In this document: piece by piece, positions 1 to 48,720 of the stretch
How positions within the stretch are numbered: the first letter of the stretch is position 1
How the letters are laid out: each line of letters opens with the position of its first letter
Source: a virus
Taxonomy: Duplodnaviria; Heunggongvirae; Uroviricota; Caudoviricetes
DNA length: 48,720 bases
Strand: one strand, 5' to 3'
IMG/VR virus record: IMGVR_UViG_2541047815_000004
Notes under the pieces: model-generated
The model's database searches: none
The model's input: only the letters and a program-made list of their open reading frames with translations
Told to the model about the DNA's origin: nothing
Made by a program: the position numbers and the translations under genes

Positions 1-1284
1 TTACAGACTTCTGGAAGGTTGCGCAGCTCTTACAACACGCGGTTGATCTTCCGCAGCGTCTTCCAGCGCACTTAAATCACGGTCTTTCACCTCTGGCATT
101 TTCAGCGCAGAGATTAAACCAATCACTGAATATGCCATGATCATAATGGCGATCGGATACCAGGATTCCGTCATGGTGCAGAAAATACCCGCCAGGATAG
201 GACCAAAACCGGAAGCGATAAGACCACCAATTTCTTTAGAAATAGCCATCCGGGTAAAGCGGTTTTTACAGCCGAACATTTCTGCCATGGTAATGTTTTC
301 CAGAGCAAATAATCCCAGCACCGCACAGTTATGAATCACAATCAGTGCAACCATAATGGTGCTCGGGGCATAGCTTTTATCTACAATGATAGAAAGCATT
401 GGCCATGCCAGCACAATCGCGGAGGTATTCATAATAATATACGGGATCCGGCGACCAATTTTATCGGATAACCAACCAAGGAACGGAATGGTCATAAAGC
501 CGAGAATCGAACTAATCATCAATGCATCTGTTGGAATTGCTTTGTTAAACAATAACGTCTGCACTAAATAGCCTGCAAGGAAAGTCTGAATTAACCCGGA
601 GTTACCCGCCTGACCAAAACGCAGCCCTGTTGCCAGCCAGAAGGATTTGCTCTGGAACATGCTACCAGCAGGTGCAGGTTTTGCTGTGGGTTGGTTGCTG
701 TCATTAACCTTCTCAAAGACCGGGCTTTCTTTCAGATTCATACGTAACCAGATAGCAAAGACCATCACGACAACGCTCGCCAGGAACGGTATACGCCATC
801 CCCACGCCAGCAGTTCCTCTTTACTGAGAATGAAGAACATAAAGGCCCAGATTGCCGTTGCGCTCAAGGTTCCGCAGTTAGTTCCCATAGCTACAAATGA
901 GGAGATAATTCCGCGCTTACCTTTTGGTGCATATTCCGCCAGCATCGTACCGGCACCGGAAATTTCCGCACCTGCACCCAACCCCTGAATAATACGCAGC
1001 GTCACCAGCAAGATGGGGGCAAAAACACCAATCTGTGCATAGGTCGGTAACACACCAATTAAGGTGGTACAGATCCCCATCATGGTGATGGTAATAAAGA
1101 GCACTTTTTTACGCCCTATTCTGTCGCCCATTTTGCCGAAAATAAATGCTCCGACAATACGCGCCACATAACCTGCACCGTAGGTTCCCATTGCCAAAAT
1201 TAACGCCATTGCCGTTGATGATTCAGGAAAAAATATTTCATGAAACACTAACGCTGCGCCGAGCGAATATAACTGGAAATCCAT
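1..1284 (-). CDS. ydfJ: MFS-family transporter, complete 427 aa (host gene flanking the prophage)
   Basis: 427-aa ORF with multiple hydrophobic transmembrane segments and an MFS-type cytoplasmic loop (GKMGDRIGRKK); recognised from memory as E. coli YdfJ; stop codon at window positions 1-3. Confidence 0.8.
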   Translation of the reverse strand: MDFQLYSLGAALVFHEIFFPESSTAMALILAMGTYGAGYVARIVGAFIFGKMGDRIGRKKVLFITITMMGICTTLIGVLPTYAQIGVFAPILLVTLRIIQGLGAGAEISGAGTMLAEYAPKGKRGIISSFVAMGTNCGTLSATAIWAFMFFILSKEELLAWGWRIPFLASVVVMVFAIWLRMNLKESPVFEKVNDSNQPTAKPAPAGSMFQSKSFWLATGLRFGQAGNSGLIQTFLAGYLVQTLLFNKAIPTDALMISSILGFMTIPFLGWLSDKIGRRIPYIIMNTSAIVLAWPMLSIIVDKSYAPSTIMVALIVIHNCAVLGLFALENITMAEMFGCKNRFTRMAISKEIGGLIASGFGPILAGIFCTMTESWYPIAIMIMAYSVIGLISALKMPEVKDRDLSALEDAAEDQPRVVRAAQPSRSL

Positions 1285-1885
1285 AATTCACAGGTGTTTT
1301 TTCCCATCCTGTGGTTTCCTTGGCGTTTTCTAGGTTTTTTCAGATAGTTGCATTTTTTTAAAAGCATCCTAAGTTCGATCTCAGTGTCTATCTGGGGCCT
1401 ATTTCTGTCCCATATATGCCCCAAAAAACTCCCCAACAGATAAGTAGTTTTTTCATGGATTTACGCGTAAAATCAATAACGGCTGGAAATCATTCAATAC
1501 TCGCACTATCGAAAAATTTACCAGCCAACCGCAGCACGTTCTTGCATAAGGTGTGTCTGCGGTTTTTCAACTATTCAGATACATCACTCCCATCACATTC
1601 ATTCCTCCACATCAAAGGCATATAGGCTATATCACCTTGATATTTTTCTTCTTCAGATAAAAACTGTTATCTATGTATACTTTTAAACCCAATCCGTGTA
1701 GAGTCTCTGCATAAGATAGTTTGCAGTTGACACTTCAGCTTGCGCCATAAACCGCCTGATTTTTGCCGCCACCTGTTAGCATTCCTGTATACCTGAAACG
1801 ACAATGTTTATCTACGAACTTTAAGAACACCCAAGATAAAATTGTCAACTATATCATATATAACACATTACTAATTCGAGGCTAT

Positions 1886-1999
1886 ATGAACAGCATACTG
1901 ATAATCACTTCTCTCCTTATCATATTCAGCATTTTTAGTCATGCCCTAATAAAATTAGGGATTGGCATATCCAATAACCCAGACAAAACCGATGTATAA
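1886..1999 (+). CDS. Candidate 37-aa small hydrophobic protein ([37 protein letters not shown])
   Basis: ATG at 1886 preceded by a GAGG Shine-Dalgarno-like motif about 6 nt upstream; one predicted transmembrane helix; inside the 78-aa track ORF 1763..1999. Confidence 0.3.
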
Positions 2000-2067
2000 G
2001 TCAACATATCCTGAATCAGACATACAATATCGCAATGAAAATCAATAATATTTTAAGGAATATCTTC

Positions 2068-2301
2068 ATGAAATCAAAAGACACCCTAAAGTGGTTCCCT
2101 GCGCAGCTTCCTGAAGTAAGAATTATCCTAGGGGATGCTGTAGTGGAAGTAGCAAAACAGGGAAGACCTATCAATACCAGAACATTGCTTGATTACATTG
2201 AAGGAAACATAAAGAAAAAGTCATGGCTGGATAACAAAGAATTATTACAAACAGCGATATCAGTTCTTAAAGACAACAAAAATTTAAATGGTAAAATGTA
2301 A
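2068..2301 (+). CDS. ydfK: Small cold-shock-associated protein YdfK/YnaE family, 77 aa
   Basis: Met12 of track ORF 2035..2301 with AAGGAA Shine-Dalgarno 6 nt upstream; sequence recognised as YdfK. Confidence 0.75.
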   Translation: MKSKDTLKWFPAQLPEVRIILGDAVVEVAKQGRPINTRTLLDYIEGNIKKKSWLDNKELLQTAISVLKDNKNLNGKM

Positions 2302-2617
2302 TATAATAAACTTACTTTTTTATCATTTTTTCACTTTAACAACATTTTGCTCCACTTTTCCACGACCAAACAACTTGAAATCTGGTTAAAATAACACGCA
2401 ACACTATTCTTCTTCCTTGAGTCCGCCCGGAACTCGAAAAACAAACCGAGTTAAAGCCATTTTTCACAAAATCGATTTTGGGTCTCACCAAAGTTACGGG
2501 GTTGCATACGCATTCGTTTATTTTCGAACGTGTACATACAAATATGCACAAAAATAATCAAAATTATTTTCTGAGATGCATTATGATATGAACACCAATT
2601 TCGTATAGAGTCTCACT

Positions 2618-3208
2618 ATGTCTCGAATTTTTGCTTACTGTCGGATATCAACGCTGGATCAGACCACCGAAAATCAACGCCGGGAAATCGAAAGTGCAGG
2701 TTTTAAAATCAAACCTCAGCAAATAATCGAAGAACACATTAGCGGCTCAGCAGCAACCAGTGAGCGTCCTGGTTTTAACCGGTTGCTTGCTCGCCTGAAA
2801 TGTGGTGATCAATTGATTGTGACAAAACTGGATCGCCTTGGTTGTAATGCAATGGATATCAGGAAAACAGTGGAACAACTGACCGAAACAGGTATCAGAG
2901 TGCATTGCTTAGCATTGGGGGGCATTGACCTGACCAGTCCAACTGGAAAAATGATGATGCACGTAATTTCAGCAGTCGCTGAATTTGAACGAGACCTTTT
3001 ACTTGAACGCACTCATTCCGGGATAGTAAGAGCCCGCGGCGCAGGGAAACGTTTTGGTCGACCACCTGTGTTAAATGAAGAACAGAAACAGGTGGTATTC
3101 GAACGAATTAAGTCAGGTGTAAGTATAAGTGCCATTGCCCGGGAATTCAAAACCTCGCGGCAAACCATTTTAAGAGCCAAAGCAAAACTTCAGACACCTG
3201 ACATATAA
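2618..3208 (+). CDS. pinQ: Serine recombinase, DNA invertase of the Pin/Gin/Hin/Cin family, 196 aa
   Basis: N-terminal resolvase catalytic motif (YCRISTLDQ with the active-site Ser), C-terminal HTH; length and sequence match Pin invertases. Confidence 0.9.
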
Positions 3209-3305
3209 AAAATAATCTCGGTGTGAGATGCTTTACGTCTTCCAAGCCCCCTTCCTTGCCGTAAATGGAAAGATACATCTAATTATAGAATTTATATGTT
3301 TTACC

Positions 3306-3881
3306 CTACGGCAGTGCTGGCCATTCAATATCCTGTGCAGTTGACGTATCAACACGGTTCAGCAACACCCGATACTTTTTCCAGGCTTCCAGCAATGAGG
3401 TTTCTTCCTCCGTTGCGATTTCCAGATCTACAGCATCCTGAAGTGGCGCAATATGCTCACTGGCTACCTGCATCAGGCTGTTTTTTGTTTCTTCCGCCTC
3501 TCGGATCCGGAACAGTTTTTCTGCTTCTGCATCTTTCACCCAGGCTGTGCCGTTCCACTTCTGAAACTCCCCTTCCGGCGATAACCAGGTAACATTTTCC
3601 GGTAACGGACCGAGTTCAGAAATAAATAACGCGTCCCCTGACGCTACGTCATAAACCGTTTTACCCCGATGGTCTTCATCGAGATGCCACGATGCCTTAT
3701 CACTGTTGAAAACAGCCACAAAGCCAGCAGGAATATCTGGTGGTGCAATATCGGTACTGTTTGCTGGCAGACCTGTATGAGGCGGAATATATGCGTCACC
3801 TTCACCAATAAATTCATTAGTTCCGGCCAGCAGATTATAAATTTTTATGGTCCGTGGTTGTTCACTCATTCTGAATGCCAT
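3306..3881 (-). CDS. tfaQ: Tail fibre assembly protein (Tfa), 191 aa
   Basis: Immediately downstream of stf with a 1-nt stop/start overlap; sequence typical of lambda Tfa homologues. Confidence 0.8.
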
Positions 3882-6800
3882 TATGCAAGCCTCACAATAT
3901 AGTTAAATGCGATGTTTTTGACGGTGTTTTCCGCGTTACCAGCAGCGTTAACGGTGATGGTGTGTCCATGTGAACCAATCGCAACGGAGTGCGTATGAGC
4001 ACCAATACCGACAGTATGCGCGTGTGCACCTGCAGATGCTGCTGTGCCGGACAGTGAATGGCTATGATTACCATCTGTACTGGTATTCGCTAACCACCCC
4101 GTAGACATACCTACTGAGCCTTGTACACCCCAGGTATTTTGACCTGAGCTTGTATAACCATATTGATAAGTATCTTTAAAAACACTGGGGTTAAATCGAC
4201 GGCCATCTCTATGGCTGTGATTACCAGCTGTATTCGTGCTGCCACTTAAACTATGGGTATGCGCACCAGTGTTATTCGTGGATTTAGTGCCGTAATCAAA
4301 CGACGATGTGGTTTTCGTCCCCAAATCCGTACTGGATGCGCTGGCGCTGTGGGTATGCGATTTAATGCCATCCTGTTCCTGAGACAATACGGCACGACCA
4401 CTGGCGGGCTTGCCCTTAATCGTCCAGCCACGCAAATCAGGGATCACGCCTGACGGATAAGCGGCAGCAAGTTTCGGGTAAGCAGATTTGTCAAAAGTCT
4501 GCCCCTGCATCAGGGCATAACCAGACGGAACGGTATCTGATGGCCACGGGATTGGTGCACCGACTGGGTAGCTTTCTGGTGGAAGATTTTTCGAGGTATA
4601 AACTTCTGCCCAGTCTTCCTCAAAACCATAACCGTCTCTTGAAGAACGGTAGAACAGACCACCATTTCTGTAATGCGCCTTCATCTGCAAGGTCCGGCAA
4701 CTTCCGACTCCGGTATAGAAGTTAACCAGAATATAGCTGTTGCCAGAGCGGGTGACATTGTAAGCGCCTGATTCGGCATTCCATGGAACGCCACCATCCG
4801 CATCGGCATATGTATCCGTTGCCCTTCTGGCAAAAGCAGCCACATGCGCGGCGGTTAAAGTAATATCTCTGGAACCATCAAACTCAACACCAGAAACCAG
4901 TCTTGGCGTTTGCAGCTTTGTTGCTGTCAATGCGTTACCGTTCAGACTTGCAGACAGTTTGGTTCCAATAACCAGTTCGCCGGTTGCGTTATCAATAACA
5001 AACGGTCTTAATGTATTCCAGCCACCATAAACATCACCTTGATTGGTAAGCAGCAGGTAAGTTTTAGCGCCATCATTACGCCATAATGCCCCATACTCCC
5101 CACCTATCATTCGAATCTGATTACCACCACGCGCTACAATTTCGTCTGTGGCAAAAAGTTTTTTGCACGACAAGTTATCGTTAACGATTAACGAATGAGA
5201 CTCATAAAAACCACGCCCACTCTTAAAATCAAGGATAACGTCCGCCGCGATACATTCAGTCGCCGGATTTGTTGCCCCAAACTTATAGGTCGTATCATTA
5301 ACAACGAGATCAGCACCAGGTGCGGATATTGACAGGCCATCTTCGATAAACGCAAAAACAGGGAAAGCAGCGCCATCAACATAGAACACAGAGCGCAAAT
5401 CATCGCCCTTATTACTCATCATTATTGAGTGGATGGCTCGTTCATTATTTTGATATTGCCAGAACATTCCATAAGCATAACGCCCCCTGTCAGTCCAGCC
5501 ACCAGGCATAACAAATCCGTTAAACTCGCAGTTATTCATCGGATCGCCTGCGGTTCGCGTTGCCGTGGTGATAATGACCCTTGATGCCAGTTCGCTTACT
5601 GAGCCAGCAGAACGCATAACAACAACAGGGTAATATTTTCCAGATATTGCACCTGCAGGAGCGTTAACCCGCACATAACGCATACCACGCTTATCAGCAA
5701 AGTCTGTTTTACTGACCGCGTTAATGTTGTTCAGGAAGCGTCCCTTATCGGGTATATCAGCGCCGTTCTGGTCTTTCTGCAGACGTTTCTCTGCATTGTC
5801 ATAGGCTGATTTTACTGCCTTTGGCGTTGCCGCCAGCGTTTCAGACGAACTGTTGGTCGCACTGCTGAGCTGTACTATCCCCTTTTTCGTCGTACTTGCA
5901 TCCTCAAGCGCCACGGCGGATGCAATATCCTCTGCCCGTTTAGCTGCTGTCTCGGCGCGCGTTGCTGCGGATTCTGCCGTATTCTTGCTCTGTGCTGCCG
6001 CCGTCGCACTGCCAGCAGCCTCTGTTGCCTTCGTGGATGCCGTCGTGGCGCTGCCTTTCGCTGCTGATGCCTGTCTGGTCGCCTCATCTTTTGAAGCAGA
6101 CGCCGATGAGGCCGATGACGCCGCCGAACTGGCGGACGATGCGGCAGCCGTTTTTGAGGATTCTGCGCTGGTTTCCGACGCTTTCGCGTTCGTTTCGGAT
6201 GTCTTCGCTGCGGAAGCTGACCTCGCTGCTGCGTTGGCCTGTTCAGTGGCTTCGCCAGCCTTCGTTGTGGCTGTTGAAGCAGACGATGCGGCACTTTCTG
6301 CCGATTTTCCGGCGGCGGTGGCACTGGCTGAGGCCTGCCCGGCACTTGTTGACGCGGTACTGGCAGACGACGCAGCCGCTGTTTTTGAGCCTGCCGCAGC
6401 TGAGGCGCTCTGTCCCGCTGCCGTCTCAGAAGACCTGGCGTTCGTCTCGGACGTTTTTGCCGCCTTCGCGGAATTTCCTGCCGCCGTTGCCGAGGAAGCT
6501 GCGCTACTGGCGCTCGAGGATGCGTTCGTTTCTGATGATTTCGCTGCCTCTTTTGAGGCCGCTGCATCCCGGGCTGAGGTGGCAGCTTCTGACGCTTTCG
6601 TGGTCGCGGTGGATGCAGAAGTGGCTGCTGATTGTTGTGACGCTGCGGCATTCGTTTCTGACGTTTTCGCCGCACCGGCACTGGTAGCCGCCGCGCTTTT
6701 TGAGGACTCTGCAGCGGCAGCACTTTTTGATGCTTCAGTAGCCTTTGTTGATGCCGTTCCTGCGCTGGAAGACGCTGACTGAGCCGACGTCGCGGCCTGC

Positions 6801-7279
6801 CCGGCTGATGTGCTGGCTGCACGTGCTGAGCCTGCAGCATCAGTCGCATGGGTTGCCGCCTCACGGGCTGATGTGCCGGCATCGCTGGCTGACTTCTTCG
6901 CGGCTGCCGTGTTCTGTGCCACCGCGGACGCGTTACGCGCCACCTCTTCCACCATCAGTTCAAAACGGCGCAGTGCCTCAGGACGGGCATCATCCTCCGT
7001 CATGGCACCGAGAAAATCATTCAGCGTACCGGGTCGGGAATCTTCATACACGGTGATGGTCCCGGCATGTGACGGCGGGAATCCCTCCACCAACAGAATA
7101 ACGCTGTACTGCCCGTACTCAACGTCCATGCTGTAACGCCCGGCTTCATCCGGATTTTCTGAGGCCAGCGTGTTCACCACCACCGTGGTGCTGTTACGTT
7201 TTGCTTTCAGCTGGATTGTGCAGTTCTGTACCGGTTTTCCTGTGCCGTCTTTCAGTACACCTGAAATCTTTACTGCCAT
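3881..7279 (-). CDS. stfQ: Side tail fibre protein (Stf), about 1132 aa from the ATG at Met3 (track ORF starts at a GTG at 7285)
   Basis: N-terminus [12 protein letters not shown] matches lambda Stf; long Ala/Ser/Thr-rich repetitive middle; Gly/His-rich C-terminal tip ([21 protein letters not shown]). Confidence 0.85.
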
Positions 7280-7290
7280 ATTCACCCCAC

Positions 7291-7317
7291 AAAAAAGCCC
7301 GCCTGAACCGGCGGGCT
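7291..7317 (-). terminator. Intrinsic terminator-like hairpin between lom and stf
   Basis: 8-bp GC-rich stem AGCCCGCC/GGCGGGCT (7296-7317) with 6-nt loop, followed on the minus strand by U5; sits 27 nt after the lom stop and directly before the stf Shine-Dalgarno. Confidence 0.5.
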
Positions 7318-7343
7318 GTCATAACACTGTGTTACCTGGCTAA

Positions 7344-7943
7344 TCAGAATTTATAACCGACACCCACGATGAAACCGTCAGTGCGCCAGTCACCACTGCC
7401 GGAGCCTTCATAAGCAATATCAATGGCCACGGATTCGGTCGGGTTAAACTGCACGCCAGCCCCCCACGCCAGAGACGTGTTGCTGTGGCGACCGTCATCA
7501 CTTCCGGTCAGCACATCGTGCTTTTTCCCCTTGTTGTCAGTTACGCGAAGATAATCCCCGGAGAAAGTCGACACACGGCTGTAAGCTACACCCGCCATCG
7601 CATACGCGCTGAACCATTCATTCACGCGCACAGACGGCCCCGCCATTACGCTGAACCAGCGGTTACGAACGGAATCTTCATGCCAGCGGGTATCGCTGTA
7701 ACGGGTAAGCTGGCGATTCTTGTCTCCTGCATAGCTGAATGACGTCACCAGCCCCAGTGTGTCCGTAAACTCATAACGGTATTTCACGTTAATCCCGTTC
7801 AGATCATCGCTGCCGGGGACGTTCGTCGAGGCATGAAGATACCCCGCGCTCAGCGTGGACTGATGTTCAGACGCCCATGCAGGCGCACCGGATACGGCCA
7901 GACAAATGGCTGCGGACAAAATTGCTGCACAAACTTTACGCAT
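7344..7943 (-). CDS. lom: Lom-like outer membrane protein (Ail/Lom/OmpX family), 199 aa with signal peptide
   Basis: N-terminal signal peptide [24 protein letters not shown]; beta-barrel-like alternating pattern, C-terminal GYKF; lambda-like position between J and stf. Confidence 0.85.
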
Positions 7944-8013
7944 AATTACCTCTCGCTTTTCTGCAATAAAAAAGGCGTCATTCCTGACGCCCTTTATTGG
8001 GGTTATAAATATT

Positions 8014-11000
8014 TCAACGAATACTGATGCCGGAAGCGGCTTTTTTGGTCACAATCACCGTACAGTCGGTGATATTGCCTGCCCCCTGATTGCCTTTCTG
8101 GAAAATCTTAAACTCCAGAGTGACGCTTCCCCTGCCACTCGGCATATCAATAACTGCACTGTAACTACCGGGAATGGCCCCTTTAGTTTCTCTGGATGCG
8201 ATTAATACGCCGTTTTTGCGAACTTCAAAACCATAACCCGTGTATCGCGTGCCTCCTGGGTTATTTCCGCTCCCCGGATCGTCATACGCTATACCGTTAA
8301 AAATAATGGGCGGAATAATAATCTGGCGGTCAAAGTTATGATCATCGCTGATGGTGACTGTAACCGTACCGTTTGGTGTTTCCGTGTTACCCCACGTACC
8401 GACTTTTTTCGGGAAGGCTTTTGATACAGCTTTAACGAAATCTCCTCTGACCTGGGTCGCCTCCAGCATGCCCTTAATCGTACAGTTCTGGTTAATCGTG
8501 ACATTGTTGAGCGTTCCTGAGTTCGCATTCACACTGCCACTGATATCCGCATTTTTCGCCGTCAGTCTCCCGTCTGATGTCAGGGAAAATGCCGGAGGAT
8601 TACCGCCGCTGGTAATGGTGGGGGCCGTCAGGCGTTTCAGGAACACTTCATTCATGAATATCTGATCGCCCTGACCAACAAACATCGGCTTTGTGTTGCC
8701 ATTCGCAGGATTAATCATCGCAATCCTGTCTGCTGCCAGCAGCACCTGACTCTGCATGCCGTCAGGGGTGTTCTCAATACCGGCACCGATACCCGCAATA
8801 TAAAGGCGTCCGTCCTGCATCTGCTGCAGCTTCACTGCCCACATGCTGTTCAGGTTATTATTTGTATCAACCTGAACCTTCTGTATCTGCTGGATCGCTG
8901 CACTCTGGTCTTCCAGTTTCTTATTGACGGTCTGTGTTATTTCATTGCTGACATCCGTTATGGACGTCCTGATTTCAGTCAGGTCAGGCGCAAGCTGACC
9001 GTTATCAATCTGCGTCCACAGCTCCTGAGCCAGATGGGTTTTCCCTATCTCGCCTTTGAAAAAATCCAGATAGCCTGATGCATCATCACTCGGCTGACCG
9101 ACAGCCTCCACGAATGCCGATTTGCCAACGGTGTTCACACTGCGAACGTAAAAATAATAATCATGGCCCGGTTTGATATTGATACTGGCGGCTATCCAGT
9201 ACAGTGCCGTACCAAGATAACGCGCGCTGGTTTCAACCTGCCTGATATCCGCAATCCGTTTTTCCGAGAACCAGAACTCAAACTGTACCGTCGGGTCATA
9301 AACCGCAAGATGCGGCGTGGCGGTTATCTGAAAATAGCCCGGTGTCAGCTCAATCCGAGACGGCGCTGCCGGTGCGGCAATCCGGAACGATACCGATGCC
9401 GGATCGCCCTGCAGCCCCCACGCATTTACCGCCCGGACCGTCAGCATGTAACGCCCCAGCGCCAGTTGCGTGAAGCGGTATGTGGTTTCCGTCGTCCGGG
9501 CCGTGCTGACCAGCCGCTCACTGCCGTCATCCGCTGCCACGGTCAGGCGAAGCAGGAAGCTCACGCCCTTCACCACTTTCGGCGTGTCCCAGCGGGCCAG
9601 CACCTGGTATTCCCCGCTGTCTGCGGTGACTTCGGCAGTCAGGTGCTGCACCGCTGGCGGCGTGACACCATTCACCGTGCCGCTCTGGTCGCCGTCAAAG
9701 TGCGCCCCGTTATCCACGATGGCCTCTTTCTCCGGTACATGCTGCACGGCAGTGATGGCATACGTGCCGTCGTCGTTCTCACGGATACTCACGCAGCGGA
9801 ACAGGCGATGGCGCAACGTCGGCAACTTCAGCCCCCACACGCTGTATTCAGCAACGCCGTCAGGAACACGGCTCACTTTTACCTTCACGCCGTCGGTGAC
9901 GGACTGGACCTCCACGCTGACCGGATTACCCTCACCGTCAACCAGGCTTATCAGCGTGGTGCCGGAGGATGGCAGCGTGATTTCACGGTCGAGCGTCAGC
10001 GTCCGGGTCTGGCTGTTCACCGCCAGCACGCGACCACCGATGCTGATACCGGCATAGTCATCATCGCAGATTTCAATAACATCGCCCGGCACATGGCGAA
10101 GCCCTTCTGCGCCCACGCTGAAATCCACGGTCTGCGTTTCCAGCAGTTCCGTTTTAATCAGCCACAGCCCGGCTCGGTGTGCCTGCCCCCGGCTGGTACA
10201 GCCAAAGGCATCCATCTTCGTGACATTACGACCGTAACGGGCAATGGCCTGCGTATCTTCAACAAGCTCTGTCGCCGTCTCCCAGCCGTTGTTCGGGTCA
10301 ATCCAGTTCACCTCAACGGCATTATGGCGGTCCTTCAGGGCGCTGAAGCTGTAGCGGAACGGCGCGCCATCATCCGGCATCACCACATTACTGCGGTTAT
10401 AGGTCCACACCTTATCCGACTGTCGGTCCTGCACGAACGTCAGCGTCTGCCCGTTCCATACCGGCATACAGCGCATCGCCGAGCAGAAATCACTGAGCAC
10501 ATCCCACGCCTTGCGCTGTGTGGTCAGGTAAGCGTTACAGGTGATGCGCGGCTCCGTGCCGCCAAAGCCGTCCGGCACCGACTGGTCGCAATTCTGGCCG
10601 ATGACATACAGCGCCCATTTATCCACATCCGCCGCACCAAGACGTTTCCCCATGCCGTAGCGCGGATGGGTCAGCATATCCCACAGACACCAGGCCATGT
10701 TGTTGCTGTATGCCGGTTTTAACGTTCCGTCCCAGATACCGCTGTATTGCCGCGTCTGCGGGTTATAGTTCGACGGCACCTGCAGAATGCGCCCGCGAAG
10801 ATGATAATTACGGCTCACCTGCTGGCTGCCGAACTGCTCCGAGTCCACCTGCACGCCAACCAGTGCCGTGTTCGGGTAGCACTGTTTCACATCGATGATT
10901 TCGGTGTATGACGACCAGAGCGTTTTGTTCTGCAGCTGGTCTGTGGTGCTGTCCGGCGTCATCCTGCGCATCCGGATATTAAACGGGCGCGGCGGCAGGT

Positions 11001-11511
11001 TATCCACCACCACCGAGGCCAGATACTGCGAGGTGGTTTTGCCCTTAATGGTGATGTCTTTTTCCGTCACCCAGCCACCGTTACGCTGTATCTGAACCAG
11101 CAGGCGGACTTCCGATGGATTCCTGTCCCCCTTTGAGGTGGTTTCCACCAGTGCCTGCACACCGAAGGTAAAGCGCAGACGGTCGATGTTTGCCGACGTG
11201 ATGGTGCGGGTGATCGGCGTGTCATATTTCACTTCCGTACCCAGCACCGTCTCGGAGCCGGAGGATTCAAATCCCTCCGGCGGTGTCTGCTCCTGCTCAC
11301 CGGCCCGGAACACCACCGTGACGCCGGAGATGTTGGTATTCCCCTCAGTGTCCAGCACTGGCGTACTGTTCAGCAGCACGCTTTTTAATCCATCCACCGG
11401 ACCTTCAATCGGCCCTTCGCTGATGGCATCGATCACACTCAGCAACTGCGTGGACTTCAGGTTGTCCTTCGCTTCGCGCGGAGTATGCCCCTTACTGCTG
11501 CCTTTACCCAT
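8014..11511 (-). CDS. J: Tail tip / host-specificity protein J, 1165 aa
   Basis: Size and position after I; N-terminus [37 protein letters not shown] is lambda J-like. Confidence 0.9.
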
Positions 11512-11570
11512 TCCTCACGCTCCATAAACGACAAAACCGCCCGGAGGCGGTTTCACATAAACGTTTTTCA

Positions 11571-12242
11571 TCAGCGACCAATCACCACAACCTGACCACC
11601 ATCCCCTTCGTCTGCCGTGCTGATCTCCTGAGAAACCACGCGAGACCCCACGCGCATTTCCCCGTACAGAACAGGCAGAACATTGCCCTGGGCAACCATG
11701 TTATCCAGTGAGGAGAAATAGGTGTTCTGCTTACCGTTATCCGTTGTCTGTGTACGGGGAGTTCTGGCTTTCGGTGCCAGCATCTGCGCCACACCACCGA
11801 GCACCATACTGGCACCGAGAGAAAACAGGATGCCGGTCATACCACCGGCCCCAATGGCTGCCCCCCATGCTGCAAGGGTGGCTCCGGCAGTAAAGAATGA
11901 TCCGGCAATGGCGGCAGCCCCCAGAACAATCTGGAATACGCCCCCTGACTTGGCCCCGGCGACTCTGGGAACAATATGAATCACAGCGCCGTCAGGCAGA
12001 GTCTCATGTAACTGCGCCGTTAACCCGGACGTGCTGACGTCCCGCCCGGCAATCCGTACCTGATACCAGCCGTCGCTCAGTTTCTGACGAAACGCCGGGA
12101 GCTGTGTGGCCAGTGCGCGGATGGCTTCAGCCCCCGTTTTCACACGAAGGTCGATGCGGCGGCCAAATCGTTGCAAATCCCCGTAAAGGCAGATGCGTGC
12201 CATGCCCGGTGACGCCAGAGGGAGTGTGTGCGTCGCTGCCAT
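11571..12242 (-). CDS. I: Tail assembly protein I, 223 aa
   Basis: Same length as lambda gpI; Gly/Ala-rich hydrophobic central segment; overlaps the 3' end of K by about 100 nt as in lambda. Confidence 0.85.
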   Translation of the reverse strand: MAATHTLPLASPGMARICLYGDLQRFGRRIDLRVKTGAEAIRALATQLPAFRQKLSDGWYQVRIAGRDVSTSGLTAQLHETLPDGAVIHIVPRVAGAKSGGVFQIVLGAAAIAGSFFTAGATLAAWGAAIGAGGMTGILFSLGASMVLGGVAQMLAPKARTPRTQTTDNGKQNTYFSSLDNMVAQGNVLPVLYGEMRVGSRVVSQEISTADEGDGGQVVVIGR

Positions 12243-12883
12243 TTGTCGGTATACCTCTCTCGTTTACTCAGTTGTTCAGGAATATGGTGCAGCAGCTCAC
12301 CGTCGCCGCAGTAAATGGCGGCATGATTCGGCACCGATGAACCAAAACAGCACAGCAGCACATCGCCCGGTTGTGCTGATGACAACGCCACCTGATACAG
12401 CCCTGTGGCCTCCAGATTATCCAGATAGAGATTCTGACCGTTACGCCACCAGTCATCCCCGCGATGAAAATCCGGCATCTCAATGCCCGCCAGATGATAA
12501 GCATCCCGGAACAGCGTGTAACAGTCCGTCACCCCGTGCTCAAAGCGCCGCCCGGTGAGATGCGGCACACAGCGGAACTTGTGAATCGCCCCCCGGCAGA
12601 CCAGCCACCACGGCAAATCACTCTGCACCTGCAGCCGCCGGTCAGCCTCACTCAGCCAGGGCAGACCACCGGGATGACTGTGGACCAGTGCCACAATCTC
12701 ACCCTGCATCTCTGCCTGCAGCCAGTCCTCCGGAGCCATCCGGAAATAATCCTCCGGCTCACCGGAAATATTCACGCAGGGAAAATATCTTTCCCCCTCC
12801 GGCGCTCTCACCACGAAGCCGCACGACTCCGCTGGCGCACATCGCCGGGCGTGCGCCAGAATCGCTGATTCTGTCTCTGTCAT
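12140..12883 (-). CDS. K: Tail assembly protein K (JAB/MPN plus NlpC/P60-like), about 247 aa from Met15 (start uncertain)
   Basis: HSHP JAB-type metal-binding motif (ALVHSHPGG); lambda order L-K-I; longer than the 199-aa lambda gpK. Confidence 0.8.
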   Translation of the reverse strand: MTETESAILAHARRCAPAESCGFVVRAPEGERYFPCVNISGEPEDYFRMAPEDWLQAEMQGEIVALVHSHPGGLPWLSEADRRLQVQSDLPWWLVCRGAIHKFRCVPHLTGRRFEHGVTDCYTLFRDAYHLAGIEMPDFHRGDDWWRNGQNLYLDNLEATGLYQVALSSAQPGDVLLCCFGSSVPNHAAIYCGDGELLHHIPEQLSKRERYTDKWQRRTHSLWRHRAWHASAFTGICNDLAAASTFV

Positions 12884-12887
12884 GGGA

Positions 12888-13586
12888 TTACTGCGAAAGT
12901 TTGTTAATGGAAAGGAAGCCGCCAAAGTTGCCGACGTTATTGCGAAACTTACAGCCGCTCAGGCATTTGCTGCATTTATCCTTCGTGATATCGGACGTCG
13001 GCTGATCATATTCATCCGCGACCGCCGGACCGTGATAACCGCACTCATCACCGCGATAGGTCCAGGTGCAGGTGTTGGCCAGCATGATACGTCCCGGAAA
13101 AACGGCACCGTCCGTTTCCGTCGGCGTGGACAGTACAAAAGAGGCACTCACCGCGCTCAGTTCGCTGCACTGCTCAATGCGCCAGCGGCTGATCACCTCC
13201 TGCTCCGGATCGGCGTCACTGTTTCCGTTGACGAAGTTCACCGCATCCAGAAAACGGGCGTAAACCTTACGCCGGACCACCGTTCCGCCGACCAGACTCT
13301 GCAGATCTTCCGCCATCCCGGTGACCATACCGTACAGGTTAGAAACCGTCAGTGTCGGACGGGCAGCACTGCCCTTGCCGTTCAGTTCAAATCCCGTCCC
13401 CTGAATGGGGTATACCTGATACTGCCGCCCCTGCCAGATAACCGGCTCACCTTTTTCGTTCTGCTCATTACAGAAAAAATAACGTTCACCACCGACCTCT
13501 GTCAGATCGATTTCCCAGAGCACCACCTGGGCTGACTGAGTGAGGCGTGTCGTCTCATGATGTGTTTCCTGTGGAATATCCTGCAT
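12888..13586 (-). CDS. L: Minor tail protein L, 232 aa
   Basis: Length identical to lambda gpL; C-terminal Cys cluster (CSKCLSGC); lambda M-L-K order. Confidence 0.9.
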   Translation of the reverse strand: MQDIPQETHHETTRLTQSAQVVLWEIDLTEVGGERYFFCNEQNEKGEPVIWQGRQYQVYPIQGTGFELNGKGSAARPTLTVSNLYGMVTGMAEDLQSLVGGTVVRRKVYARFLDAVNFVNGNSDADPEQEVISRWRIEQCSELSAVSASFVLSTPTETDGAVFPGRIMLANTCTWTYRGDECGYHGPAVADEYDQPTSDITKDKCSKCLSGCKFRNNVGNFGGFLSINKLSQ

Positions 13587-13595
13587 CAGAGCCTC

Positions 13596-13925
13596 CTATG
13601 CCACGACCTGTTCAAAATCTGCCGTTATGGTTACCCACAGCGCCCCCACGCTTGCCGACCATTTACGACAAACCACCCTGATCGGTTTCCAGTCATAAGG
13701 TGGCGTCCACTGAAATGCACGGACGCCACCGTGCCGTTCCAGAAAGGCTTTTAAAGATGGGTGGTCACATTTACGAACACGTATCGTCACGCTGTAAGTC
13801 GACAACTGGTTATTCAGTCCCGCCGCACGACGCTGTTCATAACCATCGCCCAGCTTCACTGTCACCACTTTCGGCTCTGATACCACATTCATATCCGGGC
13901 GCACTTTCCAGTGAAACGTCTCCAT
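13596..13925 (-). CDS. M: Minor tail protein M, 109 aa
   Basis: Length identical to lambda gpM; stop/start overlap with H. Confidence 0.9.
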   Translation of the reverse strand: METFHWKVRPDMNVVSEPKVVTVKLGDGYEQRRAAGLNNQLSTYSVTIRVRKCDHPSLKAFLERHGGVRAFQWTPPYDWKPIRVVCRKWSASVGALWVTITADFEQVVA

Positions 13926-16900
13926 TACCGATATGCTCCACTTAACCGACCACCATCACGGGCCTGCTGTTGCATAAAGTCCGCTGCTGCTTTTTTCCCG
14001 AGGTCATAAACCGCCTTCAGGGCAGCCGGACCTATCTGCCCGTTCGTGCCATCGTTATTGATCTCGATGTTGTACTGCGGGGAAAACATCGCCATACCTG
14101 AACCCCCAATATCCGCCACAACCCCCAGCTTACCGTCAGCACCACGACGCAATGGCAGAATGGCTTCAGGTCCCGCTTCCCCCATCACACCCGCGCCTTT
14201 TGCAAAAGCAAAAAACGTCGGACGGTTAACCACCGTGCCACTGTAACGACTCAAATCAGCAGACTGATAAATCCCCCCATTGGCATTCAGGGAAAGGCTG
14301 CTGAGATCAAATCCCAGTACACTGCCAATCCCTTTTATCGATTTCATCATGGTTGCCTGCGCCAGGATTTTCGCCATATCTGACAGCACAGAAGAGGTGA
14401 AGGATTTGAAATTGAGTTTGCCGGTAGTGACAAAAGTTGCCAGGCCATTTCCCATGTTGCTGAAGGCTGACGAGAACACCTGTTCTGCTGTTTCTGCCGT
14501 ATTATCTGCATCCACGGTAAAATCCTGAAATGCACGCAGGACTCCGTTTTTCCAGTTACCCTGCACAACTTCAAGCTGTTGCCAGTAACGGCGATTCTCA
14601 TTCAGTTGTCGGTTCAGGCTCTCCGTCAGCGCCTGCTCGGCCTTTCTGTAGTCATCCGTGTTATATGTCCCTTTCTGCTCACTATCCCGCCTCAACTGCT
14701 CCAGCTGTTGCTGGTATTTCTGGCGAAGACTCAGTTGTACCTGATATCGCTGTCGCTGCTGATCACCCATACCCACCGTGGCGATATCCAGGTCATGTTG
14801 CTGACGCTGAGCGCGCTCTTCTTCAGCCAGTTGACTGGTCAGCTGAATTGTTTTTTTCTTCAGCTCGTTGAGTGCCGTCTGTTTCTGAAGCTCCTGCTGT
14901 TTTACATCCAGCAGCGTCAGTGCCTGAATCAGTTCATCTTTACGGGCCAGCACACTCTTTTCATCTGCCGTCAGTTTTTTCCCGTCCAGGTCGCTGATGC
15001 GCTGCTGCAGAGCCAGAAGCTGTTTATGCGCTTCTGTCATCCTTTCCGTGGCAATGCCTGCTGACTGTCTGGCAGCAGCAATCTGTCCTTCCACCTGTGC
15101 CTGTTGCTGACTGTACTGCAGCAATAACCGGGTGGCCTCATCATTACGGGTTTCGCGTGTTTTTTTCTTACCGGATGCCAGGGCTTTCTCGTAACGTTCA
15201 TTTTCACGTTGTATCGCCGCATCCCTGACAGCCTGATCGGCGTACTGCATGGCATTAATACGCGCAATTTCACGCTGATGTCGTGCTGCTTCCGTTTCAT
15301 TCATCCGGTTCAGTGCAGCATTTTCAGCATTACGGCGTTTCTGTTGCTCCTGATAATTCCGCTCTGCCTGCTCTTTTGCATCCTGCAAATCCTTCTGGCG
15401 TTTTTTCTCCTGAAGATCGTTAAGACGCTGCTGATCGTATTCAACCTGAGAAGATGATGCCGTCCAGGGGAGTCTTTTCGCCCGCGACACTTTCTCCTGT
15501 AAAGCGGCAATCTGTTCATCCAGCGAGTCTTCACGACCAATATTCATGGCCGCATCCCAGAAACGACTCCACAAATCAGACAGATACTTCAGCGTACTGC
15601 CAAGCGCATTGAGGTTATTATCAATATCCGCAGTACGCCGACCGGTTTCCTCTGCCAGTGCAGACATGGCTATCCGTGCAGCATCACTGGACCGCCCCTG
15701 CTCCCCAAGGACGCGTATCTGCTCAAGCTGAGTGGCAGTAAGAAAATGCAGCTCATTGTCCAGAGCCTTCGCGGCATTTACAGGATCATCCTTCAGCCGC
15801 TTAAACTGATTTATGGTATCGCTGACCGACTGGCCAACCGATCGCTCCATCTGTGCGGCAACTCTCGCCACCATACCGATATCGTTTCCACGAAATGCAC
15901 CACTCCCCACCACCTGAGCCAGCGCACCGGCTGCAGCATGTTGCGTGATACCATTCCCGGAAATAGCACGACTGAGCGTCCACAGCTGCCCGGCAGTGAC
16001 TCCGGCATAATGCCCCGTCAGCGACAACTGGCGGTTAAATTCTTCCCCCTCCTTCTGACCGTCATACCAGGCTTTACCCAGACCATAGACGGCCGCGGCA
16101 ATACCGCCAATAACCCCGCCAAGCATCATGCCTTTCGGTGACATCAGTGTGTCTATCCATCCGGCACGGTTAGCCAGCGTTATCCCGGATCCCCTCAGCG
16201 CCCCTAAATTGCCGCGGGCCAGTTCACCTATCAGAACGCCTATCTCCTGGCGGGCTGCTGCACTTTTCAGACCCAGCGAATGCGTGGCTTTTCCTGCCTG
16301 CTCCATTTTGCGGATATACACTTCTGCAGCACTGCTTACCCCCAGCTGGGCTGCCTTAGCACGAAGCAACTCAGAAGATGAAAGATTCAGGCGGGTTGCC
16401 TGCTCTTTAAGCTGACGGATAAACGCCACTTTCTGTCGGGTAGCCTCTTCCTCAGCCTGTGTAAGAACACGGGTTTTCGCAGTAACCTCAGAAATCAGCG
16501 CCAGATAATCCTGCTGACCAATCCCGCCACTGTTTCTGGCCTGTCGGATCTGCTGCTGAATACGCTGTAATTCCTGCAGCCCCGCACTGGCCTGTTTCAC
16601 ACTGTCAATCTGACGATAAAACGCAGCAGCCGCTTTATCCTGAGCCTCCGCCAGAGCCATGGCCTGCGCCTGTTCCTCGCGCATTTTCTGGCTCAGTGCC
16701 TCCATGCGCTGGCGGGTTTTCTCCACCTCGCGGGCCATGCGTTCATGAGCCTGTGCGTTCTTCTCCACCGTCTGCGCATGGACGGATGCGGCTGTTGCAG
16801 CCGAAGAAGCTGCCTGCGTTGTCTGCCGGGCGGCCTGAGTCTGACGCTCCATAAAACGCTGCATACGGGCAGAAGACCGTTCTGCATCGCTGGCTGCACC

Positions 16901-16990
16901 ATTCAGAAGGTTTTTGATACGGGGAATTTCATTTTTAAACTCTGCCGCATCAATCCCCAAATCAATGACCAGGTTGGCTATCTGGTCCAT
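13925..16990 (-). CDS. H: Tail tape-measure protein H, about 1021 aa from Met11 (track ORF begins at a TTG at 17020)
   Basis: Very long coiled-coil-rich protein between G/T and M; C-terminal NNDGTNGQIGPAALKAVYD matches the lambda gpH C-terminus. Confidence 0.85.
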   Translation of the reverse strand: MDQIANLVIDLGIDAAEFKNEIPRIKNLLNGAASDAERSSARMQRFMERQTQAARQTTQAASSAATAASVHAQTVEKNAQAHERMAREVEKTRQRMEALSQKMREEQAQAMALAEAQDKAAAAFYRQIDSVKQASAGLQELQRIQQQIRQARNSGGIGQQDYLALISEVTAKTRVLTQAEEEATRQKVAFIRQLKEQATRLNLSSSELLRAKAAQLGVSSAAEVYIRKMEQAGKATHSLGLKSAAARQEIGVLIGELARGNLGALRGSGITLANRAGWIDTLMSPKGMMLGGVIGGIAAAVYGLGKAWYDGQKEGEEFNRQLSLTGHYAGVTAGQLWTLSRAISGNGITQHAAAGALAQVVGSGAFRGNDIGMVARVAAQMERSVGQSVSDTINQFKRLKDDPVNAAKALDNELHFLTATQLEQIRVLGEQGRSSDAARIAMSALAEETGRRTADIDNNLNALGSTLKYLSDLWSRFWDAAMNIGREDSLDEQIAALQEKVSRAKRLPWTASSSQVEYDQQRLNDLQEKKRQKDLQDAKEQAERNYQEQQKRRNAENAALNRMNETEAARHQREIARINAMQYADQAVRDAAIQRENERYEKALASGKKKTRETRNDEATRLLLQYSQQQAQVEGQIAAARQSAGIATERMTEAHKQLLALQQRISDLDGKKLTADEKSVLARKDELIQALTLLDVKQQELQKQTALNELKKKTIQLTSQLAEEERAQRQQHDLDIATVGMGDQQRQRYQVQLSLRQKYQQQLEQLRRDSEQKGTYNTDDYRKAEQALTESLNRQLNENRRYWQQLEVVQGNWKNGVLRAFQDFTVDADNTAETAEQVFSSAFSNMGNGLATFVTTGKLNFKSFTSSVLSDMAKILAQATMMKSIKGIGSVLGFDLSSLSLNANGGIYQSADLSRYSGTVVNRPTFFAFAKGAGVMGEAGPEAILPLRRGADGKLGVVADIGGSGMAMFSPQYNIEINNDGTNGQIGPAALKAVYDLGKKAAADFMQQQARDGGRLSGAYR

Positions 16991-17689
16991 AACGCACACC
17001 TCCGGAAATACCTTCCCCAAGATGCATCAGTTCTTCGTCCGTTCGCTCCGGTATCCCGTTCTCTTCCGGTAAAAGGCTGAAATCAGCCACCGCAGCATCA
17101 CTGCTGCCGGACACCATTCTCACGATCAATGCCTTCAGCGAGGCAAACTGCGCATCCATCCACACATCACTGAAGCTCTGCATCCGGAAATAATCGCCCC
17201 ACTCACCAAGCTCAGTGGCCGACATTTCCGACAGCATCCGCCGCCAGTCTGCCCGCCGGAACTCCCGGGCAAGCCGCATGACAAACTGCATTTCCCGCGT
17301 CAGGACTTTTCCGGCGTCAGCGCCTCATGCTCATCATCCACGGCATTATCAATGGCCCCCATACCGCTCAGCGACAGAACCATCTCCGCCCCCGCACCCA
17401 GGGCATCATACGACCATGTTGTAATAACGGATGCGCAAAGCGTCTCTACATCCTTAGACTGATCCGCATTCCACAGTGAGCGGGAAACCAGCCAGGCATT
17501 GATATCCATCCCCATCCGCAGAAAAGCAATCTGTCGTTCAGCCTCCGGCAGTTCTCCCTCCCCGGCATCAAACTTTGCCGTTCGCTGCTGAACAAACGTC
17601 AGATATTCAATTCTCTGCAGCCCGGACAGCTCACTGAGCACCACGGACTGTTTTTCATAATTAAACGTGTCCTGTTTCAGAAACATCAT
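16962..17689 (-). CDS. GT: Tail assembly chaperone GT fusion made by programmed -1 frameshift; T-frame portion is 16962..17324
   Basis: The -1 frame is open from 17324 to 16962 and overlaps the last 8 codons of G; heptamer G GAA AAG at 17312-17306; lambda G/GT arrangement. Confidence 0.55.
17300..17689 (-). CDS. G: Tail assembly chaperone G, about 129 aa from Met14 (MMFLKQDTF...)
   Basis: N-terminus resembles lambda gpG (MFLK...); AGGTGGAG Shine-Dalgarno upstream; between V and H. Confidence 0.8.
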   Translation of the reverse strand: MMFLKQDTFNYEKQSVVLSELSGLQRIEYLTFVQQRTAKFDAGEGELPEAERQIAFLRMGMDINAWLVSRSLWNADQSKDVETLCASVITTWSYDALGAGAEMVLSLSGMGAIDNAVDDEHEALTPEKS

Positions 17690-17700
17690 GTTCTCCACCT

Positions 17701-17726
17701 GCAAAAAAGCCCCGAATAACCGGGGC
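17701..17726 (-). terminator. Terminator-like hairpin between major tail gene V and G
   Basis: Stem GCCCCG/CGGGGC with 6-nt loop, followed on the minus strand by U6. Confidence 0.4.
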
Positions 17727-17746
17727 AAATGATGAGTATCGTCCTG

Positions 17747-18490
17747 TTAACCTGCTGCGCTGACAGTCACCGCAGTCACAGCCACAAAATTCCCGTCAGC
17801 GGTCATGCCCACAATGCTGACACTGCCCTGCTTCACGCCTTTTACCGTGGCCACAAGTCCGTTCAGGGTAACCGTGGCAGTCTGTGGATCTGACGAATGC
17901 ACACTGATCGCTTTGTCACTGGCTCCGTCAGGTTTTACTGTAAAGGTCAGCGTGGTGGTTGCTCCCACTTTTACACTGGCAGACGCCGGTGATACTGTCA
18001 GCCCGGTAACGCTCACGGTTTCAGTGCCTTCCTCTGCCAGATACGGACGCCCCACACCGCTGATTTTCACAGTGCGGGTCATCACGTCTTTTGAGGCAAT
18101 GGTTTTACCCAGTGAGCTCAGCCAGCCACGGAAAACATCAACAGTGCCGTTGGGATATTTGATACGAAACGCGCAGACTTCACCGGAGTCGAACAACTGA
18201 ACCAGTTTTTTCTGCCCGCTGTCACCCGGACGCCAGGCCAGCGTCGCCGAAGTATCACCAACGGATTTCTGCCCCTGGGTTGTCGTTTTCCAGTCTGCAT
18301 CTTCATCATCGAGATAAGTGTCATCTTCTGCATCAGCGGTCATTTCGCCAGGTTGCAGATCCTTCACCATCGCAAGACGCAGCCAGTCAGTGTCCGACAA
18401 AGGGTTCGCAAACGCATCGCCGTTGCCGGTATACATCCAGAACGTCGTCCCCGCACCTTTCGTCTTTGCCAGTGGATTTGGTGTGGTCAT
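17747..18490 (-). CDS. V: Major tail protein V with C-terminal Ig-like domain, about 247 aa from Met26
   Basis: Lambda gpV-like (PNP..KGAGTT..W.Y.G; FPNGTVDVFRGW); strong AAGGAGG Shine-Dalgarno before the internal ATG. Confidence 0.9.
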   Translation of the reverse strand: MTTPNPLAKTKGAGTTFWMYTGNGDAFANPLSDTDWLRLAMVKDLQPGEMTADAEDDTYLDDEDADWKTTTQGQKSVGDTSATLAWRPGDSGQKKLVQLFDSGEVCAFRIKYPNGTVDVFRGWLSSLGKTIASKDVMTRTVKISGVGRPYLAEEGTETVSVTGLTVSPASASVKVGATTTLTFTVKPDGASDKAISVHSSDPQTATVTLNGLVATVKGVKQGSVSIVGMTADGNFVAVTAVTVSAAG

Positions 18491-18500
18491 TACCACCTCC

Positions 18501-18914
18501 TTAATTCGTGTACGTGATCTGGTACGTGATTTCCGCCATCGCCCAGGTGGCCATCTCATTATCACGTTGATAGTTAAAACCGAGTGGGATCAGGGTGTCG
18601 ATGAGTCCGGAAAGTGCCGGTATATCATTCAGGGCAGGGAAAATGGTGCTCTCCATCCACATATCCAGCTCTGAATCCGGTGCCTGTGCCCGGATGAAGA
18701 CGGCAATATGCAGAACAGCCTGCCAGTCATCTTCATCCGTCATTTTTCCGGTGTACTGAGCATCACTCAGCCACACCGCCACGGCAGGCAGTTCCTGCGC
18801 ATCAATAAATGCCGGAAGCCCGTCAAAAAACGTGGCGCTGTCTCCACACTGTTCCCGAAGGCGTGCCAGTACGACCTGGCGGATTTGTGTATGTCGGTTC
18901 ATCGGGTCAGCCAT
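18501..18914 (-). CDS. U: Tail terminator protein U, 137 aa
   Basis: Lambda gpU-like motifs (ATFFDG, PAVAVWL, PDSELDMWMES, DIPALS); position between Z and V. Confidence 0.85.
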   Translation of the reverse strand: MADPMNRHTQIRQVVLARLREQCGDSATFFDGLPAFIDAQELPAVAVWLSDAQYTGKMTDEDDWQAVLHIAVFIRAQAPDSELDMWMESTIFPALNDIPALSGLIDTLIPLGFNYQRDNEMATWAMAEITYQITYTN

Positions 18915-19477
18915 AACCTCAGTTGTTGTTTTAGTGCATACCCCAGCTGTTTCGGCATTTCCGCAGCAATGATGTGGTCGCGGGCATCTTCAAATGCCTG
19001 TGTCAGCGGTCCGGACAGCGGGATTTTCACCACATCAATGGGGTAACGATTTTTGCCATCAATACGTCGCATCACATGCCAGCGACCATTCGCCAGTTGC
19101 TGAATAAACGCATCCCGGAAAAGATATTTACCCACCTTCAGCACACTGCCACGGTACTGCAGTTTTCCACCACGCCGGGCCAGTCTGACCCGGGCTGTCC
19201 CCAGCTTAATGGCGGGCAGATTGCCCCGGTTAACGCGGATCCTGACCGTCATTTTTCCTGACGGACTGGCTTTAAACACCCGGACACGCTGACGTACCAG
19301 TTTCAGGGGGATCCCTTTCACCTGGTTATCTCCCGCAACGGTATTCCCGGCAACCTGCCGGGTGGCAACCGAGACCGCTTTCTGTGCCACACGGTTTATC
19401 GCCCATGCGCTGGCCTGTGGCACCATACGGGTATCAAGGCTGTTCAGATTGCGGATGGCATTCTCAAGCCCCTTCAT
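18899..19477 (-). CDS. Z: Tail completion protein Z, 192 aa
   Basis: Same length as lambda gpZ; immediately upstream of U with overlap. Confidence 0.8.
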   Translation of the reverse strand: MKGLENAIRNLNSLDTRMVPQASAWAINRVAQKAVSVATRQVAGNTVAGDNQVKGIPLKLVRQRVRVFKASPSGKMTVRIRVNRGNLPAIKLGTARVRLARRGGKLQYRGSVLKVGKYLFRDAFIQQLANGRWHVMRRIDGKNRYPIDVVKIPLSGPLTQAFEDARDHIIAAEMPKQLGYALKQQLRLWLTR

Positions 19478-19488
19478 CCCACACCTCT

Positions 19489-19764
19489 TTACTCAATAAA
19501 GATCATTGGCTTACCGTTAAAACGTTCATGCCGTGTGACCGTCCATTGTTGTCCGTCATAAACAACGCGATCCCCGCGCCGTGGGCGGTATCCCGAAGAA
19601 AACACCACCAGAGAGACCGCAGGTCCGGACAGAGCATTCAGCTCTGCCAGTGTTTCTCCCGGGATCACAGTCATATCGACATCATTAATCGAGGCTGTCT
19701 TTCCCATCTTTCTGACCGTGATCGCATCCATACGCGCTGCCAGCCGGGAAAAGGGATCAGACAT
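19489..19764 (-). CDS. Head-tail joining/neck protein (FII-like position), 91 aa
   Basis: Small ORF between the head module and Z, where lambdoid phages encode head-tail connector proteins; no motif recognised. Confidence 0.45.
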   Translation of the reverse strand: MSDPFSRLAARMDAITVRKMGKTASINDVDMTVIPGETLAELNALSGPAVSLVVFSSGYRPRRGDRVVYDGQQWTVTRHERFNGKPMIFIE

Positions 19765-20080
19765 TGAGTTTTACCGGCACTTCTTCTGCACTGGTTCCGG
19801 CATCTGCCCAGACAACCCCGACCAGCGGATCAGAGCCGCTGTTAGTCAGCTGAACTTTTCCTGACTTCAGATAAACCTTCTTACCCGTTTTCATGTCATC
19901 CGTTTTCAGCTTAGGCAGCATAAACACACCTTCGGTTATGCCGTCGCCTGTTTCTCCCTGTGGAATATCGGTCAGCGCCACCGCAAAAACATCACCCACC
20001 TGCACCAGATCTCCGCTGCTGATGGCTGCACTGGCAACAATCGCCACCGTTTTTCCTTCTTCTACAAAATTCTTTGCCAT
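19757..20080 (-). CDS. Small capsid-associated protein (DUF2190-like), about 107 aa from Met16
   Basis: Directly downstream of the major capsid gene; GGAGA Shine-Dalgarno before the ATG at 20080; sequence pattern reminiscent of DUF2190 phage proteins. Confidence 0.45.
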   Translation of the reverse strand: MAKNFVEEGKTVAIVASAAISSGDLVQVGDVFAVALTDIPQGETGDGITEGVFMLPKLKTDDMKTGKKVYLKSGKVQLTNSGSDPLVGVVWADAGTSAEEVPVKLNV

Positions 20081-20122
20081 AACTGTCTCCGCACAGCCCC
20101 GTTCAGGGGCTGATTTCAGGTA

Positions 20123-20142
20123 CAAAAAAAGCCCTTACGGGC
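20123..20142 (-). terminator. Weak terminator-like hairpin after the capsid gene
   Basis: Short 4-bp GC stem GCCC/GGGC with UUAC-type loop followed on the minus strand by U7; 25 nt after the capsid stop. Confidence 0.3.
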
Positions 20143-20166
20143 CATCAGAGTTGTTGTCTGCGACGT

Positions 20167-22125
20167 TTACGCCGTACATTTCACCAGACCGCGGTGATCA
20201 ACTGGCGCAACACCAGCGTCAATACGCACTTTCGTTGTCACGCCATCCACACTGAAGCCCTCCATCTGATCAATATATGGCGTATCCACACCGTTGAGAT
20301 AAGCCACTTCAATCGTATCGGAGCCTTTGGACGCAGCCAGGTAGAAGGTGGTCTGGCTGTTATCATCAAGACGAGGCTCTGCAATAACGGTCGCAAAATC
20401 TTTCACCGGGTTAATAATACCGGCGTTAATGTCAGCCCCCTTGACACTTGAGGAGCGAATGACCTGGTTAGCAACAGACTCCATCGCCGTCGGTACCAGT
20501 ACGAACGCAGGACGAATATTCAGATGACGCTCACCCTCTTTCTGAACGCGCATCAACTGGCGGGCTTTATCCAGCGATGCCACGTCCATTGCCGCGCTCT
20601 CCAGTACGTTTGCATGTTTCGCTTTATCGAACAGACTTACATTATCTGTGGAGATTTTCGGGTTAGACGTCAGAATGGCATAAACCAGATCGGCAATAGT
20701 GGATTTCGCCGCACGGCCCAGCTTCATCGGGACATCGGTCAGCATATTCAGATCATCATTGATAATGGCCTGACGGGTGATACTGAACAGCTCGCCATAG
20801 GTCGCCAGTGCAATAGTGGCCTGTTTATCTCCGGTGGTGACGTATTTATATTCTGCCCCTTCACGCACCTGACGCAGAGCACTGAAGCCCCCCATACCCA
20901 CACGATGGGCAATTTTAAAATCAGACAACTGACCTTTCCGCGTCCACTGTTCATAGGTTTCAGGGGCATCTTCCCAGCCCTGCAGAATGGCTTTGTTCGC
21001 AACATCCAGCAGAATATTACCGAAGTCAGACGTACTGTGTGTGAACGCCGCACCGACCATCTGCATCGGGTTATAACTGGAAACACCAATACCACGTTCA
21101 GTCAGTGACATACGGGCATATTCACGCAGGGTCATCCCGTTGTAGACATTATCACGTTCAGTTTTTTCAAACCCGGCGCGCGCCATCAGCGCCTGGCGGA
21201 TCCCGTCCCCCACAAAATTACCGTTACCGGCATAAATATGAGCCGGGGTATTTTTATTGGATGGCGTGGACTCGCGCCCCATCTCGTTCAACAGCTTTTC
21301 GCGGGCCTGCTCCAGCGAACATTCAGGATCGGCAAGACACTGAGCCTGCAACGACTGATAACGCCCGCCAAACATGGCAAACAGATCATTAATACCGTTT
21401 ACACGCGCTTTTTGCTCTGCCAGGACCTGCGCACGGATGCTGTTTTCATCCACCACGGGTGCTGCTGCCTGCACTGGCGTCCGGGAGGCTGCAGGTCCAT
21501 CATCCTGTACGCGTGGAGCACTGTTGCGTGGCGGAGTAATCATATTTCGAATGGATTCCGGCATCTTTTTAAATTCCTCTGTACGTTTTGACTGAATACA
21601 TGCCATTGCCTTAACGGCTGGTGTCACCTGATCAGCAAATCCCTGTGCCAGACATTCGGCACCGGACATCCAGGTCTCATCCGCCAGCATGGCAGCAATT
21701 TCATCGGTGGTTTTCCCGGTTTTCTGTGCATAAGCGGGTAACAGAACCGCCTCAACTTTATCGAGCAGGTCGGCATAGGTGCGCATGTCCTCCGCATCAC
21801 CGCCCGTAAAGCCAAATGGTTTATGAATCATCATGAAGGAGTTTTCCGGCATAATGACCGGGTTTCCCACCATCGCAATGACCGACGCCATTGACGCCGC
21901 CACACCGTCGACATAAACGGTAATGGACGCACCATGTGTTTTCAGTGCATTAAAAATGGCGATGCCTTCAAAGACATCGCCACCCGGTGAATTAATATGG
22001 AGATTAATGTGGGTGATATCGCCCAGTGCATTCAGATCACTGATAAACTGCTTCGCCGTAACACCCCAGAAACCAATCTCGTCATAAATATAAATATCCG
22101 CGTCACTCTGGTGACCTGCCTGCAT
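20167..22125 (-). CDS. Fused prohead protease (ClpP-like) - scaffold-like linker - HK97-fold major capsid protein, about 652 aa from Met88
   Basis: N-terminal ClpP/S49-like motifs (INSPGGDVFEG, MIHKP), a coiled-coil Ala/Gln-rich middle and a C-terminal capsid-like domain; start chosen so that it overlaps the portal stop by 15 nt. Confidence 0.7.
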   Translation of the reverse strand: MQAGHQSDADIYIYDEIGFWGVTAKQFISDLNALGDITHINLHINSPGGDVFEGIAIFNALKTHGASITVYVDGVAASMASVIAMVGNPVIMPENSFMMIHKPFGFTGGDAEDMRTYADLLDKVEAVLLPAYAQKTGKTTDEIAAMLADETWMSGAECLAQGFADQVTPAVKAMACIQSKRTEEFKKMPESIRNMITPPRNSAPRVQDDGPAASRTPVQAAAPVVDENSIRAQVLAEQKARVNGINDLFAMFGGRYQSLQAQCLADPECSLEQAREKLLNEMGRESTPSNKNTPAHIYAGNGNFVGDGIRQALMARAGFEKTERDNVYNGMTLREYARMSLTERGIGVSSYNPMQMVGAAFTHSTSDFGNILLDVANKAILQGWEDAPETYEQWTRKGQLSDFKIAHRVGMGGFSALRQVREGAEYKYVTTGDKQATIALATYGELFSITRQAIINDDLNMLTDVPMKLGRAAKSTIADLVYAILTSNPKISTDNVSLFDKAKHANVLESAAMDVASLDKARQLMRVQKEGERHLNIRPAFVLVPTAMESVANQVIRSSSVKGADINAGIINPVKDFATVIAEPRLDDNSQTTFYLAASKGSDTIEVAYLNGVDTPYIDQMEGFSVDGVTTKVRIDAGVAPVDHRGLVKCTA

Positions 22126-22138
22126 CCTGAACCAGGAA

Positions 22139-23647
22139 TTATTCTTCGGACTGGTCGTCGGTGTGCTGCGGCTCCTGTCGTTTCGTTGCGGCACTGCTGC
22201 CTCCTTTATCACTGGCCGGATCGGTATCAAATACCAGATCCAGCTTGCGGTTTTCATCAATTTCGGCCTTGCGCCGACGTTTGACATCATCTGGATTACG
22301 ACCACCTGCACGTACCCAGTCTGATTCTGTCGCCGCTCCACCACGAATCTGAATTTTCCAGGCCTCAGCCTCCTTAACAGGGTCAATCCACGGCATCACC
22401 GGTCCGGAATACACCGCGGTATACAGTGAAGATCGGTCCAGATCGCGGGGTAGCCTGATAACACCGGATGCCACAGCCTGTTTCAGCCAGGCACGGTACA
22501 TCGGGCGGGTGACGGCACCAATAAACCAGTCCTGCAGGATCAGGTAGCCATCAGTAGATTCAACCAGCTCCTGACGCTGGGCGCTGTAAGTGCCGTTATA
22601 GTTGCGCGCTGTACTGGAAAAACTCAGACGACTGCCCGCAGCCACGGCACGCAACTGACCATTACGAAAAGTTTCAAGGTTAGGATTGGGGCGATCCGAC
22701 TTCACCATTCCGATTTCTTCGCCGGGTTTCAGATCGTCGTAAATAATGCCTGGCTGAATGGTAAGCTCGCGTTCATTCTCCTTGCTGTCATTACCATCCG
22801 TTTCATAGCTCTGTCCGTCGCCTTTCCGGATGTACATCCCCAGAGCAGCGGCGATCCTTGCTGCAGTCAGCTCAGAATCTTCATACTCTTTCAGAGCACT
22901 GAGGCGGATCAGCACACCGGACAACAAAGACGTCCCGCGCATCTGGTGCAGACGGCGAACAAATTTAAGATGCAGCATTCGCTCTGCATCCACTTCTTTG
23001 GTTTCCATCTGCCGCCCGGATACGGGACGGCTTTTATACACCAGATATTTTTCGGGACGCCCCCAGTCATCAACAAACACGCCCTGATTCAGCCTGTTGC
23101 TCTCATCACTGGTCATGGGAATAAAGTCCGGCTCGAGCGCCTCCAGCCAGAAATGAACACCGGCAGAAGGCGTCAGGCTGTTTATGCGCCCGGAAACCAT
23201 CTGGGCAAACACCTCACCATCGCGCAGCCAGGTACGCAGCATCAGACGTTCCAGCATCGGACGGGTAAACTGCCCGGTGACCTCCGGACTGACAGACCAT
23301 TCACTCCATCGGGTACGTATCTCCGCTGCCAGATCACGGGCAATGGCCCCATTGCGTAATACCGGATGTGGCTCGACAATAATCCCGTTTTTCCCCACCA
23401 CCCGTTCTTCCAGCTTGTCAAATACACCAATGACCAGATCGTGGTTGTTATCAAGGTAACGGGCCTGCTCACGTAACGACACGGCCCCGTACTGGCTTAA
23501 CTGGTCGGCAGTTCGGCTCTCCCGTCGGGCTTTGTGTGTCCGCGTCGTTTTTACGGCCTCATAAGCCTGGATCACCGCACGGGAACGCAGCCTTGCCGCT
23601 TTCCATCCTGGTGAAAAAACGCCAATCACATCATCAAGAATTGCCAT
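22139..23647 (-). CDS. Portal protein (lambda gpB-like), about 502 aa from Met25
   Basis: Size and position between W/terminase and the protease-capsid gene; acidic C-terminus; ATG overlaps the W stop by 1 nt. Confidence 0.8.
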   Translation of the reverse strand: MAILDDVIGVFSPGWKAARLRSRAVIQAYEAVKTTRTHKARRESRTADQLSQYGAVSLREQARYLDNNHDLVIGVFDKLEERVVGKNGIIVEPHPVLRNGAIARDLAAEIRTRWSEWSVSPEVTGQFTRPMLERLMLRTWLRDGEVFAQMVSGRINSLTPSAGVHFWLEALEPDFIPMTSDESNRLNQGVFVDDWGRPEKYLVYKSRPVSGRQMETKEVDAERMLHLKFVRRLHQMRGTSLLSGVLIRLSALKEYEDSELTAARIAAALGMYIRKGDGQSYETDGNDSKENERELTIQPGIIYDDLKPGEEIGMVKSDRPNPNLETFRNGQLRAVAAGSRLSFSSTARNYNGTYSAQRQELVESTDGYLILQDWFIGAVTRPMYRAWLKQAVASGVIRLPRDLDRSSLYTAVYSGPVMPWIDPVKEAEAWKIQIRGGAATESDWVRAGGRNPDDVKRRRKAEIDENRKLDLVFDTDPASDKGGSSAATKRQEPQHTDDQSEE

Positions 23648-23865
23648 CAGAACCTCGCCAGCCGGTACCCGGGATGCCCCCGTCGTCGTGTAATCAGAGC
23701 CGCAAGGCGGCGCTCCCACTCCTGCCGCCCCTGCCGGATCTCAGATAAGTTTTCCATGGTCATCTGCTGACCATTAAAAGTGACGGATTTTCCGTCCAGC
23801 ACCGCCATTTCAGCTTCCGTATAACGCTGAATCATGGCTTCAATATCATTCTGATTCATAACCAT
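23647..23865 (-). CDS. Head-tail joining protein W-like, 72 aa
   Basis: Small ORF between large terminase and portal; C-terminal RRRGHPGY resembles the lambda gpW C-terminus (RRRGPAGF). Confidence 0.55.
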   Translation of the reverse strand: MVMNQNDIEAMIQRYTEAEMAVLDGKSVTFNGQQMTMENLSEIRQGRQEWERRLAALITRRRGHPGYRLARF

Positions 23866-25955
23866 CCTCCGGAAGTCAGCCAGGGGTTAACATCGTCAGT
23901 TACTGTTTTCTTCCGTTTTTGTTTTTTAACAGGCGTGGGTACCGGTTCCGGTGAGGGTGACGGTTCGGTACTGTCCGGGACACACTCCAGCCAGGTTTCC
24001 CGGCTCGCCCACTCCGGTGCATCCGGCCAGCGGATCTTTTCGTATCCATGCAGAATGACCAGAGCCTCGGCATACACCATCAGGTCAAAAGCTTCGTTGG
24101 CACCGCGACCCGGCTTACTCCATTTCCCTTCACTGCTCCGCTCTTCATACGTCAGTTCGTCGTAAAACCAGCTCCCCAGCCAGTCAGGGAAATGCACATA
24201 GCCTGGACCTGGCGAGTCACGCCATAACGCGTTATTCACCCGGTCTTTCAGGGCATCCGTCTGAAGAAGCCAGAGCGGCACATCACCTGCGGCCTGCGCC
24301 CGGCGGCCCGTTCGTCCGGTGTTATCAGGGAATGTACGGCTGATCAGTTTTGCGCGCCGGATGCTGTCGCCCTTAAACAGGTAAATACGTTTACCAAGGC
24401 CATCACGACGGCAACGACGCCAGAATTTATAGGCATTATCAGTGACCCCGTCTTCACCGCCGGAGTCCACCGCCATTGCCATCAGTCGCATTTGTTGAGA
24501 AGGATCGGAGGCCAGCGGCCAGCTTTTATGAAAAACATCCGTCAGCAGGACATCCCAGTCTTCCGGATAGCTGGCCGGATCAATTCGCTGGCTCTCCCCG
24601 TCGCAGTCACTGCGCAATGACTGCGTGATGTTGTAACGATCAATAATCCAGCGTTCGCCACGGCTGCCATAGCCCGTTACCTGAACCACAAAACGGCGAT
24701 GACGTCCCGCCTGCACATCCACTGTCGCCACAAGGAAATTAACGCCATCCGGAACACTGCGGGAAGGAACTGGCTCTGCCCGCTGCTCAAGCAGTTCACT
24801 TTTTCGTTGCTCCATGCTGGCACGAGGAAGATAAGGCAATCCCCAGTCGGTGTTGATAACCGCCCTGAGTGTTTCTTCGCTTCCTGTCGCTTCATACTCC
24901 TGTTCTGCAGTCAGTAATTTGTAAACCAGTTGCGCCCAGGTCTGATACGCAGCAGCTGGCCCTTCCATCCAGAAACTGGCGATACGGGAGCGGCGCGGTT
25001 CACCGGAAACGTTGCCGTTACGATCAATGACCTGACCTTCACGCAACCAGACTCCTGCACTATTGAGCTCACGCTTTTTCTCCGCAGTGATAATGCCGCT
25101 GCAGTGCGGGCAAAGTAGATACGCCGCCTCACTGGCTTTAAAGGGATCCGGTTCATTACGGTAGCCGGTCATGGCATCCATAGCTGGCTGAAAATATTCA
25201 CCGCAGTGCGGACATGGCCAGTACCAGCGGCGGCGGTCACCACGATTGTAAAGGGAAAGAATACCAGTCGTCGGTGGCGCTTCATGAGGCGACTTACGTC
25301 GCCATTTGCTGTCGCAGATGTCACGTCCCGGCGAGCTCTCCACCAGAGTCATCCCGGCGGACATAAATGTGGTGGTACGTTTTGAGGCCAGGGAGAAACC
25401 ATCACCCTCGCTGTCGATATTCTCCGGAAAACGGTCGTAATCGGTTAAGGCGACAAACCGGTAATCCGACGACGACATAATGTTGACCGAGGGCCAACCA
25501 ATTTTAAGGAACGAGCCATCCCTGAACGTCTTATCATGGACATTATTGTCGTTACGACGTGGACTCATTCTTTTCTTTACCGCCGCACTGCTTCTGAACG
25601 TTCTGTCGAGGCGCTTTTTAGAATGCTCGCGGGCCTTATCTTCGGTCATCTGCACAACGAGCATGTCCGAAGGATCGCAAACGATGGTATAGACAATCCA
25701 TCCATCGATCAGACCAATGGTCTTCCCTGTTCGCGCAGGACCAACAAAAATCACCGCATCGTATTCACGCGATGCCAGGCAGTTCATGGGCTCAATGATG
25801 TAGGGTGTCAGTTCAGGATCCCATGGCACCGAGTTACCAGCCCCCTTGGGAACACGCATGAATTTTTTAACAGCCTCCGAAATCGGCATGCGACGTGGTG
25901 GGGAAAATCCTGCCGATATGTCCCTTCCCAAATTTCGGGCTGATGAAAAACCCAT
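23856..25955 (-). CDS. Terminase large subunit (lambda gpA family), 699 aa
   Basis: Walker A (VGPARTGKT), Cys cluster CPHCGEY...CPHC, C-terminal nuclease-like domain; size near lambda gpA. Confidence 0.9.
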   Translation of the reverse strand: MGFSSARNLGRDISAGFSPPRRMPISEAVKKFMRVPKGAGNSVPWDPELTPYIIEPMNCLASREYDAVIFVGPARTGKTIGLIDGWIVYTIVCDPSDMLVVQMTEDKAREHSKKRLDRTFRSSAAVKKRMSPRRNDNNVHDKTFRDGSFLKIGWPSVNIMSSSDYRFVALTDYDRFPENIDSEGDGFSLASKRTTTFMSAGMTLVESSPGRDICDSKWRRKSPHEAPPTTGILSLYNRGDRRRWYWPCPHCGEYFQPAMDAMTGYRNEPDPFKASEAAYLLCPHCSGIITAEKKRELNSAGVWLREGQVIDRNGNVSGEPRRSRIASFWMEGPAAAYQTWAQLVYKLLTAEQEYEATGSEETLRAVINTDWGLPYLPRASMEQRKSELLEQRAEPVPSRSVPDGVNFLVATVDVQAGRHRRFVVQVTGYGSRGERWIIDRYNITQSLRSDCDGESQRIDPASYPEDWDVLLTDVFHKSWPLASDPSQQMRLMAMAVDSGGEDGVTDNAYKFWRRCRRDGLGKRIYLFKGDSIRRAKLISRTFPDNTGRTGRRAQAAGDVPLWLLQTDALKDRVNNALWRDSPGPGYVHFPDWLGSWFYDELTYEERSSEGKWSKPGRGANEAFDLMVYAEALVILHGYEKIRWPDAPEWASRETWLECVPDSTEPSPSPEPVPTPVKKQKRKKTVTDDVNPWLTSGGWL

Positions 25956-25963
25956 TATTCCTC

Positions 25964-26491
25964 CTAGAGACTCTCTCCTTCCTCATCAGGAATTAATTCA
26001 GCAGCACAAGCCTCGTAGGATTTTTCCTGAAGAGTGTATCGCAGGTCATCAATGGCCTGCTGTACAACGCCGACGGCCTGAGGAGTCAGGGCGCAATCGC
26101 GTTCAAGAACATCCGGAATTGTCTCCAGAACCTGGACGACAGCCTTTCTCATGGACGAATAGACGATGACTACTTCATCAACTGGGATGAGTTTTCGCTG
26201 CTCCTTTTCCAGCTTGATCCTTTCATTTTCAGACTGGTACCAGTCCTTTCTCTCTTTCGGCTCCATACGGGATGGATCATGAACAGAGTCTGCTGCCTCA
26301 TGCTTCACACTAAACAGGGCGGGCCCGACATGCTGCAGGGCGTAAACGGGGTTCCCCCTGACAGTCGCAGCCACAGGAGTGTTGGCCGCGAGGAGCCGTT
26401 TTTTTACTGTGTCCCGGTGAAGCCCAAAGGCCTCGGCGATTTTAAAAACACTCCAGTAATAAGCATCACCGATCCCGCTCACATTTGACAT
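25964..26491 (-). CDS. Terminase small subunit (Nu1-like), about 175 aa from Met5
   Basis: N-terminal HTH-like segment (SVFKIAEAFGLHRDTVKKRL); immediately upstream of the large terminase; GGAG Shine-Dalgarno before the second ATG. Confidence 0.7.
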   Translation of the reverse strand: MSNVSGIGDAYYWSVFKIAEAFGLHRDTVKKRLLAANTPVAATVRGNPVYALQHVGPALFSVKHEAADSVHDPSRMEPKERKDWYQSENERIKLEKEQRKLIPVDEVVIVYSSMRKAVVQVLETIPDVLERDCALTPQAVGVVQQAIDDLRYTLQEKSYEACAAELIPDEEGESL

Positions 26492-26669
26492 AAGCAACTC
26501 CATCTGGCAGGTGAAAATCAGGTTTATTTATATATTTCAATTAATTGCAAACTGGTCTAATGACAGGGAGAAAAAAATATTGTACAGGTGAAAAGAGAAA
26601 TAACTTTTAATTATCAATAAATTACCAAACATGCTGCCGCCGCCATGGAAATGCAAAAACTAGTCTTTT

Positions 26670-26690
26670 TCCGCGACGCTCCCGCCCCGT
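26670..26690. other. Candidate cos site (cosN-like cohesive-end region)
   Basis: On the minus strand the sequence reads ACG-GGGCGGGAGCGT-CGCGGA, resembling lambda cos ACG-GGGCGGCGACCT-CGCGGG; it lies about 196 nt upstream of the Nu1-like start (lambda: 190 nt); lambda cos is quoted from memory. Confidence 0.5.
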
Positions 26691-26867
26691 GGCAGGGGCC
26701 CCCACCGGGAGGACCCGACAGCCTGACAGCCGTGACGAGCATCTGATACAGCGCTTTACATAATGGCATAGGAATAATTCAGAAGGACATCACAGCATGC
26801 CTACACAAATTAGTGTGAGTGTCCTGTTTCTTCCTACGCACAGGACTGACGAGCATGAGGGGAAAAT

Positions 26868-27035
26868 ATGCGAACCATAAATGCCTCATCTTCAGCAATG
26901 CAACCGGCATCCGAACAGGACGATATTGTAAATTCACCTAATTACGAGGACATTGCAGTAGTTGAATTGCAGCTCTGTATTAGCCTGACAGTGACAGAAT
27001 GCGATATTGACTCTGTCACAGGTGAAATAGTTTGA
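26868..27035 (+). CDS. Candidate 55-aa acidic small protein (MRTINASSSAMQPASEQDDIVNSPNYEDIAVVELQLCISLTVTECDIDSVTGEIV)
   Basis: ATG with GAGGGG Shine-Dalgarno 5 nt upstream; below the 60-aa cutoff of the ORF track; no homologue recognised. Confidence 0.25.
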   Translation: MRTINASSSAMQPASEQDDIVNSPNYEDIAVVELQLCISLTVTECDIDSVTGEIV

Positions 27036-27055
27036 ATGATTAGCAGTTATGGTGC

Positions 27056-27262
27056 TCAGTCAACCACCAGGGAATAATCCTTCGAATTCTTATCGTGCTT
27101 CACCAACGCTGCCTCAATTGCCCTGAATGCTTCCAGAGACACCTGATGTTCTATACATGCAATTACAACATCCGGGTAACTCATAGAAATGGTGCTATTA
27201 AGCATATTTTTTACACGAATCAGATCCAACGAGAGTTCATCAGCAGATTGTTCTTTATTCAT
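27056..27262 (-). CDS. ynfO: Small prophage protein YnfO-like, 68 aa
   Basis: Recognised from memory as a Qin small protein; position between terminase and ydfO. Confidence 0.5.
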
Positions 27263-27562
27263 TTTGTCGCTCCATGCGTTTGCTCGTCATCTAGCGGTTA
27301 AAATATTACTTCAAATCTTACTGCATAAAAGAGGAAAAGTATGAAAGTTTGAGTACATCGACCTTACATACATCTGTCGGTTGCATATCCCTCCTGGATG
27401 CCAGCAAGGCTCAATTTTGTTACGCAATCAACACTATTCATTAAAAACAGGCTTAATATTTAACATAAATCATCAACAAAACACAAAGAGGTCAGACCAG
27501 ATTGAAACAATAAACACGATAATGCTAACTACGCGCCATCGTATCACATGGAAGGTTTACCA

Positions 27563-27973
27563 ATGGCTCAGGCTGCCATTTTTAAAGAAATATTCGATCA
27601 AGTGCGTAAAGATTTAAACTGTGAATTATTTTATTCTGAGCTAAAACGTCACAATGTCTCACTTTATATTTACTATTTAGCCACAGATAATATTCACATT
27701 GTGTTAGAAAACGACAACATAGTGTTAGTAAAAGGACTCAAAAAGGTTGTAAATGTTAAATTCTCCAGAAACAAACATCTTATAGAGACCTCCTATAATA
27801 AGTTGAAATCAAAAGAAATCACATTTCAACAATACAGGGAAAATCTTGCTAAAGCAGGAGTTTTCCGATGGGTTACAAATATCCAGGAACACCAAAGATA
27901 TTACTATGCCTTTGATAACTCATTACTATTTACTGAAAGCATCCAGAAAACTACACAGATCTTACCACGCTAA
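27563..27973 (+). CDS. ydfO: YdfO (DUF1398) prophage protein, 136 aa from Met6
   Basis: Sequence [33 protein letters not shown]... recognised as YdfO. Confidence 0.7.
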
Positions 27974-28124
27974 ACCATAACGTCCGGCTTCTCTCACTCC
28001 TGAGCCGGACTGCATTGGTTTAATAAAAACCATCAACAATTGTGATTTAGATATTCGGAACCATTCAAATATAACAAAACCCCGTAAAAACGAGGTTTAT
28101 GGATAAATTTTATTATTGAATACA

Positions 28125-28298
28125 TCAGATTAAATTAATCTTGACATCATAGCTTTCAAGACCCGTCATTTTTTCCCGTGCGGTAAACTGAATACTGGTA
28201 ACTTCTTTCCCGGTCTTTTTCTTAAGTTCAATAATTTTTTTTGTTATATATTCAGAAATATCTGCTTCTGCTTTTGTTTTTAAGTTTTCAATATTCAT
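28125..28298 (-). CDS. gnsB: GnsB-like small protein, 57 aa (alternative ATG at 28301)
   Basis: Hand-translated: MNIENLKTKAEADISEYITKKIIELKKKTGKEVTSIQFTAREKMTGLESYDVKINLI; AAGAGGA Shine-Dalgarno; not in the ORF track because it is under 60 aa. Confidence 0.6.
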   Translation of the reverse strand: MNIENLKTKAEADISEYITKKIIELKKKTGKEVTSIQFTAREKMTGLESYDVKINLI

Positions 28299-28469
28299 CA
28301 TTTCCTCTTTTAGTCTGTTATGACTTTCCAGTTACACAGTAAGTCGATTATATGGTGCAAACGTGTAAAAGATAAGATGAAACATCGCAATAATCAACAT
28401 ACGATAGTCTAAATTTTACACAAACAGACAAAGAGAATTTTCCTGAATTATCAATACAATAGCATCAAA

Positions 28470-28700
28470 TCAACTCAAGAGCCTTATTGCTGCTTCCAGA
28501 ATTTCTTCTGAAGTAACATGTCGATCCGCGGCTACATAAATGACTTTATGATCTCCGGTCAGAGATGGAAACCCTGCGGCCATTACAGTAAGGTGTGTTT
28601 TTTCGCCATTTGGATATTCACGCATGATGGTGTTAACTCCAGTCATCGCTGGCACTACCGCTGCTGGTTCAGAGTTAAAAAAAACTATGATTTTTTTCAT
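28470..28700 (-). CDS. Hypothetical small protein, about 76 aa from Met15 (possibly YnfN by synteny)
   Basis: Track ORF 28470..28742 begins at a TTG; first ATG is at 28700; lies between gnsB and cspI. Confidence 0.35.
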   Translation of the reverse strand: MKKIIVFFNSEPAAVVPAMTGVNTIMREYPNGEKTHLTVMAAGFPSLTGDHKVIYVAADRHVTSEEILEAAIRLLS

Positions 28701-28740
28701 GATGTTACCGTAGTATGTGAGTATCCATCGAATAGATACC

Positions 28741-28764
28741 AAGCAAAAAAGCTCCCGAAGGAGC
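28741..28764 (-). terminator. Intrinsic terminator with UUCG tetraloop downstream of cspI
   Basis: Minus-strand RNA GCUCC-UUCG-GGAGC followed by UUUUUUGCUU; about 200 nt after the cspI stop. Confidence 0.5.
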
Positions 28765-28971
28765 CTTCATTTTCACTTTTTTAAATCCAACGACAGACGG
28801 CTGGCATTTAAGTATTGTGAAATATTATCAAATGTAATCATCATTGATTTACAAAAGATACATTTTGCCCCGAAAGGATTCATGTCAGAAACATCAAAAG
28901 ATGATGTTCTATACTGGGAACCATGACAACACGGGCATCTAAAGTGAATATGGTTTGTAATATTGTCTACC

Positions 28972-29184
28972 TCAAAGCGCCACTACATGAACAGCGGCAG
29001 GACCTTTAGGTCCGTTCTCAATACCAAATTCAACTTCCTGATTCTCAGTTAATGTTTTGAAATCGTTGCTCTGAATTGCTGAGAAATGGACAAACACATC
29101 TTTGCTGCCATCTTTCGGCGTGATGAAACCAAAACCTTTTTCAGGGTTAAACCATTTCACTAAACCAGTCATTTTGTTAGACAT
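28972..29184 (-). CDS. cspI: Cold shock protein CspA family, 70 aa
   Basis: Cold-shock-domain motifs KWFN..KGFGFI and VHFSAI; recognised as CspI. Confidence 0.9.
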
Positions 29185-29546
29185 AATTATTACCTTTTGA
29201 AGAAATTAGCCCTTGGGCAGAATGGTCCGAAAAAAAATATCAGAGAGAAAAACCAACAAGGAAATCTCAAGAGGTACAAATAATAAAATTATAACAATGA
29301 CTGCTTCAGATAAATTTGTAACAAACCAGAACACCATTAACGCATGATTAACCACCCATAGCAAGGATTACTTTTGTAAAGAAAAACACAGCAATGAAAG
29401 AATAGCTTTATTTATTAATAAAACGTGTCATTCTGATTAAGACCTTTTATCTTGCCCTTAAGATTTCAGGAATTTTGGCTCATGGAAGAGTCCTTTTTAT
29501 TTAAATTTTACATTCCGCGATGTAAATGTTCCGATTTAATATTACC

Positions 29547-30080
<534 letters not shown>

Positions 30081-30459
30081 TCACGACGAATAACCTGACC
30101 GTAACAGTTATTTGAACGAATGCGGCAATCGCGTCCGCCATCCTTAATCCACCAGCGAATCGCTTCGCATGCACCTTTACGATCACCAGCATTCAGCCGC
30201 TTATAAAACGTCGACGGGAAACACTTACCGGGGCCAATGTTATAGGGACAAAATGACGCGATACCCGCTTTTTGTGGTTCGGTCAGTGGTACTTTAATAT
30301 TGCGCTCCACCCATGCCAGCGCCTTATCACGCTCAATGGCGTTGACCTGGTCGCATTTTTCCTTCGACAGTTTCATATTGGGAAAAACGGTTTTTGATCT
30401 TACCCAGCAATAGTGGACACGCGGCTAAGTGAGTAAACTCTCAGTCAGAGGTGACTCAC

Positions 30460-30759
30460 ATGACAAAAACAGTATCAACCAGTAAAAAACCCCGTAAACA
30501 GCATTCGCCTGAATTTCGCAGTGAAGCCCTGAAGCTTGCTGAACGCATCGGTGTTACTGCCGCAGCCCGTGAACTCAGCCTGTATGAATCACAGCTCTAC
30601 AACTGGCGCAGTAAACAGCAAAATCAGCAGACGTCTTCTGAACGTGAACTGGAGATGTCTACCGAGATTGCACGTCTCAAACGCCAGCTGGCAGAACGGG
30701 ATGAAGAGCTGGCTATCCTCCAAAAGGCCGCGACATACTTCGCGAAGCGCCTGAAATGA
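30460..30759 (+). CDS. insE: IS3 transposase OrfA (InsE), 99 aa
   Basis: HTH-containing OrfA recognised as IS3 InsE; track ORF starts at an upstream GTG. Confidence 0.85.
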
Positions 30760-31622
30760 AGTATGTCTTTATTGAAAAACATCAGGCTGAGTTCAGCATC
30801 AAAGCAATGTGCCGCGTGCTCCGGGTGGCCCGCAGCGGCTGGTATACGTGGTGTCAGCGGCGGACAAGGATAAGCACGCGTCAGCAGTTCCGCCAACACT
30901 GCGACAGCGTTGTCCTCGCGGCTTTTACCCGGTCAAAACAGCGTTACGGTGCCCCACGCCTGACGGATGAACTGCGTGCTCAGGGTTACCCCTTTAACGT
31001 AAAAACCGTGGCGGCAAGCCTGCGCCGTCAGGGACTGAGGGCAAAGGCCTCCCGGAAGTTCAGCCCGGTCAGCTACCGCGCACACGGCCTGCCTGTGTCA
31101 GAAAATCTGTTGGAGCAGGATTTTTACGCCAGTGGCCCGAACCAGAAGTGGGCAGGAGACATCACGTACTTACGTACAGATGAAGGCTGGCTGTATCTGG
31201 CAGTGGTCATTGACCTGTGGTCACGTGCCGTTATTGGCTGGTCAATGTCGCCACGCATGACGGCGCAACTGGCCTGCGATGCCCTGCAGATGGCGCTGTG
31301 GCGGCGTAAGAGGCCCCGGAACGTTATCGTTCACACGGACCGTGGAGGCCAGTACTGTTCAGCAGATTATCAGGCGCAACTGAAGCGGCATAATCTGCGT
31401 GGAAGTATGAGCGCAAAAGGTTGCTGCTACGATAATGCCTGCGTGGAAAGCTTCTTTCATTCGCTGAAAGTGGAATGTATCCATGGAGAACACTTTATCA
31501 GCCGGGAAATAATGCGGGCAACGGTGTTTAATTATATCGAATGTGATTACAATCGGTGGCGGCGGCACAGTTGGTGTGGCGGCCTCAGTCCGGAACAATT
31601 TGAAAACAAGAACCTCGCTTAG
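30756..31622 (+). CDS. insF: IS3 transposase OrfB (InsF), 288 aa, DDE catalytic domain
   Basis: Recognised as IS3 InsF; overlaps insE in the -1 frame as expected for IS3-family frameshift fusion. Confidence 0.85.
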
Positions 31623-31831
31623 GCCTGTGTCCATATTACGTGGGTAGGATCATTTTCCATCCACCACTGTGGCACCCCGACAGATGGTCCATATGCCAGA
31701 ACCATCGCGGTATGCCATTGTGTGGTTACCTTCTTTTTCGTCCAGAAACTGGTCAAGTATCTGAGGAGCAGATGCGCCAGCACCAATCAGCGCCAGAACG
31801 GCAGCCGACAGGCCGTATCTGATTTTTGTGT

Positions 31832-32143
31832 TCATATATATTTATGATGAGGACGCTCGTGCTTATTGGCAGGATTTTCAATCTTAAAGGAGTACTGATG
31901 CTGCAGATAAGACTCAACTTTTTCTGACAATTTTTCTGCTACTTCCAGGAAGACTTGCCGGACGCTCCTTCTGGCTGCTGCCTCATAAAACTCCAGCGCA
32001 GCTCCTTCAACACGGTCCATGGCGACATCCAGGTCAAAAATTTCACCGTCAAAGCGTTCCTTGTCCTGTAAGGCTACAGTTACCGTAACTTTATTCTCAA
32101 AATTACGGACTCCTTTCACAACCAGTTCATAGTCTTGAGTCAT
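31832..32143 (-). CDS. ydfR: YdfR (DUF1327) lysis-cassette-associated protein, 103 aa
   Basis: Recognised from memory as Qin YdfR; between holin and endolysin. Confidence 0.75.
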   Translation of the reverse strand: MTQDYELVVKGVRNFENKVTVTVALQDKERFDGEIFDLDVAMDRVEGAALEFYEAAARRSVRQVFLEVAEKLSEKVESYLQHQYSFKIENPANKHERPHHKYI

Positions 32144-32147
32144 TGTA

Positions 32148-32363
32148 TTACTCTCCTCTCGCAGCCTTACGCCTGTCTTCTTTAATCTTGAAATAAAGAT
32201 TTGTCAGATACGTCAGCAGGCCAAAAACCAGGCTACCCAGCACACCGATTGCAGCCCACTGTGACGGAGTTACTTTATCGAGTAACTGCAATGCCCAGAA
32301 ACCAGCATTACCCGCCGATGTGCCATAGGCAACACCTGTTGTTAACTTATCCATTGATTTCAT
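32148..32363 (-). CDS. essQ: Phage 21 S-type pinholin, 71 aa with dual-start motif MKSM
   Basis: Met27 of the track ORF; sequence ...[62 protein letters not shown] matches S21-type holins; partnered with a SAR endolysin. Confidence 0.8.
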
Positions 32364-32583
32364 ATCCTCACCCCGATGTACACGGATGGTGCAATATGTT
32401 TGAAAAAGATCGGAGTCTACGGGGTAGTTTTGACAGCACACGTTGTTCTCAACGGCGCTAAAGAAACATACACATTAAAAATGTGAGTAATTATTTTGAA
32501 AGAAAGTCATATATAAAATAATAATACGAGAAATGTTTTCATATTTAGTGTACTGTATACGGCCATTTATACAGGAAAAGCCT

Positions 32584-32754
32584 ATGTCAGAACGTAAAGA
32601 CTCAAAATCACGCCGTAATTATCTCGTTAAATGTTCCTGCCCAAACTGCACCCAAGAGTCAGAACACAGTTTTTCAAGAGTACAAAAAGGTGCCCTTTTG
32701 ATCTGCCCTCATTGCAACAAAGTATTCCAGACAAATCTTAAAGCTGTAGCCTGA
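32584..32754 (+). CDS. Hypothetical 56-aa zinc-ribbon protein (CSCPNC...CPHC)
   Basis: ATG preceded by AGGAAAAG Shine-Dalgarno; two CxxC pairs; Met18 of the track ORF. Confidence 0.4.
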   Translation: MSERKDSKSRRNYLVKCSCPNCTQESEHSFSRVQKGALLICPHCNKVFQTNLKAVA

Positions 32755-32810
32755 TTGATTTTATTAGTAACAAGTATTTTTTATATTTTAATAATATATT
32801 TAAAGCAGAT

Positions 32811-32836
32811 AATAAAAAACCCGCCTGAGCGGGTTT
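32811..32836 (-). terminator. Intrinsic terminator (bidirectional potential) between cspB and essQ
   Basis: 8-bp stem AAACCCGC/GCGGGUUU with 4-nt loop; minus-strand transcript continues UUUAUUAU. Confidence 0.55.
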
Positions 32837-33117
32837 GAGATTGTGGTGCTTTTTGTGGGAGTCATCCACTTACGCACTTTGTTTTGCGATGCCAGCAGTT
32901 AGCTTCTGCTGTGAAACTATTCATGCAGCAAACCTGCACTTCACCACAATGGTTAGCATACTTTTCCTGATTAAGATTTTGCCAAATATGCTAGCCATTG
33001 TTTCATGTATTGGACCTCCTTACTTTTTATTAAAGAGATCCAATATTCACTACTCTGTCCGTATCTCTACTCAGGCATCAGCCTTCTTCGTTATCGTATA
33101 CAGACGAGCGATGAATT

Positions 33118-33333
33118 TTAATCAGTAATGATGACATTTGCTGCTGCAGGACCTTTAGCACCACTCTCTATAGAGAAGGTAACCTTTTGACCTTCAAATA
33201 AGGTTCGATAATTATCATTCTGAATCGCAGAAAAATGCACAAACACATCTTTACTACCATCAACAGGAGAAATAAAGCCGAAACCTTTATCAGCGTTAAA
33301 CCATTTTACTAAACCAGTCATTTTATTTGACAT
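33118..33333 (-). CDS. cspB: Cold shock protein CspA family, 71 aa
   Basis: Cold-shock-domain motifs; recognised as CspB. Confidence 0.9.
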
Positions 33334-33633
33334 TCTACATTCCTTAACTTGAGCCTTTCGGCATAAATGGTTTGCATAACAGAAACGACTTCGTACTTAA
33401 TTGGAGAGACTCAAAGAAGGAATAAGTGAATAACACCTGAAATGAGAACTGCTTTAGTAAACTACTTCGTATATCGTCTGTTCTTCAAACCGACGCAATC
33501 ATTAACGCATAGTTGAACATATGAAGCAATGTTTATTTTAGACATCCAGCCATCTTCAACCCCATCAAAAAACTATAGCTTTCTTCAGGAACGTGTGTAT
33601 AGTGCGCCAAGTTATCAGTATTAAGGAATTTTT

Positions 33634-33846
33634 TTGTCCCGTAAAATGACAGGAATTGTCAAAACCTTTGACGGCAAAAGCGGCAAGGGTCTTATCACCC
33701 CATCCGATGGTCGTATCGATGTCCAGCTTCATGTTTCAGCGCTCAATCTCCGCGATGCAGAAGAAATTACCACCGGATTACGCGTGGAATTTTGCCGGAT
33801 AAATGGTCTGCGTGGCCCTTCAGCTGCCAATGTTTACCTTTCATGA
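33634..33846 (+). CDS. cspF: Cold shock protein family member, 70 aa, apparent TTG start
   Basis: Recognised as CspF-like; TTG at 33634 preceded by TAAGGAA Shine-Dalgarno; an in-frame ATG lies 4 codons downstream. Confidence 0.8.
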
Positions 33847-34138
33847 GCTATATTAAAGCTTTAATTTCAGGCCCCATCGGATCACACATGGAGAGTTTTT
33901 ATGAATAACCCCGTCTGTCTTGATGACTGGTTGATTGGCTTTAAAAGCTTATGCTGTACTTTGGCCGTAATAGCTCTGCTAATAATATAATAAGCAGACT
34001 CATTGTGTTTAGGGACATTGTACTGGAAGAAAACATTTTAAACATCAGGCAAATAACCAAGTCACCAGCTAAATAATAAGTTAACAGACATGAGTCCCGG
34101 GATGAGATTCAACATTACCATTGCCCCATTTAAAGCAC

Positions 34139-34170
34139 AAAACCCGCTCATCAGCGGGTTTTCTACTTTT
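34139..34170 (+). terminator. Intrinsic terminator between convergent cspF and quuQ
   Basis: 10-bp stem AAAACCCGCT/AGCGGGTTTT with 4-nt loop, followed on the plus strand by TTCTACTTTTT; weaker U-tract on the minus strand, about 100 nt after the Q stop. Confidence 0.5.
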
Positions 34171-34267
34171 TCTTAACGTCGGGTATACAAAGCCCATCGT
34201 TGAAAAAATTTTATCCATATTTTTTGAAAAATGCAAACATCATGTCGCCATCTTCAGCAAAAATCAT

Positions 34268-35020
34268 TTATCTCGTCACCTTCCTCAATTGCGCTTCCGC
34301 GTATGCTTCTTCCTGCCAGCACTTTGTTACCAGTTTACCAATGACGTCCGCATACCCCTTATACCACTGATAATCGGTCAGGTCTGGTACCAGCTTCTGG
34401 ACATGACGTCGTGCCAGCGTGGTCGGTAAACGACTAAACCGGTTTCCATTACAACGCCCACAAATCTTATATACCGGTACGCCATGAAACCGGGTTCTTT
34501 TTTCATCCAGAACAATCCCTTTACCCTTACACCCTCTGCACGCTGTGCTGGCTTCGCCCTTACCATGGCAATGCTGACATAGTTCCTTCACCCATTCTTC
34601 CTTGATTACAGATTCCCCGCGTCTGTAGTGTTTCACCACTTCGCGCAATACATTATAAAATCCCGTACCTGAACAATGCTCACAGCGAGCCTTACTTGCC
34701 GCAGACCTGGAGTAATCAGCAAAGGCAAAACTCACGAGGTAAGGAATAATCTGTAACCGGATTTCTTCACTCAATTTGTTCAATGTCGGGTTATCCAGTG
34801 CCATCGCGTAATTTAGCAGGCCTTCAATCGCAAACTGAGGGTCCTGAACACCAACTTTTGCCAGAAATAAGGCCAACCCAAGTGGTGCTTTCGACTGCAC
34901 CATCCCCTGCGCTGCCATTACATCCGTAATTGTTAAACAACCGGTGCCTGTCGCTGGAGCGTCATCGCTCAATTTTGGAGATTTTGGGGAGTAATATTTT
35001 GGTAAGGCTTCAAGGTTCAT
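34268..35020 (-). CDS. quuQ: Late-gene antiterminator Q, 250 aa
   Basis: Zinc-finger Cys clusters (CEHCSGTG, CQHCHGKG, CRGCKGKG, CGRCNGN) typical of Q proteins; recognised as QuuQ. Confidence 0.85.
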   Translation of the reverse strand: MNLEALPKYYSPKSPKLSDDAPATGTGCLTITDVMAAQGMVQSKAPLGLALFLAKVGVQDPQFAIEGLLNYAMALDNPTLNKLSEEIRLQIIPYLVSFAFADYSRSAASKARCEHCSGTGFYNVLREVVKHYRRGESVIKEEWVKELCQHCHGKGEASTACRGCKGKGIVLDEKRTRFHGVPVYKICGRCNGNRFSRLPTTLARRHVQKLVPDLTDYQWYKGYADVIGKLVTKCWQEEAYAEAQLRKVTR

Positions 35021-35033
35021 GCTCGTTCTCCAC

Positions 35034-36122
35034 TTACGCCAGTACGCCAGTTGCCAGCGCGCGATCGATAAAACGAAATATCAGCTCCAGTTGGGAGCCA
35101 TACTTCTCTTCAAATGCCACTGTATCCGTATGCAGCTCGTTGTGATGCTTTCTGCACAAAGGCAACACAAAGAGATCATGTGCTTTTGTTCCCATTCCGC
35201 CCTGCCCGTGACCAATCAGATGATGCGGATCGTCGGCTGGCATACCGCAGCAAGCACACGGCTGTGTCTTAACCCAACGTGTGTATTTCTCCTTAACCCA
35301 GCGGCGACGTTTAGGCAGCTTCATGAAAGATTCCGGAGACTCTGGATCAACGGTGATGCTTACCACCGTCTTTTCCTGTGGTGGTTTTTGTTGCTGGTGG
35401 GCGTAAGGCAACGGTGCAAGATTTTTTGTGCGTTGTTTCAATATACTGGTGGCGGTCTGCTCTCCCGGTACGATGTCGCTTTCGCGGTACACCGAGCAGA
35501 TTTTTTCCGCTGGTAATCCCAGCGAACGACGCGATACAGTCTCAGGTAGTGCATCCACCACCTGATTGCAGACCGCCCACCAGGATAATTCAGCCAAAGA
35601 TAATTCCCGCTCCTGCGTACCGCTTATTGCGTGACGGATGACGTCAATCACCCATGCTGTCAGATTTTGTTGAGCAAGCAGCTCCAGTGATTCCGATGTC
35701 TGGTCACGCAGTTGGTTGTCGCAGTGCCAGCACAACACCATTACGCCGGTACCATAACGGTGAATGACTGTTTCAGTGTGATGGTAATCGCCATTAGGCC
35801 ACTGGCAGGATGTAACATGACGTAATAGCCAGTCAGACAATGCGCCAACGCCGCCAGCAGCACGAATCACCCGTTCGTTACTAAAAAACGGCAGCAATGT
35901 TTTGTCTTCCGCCAGCGGCTGGCGAACGGCAGGAACGACTCCGGATGGCAGATTACGCATGCTTTTTGGCTCCGGTTCCACCAGCACTCGAGGATTATGA
36001 AATATCTGTATGGATTCACGGCCCGGCTTAAGGACCACCAGCCCAAGCTCAGGCACCAGAACAGGTCTAAGTAATACCCGCACGTTACCTCCAGATCCGT
36101 TGCTGGAAAGTGCGGGACGCAC
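35034..36122 (-). CDS. ydfU: YdfU (DUF968) protein, 362 aa from the first Met; true start may be Met55 at 35960
   Basis: Recognised as YdfU; C-terminal Cys/His cluster (CACCGMPADDPHHLIGHG...CRKHHNELH). Confidence 0.7.
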   Translation of the reverse strand: MRPALSSNGSGGNVRVLLRPVLVPELGLVVLKPGRESIQIFHNPRVLVEPEPKSMRNLPSGVVPAVRQPLAEDKTLLPFFSNERVIRAAGGVGALSDWLLRHVTSCQWPNGDYHHTETVIHRYGTGVMVLCWHCDNQLRDQTSESLELLAQQNLTAWVIDVIRHAISGTQERELSLAELSWWAVCNQVVDALPETVSRRSLGLPAEKICSVYRESDIVPGEQTATSILKQRTKNLAPLPYAHQQQKPPQEKTVVSITVDPESPESFMKLPKRRRWVKEKYTRWVKTQPCACCGMPADDPHHLIGHGQGGMGTKAHDLFVLPLCRKHHNELHTDTVAFEEKYGSQLELIFRFIDRALATGVLA

Positions 36123-36363
36123 GTGGTGGGCGTTCGGAATAAGGCAGCCTGACAGAGATTATCCAGTGCCGATAGTCGAGACTGAGAGCTTTCTTAACCT
36201 CGAACCCGCGCCTGCGGTAAGAATGAATCAGCCATTCGGCCTGTTCTGCAGTGCATGGAGGGTGCTGGAACCATTCAGACTTGAATGCGTGAGAATACCG
36301 CTCGTGCGTGCAGGCAAGAACGGGCGAATTATCAGAATTGTAATATTTTGCGTTGCGTGCCAT
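36085..36363 (-). CDS. Hypothetical 92-aa protein
   Basis: ATG with GGAG Shine-Dalgarno 8 nt upstream; overlaps only the uncertain N-terminal extension of ydfU. Confidence 0.35.
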   Translation of the reverse strand: MARNAKYYNSDNSPVLACTHERYSHAFKSEWFQHPPCTAEQAEWLIHSYRRRGFEVKKALSLDYRHWIISVRLPYSERPPRASRTFQQRIWR

Positions 36364-36429
36364 CGGTTTTCTCCGGTGGCACGGTGTTACTCAGCGGGAG
36401 TTCAGCCCCGCGCAAGATTGTAGATGAGT

Positions 36430-36681
36430 TTATTCTTCTGAAAAAGCAGAAAAGCCAGCTTTTATTCCGATCTCTTTCAATACCTGTAATGAAGTGACAA
36501 ACTCACCTTCGCGCAAGATAAATCCGTCCGTGACCCGAGCATCCACAAAATTAATTAACGCAGCCCCATTCTTTCGCAAACACAGAATGCGGTAATGACT
36601 AACAATGTTTCCATTTTCAACGCACACAGCATAGAGGCCATCTTCACAAAAAATTTTACGCAGTTCTTCGATGTTCATCAT
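36430..36681 (-). CDS. rem: Rem, small prophage protein, 83 aa
   Basis: Recognised from memory as Qin Rem. Confidence 0.7.
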   Translation of the reverse strand: MMNIEELRKIFCEDGLYAVCVENGNIVSHYRILCLRKNGAALINFVDARVTDGFILREGEFVTSLQVLKEIGIKAGFSAFSEE

Positions 36682-36794
36682 CAGAATCCTTCCGGATAAT
36701 TAGCTCTCCCCTTTAAGGGACCATCCCTCTTATCCCTGCGCGCTACTTAAGTATTTTTGATTCTATTCCGGCACCGTCCAGAACTTCAAACGCG

Positions 36795-36828
36795 TTGAAA
36801 ATAAAAACAAAAACCCGCCGAAGCGGGT
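36795..36828 (-). terminator. Strong intrinsic terminator with UUCG tetraloop downstream of hokD
   Basis: Minus-strand RNA AACCCGC-UUCG-GCGGGUU followed by UUUGUUUUUAUUUU. Confidence 0.65.
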
Positions 36829-36897
36829 TAAGTGCGGGTGCGTTGAGGATGCCTGCCACATCAGAGGTGGCGAGGGATTTCTCCCTCGCCGGGTCTC

Positions 36898-37053
36898 TTA
36901 CTCCTCAGGTTCGTAAGCTGTGAAGACAGCGACCTCCGTCTGCCCGGTTCGGATTCGTACCTCGCAGAGGTCTTTCCTCGTTACCAGTGCCGTCACTATG
37001 ACGGTTAAACAGATGACGATCAGGGCGATTAACATCGCCTTTTGCTGCTTCAT
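36898..37053 (-). CDS. hokD: Hok-family type I toxin, 51 aa
   Basis: MKQQKAMLIALIVICLTVIVTALVTRKDLCEVRIRTGQTEVAVFTAYEPEE; AAGGAG Shine-Dalgarno; in-frame upstream extension in the track ORF. Confidence 0.85.
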   Translation of the reverse strand: MKQQKAMLIALIVICLTVIVTALVTRKDLCEVRIRTGQTEVAVFTAYEPEE

Positions 37054-37516
37054 AGCCTGCTTCTCCTTGCCTTTCGGCACGTAAGAGGCTAGCCTACATG
37101 TGTCTAGCATGAAATTGGCCTCAGATTAATGTTAAGCGTCTTGCAGGACGCGTAATGTTAACTGGGGCTTTTCTCTATCTGCCGTTGGTGTTCATGCCCG
37201 AGGCAGATACGTCAGTGATTCAATACAACTATTGGGTATAGTTCCTCTGATTTTTTCTGTGGAAATGGGGCACAACCACTAGTCACCACCAGCACTTCTT
37301 TTAATACGCAAAGTCCGACACAAGCTAACCTTCTAGTCCGCTTTGAGCGAGGAACGGACGTTGTATAGGTTAGTTAGCGCATCCTCATGAATTGGTGTTC
37401 CTTAAGAGATTCATAACGAAGCGTTTGCATCGGCGGTAGTGTTTATAATCGGTATGAGCCCCCGAGAGGGCTCACATTTCAAATGTATTACGAGGTTACG
37501 CTCAATTAGAAACTTC

Positions 37517-39808
37517 TCATATGTTTCCGCGATAAATCACATTCAAAGCCCGTCGAGAGTAAGACATCAGTTCACCTGGCGTGATGGGTTCTGATGATGC
37601 CTGAGGGTTCGTGTCATGATGATAGCGACCAGCATAATTGTTAATTTCATTCAACTCAGGTACCAGTGATTTAGCGAAGAATAACGGATCGCTCGGTTGT
37701 GCTTGTGCAATCTGCGCTACTACCTCTCCAAACAGATTTCCCGGTGAAATTTGCCCCGGGAAACGACGATGCAGATACCCTTCAAGAAGCGGTCTGATCG
37801 CCACCGCCGTATCGTGAAGCTGATGATGAGCACCATCGGCAAATCCGCTCACCAGACGATGATTTTTATAGTAGGGAGATTCACATTCCAGATCGATATC
37901 TAGTTTATCCAAGCTACTGAAATCACCAGCAATGTTGACAATGCGTAAGGTTGAAATGTCCTGCATTTGAGTAGCAGGTATTTTCAGGAACTCATCTCGC
38001 ATGGTACGGATAAAGAACAGGTCGTGCGCCAAGATGATTACCTGCAAGCTGCGAAGGTAAATCTGTTTAATGATGGTGATTGTGTGGTTCCTGCGATGAT
38101 TGTCCAGACTACACATCGGATCATCAATCACTACAATTTTTCTCTCAAGATCAACGTCATGAAGCAACACTGAAATAAAGAATGCGAAGGCTAGCGTCCT
38201 TTTGTCCCCTTCACTCAATGAGCTCCGGAAACTGGATTCTTCTCCCGTTAGCGAAATCTTTTCCCCTCTAAGTTCAATTGCATATTCAGACTTAGGCTCA
38301 CCGCCGCCAGCATAGTTATAATTAATTTCTGTGATGCGAAAGCTTGCACCAAACTTCATCAATAAATCATTGATGGAGGATTGATACTTTCCAAGGGTCG
38401 AGTCCATGATCGCATTGAGTTCAGCCCTCCGTGTTTCCTTCAGTTCAGAGGCAACCACTTCAGCAGTTTTAGCGGTCTGATAATCAGAGATAAAACCTAC
38501 TATCTCAGGTGATAGACGAAGTCGTGTTGCTTCATACTGGGATAATGTAACCCGCAGGGTTTCTTCATTTTTGGTTTCAAGCGCCTCTTTATAAGCCTGA
38601 ATATCCAGATTGGCAGCTTCCACGCCCGAATTAAAGATAGAAAGCTCATCATTGATTGCAGTTACTGCATCCGCGATTTCTTTTTCATAGTCGCCTTGGG
38701 TCTTTGCAAGCGGATCGTTTTTCTTGGCTTCCGTTAAGCGGTTCAGCGATGATTGAAGACCTTCCAAACTAGCTTTAATTTTATCTAAATCAGGGAGACT
38801 CACGGGCAACTGGAGACAATCTTTCCAATTTTCAGTCACTAAACCAGCCTGCTCAATCTTGCTTTCAAGTAAGGCCAGATTGAAAACGCGCATGGCAGTC
38901 GCCACAACTTTATCTAGGCCTGTGACCTGATTAAGTAAGGCTTTGTATGCAAGATTAAACCGCTCCCGGTAGTACCGGATCAGTTCAATACCCTCCAGGC
39001 TTTGCGTACAGAAAGGACAATATTCGTCTTTTATATAATCAAGGCCGTTGCTCGCCCATCGCTCAAAACCTTCGACATTGATATGGTCAATATGCGCACA
39101 GACGACCTCTTCTGCACCCGCACTGAGGCTGTCATAGCTAGCTGCAAGAGTGGAAAAAAAAGAACTGAAATCAGGAGCGTAAAGAGGTAACGAAAGATAA
39201 CCCGTACGGTTGCGGATCGTCTCTATTCTTTTGCAGAGATCCAGTTCTGATTCGACTAATGCAATTTTTTCCTGAATGTTATCTTCCTGAACAGGCTTTA
39301 TGTATTTTGCTAGAGTTACATTCCCCCGGGCTACTGTCAGCTTTTCACTTGCCAGTCTCGTAACTCTCTTGGCCTCCTCTGCCTTGTCTGATGCATCAAT
39401 AAAAGCAGCCCTCGCGGCTACCGCATCACTGCCCAGCGCAAAACTCAGCAGTCGCTTTCTATGGCTAGCGCTGATTTCACCACCTGAGTAAACATTACGG
39501 TCAACAAAATCTAGGTCGAAGACGTGCACATCTGAATACTTACCATTCCATGTATCGTTATCGTAAATCGCACGATTTCCCTGCGAAAACTGCAGATGAA
39601 TATTTTGAGGGGTCGTTTCCCCAATCGTTTTCCTGTGCCGTACAATATCTGGATTTAATTCAGTGTAGGAACGCAGAATTGACGCAAGGGTGGATTTACC
39701 ACGCCCATTATCAGCATAGACAAAGGTCATTTTTTTAAAGGACATACCAGCAGGACGGATATCCTGGAATAAACCCACGCTGGTAATTTGATGAATTCTT
39801 TCAAGCAT
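37517..39808 (-). CDS. ABC/SMC-type P-loop ATPase with coiled-coil insertion carrying a CxxC motif and an unassigned C-terminal domain, 763 aa; candidate anti-phage defence protein
   Basis: Walker A ADNGRGKST (aa 32-40); about 500 aa predicted coiled coil with CPFC at aa 264-267; signature-like LSEGDK, Walker B KIVVIDDP, D-loop SLD and H-loop ILAHD near aa 530-610; about 150-aa C-terminal domain with RPLLE and HH motifs; AAGGGA Shine-Dalgarno. Confidence 0.6.
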   Translation of the reverse strand: MLERIHQITSVGLFQDIRPAGMSFKKMTFVYADNGRGKSTLASILRSYTELNPDIVRHRKTIGETTPQNIHLQFSQGNRAIYDNDTWNGKYSDVHVFDLDFVDRNVYSGGEISASHRKRLLSFALGSDAVAARAAFIDASDKAEEAKRVTRLASEKLTVARGNVTLAKYIKPVQEDNIQEKIALVESELDLCKRIETIRNRTGYLSLPLYAPDFSSFFSTLAASYDSLSAGAEEVVCAHIDHINVEGFERWASNGLDYIKDEYCPFCTQSLEGIELIRYYRERFNLAYKALLNQVTGLDKVVATAMRVFNLALLESKIEQAGLVTENWKDCLQLPVSLPDLDKIKASLEGLQSSLNRLTEAKKNDPLAKTQGDYEKEIADAVTAINDELSIFNSGVEAANLDIQAYKEALETKNEETLRVTLSQYEATRLRLSPEIVGFISDYQTAKTAEVVASELKETRRAELNAIMDSTLGKYQSSINDLLMKFGASFRITEINYNYAGGGEPKSEYAIELRGEKISLTGEESSFRSSLSEGDKRTLAFAFFISVLLHDVDLERKIVVIDDPMCSLDNHRRNHTITIIKQIYLRSLQVIILAHDLFFIRTMRDEFLKIPATQMQDISTLRIVNIAGDFSSLDKLDIDLECESPYYKNHRLVSGFADGAHHQLHDTAVAIRPLLEGYLHRRFPGQISPGNLFGEVVAQIAQAQPSDPLFFAKSLVPELNEINNYAGRYHHDTNPQASSEPITPGELMSYSRRALNVIYRGNI

Positions 39809-40101
39809 ATAAATCCCTTTTTCTTCGCAATTTTTACCGCTGTGGATTGAGATTAGAACAAGATGAATACTAGTGCACCGTCCTACTAGGAGGATTTTTT
39901 CTGGTGTTGACTCCGTTTGGATGCAGTTAACATATCACGGTTCTGCTCCCCACAGATTGATGCAGATAGATGTTAGTAACGTCTGCTCCTGGCACAAAGC
40001 GGACAACCACGCCAGATCTACCCTGTGCCATGAAAAATGAGAATGTCAATTCACTCCTGAACTAATGCTTTTTAATCTAGTAACGTCTAAAATACCTAAC
40101 A

Positions 40102-40503
40102 TTATCCCTGATAAAATGCCAGTATGCGCTGCATAACTTCACTCATCCGGCACTCGCGACAGATTATGTTTAGGCGACTGTCGTAGCGACGTATTTCTCC
40201 ATCAGGTAACGACCAGATAAGGTCCGGATCAACCACAGCTGTTTTCTTCACCTTTGCCCTCGAGAGTTTTTTGCGGGCGTTTTGCCAGTCCTTACGCGCC
40301 TGTTCAGACGGGAATAACCCGTAGCCGGAGTTGTATACATCGCCACTGGCTACCAGCTCTCTGGCAAGAACGCTCATCAGATATCTAGTCGCACCTGTTT
40401 TAGCTTCCAGTTGCCGTAACGTCTCACGACCGCTCTGGCGCACGAGTTCCACCACCTGCCCTTTAATTTTTTCCCGCTCTTCTTGTGTAAAAACTTTTGC
40501 CAC
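40102..40503 (-). CDS. Hypothetical 133-aa basic protein, GTG start with strong AGGGGGA Shine-Dalgarno
   Basis: Between the O-like replication gene and the ATPase; Lys/Arg-rich, possible HTH; no homologue recognised. Confidence 0.45.
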   Translation of the reverse strand: MAKVFTQEEREKIKGQVVELVRQSGRETLRQLEAKTGATRYLMSVLARELVASGDVYNSGYGLFPSEQARKDWQNARKKLSRAKVKKTAVVDPDLIWSLPDGEIRRYDSRLNIICRECRMSEVMQRILAFYQG

Positions 40504-40543
40504 AAGTCCCCCTTAAAATTACCTCATGACCTGAAATCAAAAC

Positions 40544-41509
40544 TTATCCTCTGAAACCAGGCGGAATTTCTGTATCCGGTTCAGAAATATGATTAACACA
40601 ACGCTGTACAGGTGAACGCCCTAGGCGGATGACCAGTTCGTCCCATTTTTCGCGGAGCTTTGACGGGCTCATGATGTTTTTTACCCAGAATGGATCCCGC
40701 TGTACCCGACCAAACATTTCACAAATTTGTCTGTGGCTTCTGCCATCCAGCATCCGCATTGTGCGCACATCATTGGCCCAGACAGTCCAGTTAGGCTCTT
40801 TTGGTCGCATGATCTCGCCATCATCACTGGCGGCCTGTTCGTAGAGACCCACGATCCGCCCCCATATCCACTGCGCACACGCCAGATCCTCCTGGCTACC
40901 CCACTGGCGTTTTTTCGCACTAAACACAACTGCGCCAGGGTGCCGGATTAAAAAATCCTGTTCAGCCGTCTGCGGGTCCGGTTGCGAAGCTTCCGGACGA
41001 AAAGTGTTTTTATTCTCTGTAGTAATCTCTGTTGTATTCTCTGTAGGATCATCGGGCCATTTTGACCCGATGACATTGGGTCGTTTTGAACCAATGGAGC
41101 GTTTCATTTTGACCTCTTCCATCGTGTCATTTTGACCTGATGGAGCGGCGCATTTTGAACCGATGGATTCGCTCAATTTGCCATCATCTAAAAGCTCGCT
41201 CCCATAGTTAATCGTGTAGAAATTGGTCATATCGCGCTTTGATTTATTGAGCTTTTCACAACGCAAAAGCCCCAGCGTTTTCAGACTTGCAAACGCGCGC
41301 TTTAACGTTGACTCTGACCAGAATGGGAACTGTTCCAGCCATTGTTCCGTTGTGTTGTAAATCCAGCGAACACCATCACATTCCATGCCGGAATTGGTAT
41401 CTCTCAACCAGTAATGCAACTGCTGCAACACAATGGCTTCATTTAAGCCAATCTTCATCGCAAGCTGTGTGTTTATAACCAGTGGGCGTTCAGCAAAAAG
41501 AAGGCTCAT
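40544..41509 (-). CDS. Replication initiator, lambda O-like N-terminal domain, about 321 aa from Met19
   Basis: N-terminus MSLLFAERPLVINTQLAMKIGLNEAIVLQQLHYWL resembles the gpO N-terminal domain; gene contains an internal iteron array and AT-rich stretch like ori-lambda. Confidence 0.6.
   Translation of the reverse strand: MSLLFAERPLVINTQLAMKIGLNEAIVLQQLHYWLRDTNSGMECDGVRWIYNTTEQWLEQFPFWSESTLKRAFASLKTLGLLRCEKLNKSKRDMTNFYTINYGSELLDDGKLSESIGSKCAAPSGQNDTMEEVKMKRSIGSKRPNVIGSKWPDDPTENTTEITTENKNTFRPEASQPDPQTAEQDFLIRHPGAVVFSAKKRQWGSQEDLACAQWIWGRIVGLYEQAASDDGEIMRPKEPNWTVWANDVRTMRMLDGRSHRQICEMFGRVQRDPFWVKNIMSPSKLREKWDELVIRLGRSPVQRCVNHISEPDTEIPPGFRG
41058..41173. repeat. Five direct iterons (consensus CATTTTGACCnGATGGAGCG) at 23-bp periodicity: candidate replication origin inside the O-like gene
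   Basis: Copies start at 41058, 41082, 41105, 41128 and 41151; flanked at 41006-41046 by an AT-rich stretch with two TTCTCTGTAG repeats. Confidence 0.6.
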
Positions 41510-42011
41510 AATTCCATCCAGCTTTTTGTTGGTATTGCTGTCGATACGCAAGTTTGAAAGCAATTGCTTTTTCTATAAGTTCGTCAGTTTCACGATCCAC
41601 TACGGCAGGATCAGCAAAAAGCAGTCCGGACTCCACCACATCGCCATATTCTTTGTTTAACCCGGCGATCATGTACGTGATGCTTTTTCCGTCACTAATT
41701 TCACGATACAACCTGAAATCATTAATCCGGATAGCCTCCATAATTGCAGGCACTAGCGCCGTGAACTTTTCACGCTTATCCCTGGTGTCGATAGCCTTCC
41801 AGCGTTCGAATATCTTCACTCGATTAACGCCAAGCGCTCGCTGATCAACCGCGCCACCTTCATCTGTGACACGCTGAACATCGATGTTCGGGCGCTCTTT
41901 CAAAGCCCAGAATGCTTCAGTGATTAATATCGTCGCCTGCTCCTGTGTCATTCCTGGTCGACATATCCAGGCATCCAGAGCCTCACGAGCCTGTTCAGGA
42001 GTGATTTTCAT
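41490..42011 (-). CDS. YdaT-like protein, 173 aa, in cII-equivalent position
   Basis: Directly downstream of the Cro-like gene; internal segment KIFERWKAIDTRDKREKFTALVPAIMEAI resembles Rac YdaT as recalled. Confidence 0.5.
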   Translation of the reverse strand: MKITPEQAREALDAWICRPGMTQEQATILITEAFWALKERPNIDVQRVTDEGGAVDQRALGVNRVKIFERWKAIDTRDKREKFTALVPAIMEAIRINDFRLYREISDGKSITYMIAGLNKEYGDVVESGLLFADPAVVDRETDELIEKAIAFKLAYRQQYQQKAGWNYEPSFC

Positions 42012-42222
42012 TGTTCAACCGCCCCGCCCGCTTCGTCTTACGATATTCGTCATAAACCTTGGGATCATACAGAAGCTCGCCGCCAGATGCCTCCTGTAGA
42101 CGCATCGCGCGACCTTCAGGAACTAGCTCTTGCCATTGAGAAACAGCAGATGGGTCAACGCCAGCAGCTTTCGCTACTTTGGCTTTCGTACCGTAAAAAT
42201 TAATTACGTCTGATTTAAACAT
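41995..42222 (-). CDS. dicC: Cro-like (YdaS/DicC family) transcriptional regulator, about 75 aa from Met10
   Basis: C-terminal half LVPEGRAMRLQEASGGEL.YDPKVYDEYRKTKRAGRLNNENHS matches DicC as recalled; divergent from dicA. Confidence 0.75.
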   Translation of the reverse strand: MFKSDVINFYGTKAKVAKAAGVDPSAVSQWQELVPEGRAMRLQEASGGELLYDPKVYDEYRKTKRAGRLNNENHS

Positions 42223-42234
42223 CGCACCTCCAAT

Positions 42235-42250
42235 ATTGAGTTTTCTCAAT
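42235..42250. promoter_or_regulatory. Candidate operator palindrome in the dicC-dicA divergent intergenic region
   Basis: Perfect inverted repeat ATTGAG-TTTT-CTCAAT, followed by three TCAAG(G) direct repeats at 42260-42280. Confidence 0.4.
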
Positions 42251-42299
42251 GCTAATCACTCAAGGAATCTCAAGTCAAGGGTTATTAAGATATCTAAAT

Positions 42300-42707
42300 A
42301 TGAACGAGAAAACTTTAGGTCAACGCATTAGAGAAAGACGTAAGCAGGTAGGCTTAAGTCAAAACGGTTTAAGCAAAGCTGCTGGCGTATCTGGCTCATC
42401 AATTTCATTATGGGAAAGTGACCATACAGCCCCGCGCGGGCAAAATTTGCATCGCCTCGCCGAGGTATTGCAATGTTCACCAACCTGGATACTGTTTGGC
42501 GACGAGGACAAAACACCAGCTCCCCCTGTTTCACTCGATAGTGCCTTAGACTTATCGGAAGATGAGTTAGAGATGCTGCGTTTGTATCGCGCACTTCCTA
42601 AATCAGAGCAACAAGCACAACTCAGCGAACTCCGCGCCCGCGTTGAGAATTTTAATCGCCTGTTCACCGAGCTATTAGAGGCTCGCAAACGCAACAAGCA
42701 TCAATAA
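42300..42707 (+). CDS. dicA: Prophage repressor, HTH XRE family (P22 C2-like), 135 aa from Met18
   Basis: HTH segment LSQNGLSKAAGVSGSSISLWESD and C-terminus VLQCSPTWILFGDEDK...RARVENFNRLFTELLEARKRNK match DicA as recalled. Confidence 0.85.
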   Translation: MNEKTLGQRIRERRKQVGLSQNGLSKAAGVSGSSISLWESDHTAPRGQNLHRLAEVLQCSPTWILFGDEDKTPAPPVSLDSALDLSEDELEMLRLYRALPKSEQQAQLSELRARVENFNRLFTELLEARKRNKHQ

Positions 42708-42899
42708 TCATCCCTTCACAAAATTTTAAAGCCTTACATTTCAATGTATTGGCTTTATCTTGCGCCAATGCTTGAGTTTTCTCATCAAAAAACCTTGACG
42801 AAAAATAATGAGAAAACTAAATTACCTCCATCAACACACCGCACGGTGTTCTCAGCAAACAGTTCCGCTACCCCGGCGTTAAGGGGAAATGAGGTCAGC

Positions 42900-43055
42900 A
42901 TGGATACTATCGATCTTGGCAACAGCGAATCTCTGGTATGTGGCGTGTTCCCCAACCAGGACGGCACGTTCACCGCGATGACGTATACCAAAAGCAAAAC
43001 GTTTAAAACCGAAAATGGTGCCCGTCGCTGGCTGGAAAGAAACTCAGGTGAGTGA
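42900..43055 (+). CDS. ydfA: YdfA, 51 aa
   Basis: MDTIDLGNSESLVCGVFPNQDGTFTAMTYTKSKTFKTENGARRWLERNSGE; Shine-Dalgarno GAGG. Confidence 0.7.
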   Translation: MDTIDLGNSESLVCGVFPNQDGTFTAMTYTKSKTFKTENGARRWLERNSGE

Positions 43056-43056
43056 T

Positions 43057-43632
43057 ATGGATTTCGACACAATCATGGAAAAGGCTTACGAAGAATACTT
43101 CGAAGGCCTTGCCGAAGGCGAAGAAGCTCTCAGCTTCAGTGAGTTTAAACAGGCACTCAGAATAAGAATGTGCTCTCACAATGACGCAGAGCACAAATAT
43201 GAGAAGCAAAATCAGACCGCAGAAAATTTTGTTCTGGAACCCGGAGAAACGCTTTTCAAAATTCCCGTTACGTGCCCCATTTGCGGTTTTACATCAGAAG
43301 AACTTGACGACTCCTGTAACAATCAGGAAACAACCAAGTATGTCGAAGATGATACCGAGTGCGCACGAAGAACGATTATATCCACGAGTCCAAACTCCAG
43401 GACCAATAAATCTCACTTTGAGAGGGTGATTAATCCACTCCCCCAAACCAATAAAAAAGATGCCGGAGGACAAAAAACCCAATGGAACAACGGGATATCT
43501 GTCAAAAAAAGACGTTCCATTAAAGACAAACAACGCAGCGCCAACAACTGTAAGCGCTTTATACCAGTAATCAATTTTCATGTTCTTAAGCGGATTTATA
43601 GGTGGTTGCGACATTGCTTAATGAATCCTTAA
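43057..43632 (+). CDS. ydfB: Contiguous 191-aa ORF covering the region K-12 annotates as two genes, ydfB and ydfC; contains a CPICG zinc-ribbon-like motif
   Basis: Starts MDFDTIMEKAYEEYFEGLAEG (YdfB-like) and continues through RMCSHNDAEHKYEKQNQTAENFVLEPGETLFKIPVTCPICGF (YdfC-like) without a stop. Confidence 0.55.
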   Translation: MDFDTIMEKAYEEYFEGLAEGEEALSFSEFKQALRIRMCSHNDAEHKYEKQNQTAENFVLEPGETLFKIPVTCPICGFTSEELDDSCNNQETTKYVEDDTECARRTIISTSPNSRTNKSHFERVINPLPQTNKKDAGGQKTQWNNGISVKKRRSIKDKQRSANNCKRFIPVINFHVLKRIYRWLRHCLMNP

Positions 43633-43891
43633 AACTGTGGTGATTTTAAGGATACCACCTCGCCTGACGTGGTTAAAAGCAGGCACACAACACGAAAGCG
43701 CACGGCGAAGTTCGTCTCACTGTACGGTGTCGTTAAATTTAATTCGACCGTGCGCTTCCGGTTGTGGCAACCCGCGAAATGGCGCGGCGGTAAGTATGGC
43801 GGGGTTATTCCTTCCCCGTAGAGGACACCGAGTTGTCAGGTTGACCATACGCTTAAGTGACAACCCCGCTGCAACGCCCTCTGTTATCAAT

Positions 43892-43944
43892 TTTCTGGTG
43901 ACGTTTGGCGGTATCAGTTTTACTCCGTGACTGCTCTGCCGCCG
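43892..43944 (+). ncRNA. dicF: DicF small RNA (ftsZ-targeting sRNA processed from the dicB operon transcript)
   Basis: Sequence TTTCTGGTGACGTTTGGCGGTATCAGTTTTACTCCGTGACTGCTCTGCCGCC followed by TTTTT matches DicF as recalled; between ydfC and dicB. Confidence 0.8.
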
Positions 43945-44118
43945 TTTTTAAAGTGAGTTTTGTGATGCGGTGAATGCGGCTAAGCGCACGCGGAACAGTT
44001 AAAACCAAAAACAGTGTTATGGGTGGATTCTCTGTATCCGGCGTTAATTGTTAACTGGTTAACGTCACCTGGAGGCACCAGGCACTGCATCACAAAATTC
44101 ATTGTTGAGGACGCGATA

Positions 44119-44307
44119 ATGAAAACGTTATTACCAAACGTTAATACGTCTGAAGGTTGTTTTGAAATTGGTGTCACTATCAGTAACCCTGTATTTACTG
44201 AAGATGCCATTAACAAGAGAAAACAAGAACGGGAGCTATTAAATAAAATATGCATTGTTTCAATGCTGGCTCGTTTACGTCTGATGCCAAAAGGATGTGC
44301 ACAATGA
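44119..44307 (+). CDS. dicB: Cell division inhibitor DicB, 62 aa
   Basis: MKTLLPNVNTSEGCFEIGVTISNPVFTEDAINKRKQERELLNKICIVSMLARLRLMPKGCAQ; GAGGA Shine-Dalgarno. Confidence 0.85.
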   Translation: MKTLLPNVNTSEGCFEIGVTISNPVFTEDAINKRKQERELLNKICIVSMLARLRLMPKGCAQ

Positions 44308-44495
44308 ATTCAGCATTTGCGCTTGTTCTGACAGTTTTTCTTGTTTCCGGAGAGCCAGTTGATATTGCAGTCAGTGTTCACAGGACAATGCAGGAGTGTA
44401 TGACTGCAGCAACCGAACAGAAAATTCCCGGTAACTGTTACCCAGTCGATAAAGTTATTCACCAGGATAATATCGAAATCCCGGCAGGTCTTTAA
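44304..44495 (+). CDS. ydfD: YdfD small membrane/lysis protein, 63 aa
   Basis: MNSAFALVLTVFLVSGEPVDIAVSV... with N-terminal transmembrane segment; start overlaps the dicB stop (ATGA). Confidence 0.75.
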   Translation: MNSAFALVLTVFLVSGEPVDIAVSVHRTMQECMTAATEQKIPGNCYPVDKVIHQDNIEIPAGL

Positions 44496-44588
44496 AACAG
44501 TTCCGTAATAAATATCCGGTTTCATTCTTATATGCCAGCAATGGCAGGGATTTGTTCATCCTTAAATCTGTCATGAGGTTAAAACAAA

Positions 44589-47081
44589 ATGAGTAAAGTC
44601 TTTATTTGCGCCGCTATTCCTGACGAACTGGCAACAAGGGAAGAAGGCGCTGTGGCTGTAGCCACAGCCATTGAAGCTGGCGACGAACGCCGTGCTCGAG
44701 CAAAATTTCACTGGCAGTTCCTGGAACATTATCCGGCTGCTCAGGACTGCGCTTATAAATTTATTGTCTGCGAGGATAAACCTGGCATACCCCGCCCTGC
44801 CCTCGATTCATGGGATGCTGAATATATGCAGGAAAACCGCTGGGATGAGGAGTCTGCTTCTTTTGTCCCGGTTGAGACTGAATCCGATCCGATGAACGTC
44901 ACTTTTGACAAGCTGGCCCCTGAAGTACAGAACGCTGTCATGGTTAAGTTCGACACATGTGAAAACATCACCGTTGATATGGTTATTAGCGCACAGGAAT
45001 TGTTGCAGGAAGACATGGCAACATTCGACGGACATATCGTTGAAGCGTTGATGAAAATGCCAGAAGTTAACGCCATGTATCCGGAGCTTAAGTTGCACGC
45101 CATTGGGTGGGTTAAGCATAAATGTATTCCTGATGCTAAATGGCCCGAAATTCAGGCAGAGATGCGCATCTGGAAAAAACGTCGCGAAGGTGAACGCAAG
45201 GAAACCGGAAAATACACGTCTGTTGTTGATCTCGCCCGCGCCAAAGCCAATCAACAGTACACTGAAAATTCAACAGGAAAAATCAGCCCGGTCATTGCTG
45301 CCATTCATCGCGAATACAAGCAGACATGGAAAACACTGGATGACGAACTGGCCTACGCTCTCTGGCCTGGTGATGTGGATGCCGGAAACATTGACGGCAG
45401 CATCCATCGCTGGGCAAAAAAAGAAGTTATCGACAACGACCGCGAAGACTGGAAGCGTATCTCGGCATCAATGCGCAAACAGCCTGATGCCCTTCGCTAC
45501 GACCGCCAAACTATTTTTGGCCTTGTCCGTGAGCGTCCGATCGACATTCACAAAGATCCCGTAGCACTGAACAAATATATCTGCGAATACCTGACGACAA
45601 AGGGCGTGTTTGAGAATGAAGAAACAGACCCGGGCACTGTTGATGTTCTCCAGTCATCAGAAACACAAACTGATGCAGTGGAAACCGAGGTATCTGATAT
45701 CCCAAAAAATGAAACCGCGCCGGAAGCTGAACCATCTGTAGAGCGTGAGGGGCCGTTCTATTTCCTCTTCGCAGATAAGGACGGAGAAAAATACGGTCGC
45801 GCAAACAAACTTTCTGGTCTGGATAAGGCACTGGCTGCTGGCGCCACTGAAATCACAAAAGAAGAATATTTTGCCCGAAAAAATGGCACATACACGGGCT
45901 TACCGCAAAATGTAGATACCGCTGAAGATTCAGAACAACCAGAGCCGATAAAAGTTACCGCTGACGAAGTAAACAAAATTATGCAGGCAGCCAATATCAG
46001 CCAGCCTGACGCCGATAAGTTGCTTGCTGCATCACGTGGTGAATTTGTTGAAGGGATTAGTGACCCGAATGATCCGAAATGGGTTAAGGGGATCCAGACC
46101 CGCGATTCTGTGAACCAGAACCAGCATGAATCGGAACGGAACTACCAAAAAGCGGAACGGAACTACCAAAAAGCGGAACAAAACAGCCCAAATGCGTTAC
46201 AAAACGAGCCAGAAACGAAACAGCCTGAACCAGTGGCGCAACAGGAAGTGGAAAAAGTCTGCACCGCCTGCGGTCAGACCGGCGGCGGCAACTGCCCTGA
46301 TTGTGGCGCGGTGATGGGCGACGCAACATACCAGGAAACATTCGATGAAGAGTATCAGGTTGAAGTTCAGGAAGATGATCCGGAGGAAATGGAAGGCGCT
46401 GAACATCCACACAAGGAGAACACTGGCGGCAATCAGCATCACGATAGCGATAATGAAACTAGCGAGACGGCAGATCGCTCAATTAAGGTGAACGGTCATC
46501 ACGAAATCACATCCACCAGCAGGACGTGTGACCATCTAATGATCGACCTTGAAACCATGGGAAAAAATCCTGATGCCCCGATCATCTCAATAGGTGCAAT
46601 ATTTTTCGATCCGCAAACCGGAGATATGGGACCGGAATTTAGTAAGACTATCGATCTGGAAACTACTGGCGGAGTCATTGATCGGGACACCATTAAATGG
46701 TGGCTTAAGCAATCACGCGAAGCGCAATCTGCCATTATGACCGATGAAATCCCGTTAGATGATGCACTGTTACAATTGCGGGAATTTATCGACGAAAACT
46801 CCGGTGAATTTTTTGTTCAGGTCTGGGGAAATGGAGCCAACTTCGACAACACGATTTTGCGCCGTTCATACGAGCGGCAGGGGATCCCCTGCCCGTGGCG
46901 TTACTACAACGATCGCGATGTACGCACAATCGTTGAGCTGGGGAAAGCCATAGACTTCGATGCCAGAACGGCTATTCCATTCGAAGGTGAGCGCCATAAT
47001 GCACTTGATGACGCCCGTTACCAGGCAAAATACGTTTCAGTTATCTGGCAAAAACTGATCCCGAGTCAGGCTGATTCTTAA
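44589..47081 (+). CDS. ydfE: Full-length YdfE-like protein, 830 aa: N-terminal YdfE domain, acidic repeat-containing linker, Cys4 zinc ribbon, C-terminal DEDDh (DnaQ-like) 3'-5' exonuclease domain
   Basis: N-terminus MSKVFICAAIPDELATREEG recognised as YdfE; CTACGQTGGGNCPDCG zinc ribbon; exonuclease motifs MIDLETMG, VWGNGANFD, HNALDDARYQA. Confidence 0.7.
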   Translation: MSKVFICAAIPDELATREEGAVAVATAIEAGDERRARAKFHWQFLEHYPAAQDCAYKFIVCEDKPGIPRPALDSWDAEYMQENRWDEESASFVPVETESDPMNVTFDKLAPEVQNAVMVKFDTCENITVDMVISAQELLQEDMATFDGHIVEALMKMPEVNAMYPELKLHAIGWVKHKCIPDAKWPEIQAEMRIWKKRREGERKETGKYTSVVDLARAKANQQYTENSTGKISPVIAAIHREYKQTWKTLDDELAYALWPGDVDAGNIDGSIHRWAKKEVIDNDREDWKRISASMRKQPDALRYDRQTIFGLVRERPIDIHKDPVALNKYICEYLTTKGVFENEETDPGTVDVLQSSETQTDAVETEVSDIPKNETAPEAEPSVEREGPFYFLFADKDGEKYGRANKLSGLDKALAAGATEITKEEYFARKNGTYTGLPQNVDTAEDSEQPEPIKVTADEVNKIMQAANISQPDADKLLAASRGEFVEGISDPNDPKWVKGIQTRDSVNQNQHESERNYQKAERNYQKAEQNSPNALQNEPETKQPEPVAQQEVEKVCTACGQTGGGNCPDCGAVMGDATYQETFDEEYQVEVQEDDPEEMEGAEHPHKENTGGNQHHDSDNETSETADRSIKVNGHHEITSTSRTCDHLMIDLETMGKNPDAPIISIGAIFFDPQTGDMGPEFSKTIDLETTGGVIDRDTIKWWLKQSREAQSAIMTDEIPLDDALLQLREFIDENSGEFFVQVWGNGANFDNTILRRSYERQGIPCPWRYYNDRDVRTIVELGKAIDFDARTAIPFEGERHNALDDARYQAKYVSVIWQKLIPSQADS
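46132..46184. repeat. Perfect 21-bp tandem repeat (CGGAACGGAACTACCAAAAAG x2 plus a partial third copy) inside the ydfE-like gene
   Basis: Encodes ERNYQKA-ERNYQKA in frame. Confidence 0.85.
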
Positions 47082-47153
47082 TGTTCAACTGTCGCCGGTT
47101 GTGACTGGTATTCTGCAACCGGCGCTCGTCTGATGTAAGAGATAAAGAAATCG

Positions 47154-47405
47154 ATGAGCGAAGTAATCATGATTGTCTCTCCCGGCAAATGGGTATCCGA
47201 AGAGCAGTTAATTGCGCTGAAAGGAATAAAAAAAGGTACGTTAAAAAAGGCCCGGGAAAAATCGTTTATGGAAGGAAGGGAATATAAGCATGTCGCTCAT
47301 GACGGTATGCCATGGGATAACAGTCCATGCTTTTACAACCTGGAAGAAATTGATCGCTGGATTGAGCGCCAGGCATCAGCAAGACCAAGACGTCATCTTA
47401 CTTGA
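47154..47405 (+). CDS. Excisionase-like small DNA-binding protein, 83 aa
   Basis: Small basic ORF immediately upstream of the integrase, as in xis-int operons; no motif verified. Confidence 0.5.
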   Translation: MSEVIMIVSPGKWVSEEQLIALKGIKKGTLKKAREKSFMEGREYKHVAHDGMPWDNSPCFYNLEEIDRWIERQASARPRRHLT

Positions 47406-47439
47406 CTAAAAGCCACACTAACTAATGAGAGAAGTTGAA

Positions 47440-48720
47440 ATGAAATATCCGACAGGCGTGGAAAACCATGGAGGGAAATTACGTATCTGGTTTGTTTATA
47501 AAGGCGTAAGAGTCAGGGAAAACCTGGGGGTTCCTGACACAGCAAAAAACAGGCGCGTTGCAGGTGAGCTACGCGCCTCTGTTTGTTACGCAATAAAAAC
47601 TGGTGTTTTCGACTATGCAAAACAGTTTCCCTCCTCACGCAATCTGGAAAAATTTGGTGAGACCCGACAAGATTTAACCATAAAAGAACTGGCTGAAAAA
47701 TTTCTGGCACTGAAAGAAACTGAAGTTGCAAAAACATCACTCAACACATACCGTGCCGTCATCAAAAATATCCTGAGCATAATCGGTGAAAAAAATCTTG
47801 CCTCATCGATTAATAAAGAAAAATTACTGGAGGTTCGTAAAGAGCTACTGACTGGATACCAGATCCCCAAAAGTAACTATATTGTTACACAACCAGGGAG
47901 ATCGGCTGTAACTGTAAATAATTACATGACAAATCTTAACGCCGTGTTCCAGTTTGGTGTTGATAACGGTTACCTGGCAGATAACCCGTTTAAGGGGATC
48001 TCGCCATTAAAGGAATCAAGAACCATTCCGGATCCTCTTTCGCGGGAGGAATTCATCCGTCTTATCGATGCGTGCAGAAATCAGCAAGCCAAAAATTTAT
48101 GGTGTGTTTCTGTTTATACTGGCGTTCGCCCTGGTGAGCTGTGTGCACTTGGATGGGAGGACATAGATCTGAAAAATGGAACAATGATGATCAGGAGAAA
48201 TTTAGCAAAAGACCGTTTCACGGTACCAAAAACACAGGCGGGAACCAATCGGGTCATTCATCTTATTAAGCCAGCAATCGACGCTCTCCGGAGTCAGATG
48301 ACATTAACGAGACTGAGCAAAGAGCATATCATTGATGTTCACCTCAGAGAGTATGGCAGAACAGAAAAACATAAATGCACCTTTGTTTTTCAACCTGAAG
48401 TGTCAGCGAGAGTAAAAAATTATGGTGACCATTTTACCGTTGACTCAATAAGGCAGATGTGGGACGCAGCGATAAAACGTGCCGGACTCCGCCATCGAAA
48501 ATCATATCAGTCGAGACATACTTATGCCTGCTGGTCGCTGACAGCTGGTGCTAACCCGGCATTTATAGCAAACCAGATGGGCCATGCAGATGCGCAAATG
48601 GTATTTCAGGTATACGGAAAATGGATGTCTGAAAACAATAATGCACAGGTAGCTTTGTTAAATACACAGTTAAGCGAGTTTGCCCCAACCATGCCCCATA
48701 ACGAAGCAATGAAAAATTAA
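47440..48720 (+). CDS. intQ: Tyrosine integrase (phage integrase family), about 426 aa from Met6; stop codon is the last codon of the window
   Basis: Catalytic-domain motifs: TGVRPGE (Arg), SRHTYAC (His-x-x-Arg region), VFQVYGKWM (Tyr); N-terminal arm-binding-like domain. Confidence 0.85.
   Translation: MKYPTGVENHGGKLRIWFVYKGVRVRENLGVPDTAKNRRVAGELRASVCYAIKTGVFDYAKQFPSSRNLEKFGETRQDLTIKELAEKFLALKETEVAKTSLNTYRAVIKNILSIIGEKNLASSINKEKLLEVRKELLTGYQIPKSNYIVTQPGRSAVTVNNYMTNLNAVFQFGVDNGYLADNPFKGISPLKESRTIPDPLSREEFIRLIDACRNQQAKNLWCVSVYTGVRPGELCALGWEDIDLKNGTMMIRRNLAKDRFTVPKTQAGTNRVIHLIKPAIDALRSQMTLTRLSKEHIIDVHLREYGRTEKHKCTFVFQPEVSARVKNYGDHFTVDSIRQMWDAAIKRAGLRHRKSYQSRHTYACWSLTAGANPAFIANQMGHADAQMVFQVYGKWMSENNNAQVALLNTQLSEFAPTMPHNEAMKN

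What the first reader, a model, noticed from the sequence alone, without database searches (positions are those of the whole stretch)
17300..17330. G/GT programmed -1 frameshift with a non-canonical heptamer G GAA AAG
The T reading frame is open only from 17324 and overlaps the last 8 codons of G in the -1 frame. The only plausible shift site is GGAAAAG at 17312-17306, four codons before the G stop. Lambda uses G GGA AAG (from memory); here the P-site codon is GAA, so re-pairing would be imperfect and frameshift efficiency may differ.
Basis: partly seen in the sequence, partly recalled or inferred. Interest (0 to 1): 0.35.

Follow-up and report, generated by a model that had tools for sequence, protein, structure and literature searches.

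The report
Lambda-type G/GT tail chaperone frameshift site
This is the ordinary tail-assembly-chaperone frameshift of lambda-like phages, here using the heptamer GGAAAAG, which looks irregular but is the commonest slip site in this gene family and is already annotated as such in phages N15 and phi80.

Summary
On the minus strand, gene G (17689-17300) is followed by a T reading frame in the -1 frame. That frame is open only from 17324, and GGAAAAG (17312-17306) lies in the 25-nt overlap. The window's tail module matches the mEp460/cdtI group of lambdoid coliphages (97-99.9% identical). The same module occurs in 1,847 of 5,426 complete E. coli genomes.

Across 51 sequence clusters of homologous junctions, G GAA AAG sits exactly where lambda has G GGA AAG. 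It is the majority form (35 clusters against 6 for lambda's). The GenBank records of N15 and phi80 already mark GGAAAAG as the -1 slippery sequence.

The most likely mechanism is a low-level -1 ribosomal slip. tRNA-Lys moves from AAG to AAA. tRNA-Glu re-pairs from GAA to GGA through a middle G:U pair. The product would be a 242-aa G-T fusion.

I found no downstream RNA structure and no significant upstream Shine-Dalgarno-like stimulator.

The closest records (mEp460, cdtI, RefSeq) annotate G and T as separate genes, which is an annotation gap rather than new biology. The slip efficiency is unmeasured. In vitro work treats this heptamer as poorly slippery. Interest is low.

The parts
17300..17689 (-). 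Gene G, tail assembly chaperone, 129 aa (ATG 17689; stop TGA 17302-17300)
   Evidence: Translation. Pfam PF06894 Phage_TAC_2, E = 3.8e-40. Annotated as G / minor tail protein in mEp460, cdtI, PhiR55_1 and RefSeq.
17306..17312 (-). Slip heptamer G GAA AAG (G-frame codons ccG GAA AAG)
   Evidence: Sequence. Same position as lambda G GGA AAG. Found in 35 of 51 family clusters. Annotated as 'slippery sequence for -1 translational frameshift' in phi80 and N15.
17325..17327 (-). TGA stop in the T (-1) frame; this is the 5' limit of where the shift can occur
16962..17306 (-). T-frame segment translated after the slip (114 codons plus stop; begins GTC CTG ACG...)
   Evidence: Pfam PF06223 Phage_tail_T, E = 5.1e-15. 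The T-frame peptide K-[VA]-[LF]-x-x-E-[LM]-x-F is conserved from the first codon after the heptamer.
16962..17689 (-). Predicted GT fusion, 242 aa: complement(join(16962..17306,17306..17689)); junction peptide ...ALTPEK|VLTREMQF...
   Evidence: Computed. The join itself is inferred, not shown.
17289..17291 (-). ATG used by database annotations as an independent start for T (109 aa); probably an incidental Leu-to-Met position
   Evidence: Annotated start in mEp460, cdtI, PhiR55_1 and RefSeq. Present only in the mEp460 clade and one Edwardsiella locus. 20 of 48 representatives have no start codon at all before the LAREF motif. The only purine-rich stretch upstream (GGGAA) abuts the ATG.
17323..17326 (-). 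GAGG, a Shine-Dalgarno-like tetramer 10 nt upstream of the heptamer; a possible weak stimulator, not significant
   Evidence: Anti-SD duplex energy is -5.6 kcal/mol, but 25% of equal-sized windows in the same gene score as well or better.
17747..18490 (-). Major tail protein gene (lambda V-like), upstream neighbour
   Evidence: ORF. Annotated as major tail protein in the matching records.
13925..16990 (-). Tape measure protein gene (lambda H-like), downstream neighbour; overlaps the end of T by 29 nt
   Evidence: Pfam TMP_2, TMP_4 and Tape_meas_lam_C. Annotation.

Best explanation
This is the G/GT tail-assembly-chaperone recoding site of a lambda-like siphophage tail module.

Most ribosomes translate G to its TGA stop and make the 129-aa chaperone. 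A small fraction slip back one base on G GAA AAG, with GAA in the P site and AAG in the A site. They then continue in the T frame and make a 242-aa G-T fusion (...TPEK-VLTRE...).

tRNA-Lys (anticodon UUU) re-pairs perfectly from AAG to AAA. tRNA-Glu (anticodon UUC) re-pairs from GAA to GGA with a G-C pair at the first position, a G:U pair at the second and an A-U pair at the third. No RNA structure or clear SD-like stimulator accompanies the site, so the level is expected to be low. That fits the large excess of G over GT that lambda needs.

By analogy with lambda, the G part binds the tape measure protein and the T part recruits the major tail protein.

Shown here: gene order, domains, frames, and position and conservation of the heptamer.
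Inferred: the slip itself, its efficiency, which tRNAs move, and the roles of the proteins.
For: 1. Gene order is V-like, G, T, then tape measure, with the G and T Pfam domains.
2. T is in the -1 frame and is open only from 17324, so the shift must fall within 25 nt.
3. The heptamer aligns with lambda's G GGA AAG, with VT1-Sakai's A AAA AAG, and with the annotated slip sites of phi80 and N15, both of which read GGAAAAG. The Gifsy-2 record, with an identical CCG GAA AAG TCC TGA, labels T as part of a G+G' frameshift hybrid.
4. In the census of 51 clusters, G GAA AAG accounts for 35, G GGA AAG 6, G GTA AAG 4, and others 6. A Lys codon preceded by A is constant. In two loci the overlap is only 16 nt and still holds the heptamer.
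5. Heptamer position 1 equals the first base of the P-site codon in 50 of 51 clusters, although it is the wobble base of eight different preceding codons (CCG, GCG, CTG, TTG, ACG, GTG, AAG, ATG). The expected G3 frequency is 0.33-0.58 for seven of them; ATG, as the only Met codon, carries no information. This base is not translated in the T frame under any slip at the heptamer, so the constraint acts on the RNA. That favours P-site re-pairing.
6. T-frame peptide conservation starts immediately after the heptamer, and T has no conserved start codon.
7. A_AAG is the most shift-prone tetramer in E. coli (PMC4066793).
Against: - No experiment on this sequence was found.
- In a reconstituted E. coli system, G GAA AAG gave mainly 0-frame product. 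Its authors describe it as unfavourable because of the second-position mismatch (PMC6924986).
- The A_AAG tetramer without a stimulator is barely above background in vivo, about 0.15% (PMC4066793).
- I found no stimulator here: downstream folding z-scores are -1.1 and +0.5, the family mean z is +0.14, and the upstream GAGG is not significant.
- In this clade an ATG lies 8 nt after the G stop, so some free T could in principle be made by reinitiation.
- One Morganella cluster has A GAA AAG, so position-1 pairing is not absolutely required.
Confidence: 0.85

Rival explanations
1. G and T are two separate genes, as annotated in mEp460, cdtI, PhiR55_1 and RefSeq. T (109 aa) would be started at ATG 17291, perhaps by reinitiation after the G stop 8 nt upstream, and no fusion would be needed.
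For: All the closest records annotate T from this ATG. The ATG lies 8 nt downstream of the G stop.
Against: The ATG occupies a Leu/Met/Arg position and occurs only in the mEp460 clade and one Edwardsiella locus. 20 of 48 family representatives have no ATG, GTG or TTG between the heptamer and the invariant LAREF motif. T-frame residues upstream of this ATG (K-V-L-x-x-E) are conserved. The heptamer is fully conserved in this clade although neighbouring codons vary (GCG/GTG, TCC/TCA). GGGAA abuts the ATG, which leaves poor SD spacing. In lambda it is the G-T fusion, not free T, that functions (review PMC5009743).
Confidence: 0.07
2. The fusion is made, but only tRNA-Lys slips on A AAG. This could happen in the A site, or in the P site while the next codon (TCC here; CCC or a stop in relatives) waits to be decoded. 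tRNA-Glu re-pairing and the G at heptamer position 1 would play no part.
For: [quoted passage not shown] The P-site codon varies across the family (GAA, GGA, GTA, GCA, AAA), and GTA or GCA could not re-pair well. Morganella has A GAA AAG. The codon after the heptamer is often rare or a stop: CCC in 11 clusters, TAG or TAA in 4.
Against: Position 1 matches the first base of the P-site codon in 50 of 51 clusters across eight different preceding codons, which a Lys-only slip does not explain. The pyrimidine after the heptamer is confounded by the Val/Ala codon in the T frame.
Confidence: 0.25
3. The site is a decayed lambda heptamer (GGGAAAG mutated to GGAAAAG) or a sequencing error, and the tail module is defective.
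For: It differs from lambda's heptamer by one base. In vitro it is less slippery.
Against: The junction is identical in 92 fetched loci and in about 1,850 E. coli records. It is the majority form across many genera. It is present in deposited complete phage genomes with named hosts, namely mEp460, Ayreon, phi80 and N15.
Confidence: 0.02
4. The frame change arises from RNA polymerase slippage on the A run, not from the ribosome.
For: The heptamer contains four consecutive A residues.
Against: Four A residues are far fewer than the runs known to give transcriptional slippage (my own knowledge of the field; the topic is reviewed in PMC5009743). Relatives with G GTA AAG have only three A residues at the site.
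Confidence: 0.01

Closest known systems
Phage lambda G / G-T (-1 frameshift at G GGA AAG)
   Same: Same gene order (V, G, T, H), same Pfam families, and the same -1 relationship between frames. The slip site is at the homologous codon pair near the end of G. T protein is 38% identical.
   Different: The P-site codon is GAA (Glu) instead of GGA (Gly), so re-pairing needs a middle-position G:U pair. The G stop follows after 1 sense codon rather than 5. The overlap is 25 nt rather than 64 nt.
Phage N15 genes 14/15 and phage phi80 gene 14 / G-T
   Same: Identical heptamer GGAAAAG at the homologous position, explicitly annotated as 'slippery sequence for -1 translational frameshift'. phi80 also carries a joined G-T CDS.
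   Different: The preceding codon is GCG rather than CCG. G continues for 5 more codons (PLPAS or PSPVS) after the heptamer. phi80's T-frame protein is 42% identical in the alignment; N15's was not measured.
Gifsy-2 STM1039 / STM1041.1n (Salmonella)
   Same: Identical junction CCG GAA AAG TCC TGA. T is about 52% identical, the nearest relative outside the mEp460 clade. The record labels T as part of a G+G' frameshift hybrid.
   Different: It has no ATG at the position that databases use as the T start in the mEp460 clade.
E. coli dnaX (A AAA AAG with upstream SD-like sequence and downstream hairpin)
   Same: tRNA-Lys slips on A AAG, and a GAGG lies 10 nt upstream, at dnaX-like spacing. The dnaX architecture is as described in PMC6924986.
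   Different: There is no downstream hairpin. The SD-like element is weak and not significant. The P-site codon is not AAA.
IS3-type A_AAG tetramer sites
   Same: A_AAG is the core. It is the most shift-prone tetramer in E. coli (PMC4066793).
   Different: IS3 depends on a downstream pseudoknot (5.6% with it, about 0.15% without). No such structure is detectable here.

Membership tests
Lambda-type tail assembly chaperone G/GT -1 frameshift (Xu, Hendrix & Duda 2004 class) | Two short ORFs lie between the major tail protein gene and the tape measure gene | tested here: met
   V-like 17747-18490, G 17300-17689, T frame 16962-17324, tape measure 13925-16990, all on the minus strand.
Lambda-type tail assembly chaperone G/GT -1 frameshift (Xu, Hendrix & Duda 2004 class) | The upstream ORF is a gpG homologue and the downstream ORF a gpT homologue | tested here: met
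   PF06894, E = 3.8e-40; PF06223, E = 5.1e-15. tblastn finds lambda T at 38% identity.
Lambda-type tail assembly chaperone G/GT -1 frameshift (Xu, Hendrix & Duda 2004 class) | The downstream ORF is in the -1 frame, overlaps the end of G, and has no conserved start of its own | tested here: met
   -1 frame with a 25-nt overlap. No conserved start across the family, although this clade has an ATG at 17291.
Lambda-type tail assembly chaperone G/GT -1 frameshift (Xu, Hendrix & Duda 2004 class) | A conserved slippery sequence lies in the overlap | tested here: met
   G GAA AAG at 17312-17306. It is conserved at the homologous position in 35 of 51 clusters and replaced by other slip-prone heptamers in the rest.
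Lambda-type tail assembly chaperone G/GT -1 frameshift (Xu, Hendrix & Duda 2004 class) | The G-T fusion protein is made at a low, fixed ratio to G and is needed for tail assembly | not testable with these tools
   Needs a western blot, mass spectrometry or a reporter assay. No experimental paper on this heptamer in a phage context was found.
Canonical X XXY YYZ tandem-slippage heptamer | Positions 1-3 are identical, so the P-site tRNA keeps its first two pairs after the shift | tested here: not met
   Positions 1-3 are G, G, A. The -1 P-site codon is GGA against the 0-frame GAA, a second-position change.
Canonical X XXY YYZ tandem-slippage heptamer | Positions 4-6 are identical, so the A-site tRNA re-pairs cognately | tested here: met
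   Positions 4-6 are AAA, followed by G.
Z_ZZN tetramer site with a downstream stimulator (IS3 type) | An A_AAG tetramer in the 0 frame | tested here: met
   gaA AAG. Motif ranking from PMC4066793.
Z_ZZN tetramer site with a downstream stimulator (IS3 type) | A stimulatory hairpin or pseudoknot a few nucleotides downstream | tested here: not met
   Window z = -1.1 (113 nt) and +0.5 (66 nt). Across 51 representatives the mean z is +0.14 and none is below -2. Pseudoknots were not modelled.
dnaX-type site with an upstream SD-like stimulator | An SD-like sequence 6-17 nt upstream of the motif | tested here: inconclusive
   GAGG with a 10-nt spacer at -5.6 kcal/mol, but 25% of control windows in the same gene score as well. 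Only 16 of 51 representatives fall in the top 10% of their own-gene controls.

The most novel reading that the evidence does not exclude
The heptamer that ribosome biochemists use as a poorly slippery comparison sequence (G GAA AAG) is the slip site most often chosen in the G/T genes of enterobacterial lambda-like phages, and it has no detectable stimulator. If it gives percent-level frameshifting in vivo, then a second-position G:U re-pairing of tRNA-Glu in the P site is functionally sufficient. The real rule for this family would then be G GNA AAG (first-base pairing in the P site plus a Lys slip), not X XXY YYZ.
Probability: 0.4. Interest if true: 0.35.

Novelty: already known. Interest (0 to 1): 0.17.

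Why it matters
The practical value lies in annotation. The closest phage records and RefSeq/PGAP call T as a free-standing 109-aa gene. The GT fusion is therefore missing from the protein sets of a tail module present in about a third of complete E. coli genomes.

There is also a minor mechanistic point. The family-wide pattern (G GNA AAG, with position 1 held as G across many different codons) is natural-variation evidence that partial P-site re-pairing matters at a site that in vitro work classes as a one-tRNA site. It offers a ready set of natural variants for reporter assays.

It does not change what is known about tail assembly or recoding.

Tried and rejected
- **Downstream stimulatory structure.** Folding 113 nt and 66 nt after the heptamer gave z = -1.1 and +0.5. 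The same test on 51 family representatives gave a mean z of +0.14, with none below -2. A CGCCAG...CUGGCG stem recurs in some relatives but is absent from the window, and it coincides with the invariant LAREF codons, so I did not pursue it.
- **Upstream SD-like stimulator.** Not significant in the window; clear only in the Pantoea G GTA AAG group.
- **Heptamer rarity.** GGAAAAG is not under-represented or special in the window as a whole.
- **Literature.** A full-text search for 'GGAAAAG' plus 'frameshift' was swamped by unrelated primer sequences. 'G GAA AAG' found only the EF-G paper. The phi80/Lula search found nothing on the slip site. Xu et al. 2004 is not held in the library, so I could not check whether it lists this heptamer. 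PRFect's 'twofour' motif is defined only in a supplementary figure; that it covers GGAAAA is my inference from the paper's naming convention.
- **Transcriptional slippage and sequencing error.** Both were considered and rejected (see rival explanations).

Full report
**What is in the sequence**

All of this reads on the minus strand.
- A V-like major tail gene lies at 18490-17747.
- A terminator-like hairpin follows at 17726-17709.
- A 129-aa ORF runs from ATG 17689 to TGA 17302-17300. Pfam identifies it as the lambda tail assembly chaperone G (PF06894, E = 3.8e-40).
- The frame one base back (-1) carries a TGA at 17327-17325. It is then open from 17324 to 16962 and encodes a Phage_tail_T domain (PF06223, E = 5.1e-15).
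- A lambda-type tape measure gene follows at 16990-13925.

The G/T overlap is 25 nt: G frame GAG GCG CTG ACG CCG GAA AAG TCC TGA. GGAAAAG lies at 17312-17306 in the register G GAA AAG.

**Is it more than chance?**

The heptamer alone is not. It occurs 13 times in the window against 8.3 expected. Its position is what matters. An in-frame copy inside a 25-nt overlap has a prior of roughly 1e-3 (my estimate from the density). It also recurs at the same aligned position in distant relatives.

**Where the window belongs**

The 901 bases around the junction are 97-99.9% identical to the mEp460 / cdtI / Ayreon / PhiR55_1 group of lambdoid coliphages. They are 100% identical to prophages of O26 and other E. 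coli strains. The module is present in 1,847 of 5,426 complete E. coli genomes. The rest of the window matches the same phage group in mosaic fashion.

None of these closest records annotates a fusion. mEp460, cdtI, PhiR55_1 and RefSeq/PGAP call T as a separate 109-aa CDS from ATG 17291, and Ayreon calls a shorter one.

**Comparative evidence for the slip site**

tblastn with T found 186 phage records at 31-100% identity. I fetched representative junctions, 80 viral contigs, and 78 loci from a set with one genome per species. I then extracted each G stop, each -1 frame window and the overlap sequence.

After clustering at about 90% G-protein identity (51 clusters), the heptamer at the position homologous to lambda's is:

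| Heptamer | Clusters |
|---|---|
| G GAA AAG | 35 |
| G GGA AAG (lambda type) | 6 |
| G GTA AAG (Pantoea) | 4 |
| G GCA AAA followed by TAG | 2 |
| A AAA AAG (VT1-Sakai) | 1 |
| A GAA AAG (Morganella) | 1 |
| G GGA AAA followed by TAG | 1 |
| A AAA AAC | 1 |

So the 'non-canonical' heptamer is the majority form. In two loci (L157, L135) the overlap is only 16 nt and still contains the heptamer, which leaves almost no room for any other shift site. The lysine encoded at the site is invariant in the T alignment, and conservation of the T-frame peptide (K-[VA]-[LF]-x-x-E-[LM]-x-F-...-LAREF) begins at the first codon after the heptamer.

**Prior knowledge**

- The phi80 record (FN582354) carries a misc_feature 'slippery sequence for -1 translational frameshift' whose seven bases are GGAAAAG, plus a joined G-T CDS.
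- The N15 record (NC_001901) carries the same feature on GGAAAAG.
- The Gifsy-2 record has exactly CCG GAA AAG TCC TGA, as here, and labels its T homologue as part of a G+G' frameshift hybrid.
- PRFect (PMC10885494) lists a 'twofour' backward-slip motif. By its naming convention this covers GGAAAA, which is my inference. The paper also discusses G:U-assisted re-pairing of the GAA-reading tRNA on GGA.

The site type is therefore already known. What is missing is the annotation in this particular clade.

**Mechanism**

A_AAG is the most shift-prone tetramer in E. coli. This reflects the behaviour of tRNA-Lys(UUU), which pairs cognately with AAA after the shift (PMC4066793).

The P-site codon GAA would have to re-pair with GGA. 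With anticodon UUC (established knowledge of E. coli tRNA-Glu), that gives G-C, G:U and A-U pairs.

Two observations argue that this partial P-site re-pairing matters.
- Heptamer position 1 equals the first base of the P-site codon in 50 of 51 clusters.
- In the clusters with a G-initial P-site codon, that position is G although it is the wobble base of eight different preceding codons for seven amino acids. The G3 expectation is 0.33-0.58 for seven of them; ATG (Met) carries no information.

That base is not read in the T frame under any slip at the heptamer, so the constraint cannot be on the protein. Treating the seven informative codon types as independent gives roughly P = 0.003. This is my own calculation. 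It is not phylogenetically corrected, so it is only suggestive.

The final G of the heptamer, and the pyrimidine after it, are confounded by the Val/Ala codon in the T frame.

**Stimulators**

I found none.
- Downstream folding is no better than shuffled sequence, both in the window (z = -1.1 and +0.5) and across the family (mean z = +0.14, 0 of 51 below -2). Pseudoknots were not modelled.
- A GAGG lies 10 nt upstream (17326-17323), a dnaX-like spacing. However, a quarter of equal-sized windows in the same acidic-tailed gene bind the anti-SD as well.
- Only the Pantoea G GTA AAG group, whose P-site re-pairing would be worst, has a strong GGGGAGGA at that distance (-11 kcal/mol).

**Efficiency**

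This cannot be decided here.
- The review PMC5009743 gives lambda's G:GT molar ratio as about 30:1.
- In a reconstituted system G GAA AAG gave mainly 0-frame product and is called 'less slippery' (PMC6924986).
- A_AAG without a stimulator is about 0.15% in vivo, and 5.6% with the IS3 pseudoknot.

**Rivals**

- *Independent initiation of T at ATG 17291.* This is what the databases imply. But the ATG is a Leu/Met/Arg position confined to this clade and one other locus, and 20 of 48 representatives have no start codon before LAREF. Residues upstream of the ATG are conserved in the T frame, and the SD spacing is poor.
- *A Lys-only slip.* This remains a live mechanistic variant. It yields the same protein.
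- *A decayed site or sequencing error.* Excluded by 92 identical junctions and by its spread across many genera.
- *Transcriptional slippage.* Implausible on four A residues.

**Verdict**

It is an ordinary, already recognised variant of the lambda G/GT recoding site, left unannotated in the closest records.

Noticed in passing
window 17709-17726 (minus strand), between the major tail gene and G: A terminator-like hairpin, GCCCCGGTTATTCGGGGC followed by TTTTTT. mEp460 and Ayreon annotate a terminator here, and N15 annotates a putative rho-independent terminator at the equivalent V/G junction. It could lower G, T and tape measure expression relative to the major tail protein.
   Followed up: partly
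window 17071-17088 (minus strand), inside the T frame: The mEp460 record annotates a second 'rho-independent terminator' at the equivalent position (GGCTGATTTCAGCC followed by TTTT), inside the T coding region and just upstream of the tape measure start. The simple scan did not report it.
   Followed up: no
L136, L138, L139, L156 (Pantoea and related Enterobacterales): These G/T junctions use G GTA AAG, whose P-site re-pairing would be poor. They alone carry a strong SD-like GGGGAGGA about 10 nt upstream (-11 kcal/mol), which looks like a compensating dnaX-style stimulator.
   Followed up: partly
L098, L100, L137 (Kluyvera, Ewingella, Providencia): The three junctions whose Lys codon is AAA rather than AAG (G GCA AAA, G GGA AAA) all have the G stop codon TAG immediately after the heptamer. 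Four G GAA AAG / A GAA AAG clusters also have an adjacent stop. This suggests a role for a slow-to-decode A site in some lineages.
   Followed up: no
L102, L103 (Morganella psychrotolerans): This is the only exception to the position-1 rule: GCA GAA AAG TAA (A GAA AAG), again with the stop directly after the heptamer.
   Followed up: no
L141-L147, L149-L153 and L161-L165 (genome-contig hits): Short, low-coverage contigs whose G/T junctions or T matches are lambda-type appear in assemblies of unrelated organisms (Kitasatospora, Neobacillus, Oceanobacillus, Chromatium, Leeuwenhoekiella, Paenibacillus, Enterococcus, Pseudoxanthomonas and others). This looks like lambda DNA contamination of those assemblies rather than real prophages.
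   Followed up: no
window 16962-16990 (minus strand): The end of the T frame overlaps the tape measure start (ATG 16990) by 29 nt, so G, T and the tape measure gene form a tightly packed translational unit.
   Followed up: no

What the first reader, a model, noticed from the sequence alone, without database searches (positions are those of the whole stretch)
20167..22125. Single gene fusing ClpP-like prohead protease, scaffold-like linker and HK97-fold major capsid protein
The head module is not lambda-like (no D, E or Nu3). One long ORF begins with a ClpP/S49-type protease domain (INSPGG, MIHKP), continues through an Ala/Gln-rich coiled-coil segment and ends in a capsid-like domain. Autoproteolytic release of the capsid domain would be required. 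The arrangement shows mosaicism of a lambda-like tail with an HK97-like head.
Basis: partly seen in the sequence, partly recalled or inferred. Interest (0 to 1): 0.4.

Follow-up and report, generated by a model that had tools for sequence, protein, structure and literature searches.

The report
Known phage protease-scaffold-capsid fusion gene
This E. coli prophage makes its head-shell protein as one long chain joined to its own assembly scaffold and trimming protease; this was already described for Salmonella phage Gifsy-2, and about four in ten complete E. coli genomes carry the gene.

Summary
One minus-strand ORF encodes three parts. The first is a ClpP-like serine protease (Pfam CLP_protease, E 2.8e-36, Ser101/His124 kept). 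The second is a disordered spacer plus a short helical scaffold-like segment. The third is an HK97-fold capsid domain (Pfam Phage_capsid_4, E 7e-55; AlphaFold model matches HK97 and other capsid shells). It scores 984 bits against NCBIfam NF045540, [quoted passage not shown] (cut-off 475). It is 70% identical over 669 residues to the Gifsy-2 "tripartite capsid gene" (Effantin 2010) and 99.5% identical in DNA to phage mEp460. It occurs in 2125 of 5426 complete E. coli genomes.

Corrections:
- The likely start is GTG 22194 (AAGGAGG 5 nt upstream), not ATG 22125.
- The protease is S14/ClpP-type, not S49.
- The head is Gifsy-2-type, with a lambda-family portal and terminase and a cement protein. 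It is not HK97-type.

One lead may be new. Met211 (ATG 21564), with a Shine-Dalgarno motif upstream, is conserved across distant relatives that carry two unrelated proteases. This suggests a nested scaffold-capsid product, as in lambda C/Nu3.

The parts
20167..22194 (-). Complete coding sequence (675 codons plus stop at 20167-20169) of the ClpP-like prohead protease / scaffold / major capsid fusion protein.
   Evidence: ORF list. Start-codon scan. RefSeq CDS at the same coordinates in a collinear E. coli prophage. NF045540, 984 bits against a cut-off of 475. phrog_133 matched end to end.
22200..22206 (-). Shine-Dalgarno AAGGAGG, 5 nt upstream of GTG 22194. It lies inside the 3' end of the portal gene.
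   Evidence: Read directly from the sequence. It is the only strong SD among candidate 5' starts.
22139..22194 (-). 56-nt overlap between the end of the portal gene (22139..23647) and the start of the fusion gene, in different frames.
   Evidence: Synonymous diversity of codons 1-10 of the fusion gene is 0.02 against a gene mean of 0.134, as expected for dual coding.
21622..22104 (-). ClpP-like (MEROPS S14-type) serine protease domain, residues 31-191. The catalytic Ser101 codon is 21892-21894 and the His124 codon is 21823-21825. Asp172 is nearly invariant.
   Evidence: Pfam CLP_protease, E 2.8e-36. NF045542 'head maturation protease, ClpP-related', 217 bits. Solved ClpP 1y7o_A, E 8.4e-16, with GxAASM and IHxP aligned. 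Residue positions. D172 conservation.
21562..21564 (-). In-frame ATG for Met211, the candidate internal start of a 465-residue scaffold-capsid product (inferred).
   Evidence: Met in 124 of 126 aligned homologues and in 75 of 84 distant loci. It is the best-SD internal ATG in 50 of 75 genes, against 6.9% expected by chance. It sits at the junction with either a ClpP or an S78 protease domain.
21575..21579 (-). GAGGA, a Shine-Dalgarno-like motif 10 nt upstream of ATG 21564 (inferred internal ribosome-binding site).
   Evidence: The equivalents are GAGGAG in Gifsy-2 and AGGAG in Pseudomonas phage CF145a and Stenotrophomonas phage S1. Codons 201-210 have synonymous diversity 0.02 against a mean of 0.134.
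21217..21621 (-). Linker, residues 192-326. It comprises a conserved junction peptide, a hypervariable Pro/Ala/Thr spacer (about 220-249), a three-helix scaffold-like core (residues 250-308, nt 21271-21447) and a disordered stretch (309-326) where the maturation cut is expected.
   Evidence: AlphaFold secondary structure and pLDDT. Composition. Alignment of linkers. Weak similarity to lambda gpC/Nu3. The cut site was not determined.
20170..21216 (-). HK97-fold major capsid protein domain, residues 327-675.
   Evidence: Pfam Phage_capsid_4, E 7.1e-55. Solved Mu-GpT-type capsid proteins 8rkx/8rkc, E 2e-4. Model pLDDT mostly 80-93. The 50 Foldseek PDB matches listed are all HK97-fold capsid or encapsulin shells, including HK97 Head II 2ft1_G at E 3.8e-8.
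20120..20143 (-). Terminator-like hairpin GGCCCGTAAGGGC followed by a T-run, 24 nt after the stop codon and before the decoration gene.
   Evidence: Consensus scan. The same element is annotated as a rho-independent terminator in mEp460. Function was not tested.
19757..20080 (-). Capsid cement/decoration protein gene (107 aa, DUF2190), the partner of the capsid gene in this head type.
   Evidence: Pfam Phage_cement_2, E 4.3e-20. phrog_122 'head decoration'. 62% identical to the Gifsy-2 neighbour. The same gene follows the fusion gene in Gifsy-2, S1 and metagenomic contigs; in CF145a a small unnamed ORF sits there.
22139..23647 (-). Lambda-family portal protein gene immediately upstream.
   Evidence: TIGR01539 portal_lambda, 456 bits. 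23% identical to lambda gpB, E 8e-9.

Best explanation
This is the capsid gene of a Gifsy-2-type head module in a lambdoid E. coli prophage whose head genes are almost identical to phage mEp460. One 675-residue polypeptide carries three parts: an N-terminal ClpP-like serine protease, a central scaffold-like segment, and a C-terminal HK97-fold major capsid domain.

Inferred pathway, by analogy with Gifsy-2, HK97 and lambda. The chains assemble on the lambda-family portal into a procapsid, with the protease and scaffold parts inside. The packed proteases then cut away roughly the first 310-330 residues. The shell expands during DNA packaging, and the neighbouring DUF2190 cement protein binds the outside.

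Shown here: the domain make-up, the fold, orthology to the Gifsy-2 gene, the gene order and the wide distribution. Inferred: the cleavage, the cut site and the capsid geometry. Also inferred: a conserved ribosome-binding site and ATG at Met211 probably give a second, protease-free scaffold-capsid product from the same reading frame.
For: - Domains: CLP_protease E 2.8e-36 and Phage_capsid_4 E 7.1e-55. NF045540 scores 984 bits against a cut-off of 475, and NF045542 217 bits. phrog_133 matches end to end.
- Active site: catalytic Ser and His align with solved ClpP.
- Fold: the capsid domain is modelled at pLDDT 80-93 and matches only HK97-fold shells, including HK97 itself.
- Orthology: 70% identity over 669 residues to the Gifsy-2 gene, and 62% for the decoration protein.
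- Literature: Gifsy-2's prohead protease and coat genes are described as fused (PMC12315714). The Gifsy-2 capsid carries a trimeric cement protein at the 3-fold axes (PMC8538268). The same three-in-one gene is described for Pseudomonas phage MD8 gp5 (PMC8508860).
- Gene order: large terminase, small W-position gene, portal, fusion gene, then a small downstream gene (Phage_cement_2 or 'head decoration' where named) is shared with Gifsy-2, mEp460, Pseudomonas phage CF145a and Stenotrophomonas phage S1.
- Function: the gene is 99.5-99.9% identical in DNA to the isolated phages mEp460 and mEp460_ev081.
- Distribution: 2125 of 5426 complete E. coli genomes carry it, annotated under this very name.
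Against: - Nothing here contradicts the assignment.
- Limits: no protein-level data were available for this phage.
- The Effantin 2010 paper could not be read. Its content is taken from citing papers and from my recollection of its abstract.
- The maturation cut site is unknown.
- The protease domain was poorly modelled (pLDDT mostly below 55). I attribute this to the alignment being dominated by relatives with an unrelated protease. The ClpP assignment therefore rests on sequence, not on the model.
- Homology of the linker to lambda Nu3 is only weakly supported.
Confidence: 0.93

Rival explanations
1. Single-product reading. Only the full-length 675-residue chain is made, so every capsid subunit brings its own protease. 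On this view the conserved Met211 and upstream GGAG-like motif reflect a protein-level constraint, such as a cleavage or docking site. Alternatively they are a relic of the boundary between two once-separate genes.
For: - In the enterobacterial group the motif is only GAGGA at a long 10-nt spacing. Its pairing energy ranks in the top 8-14% of positions in its own gene, not at the extreme.
- The residues around Met211 (KRTEEFKKMPESIRNM) are also conserved as protein in this group. Low synonymous diversity there could reflect recent recombination.
- 9 of 84 distant loci lack the Met.
- All four apparent stand-alone scaffold-capsid genes that I checked were contig-truncated or frameshifted fusions.
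- No paper I could read mentions an internal start.
Against: - In the distant S78-type relatives the residues flanking the Met are hypervariable, yet the ATG is kept with GGAG or AGGAG mostly 5-10 nt upstream. This holds in 74 of the 75 genes that keep the Met.
- It is the best-SD internal ATG in 67% of genes, against 6.9% by chance.
- The site is exactly where two unrelated protease domains join the shared scaffold-capsid module.
- BLASTP aligns it with lambda gpC Met309, which has AGGAGG 4 nt upstream.
Confidence: 0.4
2. Artefact. The protease and capsid genes are really separate, and the long ORF arises from a sequencing or assembly frameshift.
For: None found. One frameshifted relative exists (L170, GCA_000755365.1). 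This shows that such errors or mutations tend to split the gene rather than fuse it.
Against: - The same uninterrupted ORF occurs in 28 independently sequenced phage records and in 1988 E. coli genomes.
- It also occurs in about 75 loci with only 31-38% capsid-domain identity, from many proteobacterial genera.
- 115 of the best 150 cluster representatives are 600 aa or longer.
- A curated NCBIfam model exists for the fusion.
Confidence: 0.01
3. HK97-type head module. On this view the head genes are members of the HK97 family, joined by recombination to a lambda-type tail.
For: - The capsid domain has the HK97 fold.
- The scaffold function is fused to the capsid protein, as with the HK97 delta domain.
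- The tail genes Z and U are about 50% identical to lambda.
Against: - The protease is ClpP-like, not Peptidase_S78.
- The capsid Pfam family is Phage_capsid_4, with a partial Mu-like gpT match, not the HK97 family.
- The portal is lambda-family.
- A cement protein gene is present, which HK97 lacks according to established knowledge of HK97.
- The closest characterised relative is Gifsy-2.
Confidence: 0.03

Closest known systems
Salmonella phage Gifsy-2 'tripartite capsid gene' (STM1034.3n in NC_010393; Effantin et al. 2010, Virology 402:355)
   Same: - 70% identical over 669 residues, with the same three parts in the same order.
- The same neighbours: lambda-family portal upstream, a DUF2190 decoration gene (62% identical) and a Gifsy-2-family FII-like gene downstream, followed by a lambda-like tail.
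   Different: - The spacer after Met211 differs in length and sequence.
- The annotated Gifsy-2 N-terminus is about 10 residues longer.
- The host and the rest of the prophage differ. This one sits at the Qin site of E. coli and its head genes are essentially those of mEp460.
NCBIfam NF045540, 'ClpP-like prohead protease/major capsid protein fusion protein' (the RefSeq/PGAP product name)
   Same: The protein scores 984 bits against a cut-off of 475, over profile positions 2-651 of 652. The same 2028-nt gene (100% identical) carries this name in RefSeq genomes.
   Different: Nothing. This is the family it belongs to.
Pseudomonas phage MD8 gp5 and relatives such as vB_Pae_CF145a (PMC8508860)
   Same: A single 693-residue gene is described as encoding protease, scaffold and HK97-fold capsid protein. 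CF145a is 56% identical over 97% of the query, with the same gene order and the same Met with AGGAG.
   Different: The host is different. The MD8 authors relate the protease part to lambda gpC by HHpred. No internal start is discussed.
NF045541 'prohead protease/major capsid protein fusion protein', e.g. Stenotrophomonas phage S1 gp8
   Same: The scaffold and capsid parts are homologous (399 bits over residues 220-672; 36% identity in the capsid domain). The gene order is the same, with a decoration gene downstream. The Met and SD are conserved at the junction.
   Different: The N-terminal protease is Peptidase_S78, the HK97 gp4 type and an unrelated fold, not ClpP-like.
Phage lambda head genes C/Nu3, D and E
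   Same: - Lambda-family portal and terminase.
- A protease of the same broad ClpP/SppA superfold.
- A scaffold that follows the protease in the same reading frame, with a nested in-frame start (Shaw and Murialdo 1980, cited in PMC8508860).
- A decoration protein gene and an HK97-fold capsid protein (established knowledge of lambda).
   Different: In lambda the capsid protein E is a separate gene and D lies between C and E. There is no detectable sequence similarity to D or E. Similarity to the Nu3 region is only marginal.
Phage HK97 gp4 protease and gp5 capsid protein
   Same: The capsid fold is the same (2ft1_G, E 3.8e-8). The scaffold function is fused to the N-terminus of the capsid protein and removed by the phage protease.
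   Different: HK97's protease is a separate S78 gene. Its scaffold (delta) domain is 102 residues. It stabilises the shell by cross-links rather than by a cement protein (PMC8538268).

Membership tests
Gifsy-2-type tripartite capsid protein (NF045540) | Whole-protein score above the curated family cut-off | tested here: met
   984 bits against a cut-off of 475, over profile positions 2-651 of 652.
Gifsy-2-type tripartite capsid protein (NF045540) | One uninterrupted reading frame spanning protease, linker and capsid domain | tested here: met
   ORF 20167..22194 has no internal stop. The same holds in 28 phage records and 1988 E. coli genomes.
Gifsy-2-type tripartite capsid protein (NF045540) | N-terminal ClpP-like serine protease domain with the catalytic Ser and His | tested here: met
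   CLP_protease, E 2.8e-36. Solved ClpP, E 8.4e-16, with Ser101 in GVAASM and His124 in MIHKP aligned to the ClpP active-site motifs.
Gifsy-2-type tripartite capsid protein (NF045540) | Central segment with a scaffolding role | tested here: inconclusive
   A three-helix segment at residues 250-308 is modelled at pLDDT 77-86. It is conserved across both fusion families. Similarity to lambda Nu3 is weak: BLASTP E 0.007, hhalign E 0.0015 with probability 17%. Scaffold function itself cannot be tested with these tools.
Gifsy-2-type tripartite capsid protein (NF045540) | C-terminal HK97-fold major capsid domain | tested here: met
   Phage_capsid_4, E 7.1e-55. AlphaFold pLDDT 80-93. The 50 Foldseek matches listed are all HK97-fold shells.
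Gifsy-2-type tripartite capsid protein (NF045540) | Close sequence relationship to the characterised Gifsy-2 protein | tested here: met
   470 of 669 residues identical (70%), collinear from residue 18 to 674.
Gifsy-2-type tripartite capsid protein (NF045540) | Head-module gene order: lambda-family portal upstream, cement/decoration gene downstream | tested here: met
   (and 35 for the position of the downstream gene in CF145a).
Gifsy-2-type tripartite capsid protein (NF045540) | Proteolytic removal of protease and scaffold to leave the mature capsid protein in a T=7 decorated shell | not testable with these tools
   This needs virion proteomics or cryo-EM. It is inferred from Gifsy-2, which citing papers describe as fused and decorated by a trimer at the 3-fold axes.
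HK97-type head module | Peptidase_S78 prohead protease | tested here: not met
   There is no S78 match. The protease is ClpP-like.
HK97-type head module | Capsid protein in the HK97 gp5 sequence family | tested here: not met
   The Pfam matches are Phage_capsid_4 and a partial Mu-like gpT. HK97 is matched only at the fold level, with 13% identity.
HK97-type head module | Shell stabilised by covalent cross-links, with no decoration protein | tested here: not met
   A Phage_cement_2 / 'head decoration' gene follows the capsid gene. Cross-linking itself was not tested.
Lambda-type head module | Lambda-family portal and large terminase | tested here: met
   TIGR01539, 456 bits. TerL against gpA: 24% identity, E 9e-21. 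Portal against gpB: 23% identity, E 8e-9.
Lambda-type head module | Separate gpE capsid gene and gpD decoration gene recognisable by sequence | tested here: not met
   There is no significant BLASTP match to E or D. The capsid domain is fused to the protease gene.
Lambda-type head module | S49 protease gene with an in-frame nested scaffold gene (C/Nu3) | tested here: inconclusive
   The protease is S14-like and the SppA match is marginal. A candidate nested start exists at Met211, which aligns with lambda gpC Met309. Its use is unproven.

The most novel reading that the evidence does not exclude
The 'fusion gene' may really be two nested genes in one reading frame. Ribosomes would start at GTG 22194 to make the protease-scaffold-capsid chain. 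They would also start at a conserved internal site (GAGGA, 10 nt, then ATG 21564, Met211) to make a 465-residue scaffold-capsid chain without the protease.

The short product would resemble HK97 gp5 with its delta domain. The arrangement would be the lambda C/Nu3 design extended through the capsid gene. It would let the phage set the number of proteases per procapsid.

The same ATG with a GGAG-type motif is kept in distant relatives whose N-terminal protease is either ClpP-like or the unrelated S78 type. I found no mention of this in the papers I could read. I could not read Effantin 2010, so it may already be noted there.
Probability: 0.55. Interest if true: 0.45.

Novelty: already known. Interest (0 to 1): 0.2.

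Why it matters
As stated, the finding adds nothing new. The three-in-one capsid gene was published for Gifsy-2 in 2010 and noted again for Pseudomonas phage MD8 in 2021. It has its own NCBI family model and product name, and it sits in about 39% of complete E. coli genomes.

Three things from this check are practically useful:
1. A corrected start codon.
2. A clearer label for the head type: Gifsy-2-type, neither lambda- nor HK97-type.
3. A testable lead. If the conserved internal start at Met211 is used, thousands of prophage annotations miss a second product. It would also explain how a phage whose every capsid subunit is encoded behind a protease controls the protease dose.

Tried and rejected
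- **Effantin 2010.** I tried to read it by PubMed id, but it is not held. Its content is cited second-hand and from memory.
- **Literature on an internal start and on lambda Nu3.** One search was swamped by 'GPCR' matches. The 'gpNu3' search gave only passing citations. Two broader searches found nothing on a nested start.
- **Natural stand-alone scaffold-capsid genes starting at the Met211 equivalent.** Candidates of 443-471 aa begin with 'MP...' (P0236, P0347, P0332, P0326, P0447). Each proved to be a fusion cut by a contig end, with the frame open upstream where upstream DNA exists, or a frameshifted copy (L170). They give no independent support.
- **Full-length AlphaFold model.** I used a mixed alignment. 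The protease domain came out at low confidence. I think this is because 104 of the 126 rows carry an unrelated S78 domain there. I did not rerun it, because the sequence evidence for ClpP is already strong.
- **Decoration protein.** The model reached only pLDDT 60 and a profile search of solved structures found nothing. The Foldseek hits are to capsid auxiliary proteins of phiCD508, Sf11, T1, HFTV1 and Pam3. They are weak (best E 0.011) and should be read as a hint only. Fold similarity to lambda gpD was neither shown nor excluded.
- **First locus scan with the mixed alignment.** It returned only close relatives (74-100% identity). I repeated the scan with the S78-type alignment to reach distant ones.
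- **RNA folding around the internal ATG.** The region is slightly less structured than shuffled controls (z = +1.14). This is not significant.
- **Exact source of the window.** I assumed it was E. coli SCU-102, but it is only 87-99% identical in blocks. It is the same kind of prophage at the same site in another strain.
Full report
**What is there**

The reported interval lies on the minus strand. The stop-to-stop ORF runs 20167..22386.

That ATG has no ribosome-binding site. Twenty-three codons upstream, GTG 22194 is preceded by AAGGAGG at a 5-nt spacing. RefSeq uses this GTG for the identical gene in other E. coli genomes (675 aa, WP_001136588.1).

Residues 18-23 (NNSWFR) are conserved in Gifsy-2 and in Pseudomonas phage CF145a, whereas Met24 is Ile in both. 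I therefore take 20167..22194 as the gene. It overlaps the end of the portal gene by 56 nt. All residue numbers below count from GTG 22194.

**Domains**

- *Protease.* Pfam gives CLP_protease at residues 31-191 (E 2.8e-36). NCBIfam gives 'head maturation protease, ClpP-related' over the same part (217 bits). Solved ClpP structures match at E 8.4e-16, with Ser101 (GVAASM) and His124 (MIHKP) aligned to the ClpP active-site motifs. The S49/SppA match is marginal, so the protease is S14-like.
- *Capsid domain.* Pfam gives Phage_capsid_4 at residues 377-672 (E 7.1e-55). Sequence search also finds solved Mu-GpT-type capsid proteins (E 2e-4).
- *Whole protein.* It scores 984 bits against NF045540, 'ClpP-like prohead protease/major capsid protein fusion protein' (cut-off 475). 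PHROG 133 matches end to end.

**Structure model**

An AlphaFold model built on 126 sequences gives the capsid domain (about 327-675) at pLDDT mostly 80-93. It gives a three-helix segment at 250-308 at pLDDT 77-86, flanked by disordered stretches at about 220-249 and 309-327.

Foldseek against the PDB lists only HK97-fold shells among its best 50 matches. These include HK97 Head II itself (2ft1_G, E 3.8e-8).

The protease part was poorly modelled. I think this is because most alignment rows carry a different protease there. Its assignment rests on sequence.

**It is a known thing**

The protein is 70% identical over 669 residues to the Gifsy-2 gene product. Citing papers describe Gifsy-2 as having fused prohead protease and coat genes (Effantin et al. 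2010). They also describe a trimeric cement protein at the 3-fold axes of its capsid.

The downstream 107-residue gene (19757..20080) is 62% identical to its Gifsy-2 counterpart. It belongs to Pfam Phage_cement_2 and to the PHROG 'head decoration' family.

Pseudomonas phage MD8 gp5 is described in the same terms: protease, scaffold and capsid protein in one gene (PMC8508860).

The DNA is 99.5-99.9% identical to phages mEp460 and mEp460_ev081. The gene is present in 2125 of 5426 complete E. coli genomes under exactly this product name. A library of cluster representatives at 50% identity holds 2787 clusters matching the scaffold-capsid part at E 1e-30 or better. Of the best 150, 115 are 600 aa or longer.

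A frameshift artefact is excluded. The long ORF is kept in about 75 loci from other Proteobacteria, at only 31-38% identity in the capsid domain.

**Surroundings**

The window is a lambdoid prophage at the Qin site. It is flanked by a ydfJ fragment at one end and ends at the integrase gene at the other, with dicB, DicF, hokD/sok and cold-shock genes inside.

| Gene | Relationship to lambda |
|---|---|
| Portal | lambda-family, TIGR01539 456 bits; 23% identical to gpB |
| Large terminase | 24% identical to gpA, E 9e-21 |
| Tail Z | 49% identical |
| Tail U | 53% identical |
| W-position, decoration and FII-position genes | no significant BLASTP match to W, D or FII |
| Capsid part of the fusion gene | no significant match to gpE |

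'Lambda-like tail joined to a different head' is therefore right. The head, however, is the Gifsy-2 type, which itself shares its portal and terminase family with lambda. It is not an HK97-type module: the protease is not S78, the capsid sequence family differs, and a cement gene is present.

**How it most likely works**

Shown: the domain order, the conserved active-site residues, the fold, orthology to Gifsy-2, and the conserved gene order.

Inferred, from established knowledge of HK97, lambda and Gifsy-2:
- The chains assemble on the portal with protease and scaffold inside.
- The proteases then remove about the first 310-330 residues.
- The shell expands and the cement protein binds.

The cut site cannot be fixed here. 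The best guess is the disordered stretch at 309-327. It lies upstream of the first block that is conserved across families, around Arg339 to Arg361.

**A lead beyond the finding: a possible nested start at Met211**

1. *The Met is conserved.* Met211 (ATG 21564) is one of very few nearly invariant positions in the linker. It is Met in 124 of 126 aligned homologues and in 75 of 84 distant loci.
2. *Its neighbours are not.* In the distant relatives the residues around it are hypervariable. Even so, GGAG, AGGAG or GAGGA lies mostly 5-10 nt upstream of the ATG.
3. *The SD signal is strong.*
   - The median pairing energy to the 16S tail is -6.6 kcal/mol.
   - The median rank is in the top 3.3% of all codon positions of the same gene.
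   - It is the best-SD internal in-frame ATG in 50 of 75 genes, against 6.9% expected by chance.
4. *It sits at a module junction.* The domain upstream of this Met is ClpP-like in 41 of 70 genes and Peptidase_S78, an unrelated fold, in 25. The Met marks the junction between interchangeable proteases and a shared scaffold-capsid module.
5. *Synonymous variation is suppressed.* In 65 unique enterobacterial sequences, the ten codons before Met211 have synonymous diversity 0.02 against a gene mean of 0.134. That is as low as the portal-overlap codons 1-10.
6. *It aligns with a lambda site.* BLASTP aligns Met211 with lambda gpC Met309, which has AGGAGG 4 nt upstream. RefSeq starts Nu3 at Met239, which has no good SD.

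All this fits a nested 465-residue scaffold-capsid product, analogous to lambda C/Nu3.

Cautions:
- In the window's own group the motif is modest (GAGGA at a 10-nt spacing; top 9% of positions).
- The flanking peptide is also conserved as protein in this group.
- The sequences are related, so the counts are not independent events.
- No protein data exist.
- The apparent stand-alone versions I checked were truncated or frameshifted fusions.

I put this reading at about 55%.

**Verdict**

The feature is already known and very common, so interest is low. The corrected start codon, the corrected head-type label and the nested-start hypothesis are the useful by-products.

Noticed in passing
window 21562-21579 (-); also L003, L006, L007, L088-L166: A conserved in-frame ATG (Met211) with a GGAG-type motif upstream lies at the protease/scaffold junction. 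It is kept across relatives that carry either a ClpP-like or an S78 protease. This suggests a nested scaffold-capsid product that is not annotated in any record I fetched.
   Followed up: yes
L005 (lambda NC_001416) 5132 and 5342: RefSeq starts lambda Nu3 at Met239 of gpC (nt 5132), which has no good Shine-Dalgarno motif. The in-frame Met309 (nt 5342) has AGGAGG 4 nt upstream and is the residue that BLASTP aligns with Met211 of the window protein. I could not settle from the papers held which start lambda actually uses.
   Followed up: partly
L006 (Stenotrophomonas phage S1 gp8) and proteins P0121-P0240: A second fusion family (NF045541) has a homologous scaffold and capsid part but an HK97-type S78 protease in place of the ClpP-like one. 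The same capsid module has therefore been joined to two unrelated proteases.
   Followed up: partly
window 22139-22194 (-); proteins P0003-P0017 and P0043-P0044: The portal and capsid genes overlap by 56 nt in different frames. Public assemblies contain 1135-1159-residue 'portal + protease + capsid' proteins at 99-100% identity. I suspect these are single-base frameshift errors or mutations in this overlap that merge the two genes.
   Followed up: no
window 20120-20143 (-): A terminator-like hairpin with a T-run lies 24 nt after the capsid stop codon and before the decoration gene. It is annotated as a rho-independent terminator in mEp460. It could lower expression of downstream genes relative to the capsid gene.
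   Followed up: partly
window 1-48720: The window is a lambdoid prophage at the E. coli Qin site, running from a ydfJ fragment to the integrase gene. It carries Qin-type cargo. Rfam finds IS009 RNA (3340-3538, -), two cspA thermoregulators (28945-29330 and 33102-33494, -), the sok antitoxin (37048-37214, -) and DicF (43893-43944, +). Unlike K-12 Qin (from my own knowledge of K-12), it has a complete head and tail gene set.
   Followed up: partly
window about 3416-8482, 25859-28127 and 37209-39981: These stretches have little or no match to the otherwise collinear prophage of E. coli SCU-102, which is 96-99% identical elsewhere. These are mosaic replacements in the tail-fibre region, the region beyond the large-terminase gene, and the early region. 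Base composition drops to 36-40% G+C at 27-30 kb and 32-34 kb.
   Followed up: no
window 19757-20080 (-): The decoration protein has no sequence similarity to lambda gpD. A low-confidence model (pLDDT 60) weakly resembles auxiliary capsid proteins of phiCD508, Sf11, T1, HFTV1 and Pam3 rather than gpD.
   Followed up: partly
L170 (GCA_000755365.1, BBMQ01000056.1) 2411-4386: In this relative the ClpP-like protease (201 aa) and the scaffold-capsid part (443 aa, starting at the Met211 equivalent) are called as separate genes. The homologous junction peptide is still readable upstream of the Met in the capsid frame. This looks like a frameshifted copy in a decayed prophage.
   Followed up: partly

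Follow-up and report, generated by a model that had tools for sequence, protein, structure and literature searches.

The minus strand between positions 26716 and 26491 of the window, by which we mean the whole 48,720-nt stretch of DNA analysed (IMG/VR record IMGVR_UViG_2541047815_000004), very probably carries the complete cosQ-cosN-cosB site of a lambdoid prophage of the cdtI/Tritos type, equipped with a Gifsy-2-type packaging and head module. We put the probability of this reading at about 0.88, taken as a whole and including the following mode of action. By analogy with lambda (PMC4669245, PMC9026076), the small terminase subunit (TerS), which belongs to the DUF1441 family, would bind sites in the AT-rich cosB that are specific to its class, with the help of a bend that IHF induces at cos positions +64 to +76. 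It would thereby position the large subunit (TerL), a member of the lambda gpA family, to nick the two strands of cosN at staggered points 12 bp apart. Nicking would yield virion DNA with the 5' single-stranded ends GGGCGGGAGCGT, and cosQ, located 22 nt upstream, would act together with cosN to direct the terminal cut of each packaged genome.

cosN, cosQ and the predicted cohesive end

The minus-strand string on which the preliminary description of this DNA was built is present exactly as it was given there: ACG (26690-26688), followed by GGGCGGGAGCGT (26687-26676) and CGCGGA (26675-26670), in the context ...CTGCC ACG GGGCGGGAGCGT CGCGGA AAAAGAC.... The 22-bp cosN, CCACG|GGGCGGGAGCGT|CGCGG (26671..26692, minus strand), equals lambda at 16 of 22 positions, and GGGCGGGAGCGT (26676..26687, minus strand) is predicted as a 12-nt 5' cohesive end, with nicks that would fall at 26688/26687 on the minus strand and at 26676/26675 on the plus strand. 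CG dinucleotides flank both nick positions (CCACG|...|CGCGG in the window, TTACG|...|CGCGG in lambda), and the spacing between the anchors CG|...|CGCGG is exactly that of lambda. The lambda sequence that the preliminary description gave for this comparison, with Nu1 starting at nucleotide 191, is borne out by record J02459, which starts with GGGCGGCGACCTCGCGGG, ends with ...GGGTCCTTTCCGGTGATCCGACAGGTTACG (TTACG) and places Nu1 at 191-736. The window and lambda disagree at four of the 12 overhang bases, the number first counted; these are positions 7, 8, 9 and 11 of GGGCGG|GAGCGT, base pairs 1-6 being those of lambda and all four changes lying within base pairs 7-12. Because of these four differences the ends would anneal poorly with lambda-type ends; a mismatch of two bases in the cohesive end lowers the yield about four-fold (Feiss et al., PMC4669245). 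A literature search for the 12-mer GGGCGGGAGCGT had as its sole match an unrelated mammalian promoter paper.

The site lies, as had also been noticed, in a GC-rich island within AT-rich DNA, with a GC content of 0.80 at 26675-26724 versus 0.18-0.36 across 26500-26650, toward the terminase gene. Upstream of cosN there is a cosQ-like heptamer, GGGTCCT (26710..26716, minus strand), an exact match to lambda 48473-48479, which by analogy with lambda (PMC4669245) would serve as the packaging-termination signal. It stands 22 nt from the top-strand nick position in the window and 23 nt in lambda. The preliminary description had placed the site at 26492-26700, an interval that contains cosN and misses cosQ at 26716-26710. 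The unit GCTGTCAG(GCT) occupies positions 26717-26735, just upstream of cosQ, and Tritos has one tandem copy more of it. A promoter and terminator scan of 26400-27100 gave nothing above expectation.

Could the resemblance to lambda be fortuitous, with the prophage using headful (pac) packaging or a site elsewhere? These doubts had been raised together with the original proposal. The composite pattern GGGTCCT-N18-26-CGGGGCGG-N6-CGCGG has one match in the window and none in 100 dinucleotide-preserving shuffles, so the lambda-like cosQ-cosN arrangement is not a product of chance. It is also kept upstream of the terminase genes in many genera, there are phage records that start at the site, and the TerL of the window falls in the gpA family of cos-type terminases. 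With 0/100 shuffles and a gpA-family TerL, chance similarity and headful packaging were both rejected, and we consider it next to impossible that either of them accounts for the site.

The phage records bear directly on the position of the ends. When window positions 27000-26300 (minus strand) were compared by megablast with 50,697 phage records, position 1 of the records of cdtI (AB285204/NC_009514) and Tritos (OV696610) corresponded to query position 314, that is, to window base 26687. Both records open with GGGCGGGAGCGTCGCGG... and close with ...CTGCCACG (right end ...CCACG); they have the same 12-nt GGGCGGGAGCGT at position 1 as the window overhang, and the same right end. The depositors of two independent genomes set their ends exactly at the base that had been proposed for the window, and these record starts support the idea of a cos of the lambda type that has a 12-nt end of its own. 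Tritos resides as a prophage in E. coli LF82 and gives rise to infectious virions (PMC9928086); the basis for its record start is not stated in that paper, and homology to lambda may have guided the choice of the start in both the cdtI and the Tritos record. The left nick position is the first base of both records, and the right one would follow from lambda and from the record of Hafnia phage yong2, which starts at the CGCGG that follows the overhang. In the record of the related phage LLS, bases 1-12, which correspond in position to the overhang of the window, are annotated as '5' extended single-strand cohesive site GGGCGGCGCGCT' (PMC12315714). At least 120 IMG/VR contigs carry the site, most of them from isolate genomes, and in the 80 matches whose positions were listed it is set in from the ends of the fetched stretch by at least 95 nt; being proviruses with an internal site, these contigs are uninformative on physical ends.

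In the virion-derived assembly of mEp460_4F5 (LR595868.1) the first bases are CCACG, 5 nt ahead of the predicted nick, and cosN is short by 3 nt (GGGCGGGAGCGCGG); the physical ends may have caused an assembly artefact here.

cosB, the terminase genes and the head module

The DNA between cosN and the terminase gene begins with an I2-like spacer (26655..26670, minus strand) that bears the palindrome AAAAAGACTAGTTTTT, and its CGCGGRAAANGGCTAGT is kept across cos classes. The palindrome-bearing stretch CGCGGAAAAAG(A/G)CTAGTTTTT, from +13 to +33, is common to all the cos classes, and the spacer is the last block they share, class-specific cosB starting at about +34. Position +24 (26664) is A in the window (AAAAAGACTAG) and in 7 of the 120 listed IMG/VR relatives, and G (AAAAAGGCTAG) in the other 113 as well as in cdtI, Tritos and HannyBb.

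Beyond the spacer, a class-specific element, TCCATGGCGGCGGCAGCATGT (26630..26650, minus strand), occupies the position of lambda R3 (+38 to +58) and is a candidate binding site for the small terminase. The motif CATGGCGGCGGCAGCATG at this position is kept in locus L016, whose TerS is 86% identical, and loci with other TerS subtypes have different trinucleotide-repeat motifs there. An exact IHF consensus, TATCAATAAATTA (WATCAANNNNTTR), follows on the plus strand at 26612..26624 (+64 to +76), in an I1-like position. Of 37 distinct cos regions, 13 have the consensus in the same orientation at +62 to +64, versus a mean of 0.23 in shuffles, and this positional conservation of the predicted site supports a lambda-like I1 bending site. 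In the distal part of cosB the direct repeat TTTTCACCTG is found at 26594-26585 and 26517-26508 (span 26508..26594, minus strand; copies at +94 and +171) with a conserved block at 26570-26532 (+118 to +156) between its copies, which makes it a candidate for R2/R1-like sites; TTTTCACCTG-CAG is also present just upstream of the TerS of PSTCR8lys. The repeat search of cosB otherwise returned AT-rich or trivial pairs only. Since the repeat content is not above that of shuffles (in an exhaustive 11-mer comparison for lambda-style R3/R2/R1 repeats, 18 of 100 shuffles reach the count), the R-site assignments in cosB are tentative.

After an exact 23-nt cosN core, the 120 listed IMG/VR contigs divide into three cosB classes, namely the window type (43 contigs), the mEp460/phi458 type (59) and the PhiR40_1 type (17), the remaining contig having another cosB. 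The TerS proteins of phages sampled in these classes are 37-42% identical to that of the window. One cosN allele serves three cosB/TerS classes, which is an addition to the known picture; another would be that the predicted IHF site is positionally kept in the long-cosB classes and absent from the short cosB of the mEp213 type. The cosQ-cosN allele with GGGCGGGAGCGT is joined to three unrelated cosB sequences, always with the junction just after the palindromic spacer. The spacer CGCGGAAAAAGGCTAGTTTTT (junction at about +34) might conceivably be a preferred recombination joint, at which TerS and cosB would be swapped while a cohesive-end 'compatibility group' (cosN, TerL, cosQ) would be kept, the four-base difference from lambda then barring chromosomes with mixed ends; we regard this scenario as rather unlikely.

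The small terminase subunit is encoded at 25964..26491 on the minus strand. The ATG at 26491, chosen by PGAP and in the Tritos annotation, gives a protein of 175 aa. With the first base of the overhang counted as 1, this ATG falls at nucleotide 197, and the distance first reported, '196 nt upstream' of the small terminase start, was right. An in-frame ATG at 26503 (nucleotide 185), the start chosen in the cdtI annotation, would give 179 aa. The preliminary description called this gene Nu1-like, a term that is defensible only in the sense of a putative distant homology, because the protein belongs to the DUF1441 family, has no Phage_Nu1 match and is linked to Nu1 by PHROG cross-matches. The window TerS matches DUF1441 (PF07278) at 1.7e-44 and has no match to Phage_Nu1 (PF07471) even at E<=10, a family to which lambda Nu1 scores 2.5e-100; BLASTP against Nu1 was not significant. 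It falls in phrog_141, 'terminase small subunit' (3.8e-65), with a cross-match to phrog_57, the group of Nu1 (1.1e-9), and lambda Nu1 matches phrog_141 reciprocally (5.6e-8), both cross-matches being nearly full length. When an alignment of 64 DUF1441 sequences was compared with Nu1 using hhalign, the two were collinear over 122 columns, with an E value of 0.0018 and a probability of only 14.8%. Run as a sequence profile against the PDB, the TerS alignment found only a weak generic HTH match (2eby, E 0.048) and no Nu1, and the single-sequence AlphaFold model of TerS was unusable (pLDDT 44.5). DUF1441 proteins at this gene position have already been treated as TerS (PMC8001559, PMC5037462). As in DUF1441 small terminases of the Gifsy-2, mEp213 and VT1-Sakai type, that of the window, which has the PF07278 domain, is encoded directly upstream of a gpA-family TerL, with cos within ~200 nt upstream, and is 100% identical to the TerS of cdtI, Tritos and HannyBb.

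The large terminase subunit (23856..25955, minus strand; 699 aa) belongs to the lambda gpA family (PF05876, 5e-81; PF20454, 3e-86), bears both the ATPase and the endonuclease domains and has no stops. It is 24% identical to lambda gpA over ~590 residues (BLASTP, E 2e-21), 99.1% identical to the TerL of cdtI and 99.6% identical to that of Tritos, and it is the enzyme expected to nick cosN. A lambda-family portal follows, and then a single ORF (20167-22386, minus strand) with the Pfam domains CLP_protease and Phage_capsid_4, which PGAP names 'ClpP-like prohead protease/major capsid protein fusion'. This fusion of protease and capsid is the Gifsy-2-type head arrangement (PMC12315714).

Relation to named phages and variation across the family

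The site of the window shares features with several described systems and differs from each of them: (i) cdtI and Tritos are the closest. Their cos regions are 98-99.5% identical to that of the window, and a comparison of cosQ, cosN and cosB that takes in HannyBb as well gives 97-99% identity. The window differs from cdtI and Tritos by a few point changes, such as the A for G at +24. Unlike theirs, the copy in the window sits in a prophage that looks partly degraded. (ii) Gifsy-1 has nearly the same cohesive end. As a check of the method we extracted the overhang of Gifsy-1 from its record, GGGCGGCAGCGT, and it departs from lambda, as published, at positions 8, 9 and 11 (PMC4669245, where Gifsy-1 is listed as lambda-like). 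This overhang equals that of the window at 11 of 12 bases, the sole change being at position 7 (C in Gifsy-1, G in the window), and Gifsy-1 also shares the cosQ GGGTCCT. However, its small terminase is a true Nu1/phage-21-type protein and its head genes are of the lambda/21 type, whereas the window has a DUF1441 TerS and the protease-capsid fusion. (iii) Lambda and the window have in common the heptamer of cosQ, a CG dinucleotide at each nick, overhang positions 1-6, a gpA-family TerL, the order cosQ-cosN-I2-cosB-terS-terL and an IHF consensus in cosB. The terS start is at a distance of 197 nt in the window and 191 nt in lambda, but the two cosB sequences are unrelated, repeats of the lambda R3/R2/R1 type could not be identified in that of the window, and the TerS proteins belong to different Pfam families. 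(iv) The mEp213/LLS cos, 5'-GGGCGGCGCGCT (PMC12315714), differs from the overhang of the window at 5 positions (7-11). Like the window, these phages have a DUF1441 TerS (~40% identity), the Gifsy-2-type head module and the cosQ-cosN frame; their cosB, in contrast, is short, with the TerS start at nucleotide 130, a TCATCATCATCA motif and no IHF consensus.

The mEp213/LLS-type class is a large one, with TCATCATCATCAT at about +42 and TerS at about +130, and its short cosB resembles the 'simple cosB' that Feiss described in N15.

How constant is the arrangement across the DUF1441 family? We sampled by tblastn 65 genome loci encoding DUF1441 TerS homologues, and 29 of them have a cosN in the same frame upstream of the match; the distance is 147-217 nt for 28 of these and 327 nt for the other. 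These sequences, with lambda included, comprise 12 distinct overhang alleles in which positions 1-6 (GGGCGG) are invariant and positions 7-12 vary; position 12 is T in 11 of the 12, and position 7, which is G in the window, is C in 10 of them, that of lambda among these. The flanks CG|...|CGCGG are present at all 29 cosN loci, the search pattern itself having required most of them. The cosQ heptamer was found at 21 of the 29 loci, and GGGTCCT is present in 117 of the 120 IMG/VR relatives among the matches listed. On the evidence of these alignments, the pattern in the 29 loci is the one that Feiss et al. (PMC4669245) give for lambda-like phages, in which base pairs 7-12 of cosN often differ, with conservation of the CG dinucleotides that flank the nicks and of the 7-bp cosQ. 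Variation in the right half of cosN also appears in Vahanian et al. 2017, as that work is cited in PMC12315714 and PMC9303873.

Some relatives deviate from this frame. The cosN of the Stx phages CP-1639 and 1720a-02 has the frame GGGCGGGCGGCGCGG, which is 2 nt shorter, and in Gifsy-2 there are 14 nt separating CACG from CGCGGG. Phage yong2 and a Scandinavium MAG have GA|GGGGGCAGCGACA|CGCGG, and the left half differs in yong2 and L016.

Such relatives, with other frame lengths (CP-1639, 1720a-02, Gifsy-2) or another left half (yong2 and L016), together with the 9-nt, 5'-extended cohesive ends reported for Cr-LKS3, whose TerS is of the DUF1441 family (PMC9303873), give some room to the view that the window holds a cos site whose nicks are offset or whose overhang is not 12 nt long. 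But the anchors in the window are spaced as in lambda, the GGGCGG is that of lambda and two phage records start at overhang base 1, and we judge this view very improbable.

The variant end was in fact already known, since GenBank/ENA records that date from 2007 and 2022 start with it and variation in the right half of cosN has been published (PMC4669245). What the present site adds is a well-supported allele, with G at position 7, to a picture in which the right half of cosN drifts and the left half, the CG dinucleotides and cosQ stay constant. The exact cos and cohesive end orient and delimit the genomes of a very common type of E. coli prophage, which includes cdt- and stx-associated relatives; a search of 5,426 complete E. 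coli genomes found at least 80% of the cos region of the window in 697. Knowledge of the site helps to predict which prophages or satellites one and the same terminase could package, and serves the design of end-mapping or cosmid-like tools. Beyond annotation its importance is little.

State of the host prophage

The cos region (301 bp searched) is 100% identical to that of E. coli 95-3322 (NZ_CP027461.1), whose PGAP annotation gives the prophage Qin-type gene names (dicB, ydfD, ydfU, ydfT, cspB/F/I, essD, rrrQ, rzpQ, gnsB). The prophage looks partly degraded. An istB of IS100kyp (IS21 family) adjoins a truncated early gene at about 43544-46780 of the window (PGAP), the gpZ-like tail gene (18887-19477, minus strand) has an internal stop flagged by PGAP, which in the translation lies five codons before the annotated end, PGAP lists tail-fibre pseudogenes, and no integrase was found within the 40 kb examined. 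In spite of the intact terminase genes and cos, the prophage may be unable to make phage on its own.

These lesions, and the minority allele A at spacer position +24 (7 of 120 listed relatives), speak for the view that the site is a genuine cos by descent and a silent relic in this strain, within a defective prophage that would never cut or package from it, short of functions supplied by a helper phage of matching specificity in the same cell. On the other hand, TerS and TerL have no stops and are 100% and 99.1-99.6% identical, respectively, to those of virion-forming phages, and cosQ, cosN and cosB have stayed as close to HannyBb, Tritos and cdtI as described above. We consider it possible, though the less probable outcome, that the site is silent in this way; in our preferred reading the prophage would still make use of it. 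As the question of a relic concerns the activity of the site and not its identity, it is compatible with our preferred reading, that of a complete cos of the cdtI/Tritos type.

Several structured RNAs were also recognised in the window. An Rfam match to the DicF sRNA (43893-43944, plus strand, 72.5 bits) lies, by coordinate mapping, in a truncated 3'-5' exoribonuclease pseudogene (PGAP), and not between ydfB and dicB, the place of dicF in the Qin prophage of K-12. Two cspA-type thermoregulator leaders (RF01766; 28945-29330 and 33102-33494, both minus strand) are present in the late region of the prophage, adjoining the cold-shock genes that PGAP names cspI and cspB. A sok antitoxin RNA (Rfam; 37048-37214, minus strand) adjoins hokD, and an IS009 RNA (Rfam; 3340-3538, minus strand, 226.7 bits) lies beyond the tail-fibre genes.

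Follow-up and report, generated by a model that had tools for sequence, protein, structure and literature searches.

In the hok/sok system of plasmid R1, the full-length hok mRNA is inert, with its tac element paired to the fold-back inhibition element (fbi) and its ucb element sequestering the mok Shine-Dalgarno (SD) sequence (PMC9841398). Slow 3' trimming removes fbi and lets tac pair with ucb, which opens the mok SD, and the opened mRNA is then either bound by Sok and subjected to RNase III decay or translated into Mok and Hok; the trimmed RNA is shielded by a stem-loop that follows the stop codon (PMC9841398). Saturation mutagenesis of the R1 locus has shown that one substitution at tac G4, C5 or T6 suffices to prevent the open conformation and thereby to remove Hok toxicity (PMC9841398). 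Enrichment of hok in prophages is documented (bioRxiv 10.1101/2025.08.07.668861), and chromosomal hok loci of K-12 have been reported to be inactivated by IS elements or by rearrangement (PMC12214031). Toxicity of Hok, its neutralization by Sok and killing upon decay of Sok have been established experimentally for R1 (PMC9841398) and likewise for hokW-sokW (PMC8621323) of the Stx2 phage 933W and the Sakai prophage Sp5, a demonstrated type I toxin-antitoxin (TA) system in which Sok has 71 nt of complementarity and which assists phage release (PMC8621323).

The locus considered here lies in a Qin-like lambdoid prophage of E. coli, represented by the window, that is, the whole 48,720-nt stretch of DNA that was analysed. 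It descends from the hokD/hokW clade, and hokW-sokW is its closest characterised system, but it is without two components of a functional cassette, namely a hok promoter of its own and tac. Very probably, it is a hok/sok type I TA cassette of this clade, carried as prophage cargo and disabled by a deletion of 197 bp.

The likeness to the 933W system is extensive, comprising ~94% nucleotide identity from the hok 5' end to fbi, an in-frame mok/hok arrangement, an unusually long Sok, the same Sok -35 hexamer, identical ucb, SD and fbi sequences, and carriage as cargo of a lambdoid phage; the tac of 933W is that of the intact hokD alleles. 933W differs in possessing a promoter (TAGAAT) and tac, of which the window has neither, in seven substitutions in the Sok region (six of which fall within or close to the Sok 5' recognition tail), in its terminator and flanking genes, and in its Sok -10 hexamer. 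Intact hokD-type alleles of other E. coli and of phage mEp460 (L003, L004 and L011) are identical or near-identical to the window over the retained locus and share the downstream rem-ydfU-Q genes, and L003 also has the same gene upstream; unlike the window, they retain the 197 bp with a small ORF, the hok promoter and tac. R1 (parB) shows the same order of elements, that is, promoter, tac, ucb, Sok target, mok SD, mok, hok, 3' stem-loop, fbi and terminator, and likewise has its Sok promoter embedded between the mok and hok starts. It is, however, plasmid-borne and serves post-segregational killing, its Hok protein is only distantly similar and its Sok hairpin is shorter, the hokD/hokW clade having an extra 16-20 nt, and the window locus departs from it in being without the promoter and tac.

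The hokD gene of K-12 (relF, the third gene of relBEF in the cryptic prophage Qin) encodes an identical Hok protein and has a near-identical 3' UTR, with hairpin, fbi and terminator, followed likewise by rem and ydfU. Homology with K-12 nevertheless begins exactly at the hok SD, since mok, Sok, the Sok target, ucb, tac and the promoter are there replaced by relE, a limit that fits the reported inactivation of K-12 hokD by genomic rearrangement (PMC12214031). In the window, hok is not joined to relE, the upstream gene being an AAA_13 ATPase, and the locus is thus less truncated and independently damaged, with ~160 nt of leader retained together with mok and Sok.

Reading frames, 3' end and genomic setting

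The original prediction of a hokD-type hok/sok type I toxin locus is borne out at the protein level. The toxin ORF (36898..37053, minus strand; 51 aa plus stop), identified from the ORF listing, Pfam, RefSeq neighbours and hokW mapping, encodes MKQQKAMLIALIVICLTVIVTALVTRKDLCEVRIRTGQTEVAVFTAYEPEE from the internal ATG at 37053, a small membrane toxin of the Hok/Gef family that matches Pfam HOK_GEF (PF01848) at 3e-23 (81.6 bits, cut-off 22); the identical product is annotated as HokD (WP_000813254.1) in near-identical RefSeq genomes, and the start and stop of 933W hokW map to 37053 and 36898. The ORF was also correctly described as intact, as it contains no inactivating mutation, and as having a good SD, AAGGAG at 37063..37068 (minus strand, read from the sequence), 9 nt before the hok ATG and overlapping the Sok -35 hexamer of the opposite strand. 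The 19-codon in-frame upstream extension, which had been suggested to be mok-like, is by sequence comparison the mok reading frame: the overlapping 70-aa frame (36898..37110, minus strand) consists of hok plus the N-terminal extension, the annotated mokW start of 933W maps to its ATG at 37110, and a mok SD of its own, GAGG, lies at 37122-37119, 8 nt before that ATG. The same shared-stop arrangement is annotated for mokC/hokC in K-12 and for mokW/hokW in 933W.

The stop codon is followed by a stem-loop and then by an intrinsic terminator. The stem-loop, GGCGAGGGA-GAAA-TCCCTCGCC, has a perfect 9-bp stem at 36869..36890 on the minus strand, as judged from sequence, fold and allele comparison; it is the hairpin of the original prediction, which had quoted its plus-strand form with a TTTC loop. 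The terminator of the hok mRNA, AACCCGC-UUCG-GCGGGUU plus a U-run (36803..36829, minus strand; stem 36829-36812), was identified by terminator scan and fold, so that the predicted UUCG terminator is real. The hairpin does not belong to a terminator pair; it is, by analogy with R1, the counterpart of the protective terminal stem-loop of processed (truncated) hok mRNA, and the fbi element (CCTCAACGCACCC, 36836..36848, minus strand), here without its 5' partner, sits between the two. With a 3' UTR fold of -38.3 kcal/mol (z = -3.6 against shuffles) and a compensatory change in the stem, where the pair 36886-36873 is A-U in the window, G.U in K-12 and G-C in phage 933W, these 3' structures are more than chance. 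Rfam matches to isrK, rsmX and ceN48 in the region did not come close to their gathering scores and were discarded as fortuitous resemblance in hairpin-plus-terminator shape.

hokD is followed by rem, a small hypothetical gene, ydfU and the Q antiterminator, and genes for replication and immunity lie on its upstream side; the window also contains DicF and cspA-type leaders, and a Pfam search of Rem returned zero matches. The gene directly upstream of hokD, in the same orientation, encodes the 763-aa AAA_13 ATPase, where K-12 has relB-relE, and the ATPase matches the PADLOC candidate defence family PDC-S06 (7.4e-72). In other genomes the same slot is occupied by a DUF262 protein, an FRG-domain protein, QueH or Paa/AdfO; it is a variable cargo position. 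A conserved block at 37217..37355 (minus strand) travels with the hokD module and is common to loci with different upstream genes: identity with L004 begins near 37355 although the upstream genes differ. This block, which has zero Rfam matches, precedes a 29-aa small ORF in the intact alleles; this conserved, unannotated membrane ORF adjoins intact hokD loci.

The Sok homologue and the retained leader

The original prediction had expected a Sok-like antisense RNA without locating it, and a homologue can now be placed by sequence comparison at 37102-37172/8 on the plus strand, complete with a promoter. Its ends were transferred from annotated Sok RNAs through alignments of the locus with K-12 hokC, hokB and hokE, the R1-type plasmid hok and 933W. 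The K-12 RNAs sokC, sokB and sokE all map to the plus strand with a 5' end at 37102 and a 3' end at 37177 or 37178, and sokW of 933W, annotated at 71 nt, maps to 37102-37172 on the same strand, so that the SokD homologue is given as 37102..37178. The 77-nt candidate has the architecture of SokC, SokB and SokE, namely a single-stranded 5' tail, a long GC-clamped hairpin (37117-37170) and a UUUUCUCU tail, and it folds at -30.5 kcal/mol with z = -5.25.

The putative Sok promoter (37067..37095, plus strand), located by alignment, consists of a -35 TTGCCT (37067-72), a 17-nt spacer and a -10 TAGCCT (37090-95), with +1 at 37102. Their aligned counterparts are TTGCGC/TATCCT in the R1-type locus, TTGCCG/TAAGAT in sokB, TTGCCT/TACCAT in sokE and TTGCCT/TAACCT in sokW, and the alignment extends to the hokC Sok promoter region as well. 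The site scores 7/12 to consensus, which explains why it was overlooked both by the original prediction and by a standard sigma-70 scan of 36600-37600, in which neither a hok promoter nor the Sok promoter was found; given that a promoter located by homology scores so low, such consensus scans are uninformative for weak sites. Taken together, the sequence features point to a cis-encoded Sok gene over the mok start, with a promoter, a 5' tail and a terminator-like hairpin, and Sok is probably still made, as an orphan antitoxin.

The promoter is not entirely unaltered. At base 37092 the Sok -10 hexamer reads TAGCCT in the window, as opposed to TAACCT in the intact alleles and 933W, and this is the sole window-specific substitution within the retained locus. 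The TAGCCT variant is nearly private to the deletion lineage, as it occurs in the same five genomes that carry the deletion junction described below and in three others; in one of the five, the final base of the Sok -35 is altered as well.

On the opposite strand, the retained hok mRNA leader extends over 37048..37209 (mRNA nt 14 to ~175), as delimited by Rfam RF01794 and folds, and holds the 5' stem TATCTGCC…GGCAGATA, ucb, the Sok target region, the mok SD and the GCCGAAAGGC hairpin. The RF01794 ("sok") match runs from 37214 to 37048 on the minus strand and, at 61.1 bits against a gathering score of 59, passes only marginally, as compared with the 112 bits reached by intact alleles; model positions 1-7 (GGGUGCU, the tac stem) are unaligned in the window. 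The match falls on the strand of hok and not on that of Sok because the model represents the hok mRNA in sense orientation, up to the hok AUG.

The ucb/anti-SD element AAGCCCC is retained at 37170-37164 (minus strand) and is predicted to be able to sequester the mok SD, with which it is paired in all folds of the window RNA; the pairing of GCCCCAG with CUGAGGC is present in minimum-free-energy (MFE) folds of intact and window RNAs alike, and the hok SD is partly paired in the window RNA folds. In contrast to ucb and fbi, which are both present, the tac that would complement them has been deleted. The tac/fbi end-pairing is seen in the MFE fold of the intact mRNA (414 nt), where nt 1-12 are paired with nt 375-387, and the tac/fbi duplex reaches -21.5 kcal/mol in eight of nine intact hokD/hokW-type loci (range across the nine, -18.5 to -21.5); the 14 nt that precede the junction in the window pair with fbi at only -3.4 kcal/mol. 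A search upstream of the junction for a substitute fbi partner gave a best duplex of -12.2 kcal/mol with large interior loops, and this candidate was rejected. As tac is invariant in all nine hokD/hokW loci, tac/fbi covariation is uninformative beyond conservation. MFE folding of a 3'-truncated intact mRNA did not reproduce the tac-ucb open form and gave instead a hairpin, metastable-like, between tac and downstream sequence; because the folds failed in this respect, the expectation that the window RNA is locked draws on the R1 literature and not on folding.

Loss of the mRNA 5' end

The comparison with the closest other genomes, strain WEC, which has the same ATPase gene upstream, and strain MB06171, which has a DUF262 gene there, locates the damage precisely. 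Aligned with L003 and L004, whose flanks are near-identical, the window is missing exactly 197 bp at the junction …CACTGACG|TATCTGCC… (37210|37209, minus strand). The missing segment comprises, in order, the 29-aa hydrophobic ORF, the hok promoter and the mRNA 5' end. The ORF, preceded by an AGGAGG SD, is unannotated and returned zero matches in a Pfam search; the promoter, found by promoter scan of L003 (1961-1989), is TTGGCG-17-TAGAAT; and seven bases downstream of it begins the mRNA 5' end GGGTGCTTGAGGC (tac, nt 1-13), a sequence conserved in R1-type hok, hokB, hokC, hokE, 933W hokW and P1-like loci. The window locus is consequently left with neither a hok promoter of its own nor a defined mRNA 5' end. 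On the sense strand upstream of the junction, zero promoter-like sites score 9/12 and there are only sites of 7/12, among them TTTCCA-16-AACTAT at 37265-37238.

The original prediction had proposed alignment with R1-type and chromosomal hok loci, and that comparison cuts both ways, in that it yielded the Sok homologue and the shared elements but also the absence of the promoter and tac. The regulatory elements have thus suffered a probably inactivating loss relative to functional hok loci, and the implied picture of an intact, canonically regulated locus is not supported, as the 197-bp deletion took the hok promoter and tac and the Sok -10 is substituted.

The frequency of the deleted state was determined with a 44-mer centred on the junction, which can match only across it; an 80-nt junction query had over-counted by joining the two flanks in intact genomes. 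The 44-mer occurs in five of 5,426 complete E. coli genomes (those from a dog, soil, a wild boar and a chicken, and NCTC9088), as against 1,582 of the same genomes that contain the intact segment (281-bp probe, coverage at least 80%), and phage mEp460 has an intact locus that shares 99.7% identity with L004, the intact reference allele. Given these numbers and the intact copy in mEp460, the state of the window is, by sequence comparison, a rare derived deletion and neither the ancestral form nor an assembly artefact.

The opposite direction, with the window as the original state and the 197 bp inserted in other genomes, is correspondingly almost certainly wrong. No clean direct repeat was found at the deletion ends or flanking the segment, where there is only the imperfect similarity of CTGACGAGACAGCCTC and TTGAGGCTATCTGCCTC, so that the junction alone gives no direction. 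The segment nevertheless supplies an mRNA 5' end that is conserved across the family, R1-type loci included, and that is complementary to the retained fbi; it occurs in 1,582 genomes as against five with the junction, and it has neither a transposase nor terminal repeats. That the deletion might be an error of assembly or sequencing is similarly next to inconceivable, since five independent complete genomes, which differ in host and country, share exactly this junction.

Probable consequences for function

Given that the hok promoter is absent, silencing is expected at the level of the transcript: a discrete hok mRNA would no longer be made, and transcription of hokD would depend solely on read-through or on a fortuitous promoter. 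Given that tac is absent, a translational lock is expected in addition, in that ucb would remain on the mok SD and any read-through RNA would be untranslatable. The retained Sok promoter would meanwhile direct synthesis of Sok in the absence of its target mRNA, leaving it as an orphan antitoxin. The killing function of the cassette would thereby be lost.

Against this reading stands that of a fully functional canonical module, as implied by the original prediction, in which the hok promoter would drive an mRNA that end-pairing keeps inert, that 3' processing activates and that Sok neutralises. Much of the anatomy would suit it, as the reading frames of the toxin and of mok are intact together with their SDs, and so are the Sok homologue, the 3' stem-loop, fbi and the terminator, and the RF01794 match still lies just over its gathering score. 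It is nonetheless extremely doubtful, because the promoter and tac are physically absent, which refutes it at sequence level for both elements; fbi is without its partner, the Rfam score is halved relative to intact alleles, and in R1 point mutations in tac are by themselves sufficient to abolish function (PMC9841398). More serious is the view that hokD is expressed from a distance, by read-through from the ATPase gene or from the promoter of the deleted small ORF, gated by Sok and serving some toxic or abortive-infection role. Read-through transcripts into hokD are plausible, as the ATPase gene is co-oriented with it and a scan of the 307-nt spacer between 37517 and 37210 detected no intrinsic terminator, the hairpin at 37453-37476 having no U-tract; an unnoticed promoter upstream of the junction may also exist, the 7/12 site at 37265-37238 being equally weak as the Sok promoter. 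Further, relBE and relF/hokD are co-transcribed in K-12 despite the greater loss of leader there (PMC3598666), the upstream ATPase belongs by its match to a candidate defence family, and the toxin ORF is identical to HokD. As an account of function, this view is still unlikely: ucb is predicted to stay on the mok SD when tac is missing, the hok SD is likewise partly paired in the folds, strain WEC pairs the same ATPase gene with an intact hokD so that the deletion is unnecessary for the adjacency, and evidence tying PDC-S06 to Hok amounts to none.

It is an improbable idea that the deletion has given the locus a new use, either with SokD as an orphan anti-addiction RNA or with hok under read-through from the PDC-S06 ATPase gene. 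SokD is perfectly complementary to the intact hokD loci of lambdoid phages such as mEp460, and if the former were true, it could dampen the Hok-assisted lysis or addiction that incoming relatives bring about; if the latter were true, a membrane toxin would be coupled to a candidate defence gene.

On the preferred reading of a cassette disabled by deletion, inactivated chromosomal hok loci with an intact toxin ORF are a phenomenon already known, and there is nothing new in kind here. The 29-aa membrane ORF and the variable cargo slot may interest those who study prophage accessory genes, and exact coordinates are supplied for SokD, which genome annotation pipelines omit. The hokD locus of the window should be treated neither as a working TA system nor as a stub of the K-12 type, but as a third state, with mok, most of the leader and the Sok gene preserved and the promoter and tac lost. 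Small internal deletion is accordingly one more independent route by which a chromosomal hok locus can be inactivated while its toxin ORF stays intact.

A hydrophobic reading frame within the deleted segment

Intact hokD alleles contain a hydrophobic 29-aa ORF, VLVLKCALAI[T/A]AVMAIYCLA[I/V]VL[M/T]DRLSD, which is preceded by a strong Shine-Dalgarno sequence (AGGAGG) and followed about 55 nt downstream by the hok promoter. The segment that carries it lies at 1812-2008 in the locus of strain WEC (L003) and at 3159-3355 in that of strain MB06171 (L004), is present in four further loci (L011, L012, L013 and L014), and is missing from the window at 37209/37210. The reading frame is uninterrupted even in copies of only ~90% identity. 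None of the listed genome records annotates a gene at this position, and a Pfam search with the 29-aa ORF returned no match.

A conserved block some 140 nt long (window 37217-37355, minus strand) accompanies the hokD module regardless of the gene upstream; in the window the deletion joins it straight to nt 14 of the hok mRNA. An ORF, a promoter and an Rfam match were sought in this block, and none convincing was found.

Lesions of their own are also seen in other hokD alleles. In strain WEC the mok start codon ATG has become ATA (L003, ~2104), and in strain 20KM0223N (L001), one of the five genomes that carry the deletion, the Sok -35 element has changed from TTGCCT to TTGCCC at the equivalent of window position 37072.

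RNA matches and the orientation of the sok model

The Rfam model RF01794 ("sok") describes the hok mRNA leader as read on the sense strand, with its consensus ending at the hok AUG, and its matches therefore mark the hok strand, opposite the real Sok RNA; the match in the window spans 37048-37214 on the minus strand. Within hok itself, on the same strand, the Tyr47 codon UAC lies in GCUUACGAA, at about 36915. Further matches above the Rfam gathering score in the window are the DicF sRNA (43893-43944, plus strand), two cspA-type thermoregulator leaders (33102-33494 and 28945-29330, both minus) and the IS009 RNA (3340-3538, minus), all of which are consistent with a Qin-like prophage.

The variable slot upstream of hokD

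Directly upstream of hokD in the window, on the minus strand, is a gene for a 763-aa AAA_13 ATPase (37517-39808). The whole length of this protein aligns with PDC-S06, a candidate defence family in PADLOC (7.4e-72), and there are weaker matches to the ATPase regions of LmuB and PrrC. Just past the stop codon of the ATPase gene is a GC-rich 10-bp hairpin (37453-37476, minus strand) with no U-tract after it. The conserved hokD module starts near 37355, and the position immediately upstream of it (window 37360-39808; L004 1089-2882; L002 2347-2873; also in loci L013, L014 and L015) is a variable cargo slot, occupied, depending on the genome, by the PDC-S06 ATPase, a DUF262 protein, an FRG-domain protein, QueH, Paa/AdfO or relBE.

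Follow-up and report, generated by a model that had tools for sequence, protein, structure and literature searches.

An RloC-like ABC-ATPase/HEPN protein in a probable defence-gene hot spot of a Qin-like lambdoid prophage, bordered by 27-nt inverted palindromic repeats

The anticodon nuclease RloC is defined by an ABC-ATPase, a coiled coil with a zinc hook, and a C-terminal triad, mutation of which abolishes its anticodon nuclease activity (PMC2610378). The same work lists in its Table S1 an 'RloC orthologue' of E. coli APEC O1 that adjoins a phage replication gene. ABC-HEPN proteins on prophages have already been noted in a survey of HEPN domains, in which those with conserved Arg/His are typically RNases and in which a prophage-associated ABC-HEPN family, that of APECO1_4465, is set apart from RloC proper (PMC3710099). 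PrrC, from the EcoprrI locus, likewise joins an ABC-type NTPase to an anticodon nuclease of the HEPN class and follows an abortive-infection logic, and both of these properties are predicted for the protein described here. A further system for comparison is HepS, a HEPN protein of the Salmonella lambdoid prophage Gifsy-1, which is reported to abort infection through cleavage of tRNA anticodon loops (PMC13043305).

Our analysis concerns a protein encoded at 37517–39808 on the minus strand of a 48,720-nt stretch of tailed-phage DNA (IMG/VR record IMGVR_UViG_2541047815_000004), the whole of which is referred to below as the window. The domain organisation of this protein is that of RloC: it is a 763-aa RloC-like ABC-ATPase/coiled-coil/zinc-hook/HEPN protein, a PADLOC candidate of the PDC-S06 type, and the sole cargo gene of its locus. 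Pfam AAA_13 matches it, and its structure model is that of an SMC/Rad50 head with a coiled coil. In the model the ABC-ATPase head is interrupted by a long antiparallel coiled coil, an insert of about 370 residues whose arms are helices 114–241 and 275–485, and the low-confidence loop joining them carries, at the coiled-coil tip, the CPFC zinc-hook motif C264-x2-C267 (39008–39019, minus strand). Both cysteines are invariant in 33 homologues, and so are G35, G37, K38, S39 and T40 of the Walker A motif ADNGRGKST (residues 32–40; 39689–39715, minus strand), the signature S532-E-G-D-K-R537, Walker B D562/D563, S567/D569 of the D-loop and H595 of the H-switch. Rad50 chains were matched at the signature/Walker B region. 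The C-terminal domain (residues 637–763; 37520–37900, minus strand) has a predicted HEPN fold with R672, E676, H680, R682, N723, H730, H731 and N734 invariant. Taken in isolation, it had HEPN structures as its top matches, as is expected of RloC, and it gave no match to the PrrC model, to any Pfam family or to any PADLOC model.

Going by the described features of RloC from Geobacillus kaustophilus and Acinetobacter baylyi (Davidov & Kaufmann 2008, PMC2610378), the cargo protein shares with it the ABC-ATPase motifs, a Rad50-like coiled-coil insert with a CX2C zinc hook, and a C-terminal helical nuclease domain (predicted here) with R-x3-E and a downstream His, so that the ATPase-motif and coiled-coil/zinc-hook hallmarks of RloC are both found. 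RloC is usually a stand-alone gene of ~760–830 aa, and the cargo gene likewise stands alone. A further hallmark of RloC is that it excises the tRNA wobble nucleotide in response to Zn and DNA. At the active site the RloC triad reads Arg-x3-Glu-x36-52-His, and R672-x3-E676 of the cargo protein is invariant, but H730/H731 lie at x53/x54. The position of N321 in RloC/PrrC (the Asn after the first Arg) is taken by P673, no Arg/Asn is found upstream of the catalytic His at a spacing equivalent to that of R349 and N352, and H295 has a possible counterpart in H650. The R-x6-H half of the PrrC/RloC active site is thus unmatched, which could instead indicate a Rad50/SMC-like DNA-repair or DNA-targeting factor with a non-catalytic or DNA-directed C-domain, or another ABC-HEPN clade with an mRNA or rRNA target; the best solved-structure matches of the model, which are Rad50, SMC, RecN and RecF, and the separation of the APECO1_4465 family from RloC proper in the HEPN survey (PMC3710099) point the same way. 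We regard this as unlikely, given the invariant polar constellation in the HEPN fold, the typical RNase nature of such Arg/His-conserving domains (PMC3710099), the absence of a Mre11/SbcD-like partner gene, and the location of the ATPase gene in defence hot spots.

The PADLOC model for PDC-S06 (PDLC04895) aligned residues 1–691 with profile positions 1–716 of 784 (E=7.4e-72), a match over most of the protein in a single-gene locus, with the last ~70 residues lying beyond it. PDC-S06 is a computational single-gene defence candidate, and a literature search found no experiment showing defence or RNase activity of this protein or of any PDC-S06 member. The PADLOC PrrC model also matches the ATPase part (E=5e-7), but PrrC has ~400 aa, has no coiled-coil/zinc-hook insert, and lies within a type Ic hsd locus that silences it. 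Membership in PrrC was rejected, since there are no hsd genes in the slot or its flanks and the ~370-residue insert is present. HepS differs as well in having a single HEPN domain without ABC ATPase or coiled coil and in being activated by a siphovirus tail-tip protein (PMC13043305). Homologues of the ATPase protein occur in other defence contexts: one with 46% identity is flanked by the replication gene (gpA) and the portal gene of a P2-like prophage, and others adjoin an EcoRII restriction-modification system on a plasmid and a DEAD/ResIII helicase.

The cargo protein most likely stops phage infection by tRNA cleavage. It would be made in the lysogen from its own promoter and stay latent until infection yields a DNA signal, perhaps ends, breaks or replication intermediates, which the Rad50-like head, coiled coil and zinc hook would sense in an ATP-dependent manner. 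The HEPN domain would then be released and cut tRNA anticodon loops, translation would stop, and the infection would abort. How an anticodon nuclease is controlled by a Rad50-like coiled-coil/zinc-hook sensor during infection is a question for RloC that could be tested with this RloC-like ABC-HEPN protein, which is rare and compact, is encoded by a single gene and occurs in a tractable host.

Described prophage defence hot spots are short, highly variable loci framed by conserved phage genes, with diverse defence systems inside, and the locus analysed here is of the same kind. Aligning the interval across prophages, as proposed in a preliminary description of this DNA, showed gene content to differ among loci and placed the borders at ~37362 and ~39978, the points where flank conservation stops in thousands of E. 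coli genomes. Between them lie ~2.6 kb of exchangeable DNA (roughly 37363–39977; GC 44.3% vs 49.1% for the window), with the hokD/sok side as one conserved block and the DUF977 ('Ren-like') end of the replication module as the other. The cargo is bracketed by a 27-nt imperfect inverted repeat, absent from the preliminary description, whose arms at 37336–37362 and 39978–40004 are complementary at 23/27 positions and make up the region's top inverted repeat; the ATPase gene is the only ORF of at least 60 aa wholly between the arms, apart from other-frame ORFs that overlap it. Some part of the interval was matched in 4,798/5,426 genomes but the ATPase in only eight, in all eight of them in the slot, and in ~2,000 further genomes flank homology ends inside the arms. 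One of the eight copies is broken by IS1, so the ATPase gene is dispensable.

The slot holds at least 25 alternative cargos, K-12 flxA among them. With the same flanks we found a retron Ec67-type RT-Toprim, a DUF262 protein, PD-T7-1, DUF4209/PDC-S39, Kiwa KwaAB, AbiH, methyltransferases and others, and PADLOC matches among the alternative cargos comprised the retron RT-Toprim (I-C), NsnA/PD-T4-2, PD-T7-1, PDC-S39, KwaA/KwaB and AbiH. The locus thus combines conserved phage genes on either side, a single position with many alternative cargos and an enrichment of known defence systems, and the earlier suggestion that the interval is an exchange hot spot for accessory or defence genes, with relBE, ydfV and flxA in the K-12 counterpart, is strongly supported by these different cargos within identical flanks. 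We consider it probable that this Qin-like lambdoid prophage has a defence-gene hot spot in the interval and that the RloC-like protein there aborts infection via tRNA cutting. Compared with described hot spots, this one is set in a Qin-like lambdoid prophage, runs from the Ren-like gene to hokD and has 27-nt inverted palindromic repeats as borders; a literature search found no description of the Ren-like gene/hokD slot or of its boundary repeats. Qin-like lambdoids form one of the commonest prophage families in E. coli, and the base-pair borders of the slot could be used to mine thousands of genomes for new anti-phage genes, as with P2 and P4.

All features listed in the preliminary description were found where it had placed them, the ORFs being on the minus strand. 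On the left, the hokD type I toxin gene (36898–37053, minus strand) matches Pfam HOK_GEF (E=3e-23) and is annotated in RefSeq at the identical locus NZ_CP151045, its ORF being readable up to 37110 (36898–37110, minus strand). A sok-family antitoxin/hok 5' regulatory region lies upstream at 37048–37214 on the same strand (Rfam RF01794, 61.1 bits, gathering score 59), so that both the Hok/Gef toxin ORF and the sok RNA region of a hok/sok system are present; at its upstream end, at 37209/37210, is the joint of a 197-bp deletion relative to loci L002–L006, the last of which is an STEC299 copy of the ATPase cassette, 84% identical to the cassette here. The conserved left flank (37111–37335) is 97–99% identical in other-cargo loci. 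Inside the left arm, ~80 bp of cargo-side DNA (37363–37442) are private to this cassette version by alignment, with no counterpart in other-cargo loci or the STEC299 ATPase cassette. At the other end, the intergenic region upstream of the ATPase gene exists as described but measures 293 bp, not 294. Its cargo side, the ATPase 5' region (39809–39977, minus strand), is common to the STEC299 copy at 39809–39900 and includes there the near-palindrome TCCTACTAGGAGGA at 39881–39894; a promoter scan of 39809–39977 found no consensus sigma-70 site.

Outside the right arm, at 40102–40503 on the minus strand, lies the 133-aa DUF977/Ren-like gene, which has the GTG start and, 4 nt upstream, the Shine-Dalgarno sequence AAGGGGGA that had been noted before. 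Its product matches Pfam DUF977 over its full length (residues 1–133; E=6e-27, 94.8 bits vs a cut-off of 22.1) and PHROG 142, 'Ren-like exclusion protein' (E=1.9e-44). Over its final 20 residues it is 50% identical to the C terminus of lambda Ren (pairwise E=4e-6), and the gene comes after the O-like gene (40544–41563), as ren comes after O-P in lambda, but Ren has 96 aa and BLASTP shows no relationship over the N-terminal two thirds. The DUF977 gene closes the replication module and is conserved, an ordinary phage gene and no cargo. The preliminary description had suggested that its product regulates or partners the ATPase in a two-gene system, in keeping with the adjacency of the genes on one strand, the basic character of the small protein (25 K+R vs 17 D+E, pI 9.7) and a weak match of its N-terminal part to PHROG 2391, 'DNA binding protein'. 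However, the unchanged protein WP_001151189 stands beside every cargo type, retron, DUF262 and DUF4209 cargos included, and the gene lies outside the boundary repeat; moreover, ATPase homologues on a plasmid, a chromosome and a P2-like prophage have no DUF977 neighbour, and both the C-terminal motif and the position after the replication genes are those of Ren. As a conserved flank of every cargo, the DUF977 protein is therefore not an ATPase partner. A two-gene system, which we hold to be extremely improbable, is already refuted by the comparative sequence data, the very outcome that the preliminary description had named as telling against it.

The two arms, the only copies in the window, both point into the cargo. 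The left arm, GTCCGCTTTGAGCGAGGAACGGACGTT (37336–37362, plus strand), has an 'L-type' centre, GAGCGA, and is itself a palindrome (GTCCG..CGGAC); the right arm, GTCCGCTTTGTGCCAGGAGCAGACGTT (39978–40004, minus strand), has an 'R-type' centre, GTGCCA. Twenty-five different cargos adjoin the left arm, whose conservation runs to position 15 and resumes at 18–27, and the arm consensus is GTCCGCTTTG[A/T]GC[G/C]ANNAGCGGAC-RTT. Elsewhere in prophages arms flank many cassettes, including Thoeris, DarTG and Pycsar. The arms matched no Rfam family, and a literature search found no description of this widespread family. We tentatively raise the possibility that enterobacterial prophages and other mobile elements have a cassette-boundary element not described before, of which the arms are half-sites. 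It could direct the capture and shuffling of defence genes, either by a dedicated enzyme or by Red/RecET-type recombination on ~25-bp homologies, and may explain how slots gain so many cargos at exactly one nucleotide.

Integron attC sites and the T4 'PeSL' mobile regulatory cassettes also involve short, partly palindromic repeats bordering accessory-gene cassettes. By their general description, the arms resemble them in forming tandem arrays with one composite element between cassettes, but differ in being convergent, not co-oriented, and in having no promoter-like content. Identity with integron attC was rejected: the ends read ..TAGTAAC / GTTGTAT.. vs RYYYAAC/GTTRRRY, the arms are convergent, and there is no intI in the window. 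Annotation of the locus showed no tyrosine recombinase gene adjacent to the slot.

A rival reading holds that the arms are no passive flank sequence but sites of a dedicated recombination system that inserts and swaps cassettes, as attC sites or dif modules do. Each of the ~25 slot cargos starts within a few bases past the arms, just inside which RTT is conserved; of 81 cassettes, 75 have a GAGCGA arm facing a GTGCCA arm, with more than 20 different outer contexts represented; neighbouring cassettes in tandem arrays are joined by back-to-back arms with a fixed 16–18-nt spacer into a 66-nt double palindrome; and K-12 has flxA between two arms, the whole unit being inverted and set in other outer flanks. 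Against this, no recombinase accompanies the arms, a search for empty or junction-only sites found none, none of the cargos recurred in a second context, arms are missing beside ATPase homologues elsewhere, tracts exchanged between related prophages extend past the arms, and the stems show no covariation. In addition, the intergenic DNA of alphaproteobacterial MAGs is extremely rich in related palindromes (L141, of 7 kb, has 6 and L147, of 8 kb, has ~20, against two in the 48.7-kb window), as REP-like extragenic repeats would be. REP/BIME-like elements are imperfect palindromes with many intergenic copies per genome and an associated RAYT transposase. The arms are related to the alphaproteobacterial palindrome family. 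We therefore think dedicated recombination sites improbable. If the arms nonetheless proved to be recombination or insulation elements, they would reveal a new principle in how prophages organise accessory genes.

The exact 11-bp direct repeat TAGTAACGTCT noted earlier is indeed present on the plus strand at 39974–39984, overlapping the inner end of the right arm, and at 40078–40088, in the conserved flank 14 nt past the DUF977 stop codon; these are its only copies in the window even with one mismatch allowed. The repeat is not conserved and is a by-product of the boundary repeat. Its first copy occurs only where the right boundary repeat has AGACGTTACTA at its inner end, and aligned other-cargo loci have TAACAACGTCC, ACTAGCGTCT or other sequences at that position, while the second copy is identical in L002–L005 and diverged in L006. 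The repeats had been proposed as operators or recombination scars, such as a target-site duplication of the ATPase cassette, and an exact 11-mer found twice, 104 bp apart (~10 helical turns), with one copy exactly at the cargo boundary and a chance of ~0.011 in the 293-bp region alone, might suggest as much. However, ~3.2 +/- 1.9 11-mer direct repeats within 300 bp are expected in a window of this size (nine were observed, mostly tail-fibre repeats and ori iterons), so that by these figures the repeat is borderline on its own. The second copy is constant across cargo types, the first varies with the inner end of the arm and is accounted for by the family-wide inner arm motif GAC-RTT-RCTAA, and the STEC299 cassette keeps neither. 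A function as operators or scar is thus very unlikely, and a target-site duplication is impossible because the cargo has both copies on one side.

At the 3' end of the ATPase cassette, the palindrome TGAGCCC-n6-GGGCTCA (37455–37474), which has no U-tract, was confirmed as the core of a larger hairpin with a 10-bp stem and a UCGG-type loop (37453–37476, minus strand; centroid structure -15.8 kcal/mol). It follows the ATPase stop as reported, at 42 nt rather than about 45. Homology to the STEC299 copy starts at 37443, so the hairpin lies at the 3' edge of the cassette part common to both; that copy keeps the stem and differs only in the loop and the apical pairs. The hairpin marks the end of the cassette or of its transcript but is no canonical terminator, and a terminator scan did not list it. 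A 7-bp hairpin alone is not significant because such hairpins are common in the window, which has 40 perfect ones vs 21 +/- 5 in simulations. A second hairpin, TGGCACAGGG...CTTTGTGCCA (39990–40030, minus strand), lies in the conserved flank and uses the outer half of the right arm; the 121-nt fold that contains it has -31.1 kcal/mol (z = -2.1), and a similar stem is found in the STEC299 copy.

The window is an E. coli Qin-like lambdoid prophage with 100% identity to strain 20KM0223N. On the minus strand a cro-like gene and a YdaT/cII-like gene come first, followed by the O-like replication gene (40544-41563), a 133-aa ORF (40102-40503; GTG start, Shine-Dalgarno AAGGGGGA, pI 9.7), a 293-bp spacer, the gene for a 763-aa ATPase (37517-39808), the hokD and sok region (36898-37214) and, last, rem and ydfU (DUF968). 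All the elements listed in a preliminary description of this interval were recovered, positions included.

Parts of the interval 36800-40600 are matched by most complete E. coli genomes, while the whole of it is found in only 8 of 5,426. Between near-identical flanks the content of the gap differs, and can be a retron Ec67-type RT, a DUF262 protein, two hypothetical proteins, KwaB-like plus QueH, AbiH plus a second gene, methyltransferases or, on the opposite strand, a DUF4209 protein. PADLOC calls on these alternative cargos were retron I-C RT-Toprim, NsnA/PD-T4-2_A, PD-T7-1, PDC-S39, KwaA/KwaB and AbiH. The earlier reading of the slot as a hot spot for exchange was therefore right. Alignment across related prophages, the check that had been proposed, mapped the cargo borders in pairwise comparisons to ~37350-37368 on the left and 39970-39990 on the right, and a query with another cargo showed flank homology ending inside the same two short sequences in ~2,000 further genomes. 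The cargo has a GC content of 44.3% vs 49.1% for the window. No empty slot, with its two boundary sequences joined, was seen in the 5,426 genomes. In K-12 the slot holds relBE, ydfV and flxA, and the 133-aa ORF and the O gene are lost, and therefore the earlier comparison with K-12 was right in spirit. We found no earlier description, in the literature searched, of a lambdoid-prophage hot spot at this position, and it is here that a rare RloC-like / PDC-S06 gene (see more below) sits.

The unexpected result of the analysis is the family of repeats at the cargo boundaries. The strongest repeat of 37111-40110, ahead of an 11-bp direct repeat noted before, is a 27-nt inverted repeat bracketing the cargo, with a left arm at 37336-37362 (GTCCGCTTTGAGCGAGGAACGGACGTT) and a right arm at 39978-40004 (AACGTCTGCTCCTGGCACAAAGCGGAC), complementary at 23 of 27 positions. 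Both arms are present in the loci examined at the sequence level, with the exception of one (L010) that has no recognisable left arm and of the diverged STEC299 locus, which has neither. Across 25 cargos the left arm is at least 90% conserved to position 15, variable at 16-17, conserved again at 18-24 and in the TT of 26-27, and random after about position 28. In K-12 Qin, an R-type (GTGCCA-centre) and an L-like arm (L009:4227-4250 and 5218-5241) enclose flxA and the 3' part of ydfV; this unit has the opposite orientation with respect to hokD from that in the window, and its outer flanks differ. The K-12 ydfV ORF crosses one of the arms and may be spurious. The MG1655 record has no repeat annotated at these positions.

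A scan of IMG/VR and GTDB genomes with the arm motif returned at least 120 loci in each collection. Among the matches listed, viral contigs held 81 convergent arm pairs enclosing 0.4-3.5 kb, about 75 of which combine one GTGCCA-centre arm with one GAGCGA- or GAGCAA-centre arm, and these convergent pairs lie in more than 20 distinct outer contexts (e.g. after umuDC near a tail-fibre gene). The same matches include 14 back-to-back pairs with spacers of 4-18 nt (exactly 18 nt in ten; consensus CTTCAGCTCAGTTAYCTY), forming 66-nt double palindromes between adjacent cassettes, which imply tandem arrays. With the E. coli loci added, the matches listed amount to 88 cassettes in 53 cargo clusters. Some of the arm-flanked cargos are defence genes (ThsB, DarT/DarG, SIR2 + adenosine deaminase, PDC-S33, Pycsar cyclase), and others are not (transporters, a LysR regulator, HAD and NUDIX enzymes, FlxA).

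These pairs could be true, dedicated recombination sites, with the cargo exchanged through the arms themselves. Against this, stem covariation for an extended hairpin was not significant, no cargo occurred in two arm contexts (among the 53 clusters listed; PDC-S39 in E. coli too), exchange tracts of related prophages continue past the arms, and the slot has no linked recombinase. Moreover, homologues of the ATPase elsewhere lack arms, which also led us to reject the idea that the arms travel together with the ATPase gene. Alternatively, the arms could be repeats of a REP-like kind, insulating or structural, which double as short homologies for cassette replacement. Rfam has no family for the arms, the array junction or the flank hairpin, and no description of the arm sequence or its pseudo-peptide translation was found in the literature searched. 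Three loci of alphaproteobacterial MAGs (L141, L147, L157) carry related 24-nt palindromes, ATGTCCGCTTTG[T/G]G[C/T]CA..AGCGGACAT, between almost all genes, up to ~20 copies in 8 kb, with GTGCCA and GGGTCA centres alternating; some are paired at 45 or 91 nt, and they translate as 'MSAL..KADI'-like pseudo-peptides.

The 11-mer TAGTAACGTCT occurs exactly twice in the window, at 39974-39984 and 40078-40088, and had been taken as possible operator or recombination scars. As a repeat it is borderline (chance ~0.011 within its own 293 bp, with ~3 such repeats expected per window). Copy 1 shares bases with the right arm at its inner end, and its position reads differently in four aligned loci with other cargos (L002-L005), while copy 2 belongs to the constant flank, just past the stop codon of the 133-aa ORF; neither copy is kept in the STEC299 cassette. 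With both copies on one side of the cargo and no conservation, a target-site duplication and an operator were both rejected, and the scar reading was not borne out. The direct repeat is thus best explained by chance agreement between a word of the flank and the arms' family-wide inner motif, GAC-RTT-RCTAA.

The 133-aa protein is DUF977 over its full length and falls in PHROG 142 ('Ren-like exclusion protein'); its last 20 residues have 50% identity to the end of lambda Ren, whose gene likewise comes after the replication genes. It had been suggested that this protein regulates or partners the ATPase. An identical DUF977 (WP_001151189) lies beside ATPase, retron and DUF262 cargos, a close variant (WP_001151190) lies beside the DUF4209 cargo, and ATPase homologues in other replicons have no DUF977 neighbour. 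Since DUF977 is constant across cargos and absent near the ATPase homologues elsewhere, a partnership is rejected on these comparative loci, and DUF977 is a conserved flank, unconnected to the ATPase, which is an outcome that had been named beforehand as refuting the idea. We found nothing on DUF977 in the literature searched.

The ATPase belongs to Pfam AAA_13 and matches the PADLOC candidate PDC-S06 over residues 1-691 (E=7e-72). A large protein collection yielded full-length relatives of ~760 aa, down to 37% identity, in Enterobacterales, Alcaligenes, Burkholderiaceae and metagenomes; several bear the automatic JGI/UniRef name 'wobble nucleotide-excising tRNase'. Invariant in 33 homologues are Walker A, the ABC signature, Walker B, the D-loop and the switch His, C264-x2-C267, and, in the C-terminal part, D639, C642, S644, Y646, R672, P673, E676, H680, R682, N723, H730, H731 and N734. 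The features that define RloC (PMC2610378) are ABC motifs together with a Rad50-like coiled coil that carries a zinc hook and a nuclease triad of the form R-x3-E-x36-52-H; its nuclease was later assigned to HEPN (PMC3710099). Compared through these published motifs, the ATPase shares with RloC the ABC motifs, the coiled coil with zinc hook and R-x3-E, but its His lies 53 residues past the Glu, nothing in it corresponds to the R349 and N352 that PrrC and RloC share, and N321 is replaced by Pro. The C-domain alone was not recognised by the PrrC model or by any Pfam or PADLOC model, and was placed by fold search where sequence models gave nothing; among solved structures, a search for close relatives of the ATPase returned only Rad50 (E ~1e-4). 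The fit to RloC is imperfect in these respects, and therefore we name the protein 'RloC-like' only. It is a new, rare protein of the RloC-like / PDC-S06 kind, and may fall in the prophage-associated ABC-HEPN clade typified by APECO1_4465 (PMC3710099).

The ATPase would most likely be a single-gene abortive-infection system, in which the zinc hook, the coiled coil and the Rad50-like head would together form an ATP-dependent sensor of a DNA cue made during infection; upon activation the HEPN domain would be released and cleave tRNAs in their anticodon loops. HepS, a prophage HEPN anticodon nuclease, offers a second analogy for this proposed mechanism. PDC-S06 is so far a computational candidate only, and the anti-phage role of the ATPase is a putative one.

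Only 8 of the 5,426 E. coli genomes have the ATPase gene, in the same slot every time. Seven copies are 100% identical (one of them split by IS1), and the eighth is ~85% identical, in prophage flanks that are ~85-88% identical. IS elements lie at NZ_CP053787 and NZ_CP123260 (H6, H4): IS1A in the split ATPase copy and, at another locus, an IS3-family insertion in the interval. Outside the slot, homologues were placed in context at three loci (L254, L257, L259). One adjoins an EcoRII restriction-modification system on an IncFII conjugative plasmid of Pantoea, one directly follows the gene of a 1106-aa DEAD/ResIII helicase at a distance of 61 nt, possibly as an operon, and one lies in a P2-like prophage of Klebsiella, flanked by the replication gene gpA and the portal gene. 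The sequenced phage genomes of INPHARED held no homologue save one 25%-identical partial match.

Upstream of the ATPase no sigma-70 promoter was found at the consensus threshold. A near-palindrome, TCCTACTAGGAGGA, at 39881-39894, ~75 nt upstream of the start codon, is kept in the STEC299 cassette (84% identity) and may be an operator or a 5'-UTR element. At the other end, a hairpin at 37453-37476 lies ~10 nt inside the start of homology with the STEC299 cassette, whose copy retains the stem and differs only at the apex. The 7-bp hairpin on its own is statistically unremarkable. It has no U-tract and is absent from the terminator-scan list, and was rejected as a canonical intrinsic terminator; in other contexts, ATPase homologues are followed by normal terminators whose sequences are unrelated. 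The hairpin probably acts as a weak terminator of the ATPase cassette or stabilises its 3' end.

Several further observations concern the flanks. The replication module has no apparent separate P-like or helicase-loader gene; loader profiles of DnaT-like and DnaD-like type match the C-terminus of the O-like protein, and the very next gene is that of DUF977. Inside the O-like gene, at 41011-41045 and 41104-41137, are two 11-mer direct-repeat pairs (TATTCTCTGTA, 24 bp apart, and TCATTTTGACC, 23 bp apart), probably origin iterons as in lambda O. On the hokD side, 197 bp are missing from the window at 37209/37210; every other locus examined has them (L002:1911-2107), also the one in strain WEC, whose ATPase is the same. 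In the missing piece a Shine-Dalgarno, AGGAGG, precedes a hydrophobic ORF of 30 aa (VLVLKCALAITAVMAIYCLAIVLMDRLSD); the ORF matches nothing in NCBIfam and may encode a small membrane peptide or a toxin that annotations have missed. The deletion joint adjoins the Rfam sok match at its upstream end. Elsewhere in the window, Rfam matches at gathering level fall at 3340-3538, 28945-29330, 33102-33494 and 43893-43944 (IS009 RNA, two cspA thermoregulators and DicF).

Follow-up and report, generated by a model that had tools for sequence, protein, structure and literature searches.

The window, the whole stretch of DNA that was analyzed (48,720 nucleotides), carries a complete Qin-type prophage adjoining rspAB. 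A single long gene, accompanied on either side by a non-coding block, occupies a variable slot between a toxin gene and the replication module:

36898..37214, minus strand: hokD toxin gene with the sok antisense RNA, left border of the variable slot
37389..37516, minus strand: downstream non-coding block travelling with the gene
37517..39808, minus strand: gene for a predicted RloC-type ABC-ATPase/zinc-hook/HEPN protein, a complete open reading frame of 763 residues plus stop with an ATG start
39809..40004, minus strand: upstream non-coding block travelling with the gene, kept on an Erwinia plasmid and in the STEC299 prophage
40102..40503, minus strand: DUF977 gene, end of the replication module and right border of the variable slot

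The reading frame is exactly that delimited in an earlier note on this DNA, which had also placed the gene in a moron slot between hokD and the replication module. That placement holds: the slot is variable, the gene has no conserved partner within it, and in K-12 relE-relB directly adjoin hokD, as the note had stated for Qin. The gene points the same way as the early-right operon, with the replication genes on one side and the Q antiterminator on the other, and its GC content of 44–46%, against 52–60% for the structural genes of the same prophage, bears out an impression of AT-richness gained by eye. RefSeq holds the 763-residue protein as WP_016233232.1, labeled merely "AAA family ATPase". 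A search for homologues returned 403 at E<1e-5, the best 120 of the 403 all being about 760 residues long, and comparison with an 85%-identical allele gives a dN/dS of 0.15, with purifying selection on all domains; together these observations exclude a chance open reading frame.

In terms of architecture, the AlphaFold2 model of the whole protein (pLDDT 84.4) and the alignments divide it into a split ATPase head, a long helical insert, and a C-terminal domain:

39470..39808, minus strand: ABC-ATPase head lobe I, aa 1–113, from the AlphaFold2 model and motifs
39689-39715, minus strand: nucleotides covering aa 32–40, with Walker A GRGKST at aa 35–40, K38 invariant
38354..39469, minus strand: helical insert of coiled-coil type, aa 114–485, from the AlphaFold2 model
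39008..39019, minus strand: CPFC, putative zinc-hook motif, aa 264–267, from the alignment
37964..38353, minus strand: ABC-ATPase head lobe II, aa 486–615, from motifs, the model, and alignment to Rad50 heads
38201-38218, minus strand: signature motif LSEGDK, in lobe II
from 38117, minus strand: Walker B and D-loop KIVVIDDPMCSLD, in lobe II
38021-38035, minus strand: H-loop ILAHD, in lobe II
37520..37963, minus strand: C-terminal domain, aa 616–763, a short β element followed by a HEPN-like helical bundle at aa 638–760
37781..37795, minus strand: R672-P-L-L-E676, predicted Arg-x3-Glu pair of an anticodon nuclease, invariant
37616..37621, minus strand: H730-H731 dyad, candidate third residue of the triad, invariant and preceded by an invariant N723

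The motifs listed in the earlier note all lie where it had put them (ADNGRGKST at 32–40, CPFC at 264–267, LSEGDK at 531–536, KIVVIDDP at 557–564, ILAHD at 592–596, and RPLLE at 672–676), and the RYHHD of its His-rich region lies at 728–732. The ABC motif set is complete (GRGKST, LSEGDK, VVIDDPMCSLD, and AHD), and the head residues K38, S532, D535, D562, D563, D569, and H595 are invariant in the homologue alignments; lobe II evolves with a dN/dS of 0.07. The long coiled-coil insertion that had been described is indeed helical and carries CPFC, but it spans about 370 residues rather than 500; Walker A and the signature motif stand some 490 residues apart. Conservation within the protein is lowest in this insert, at a mean identity of 33%. 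Within it, C264, C267, and Q269 are invariant even among relatives at 23–27% identity, so that a central CXXC (C264-P-x-C267-x-Q269) persists down to 23% identity. This CxxC, a putative zinc hook, falls in an apical loop of lower confidence in the AlphaFold2 model. The structures nearest to the whole-protein model are Rad50, SMC heads, and the Lamassu protein LmuB.

The C-terminal domain of about 150 residues, with RPLLE and His-rich motifs, had been recognized previously but credited with no identifiable nuclease fold. The domain is real, and we assign it as a predicted HEPN-type anticodon-nuclease domain. It folds in the model into a HEPN-type helical bundle, and a by-domain comparison shows its HEPN core to be better conserved than any other part. 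The residues of the RloC triad, Arg-X3-Glu-X36-52-His, are present and invariant as R672, E676, and H730/H731. The spacing from E676 to the histidines, X53/X54, is one to two residues past the printed range, a point that counts against an RloC reading; the Rhodoferax ortholog described below shares this spacing, as the alignment is gapless across that stretch. The canonical HEPN motif Rx4-6H is absent, in that the homologue alignments contain no invariant Arg four to six positions ahead of H730/H731; seven residues ahead of the dyad an Asn, N723, is invariant, and position 728 can be Q, R, or K. The HEPN domains of PrrC and RloC have themselves been described as atypical. A Foldseek search of the domain against the PDB returned nothing significant, with HEPN the top match at E about 1, and the domain itself matched none of the Pfam, NCBIfam, and PADLOC PrrC models. 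For the whole protein, likewise, the NCBIfam search gave nothing above cutoffs and Pfam offered no separate C-domain model that matched.

Three features define RloC as published by Davidov and Kaufmann (2008): the ABC motifs, a CXXC within a coiled-coil insert of the ATPase domain, and the R-X3-E...H triad. All three are invariant across 43 homologues with identities as low as 36%, and are kept in plasmid relatives at 23–27% identity. The earlier suggestion of a RloC/PrrC-like ATPase-effector protein of AAA_13 type is further substantiated by profile searches, in which Pfam AAA_13 matches with 133 bits against a cutoff of 36 and the best PADLOC model is PDLC04895 of PDC-S06 (E=7.4e-72, aa 1–691), accompanied by 12 more PDC-S06 models. 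Moreover, a 770-residue plasmid protein of Rhodoferax ferrireducens T118 aligns over its full length (34% identity, E=5e-148), and its best match is likewise PDLC04895. By strain, length, and helicase neighbor, this protein is almost certainly entry 39 of the founding, Kaufmann-listed RloC orthologs (Table S1). The two proteins are collinear, with their CPFC, RxxLE, and HHDTNP motifs aligned, and they differ in setting, the Rhodoferax gene being plasmid-borne beside a helicase-related gene rather than in a prophage. Homologues at 38–83% identity bear the IMG or UniRef name "wobble nucleotide-excising tRNase". The assignment proceeds through the published features and the Rhodoferax ortholog, and the validated GkaRloC and AbaRloC enter it by comparison with their descriptions; a protein search with GkaRloC residues 121–480, an approximate query recovered from scrambled OCR of a supplementary figure, gave no match. 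Taken together, the gene probably encodes an anticodon nuclease of the RloC family and forms self-contained cargo of a Qin-type lambdoid prophage.

RloC has been a recognized family since 2008, and ABC-HEPN fusions in prophages were reported in 2013; the gene is a rare E. coli example of RloC and not a new kind of system, which a specialist would find unsurprising. From the characterized RloC proteins (GkaRloC, YP_146738, with the residues C291, R692, E696, and H737 in its hook and triad, and AbaRloC, ACIAD0152; Davidov and Kaufmann 2008; Klaiman et al. 2012, 2013) it differs in belonging to a 763-residue clade with a His-His dyad and a Glu–His spacing of 53/54. The APECO1_4465-type proteins are ABC-ATPase-HEPN fusions of E. 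coli prophages for which a block to superinfection was proposed (Anantharaman et al. 2013). The APEC O1 protein has 738 residues and escaped our DNA search, and the prophage protein could belong to that subgroup or to RloC proper. PDC-S06 is a computational PADLOC candidate with no mechanism attached, and the present analysis links it to the RloC family.

The E. coli protein PrrC likewise joins an ABC-ATPase to a C-terminal HEPN-type anticodon nuclease with an Arg-x3-Glu...His triad, and both it and RloC-type proteins are thought to abort infection through tRNA cutting. PrrC, however, has about 400 residues, lacks a coiled coil or zinc hook, always lies within a type Ic restriction-modification locus, by which it is silenced, and nicks tRNA instead of removing the wobble base. 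The protein described here is not a PrrC: it has 763 residues with a 370-residue insert, no hsd genes lie nearby, and the PADLOC PrrC model matches only aa 475–609. P2 Old, LmuB, and the retron Ec83 complex similarly couple a nuclease effector to an ABC/SMC-type ATPase that acts as its sensor, and Old, recently reported as a tRNA cutter, sits in the same P2 hotspot as relatives of the prophage protein. The effector in these systems is a TOPRIM, a separate Cap4-type, or an HNH nuclease, whereas here a HEPN domain is fused. Membership in the OLD/TOPRIM group was considered and rejected. So was membership in Lamassu: the match to LmuB is weak (E=2e-14), and LmuB requires partner proteins, of which neither LmuA nor LmuC, nor any other conserved neighbor, accompanies the gene in any context.

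By homology to the RloC proteins of G. kaustophilus and A. baylyi, the protein would dimerize, with the zinc hook and ATPase module keeping the RNase off. Linear DNA ends or the DNA breaks of phage infection would stimulate ATP hydrolysis and switch on the HEPN nuclease, which would then cut tRNA within the anticodon loop; translation would halt and the infection abort, and since sibling lysogens would thereby be protected, the prophage would be protected as well. In this scheme, wobble-nucleotide excision and a DNA-dependent ATPase that switches on the nuclease are the biochemistry of GkaRloC, and for the 763-residue protein we infer both the tRNase activity and an anti-phage phenotype by analogy. 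For RloC proteins as a whole, the published work that we consulted offers little direct evidence of phage exclusion. T4-induced activation of RloC is reportedly the subject of a 2015 paper by Bitton and colleagues.

Expression of the gene in the lysogen is putative, as a simple scan of the upstream gap found no convincing σ70 promoter and inspection by eye yielded weak candidates only; we count this against the RloC reading. The upstream block does include a Shine-Dalgarno sequence, AAGGGA, and a conserved inverted repeat, TCCTA-G-TAGGA, at 39878-39894. The downstream block contains a 10-bp hairpin at 37454-37475 (−15.8 kcal/mol, z=−3.6) without a U-tract.

An unlikely, though the least unlikely, alternative to an anticodon nuclease is that the same architecture and switch act on another RNA target (mRNA, rRNA, or another tRNA site), making the protein a generic abortive-infection RNase. 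The structural neighbors in the HEPN superfamily include the mRNases RnlA and LsoA; the clade combines its His-His dyad with an Asn where HEPN domains have Arg and with a Glu–His spacing longer than that of published RloC; and GkaRloC is itself promiscuous in vitro. This reading must nonetheless accommodate the invariance of the R-x3-E...H set that defines PrrC and RloC and the full-length homology to a listed RloC ortholog.

Distinctly less probable is a DNA-damage-responsive toxin whose benefit is not phage exclusion, acting as an addiction or persistence factor or as a modulator of how the prophage is induced once DNA has been broken. An inducer of DNA breaks activates AbaRloC with no phage present, and a role in persistence has been discussed; in addition, hok/sok lies beside the gene and relBE occupies the same slot in K-12, both being toxin-antitoxin systems. 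The gene, however, has no antitoxin partner, one copy has been inactivated by IS1 with the prophage retained, and relatives sit in the validated P2 old/tin defense hotspot.

The distribution of the gene bears on the remaining readings. It occurs in 8 of 5426 E. coli genomes, although the flanks of the slot are common, and sensitive blastn aimed at more divergent relatives in E. coli, the APEC O1 "RloC" among them, and also run with a Klebsiella P2-borne gene as query, found none beyond the same 8 genomes. The gene and its homologues are solitary in variable slots of mobile elements, namely the hokD-DUF977 slot, the P2 gpA-portal old/tin hotspot, and plasmids, and one further setting is an island that also encodes a reverse transcriptase and a toxin-antitoxin pair; across these contexts (prophages, P2 hotspot, island, and plasmids) no conserved partner or neighbor gene was found. 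A Rad50/SbcC-like accessory of DNA repair or recombination from the phage "nin" region, with a C-terminal domain that does not cut RNA, is very improbable. Rad50 and SMC heads are the best matches among solved structures, and the gene shares the orientation of the early-right operon and lies between the replication genes and the Q antiterminator; but no Mre11/SbcD partner accompanies it, scores for the NCBIfam Rad50 models reach 16–26 bits against cutoffs of 700–1000, the RecF models also fall far short, few E. coli genomes carry the gene, and the C-terminal HEPN domain, with its invariant residues of catalytic type, is the part under the strongest conservation. A role as conjugative-transfer ATPase, which the generic description of Pfam AAA_13 might imply, can be dismissed almost entirely, for although 155 of the 224 plasmids that tblastn matched are conjugative, most such matches are weak and partial, the gene is found in prophages without transfer genes, and transfer-gene neighbors are not conserved.

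For an RloC-family anticodon nuclease, the E. coli setting has practical value. The biological role of RloC has so far been approached mainly through the enzyme of a thermophile, expressed in E. coli, and through a soil bacterium without known phage, and the RloC authors asked for hosts that express RloC naturally and have cognate phages. An intact native copy in an E. coli prophage, with defined cargo boundaries of about 2.6 kb, would supply such a host, permitting direct tests of the RloC trigger in infection, of the tRNAs cut, and of whether the T4 tRNA repair is defeated. The present analysis also ties the unexplained PDC-S06 of PADLOC to a mechanistically studied family.

The clade of about 765 residues falls into about 1,100 clusters when grouped at 50% identity, and it is marked by the His-His dyad, the Asn replacing the HEPN Arg, and the longer Glu–His spacing. 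More tentatively, and with the odds well against it, this clade may be a functionally distinct RloC subfamily, with a trigger or RNA target unlike that of GkaRloC, and the hokD-DUF977 interval an unrecognized defense hotspot of Qin and lambdoid prophages analogous to old/tin of P2. The interval is in any case a variable cargo slot worth mining: in other strains it holds a HEPN protein, a Sll1717-type P-loop ATPase, and PDC-S39.

The window protein adds to the RloC family a new member that is rare in E. coli; to this family GkaRloC (G. kaustophilus) and AbaRloC (A. baylyi), compared here by their published descriptions, also belong; as the family is already known, the novelty of the gene is modest. 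The ORF, at 37517–39808 of the minus strand, is genuine; it starts with ATG and its product is 763 aa long. Its architecture was read correctly in the earlier note, whose motif positions are all exact when compared with the translation:

aa 32–40, Walker A, ADNGRGKST
aa 264–267, hook, CPFC
aa 531–536, signature, LSEGDK
aa 557–564, Walker B, KIVVIDDP
aa 592–596, H-loop, ILAHD
aa 672–676, Arg-x3-Glu, RPLLE
aa 728–732, His dyad, RYHHD

The full-length AlphaFold2 model (pLDDT 84.4) comprises five regions:

aa 1–113, head lobe I
aa 114–485, helical excursion, with the CxxC in an apical loop of lower confidence
aa 490–610, head lobe II
between head lobe II and the helical bundle, a small beta element
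aa 638–760, helical bundle

Among solved structures, the full-length model comes closest to Rad50, SMC heads, Lamassu LmuB, JetC and the retron Ec83 complex (9e8z chain C), and its matches there include no PrrC or RloC structure.

The AAA_13-type ATPase proposed from the sequence is borne out by Pfam (AAA_13, 133 bits; cutoff 36), and the PADLOC search that the earlier note had suggested returns the candidate single-gene system PDC-S06 (E=7e-72, covering aa 1–691); the PADLOC LmuB, mad3 and PrrC models match only the ATPase part. No NCBIfam model scores above its cutoff, those for Rad50 and RecF falling far short of theirs. Homologues in the protein database number 403 at E<1e-5, and nearly all of the best 120 are ~760 aa long. 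IMG or UniRef gives several homologues, at 38–83% identity, the COG name of RloC, “wobble nucleotide-excising tRNase”; as these labels are automated, RloC's own defining features were tested.

RloC is defined by ABC-ATPase motifs, a CXXC zinc hook within the coiled-coil insert, and a C-terminal anticodon-nuclease triad, Arg-X3-Glu-X36-52-His, three features screened in all 72 listed orthologues and represented in GkaRloC by C291 and R692/E696/H737 (Davidov & Kaufmann 2008, PMC2610378). In an alignment of 43 homologues with identities down to 36%, the invariant residues are the Walker A lysine, the signature S/E/D/K, D562-D563 and H595 in the ATPase; C264, C267 and Q269 in the hook; and R672, E676, H680, N723, H730 and H731 in the C-terminal domain. 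All except H680 are kept when full-length plasmid relatives of 23–34% identity (from Rhodoferax, Xanthomonas, Vibrio and Arcobacter) are added, which identifies the triad as R672/E676/H730(H731), with a Glu-His spacing 1–2 residues beyond the published range. The C-terminal domain, left unassigned in the earlier note, is now assigned, as a HEPN-type domain and putative anticodon nuclease.

The Rhodoferax ferrireducens T118 plasmid protein, 770 aa long and encoded near a helicase-related gene, agrees with entry 39 of the founding ortholog list (“770 aa; Helicase like”). BLASTP aligns it with the window protein over the full length (34% identity, E=5e-148), CPFC, RxxLE and HHDTNP being aligned between the two. 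The best PDC-S06 model, PDLC04895, is also assigned to the T118 protein and to distant relatives, and PDC-S06 thus appears, from these profile matches, to be a PADLOC label covering the RloC-like family.

A profile of the C-terminal domain matches 1148 cluster representatives at E up to 0.001, the top full-length matches being mostly 750–790 aa with the domain C-terminal. One match of 2162 aa (P0249) contains 20 separate stretches that match a 33-residue segment (profile positions 16–48) ahead of the helical bundle's main helices, and looks like a repeat protein made of this segment.

The gene is under purifying selection, with an overall dN/dS of 0.15 against an 85%-identical allele (head lobe II, 0.07; C-terminal domain, 0.15; coiled coil, 0.17). 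Mean identity across the family is highest in the HEPN core (62%) and lowest in the coiled coil (33%). As the earlier note judged by eye, the gene is more AT-rich than the structural genes (GC 44–46% versus 52–60%).

Among 5426 complete E. coli genomes, eight carry the gene. Seven copies are ~100% identical and one is the 85% allele, which occupies the same slot in a different lambdoid prophage; one of the eight is split by an IS1A insertion (NZ_CP053787.1 2307548–2310615). A search of sequenced phage isolates gave nothing beyond two weak partial matches. The placement between hokD and the replication module holds, the gene being flanked by hokD/sok on one side and, on the other, by the DUF977 gene at the end of the module; K-12, as stated in the earlier note, has relBE here, with relE-relB directly beside hokD. 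These flanks are common (4797 E. coli genomes) and the cargo between them varies; window 37210–40100 corresponds to a hypervariable slot of Qin/lambdoid prophages (~4800 E. coli genomes). Cargo in other strains (loci L011, L013, L014 and L015 among them) includes a 310-aa HEPN-domain protein, a 495-aa Sll1717-type P-loop ATPase, a DUF4209 protein (PADLOC PDC-S39, E=8e-103), QueH, an alpha/beta hydrolase, methyltransferases and unknowns.

The gene travels with ~196 bp upstream and 128 bp downstream, blocks conserved in the STEC299 prophage copy and on an Erwinia billingiae conjugative plasmid (protein identity 94%), which delimits a cargo of ~2.6 kb (window 37389–40004). Just past the stop codon, a 10-bp GC-rich hairpin (37454–37475; −15.8 kcal/mol, z=−3.6) is kept in all three replicon contexts and is without a U-tract. 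The upstream block contains a short inverted repeat, TCCTA-G-TAGGA (39878–39894), which is kept in the STEC299 allele and on the Erwinia plasmid as well as in the prophage and could be a regulatory site; no promoter was identified upstream of the gene.

In P2-like prophages, relatives at 45–46% identity occupy the interval from gpA to the portal gene, the old/tin defence hotspot (Rousset et al. 2022); others lie on plasmids or in islands with a reverse transcriptase, resolvase and toxin-antitoxin pair. Around an Alcaligenes homologue (L008/L009 9735–15170) the layout resembles a defence island: a Gp49/HTH toxin-antitoxin pair stands upstream, and after the gene come an unannotated ~758-aa protein, a resolvase and an STM3845 + RVT_1 reverse-transcriptase pair. 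At another locus (L004 3127–6940), 60 bp separate a 66%-identical homologue from an upstream gene for a 1106-aa DEAD/ResIII helicase, whose start overlaps a 166-aa ORF; this arrangement may represent a further pair of defence genes, and close to it lies a CDI toxin/immunity pair. No neighbour gene common to the different contexts was found, so the RloC-like gene acts alone. Often, rloC is the only cargo carried by an integrated phage, a transposon or a plasmid (Klaiman et al. 2012).

Architecture, invariant catalytic-type residues, solitary mobile context and purifying selection are established in the window protein, and GkaRloC and AbaRloC suggest how it would work. The zinc hook and ATPase would hold the nuclease off until linear DNA and ATP hydrolysis switch it on; the nuclease would then cut tRNA within the anticodon loop and remove the wobble nucleotide, and translation would stop. 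We hypothesize that this cutting aborts infection by a superinfecting phage. For RloC in general, such abortion is weakly documented in the literature examined; Bitton 2015 is said to be a study on T4-induced activation of RloC. Prophage ABC-HEPN proteins have been proposed to block superinfection (2013 HEPN survey).

The window (1–48720) maps onto E. coli NZ_CP151045.1 between truncated ydfJ and rspB. In contrast to K-12 Qin, a remnant, this Qin-type lambdoid prophage is structurally complete, carrying genes for terminase, portal, capsid, tail and fibre together with pinQ, a lysis cassette, dicB/DicF and an integrase. Three RNA features reach the Rfam gathering score:

33102–33494, minus strand, cspA-type thermoregulator
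37048–37214, minus strand, sok antisense RNA
43893–43944, plus strand, DicF sRNA

An IS3-family element breaks the prophage lom (Ail/Lom) gene (~8061–9238), and three low-GC patches (33–40%; 1500–3000, 27000–29500 and 32000–34000) coincide with the ydfK/pinQ end and the cold-shock clusters (cspI/gnsB, cspB/cspF).
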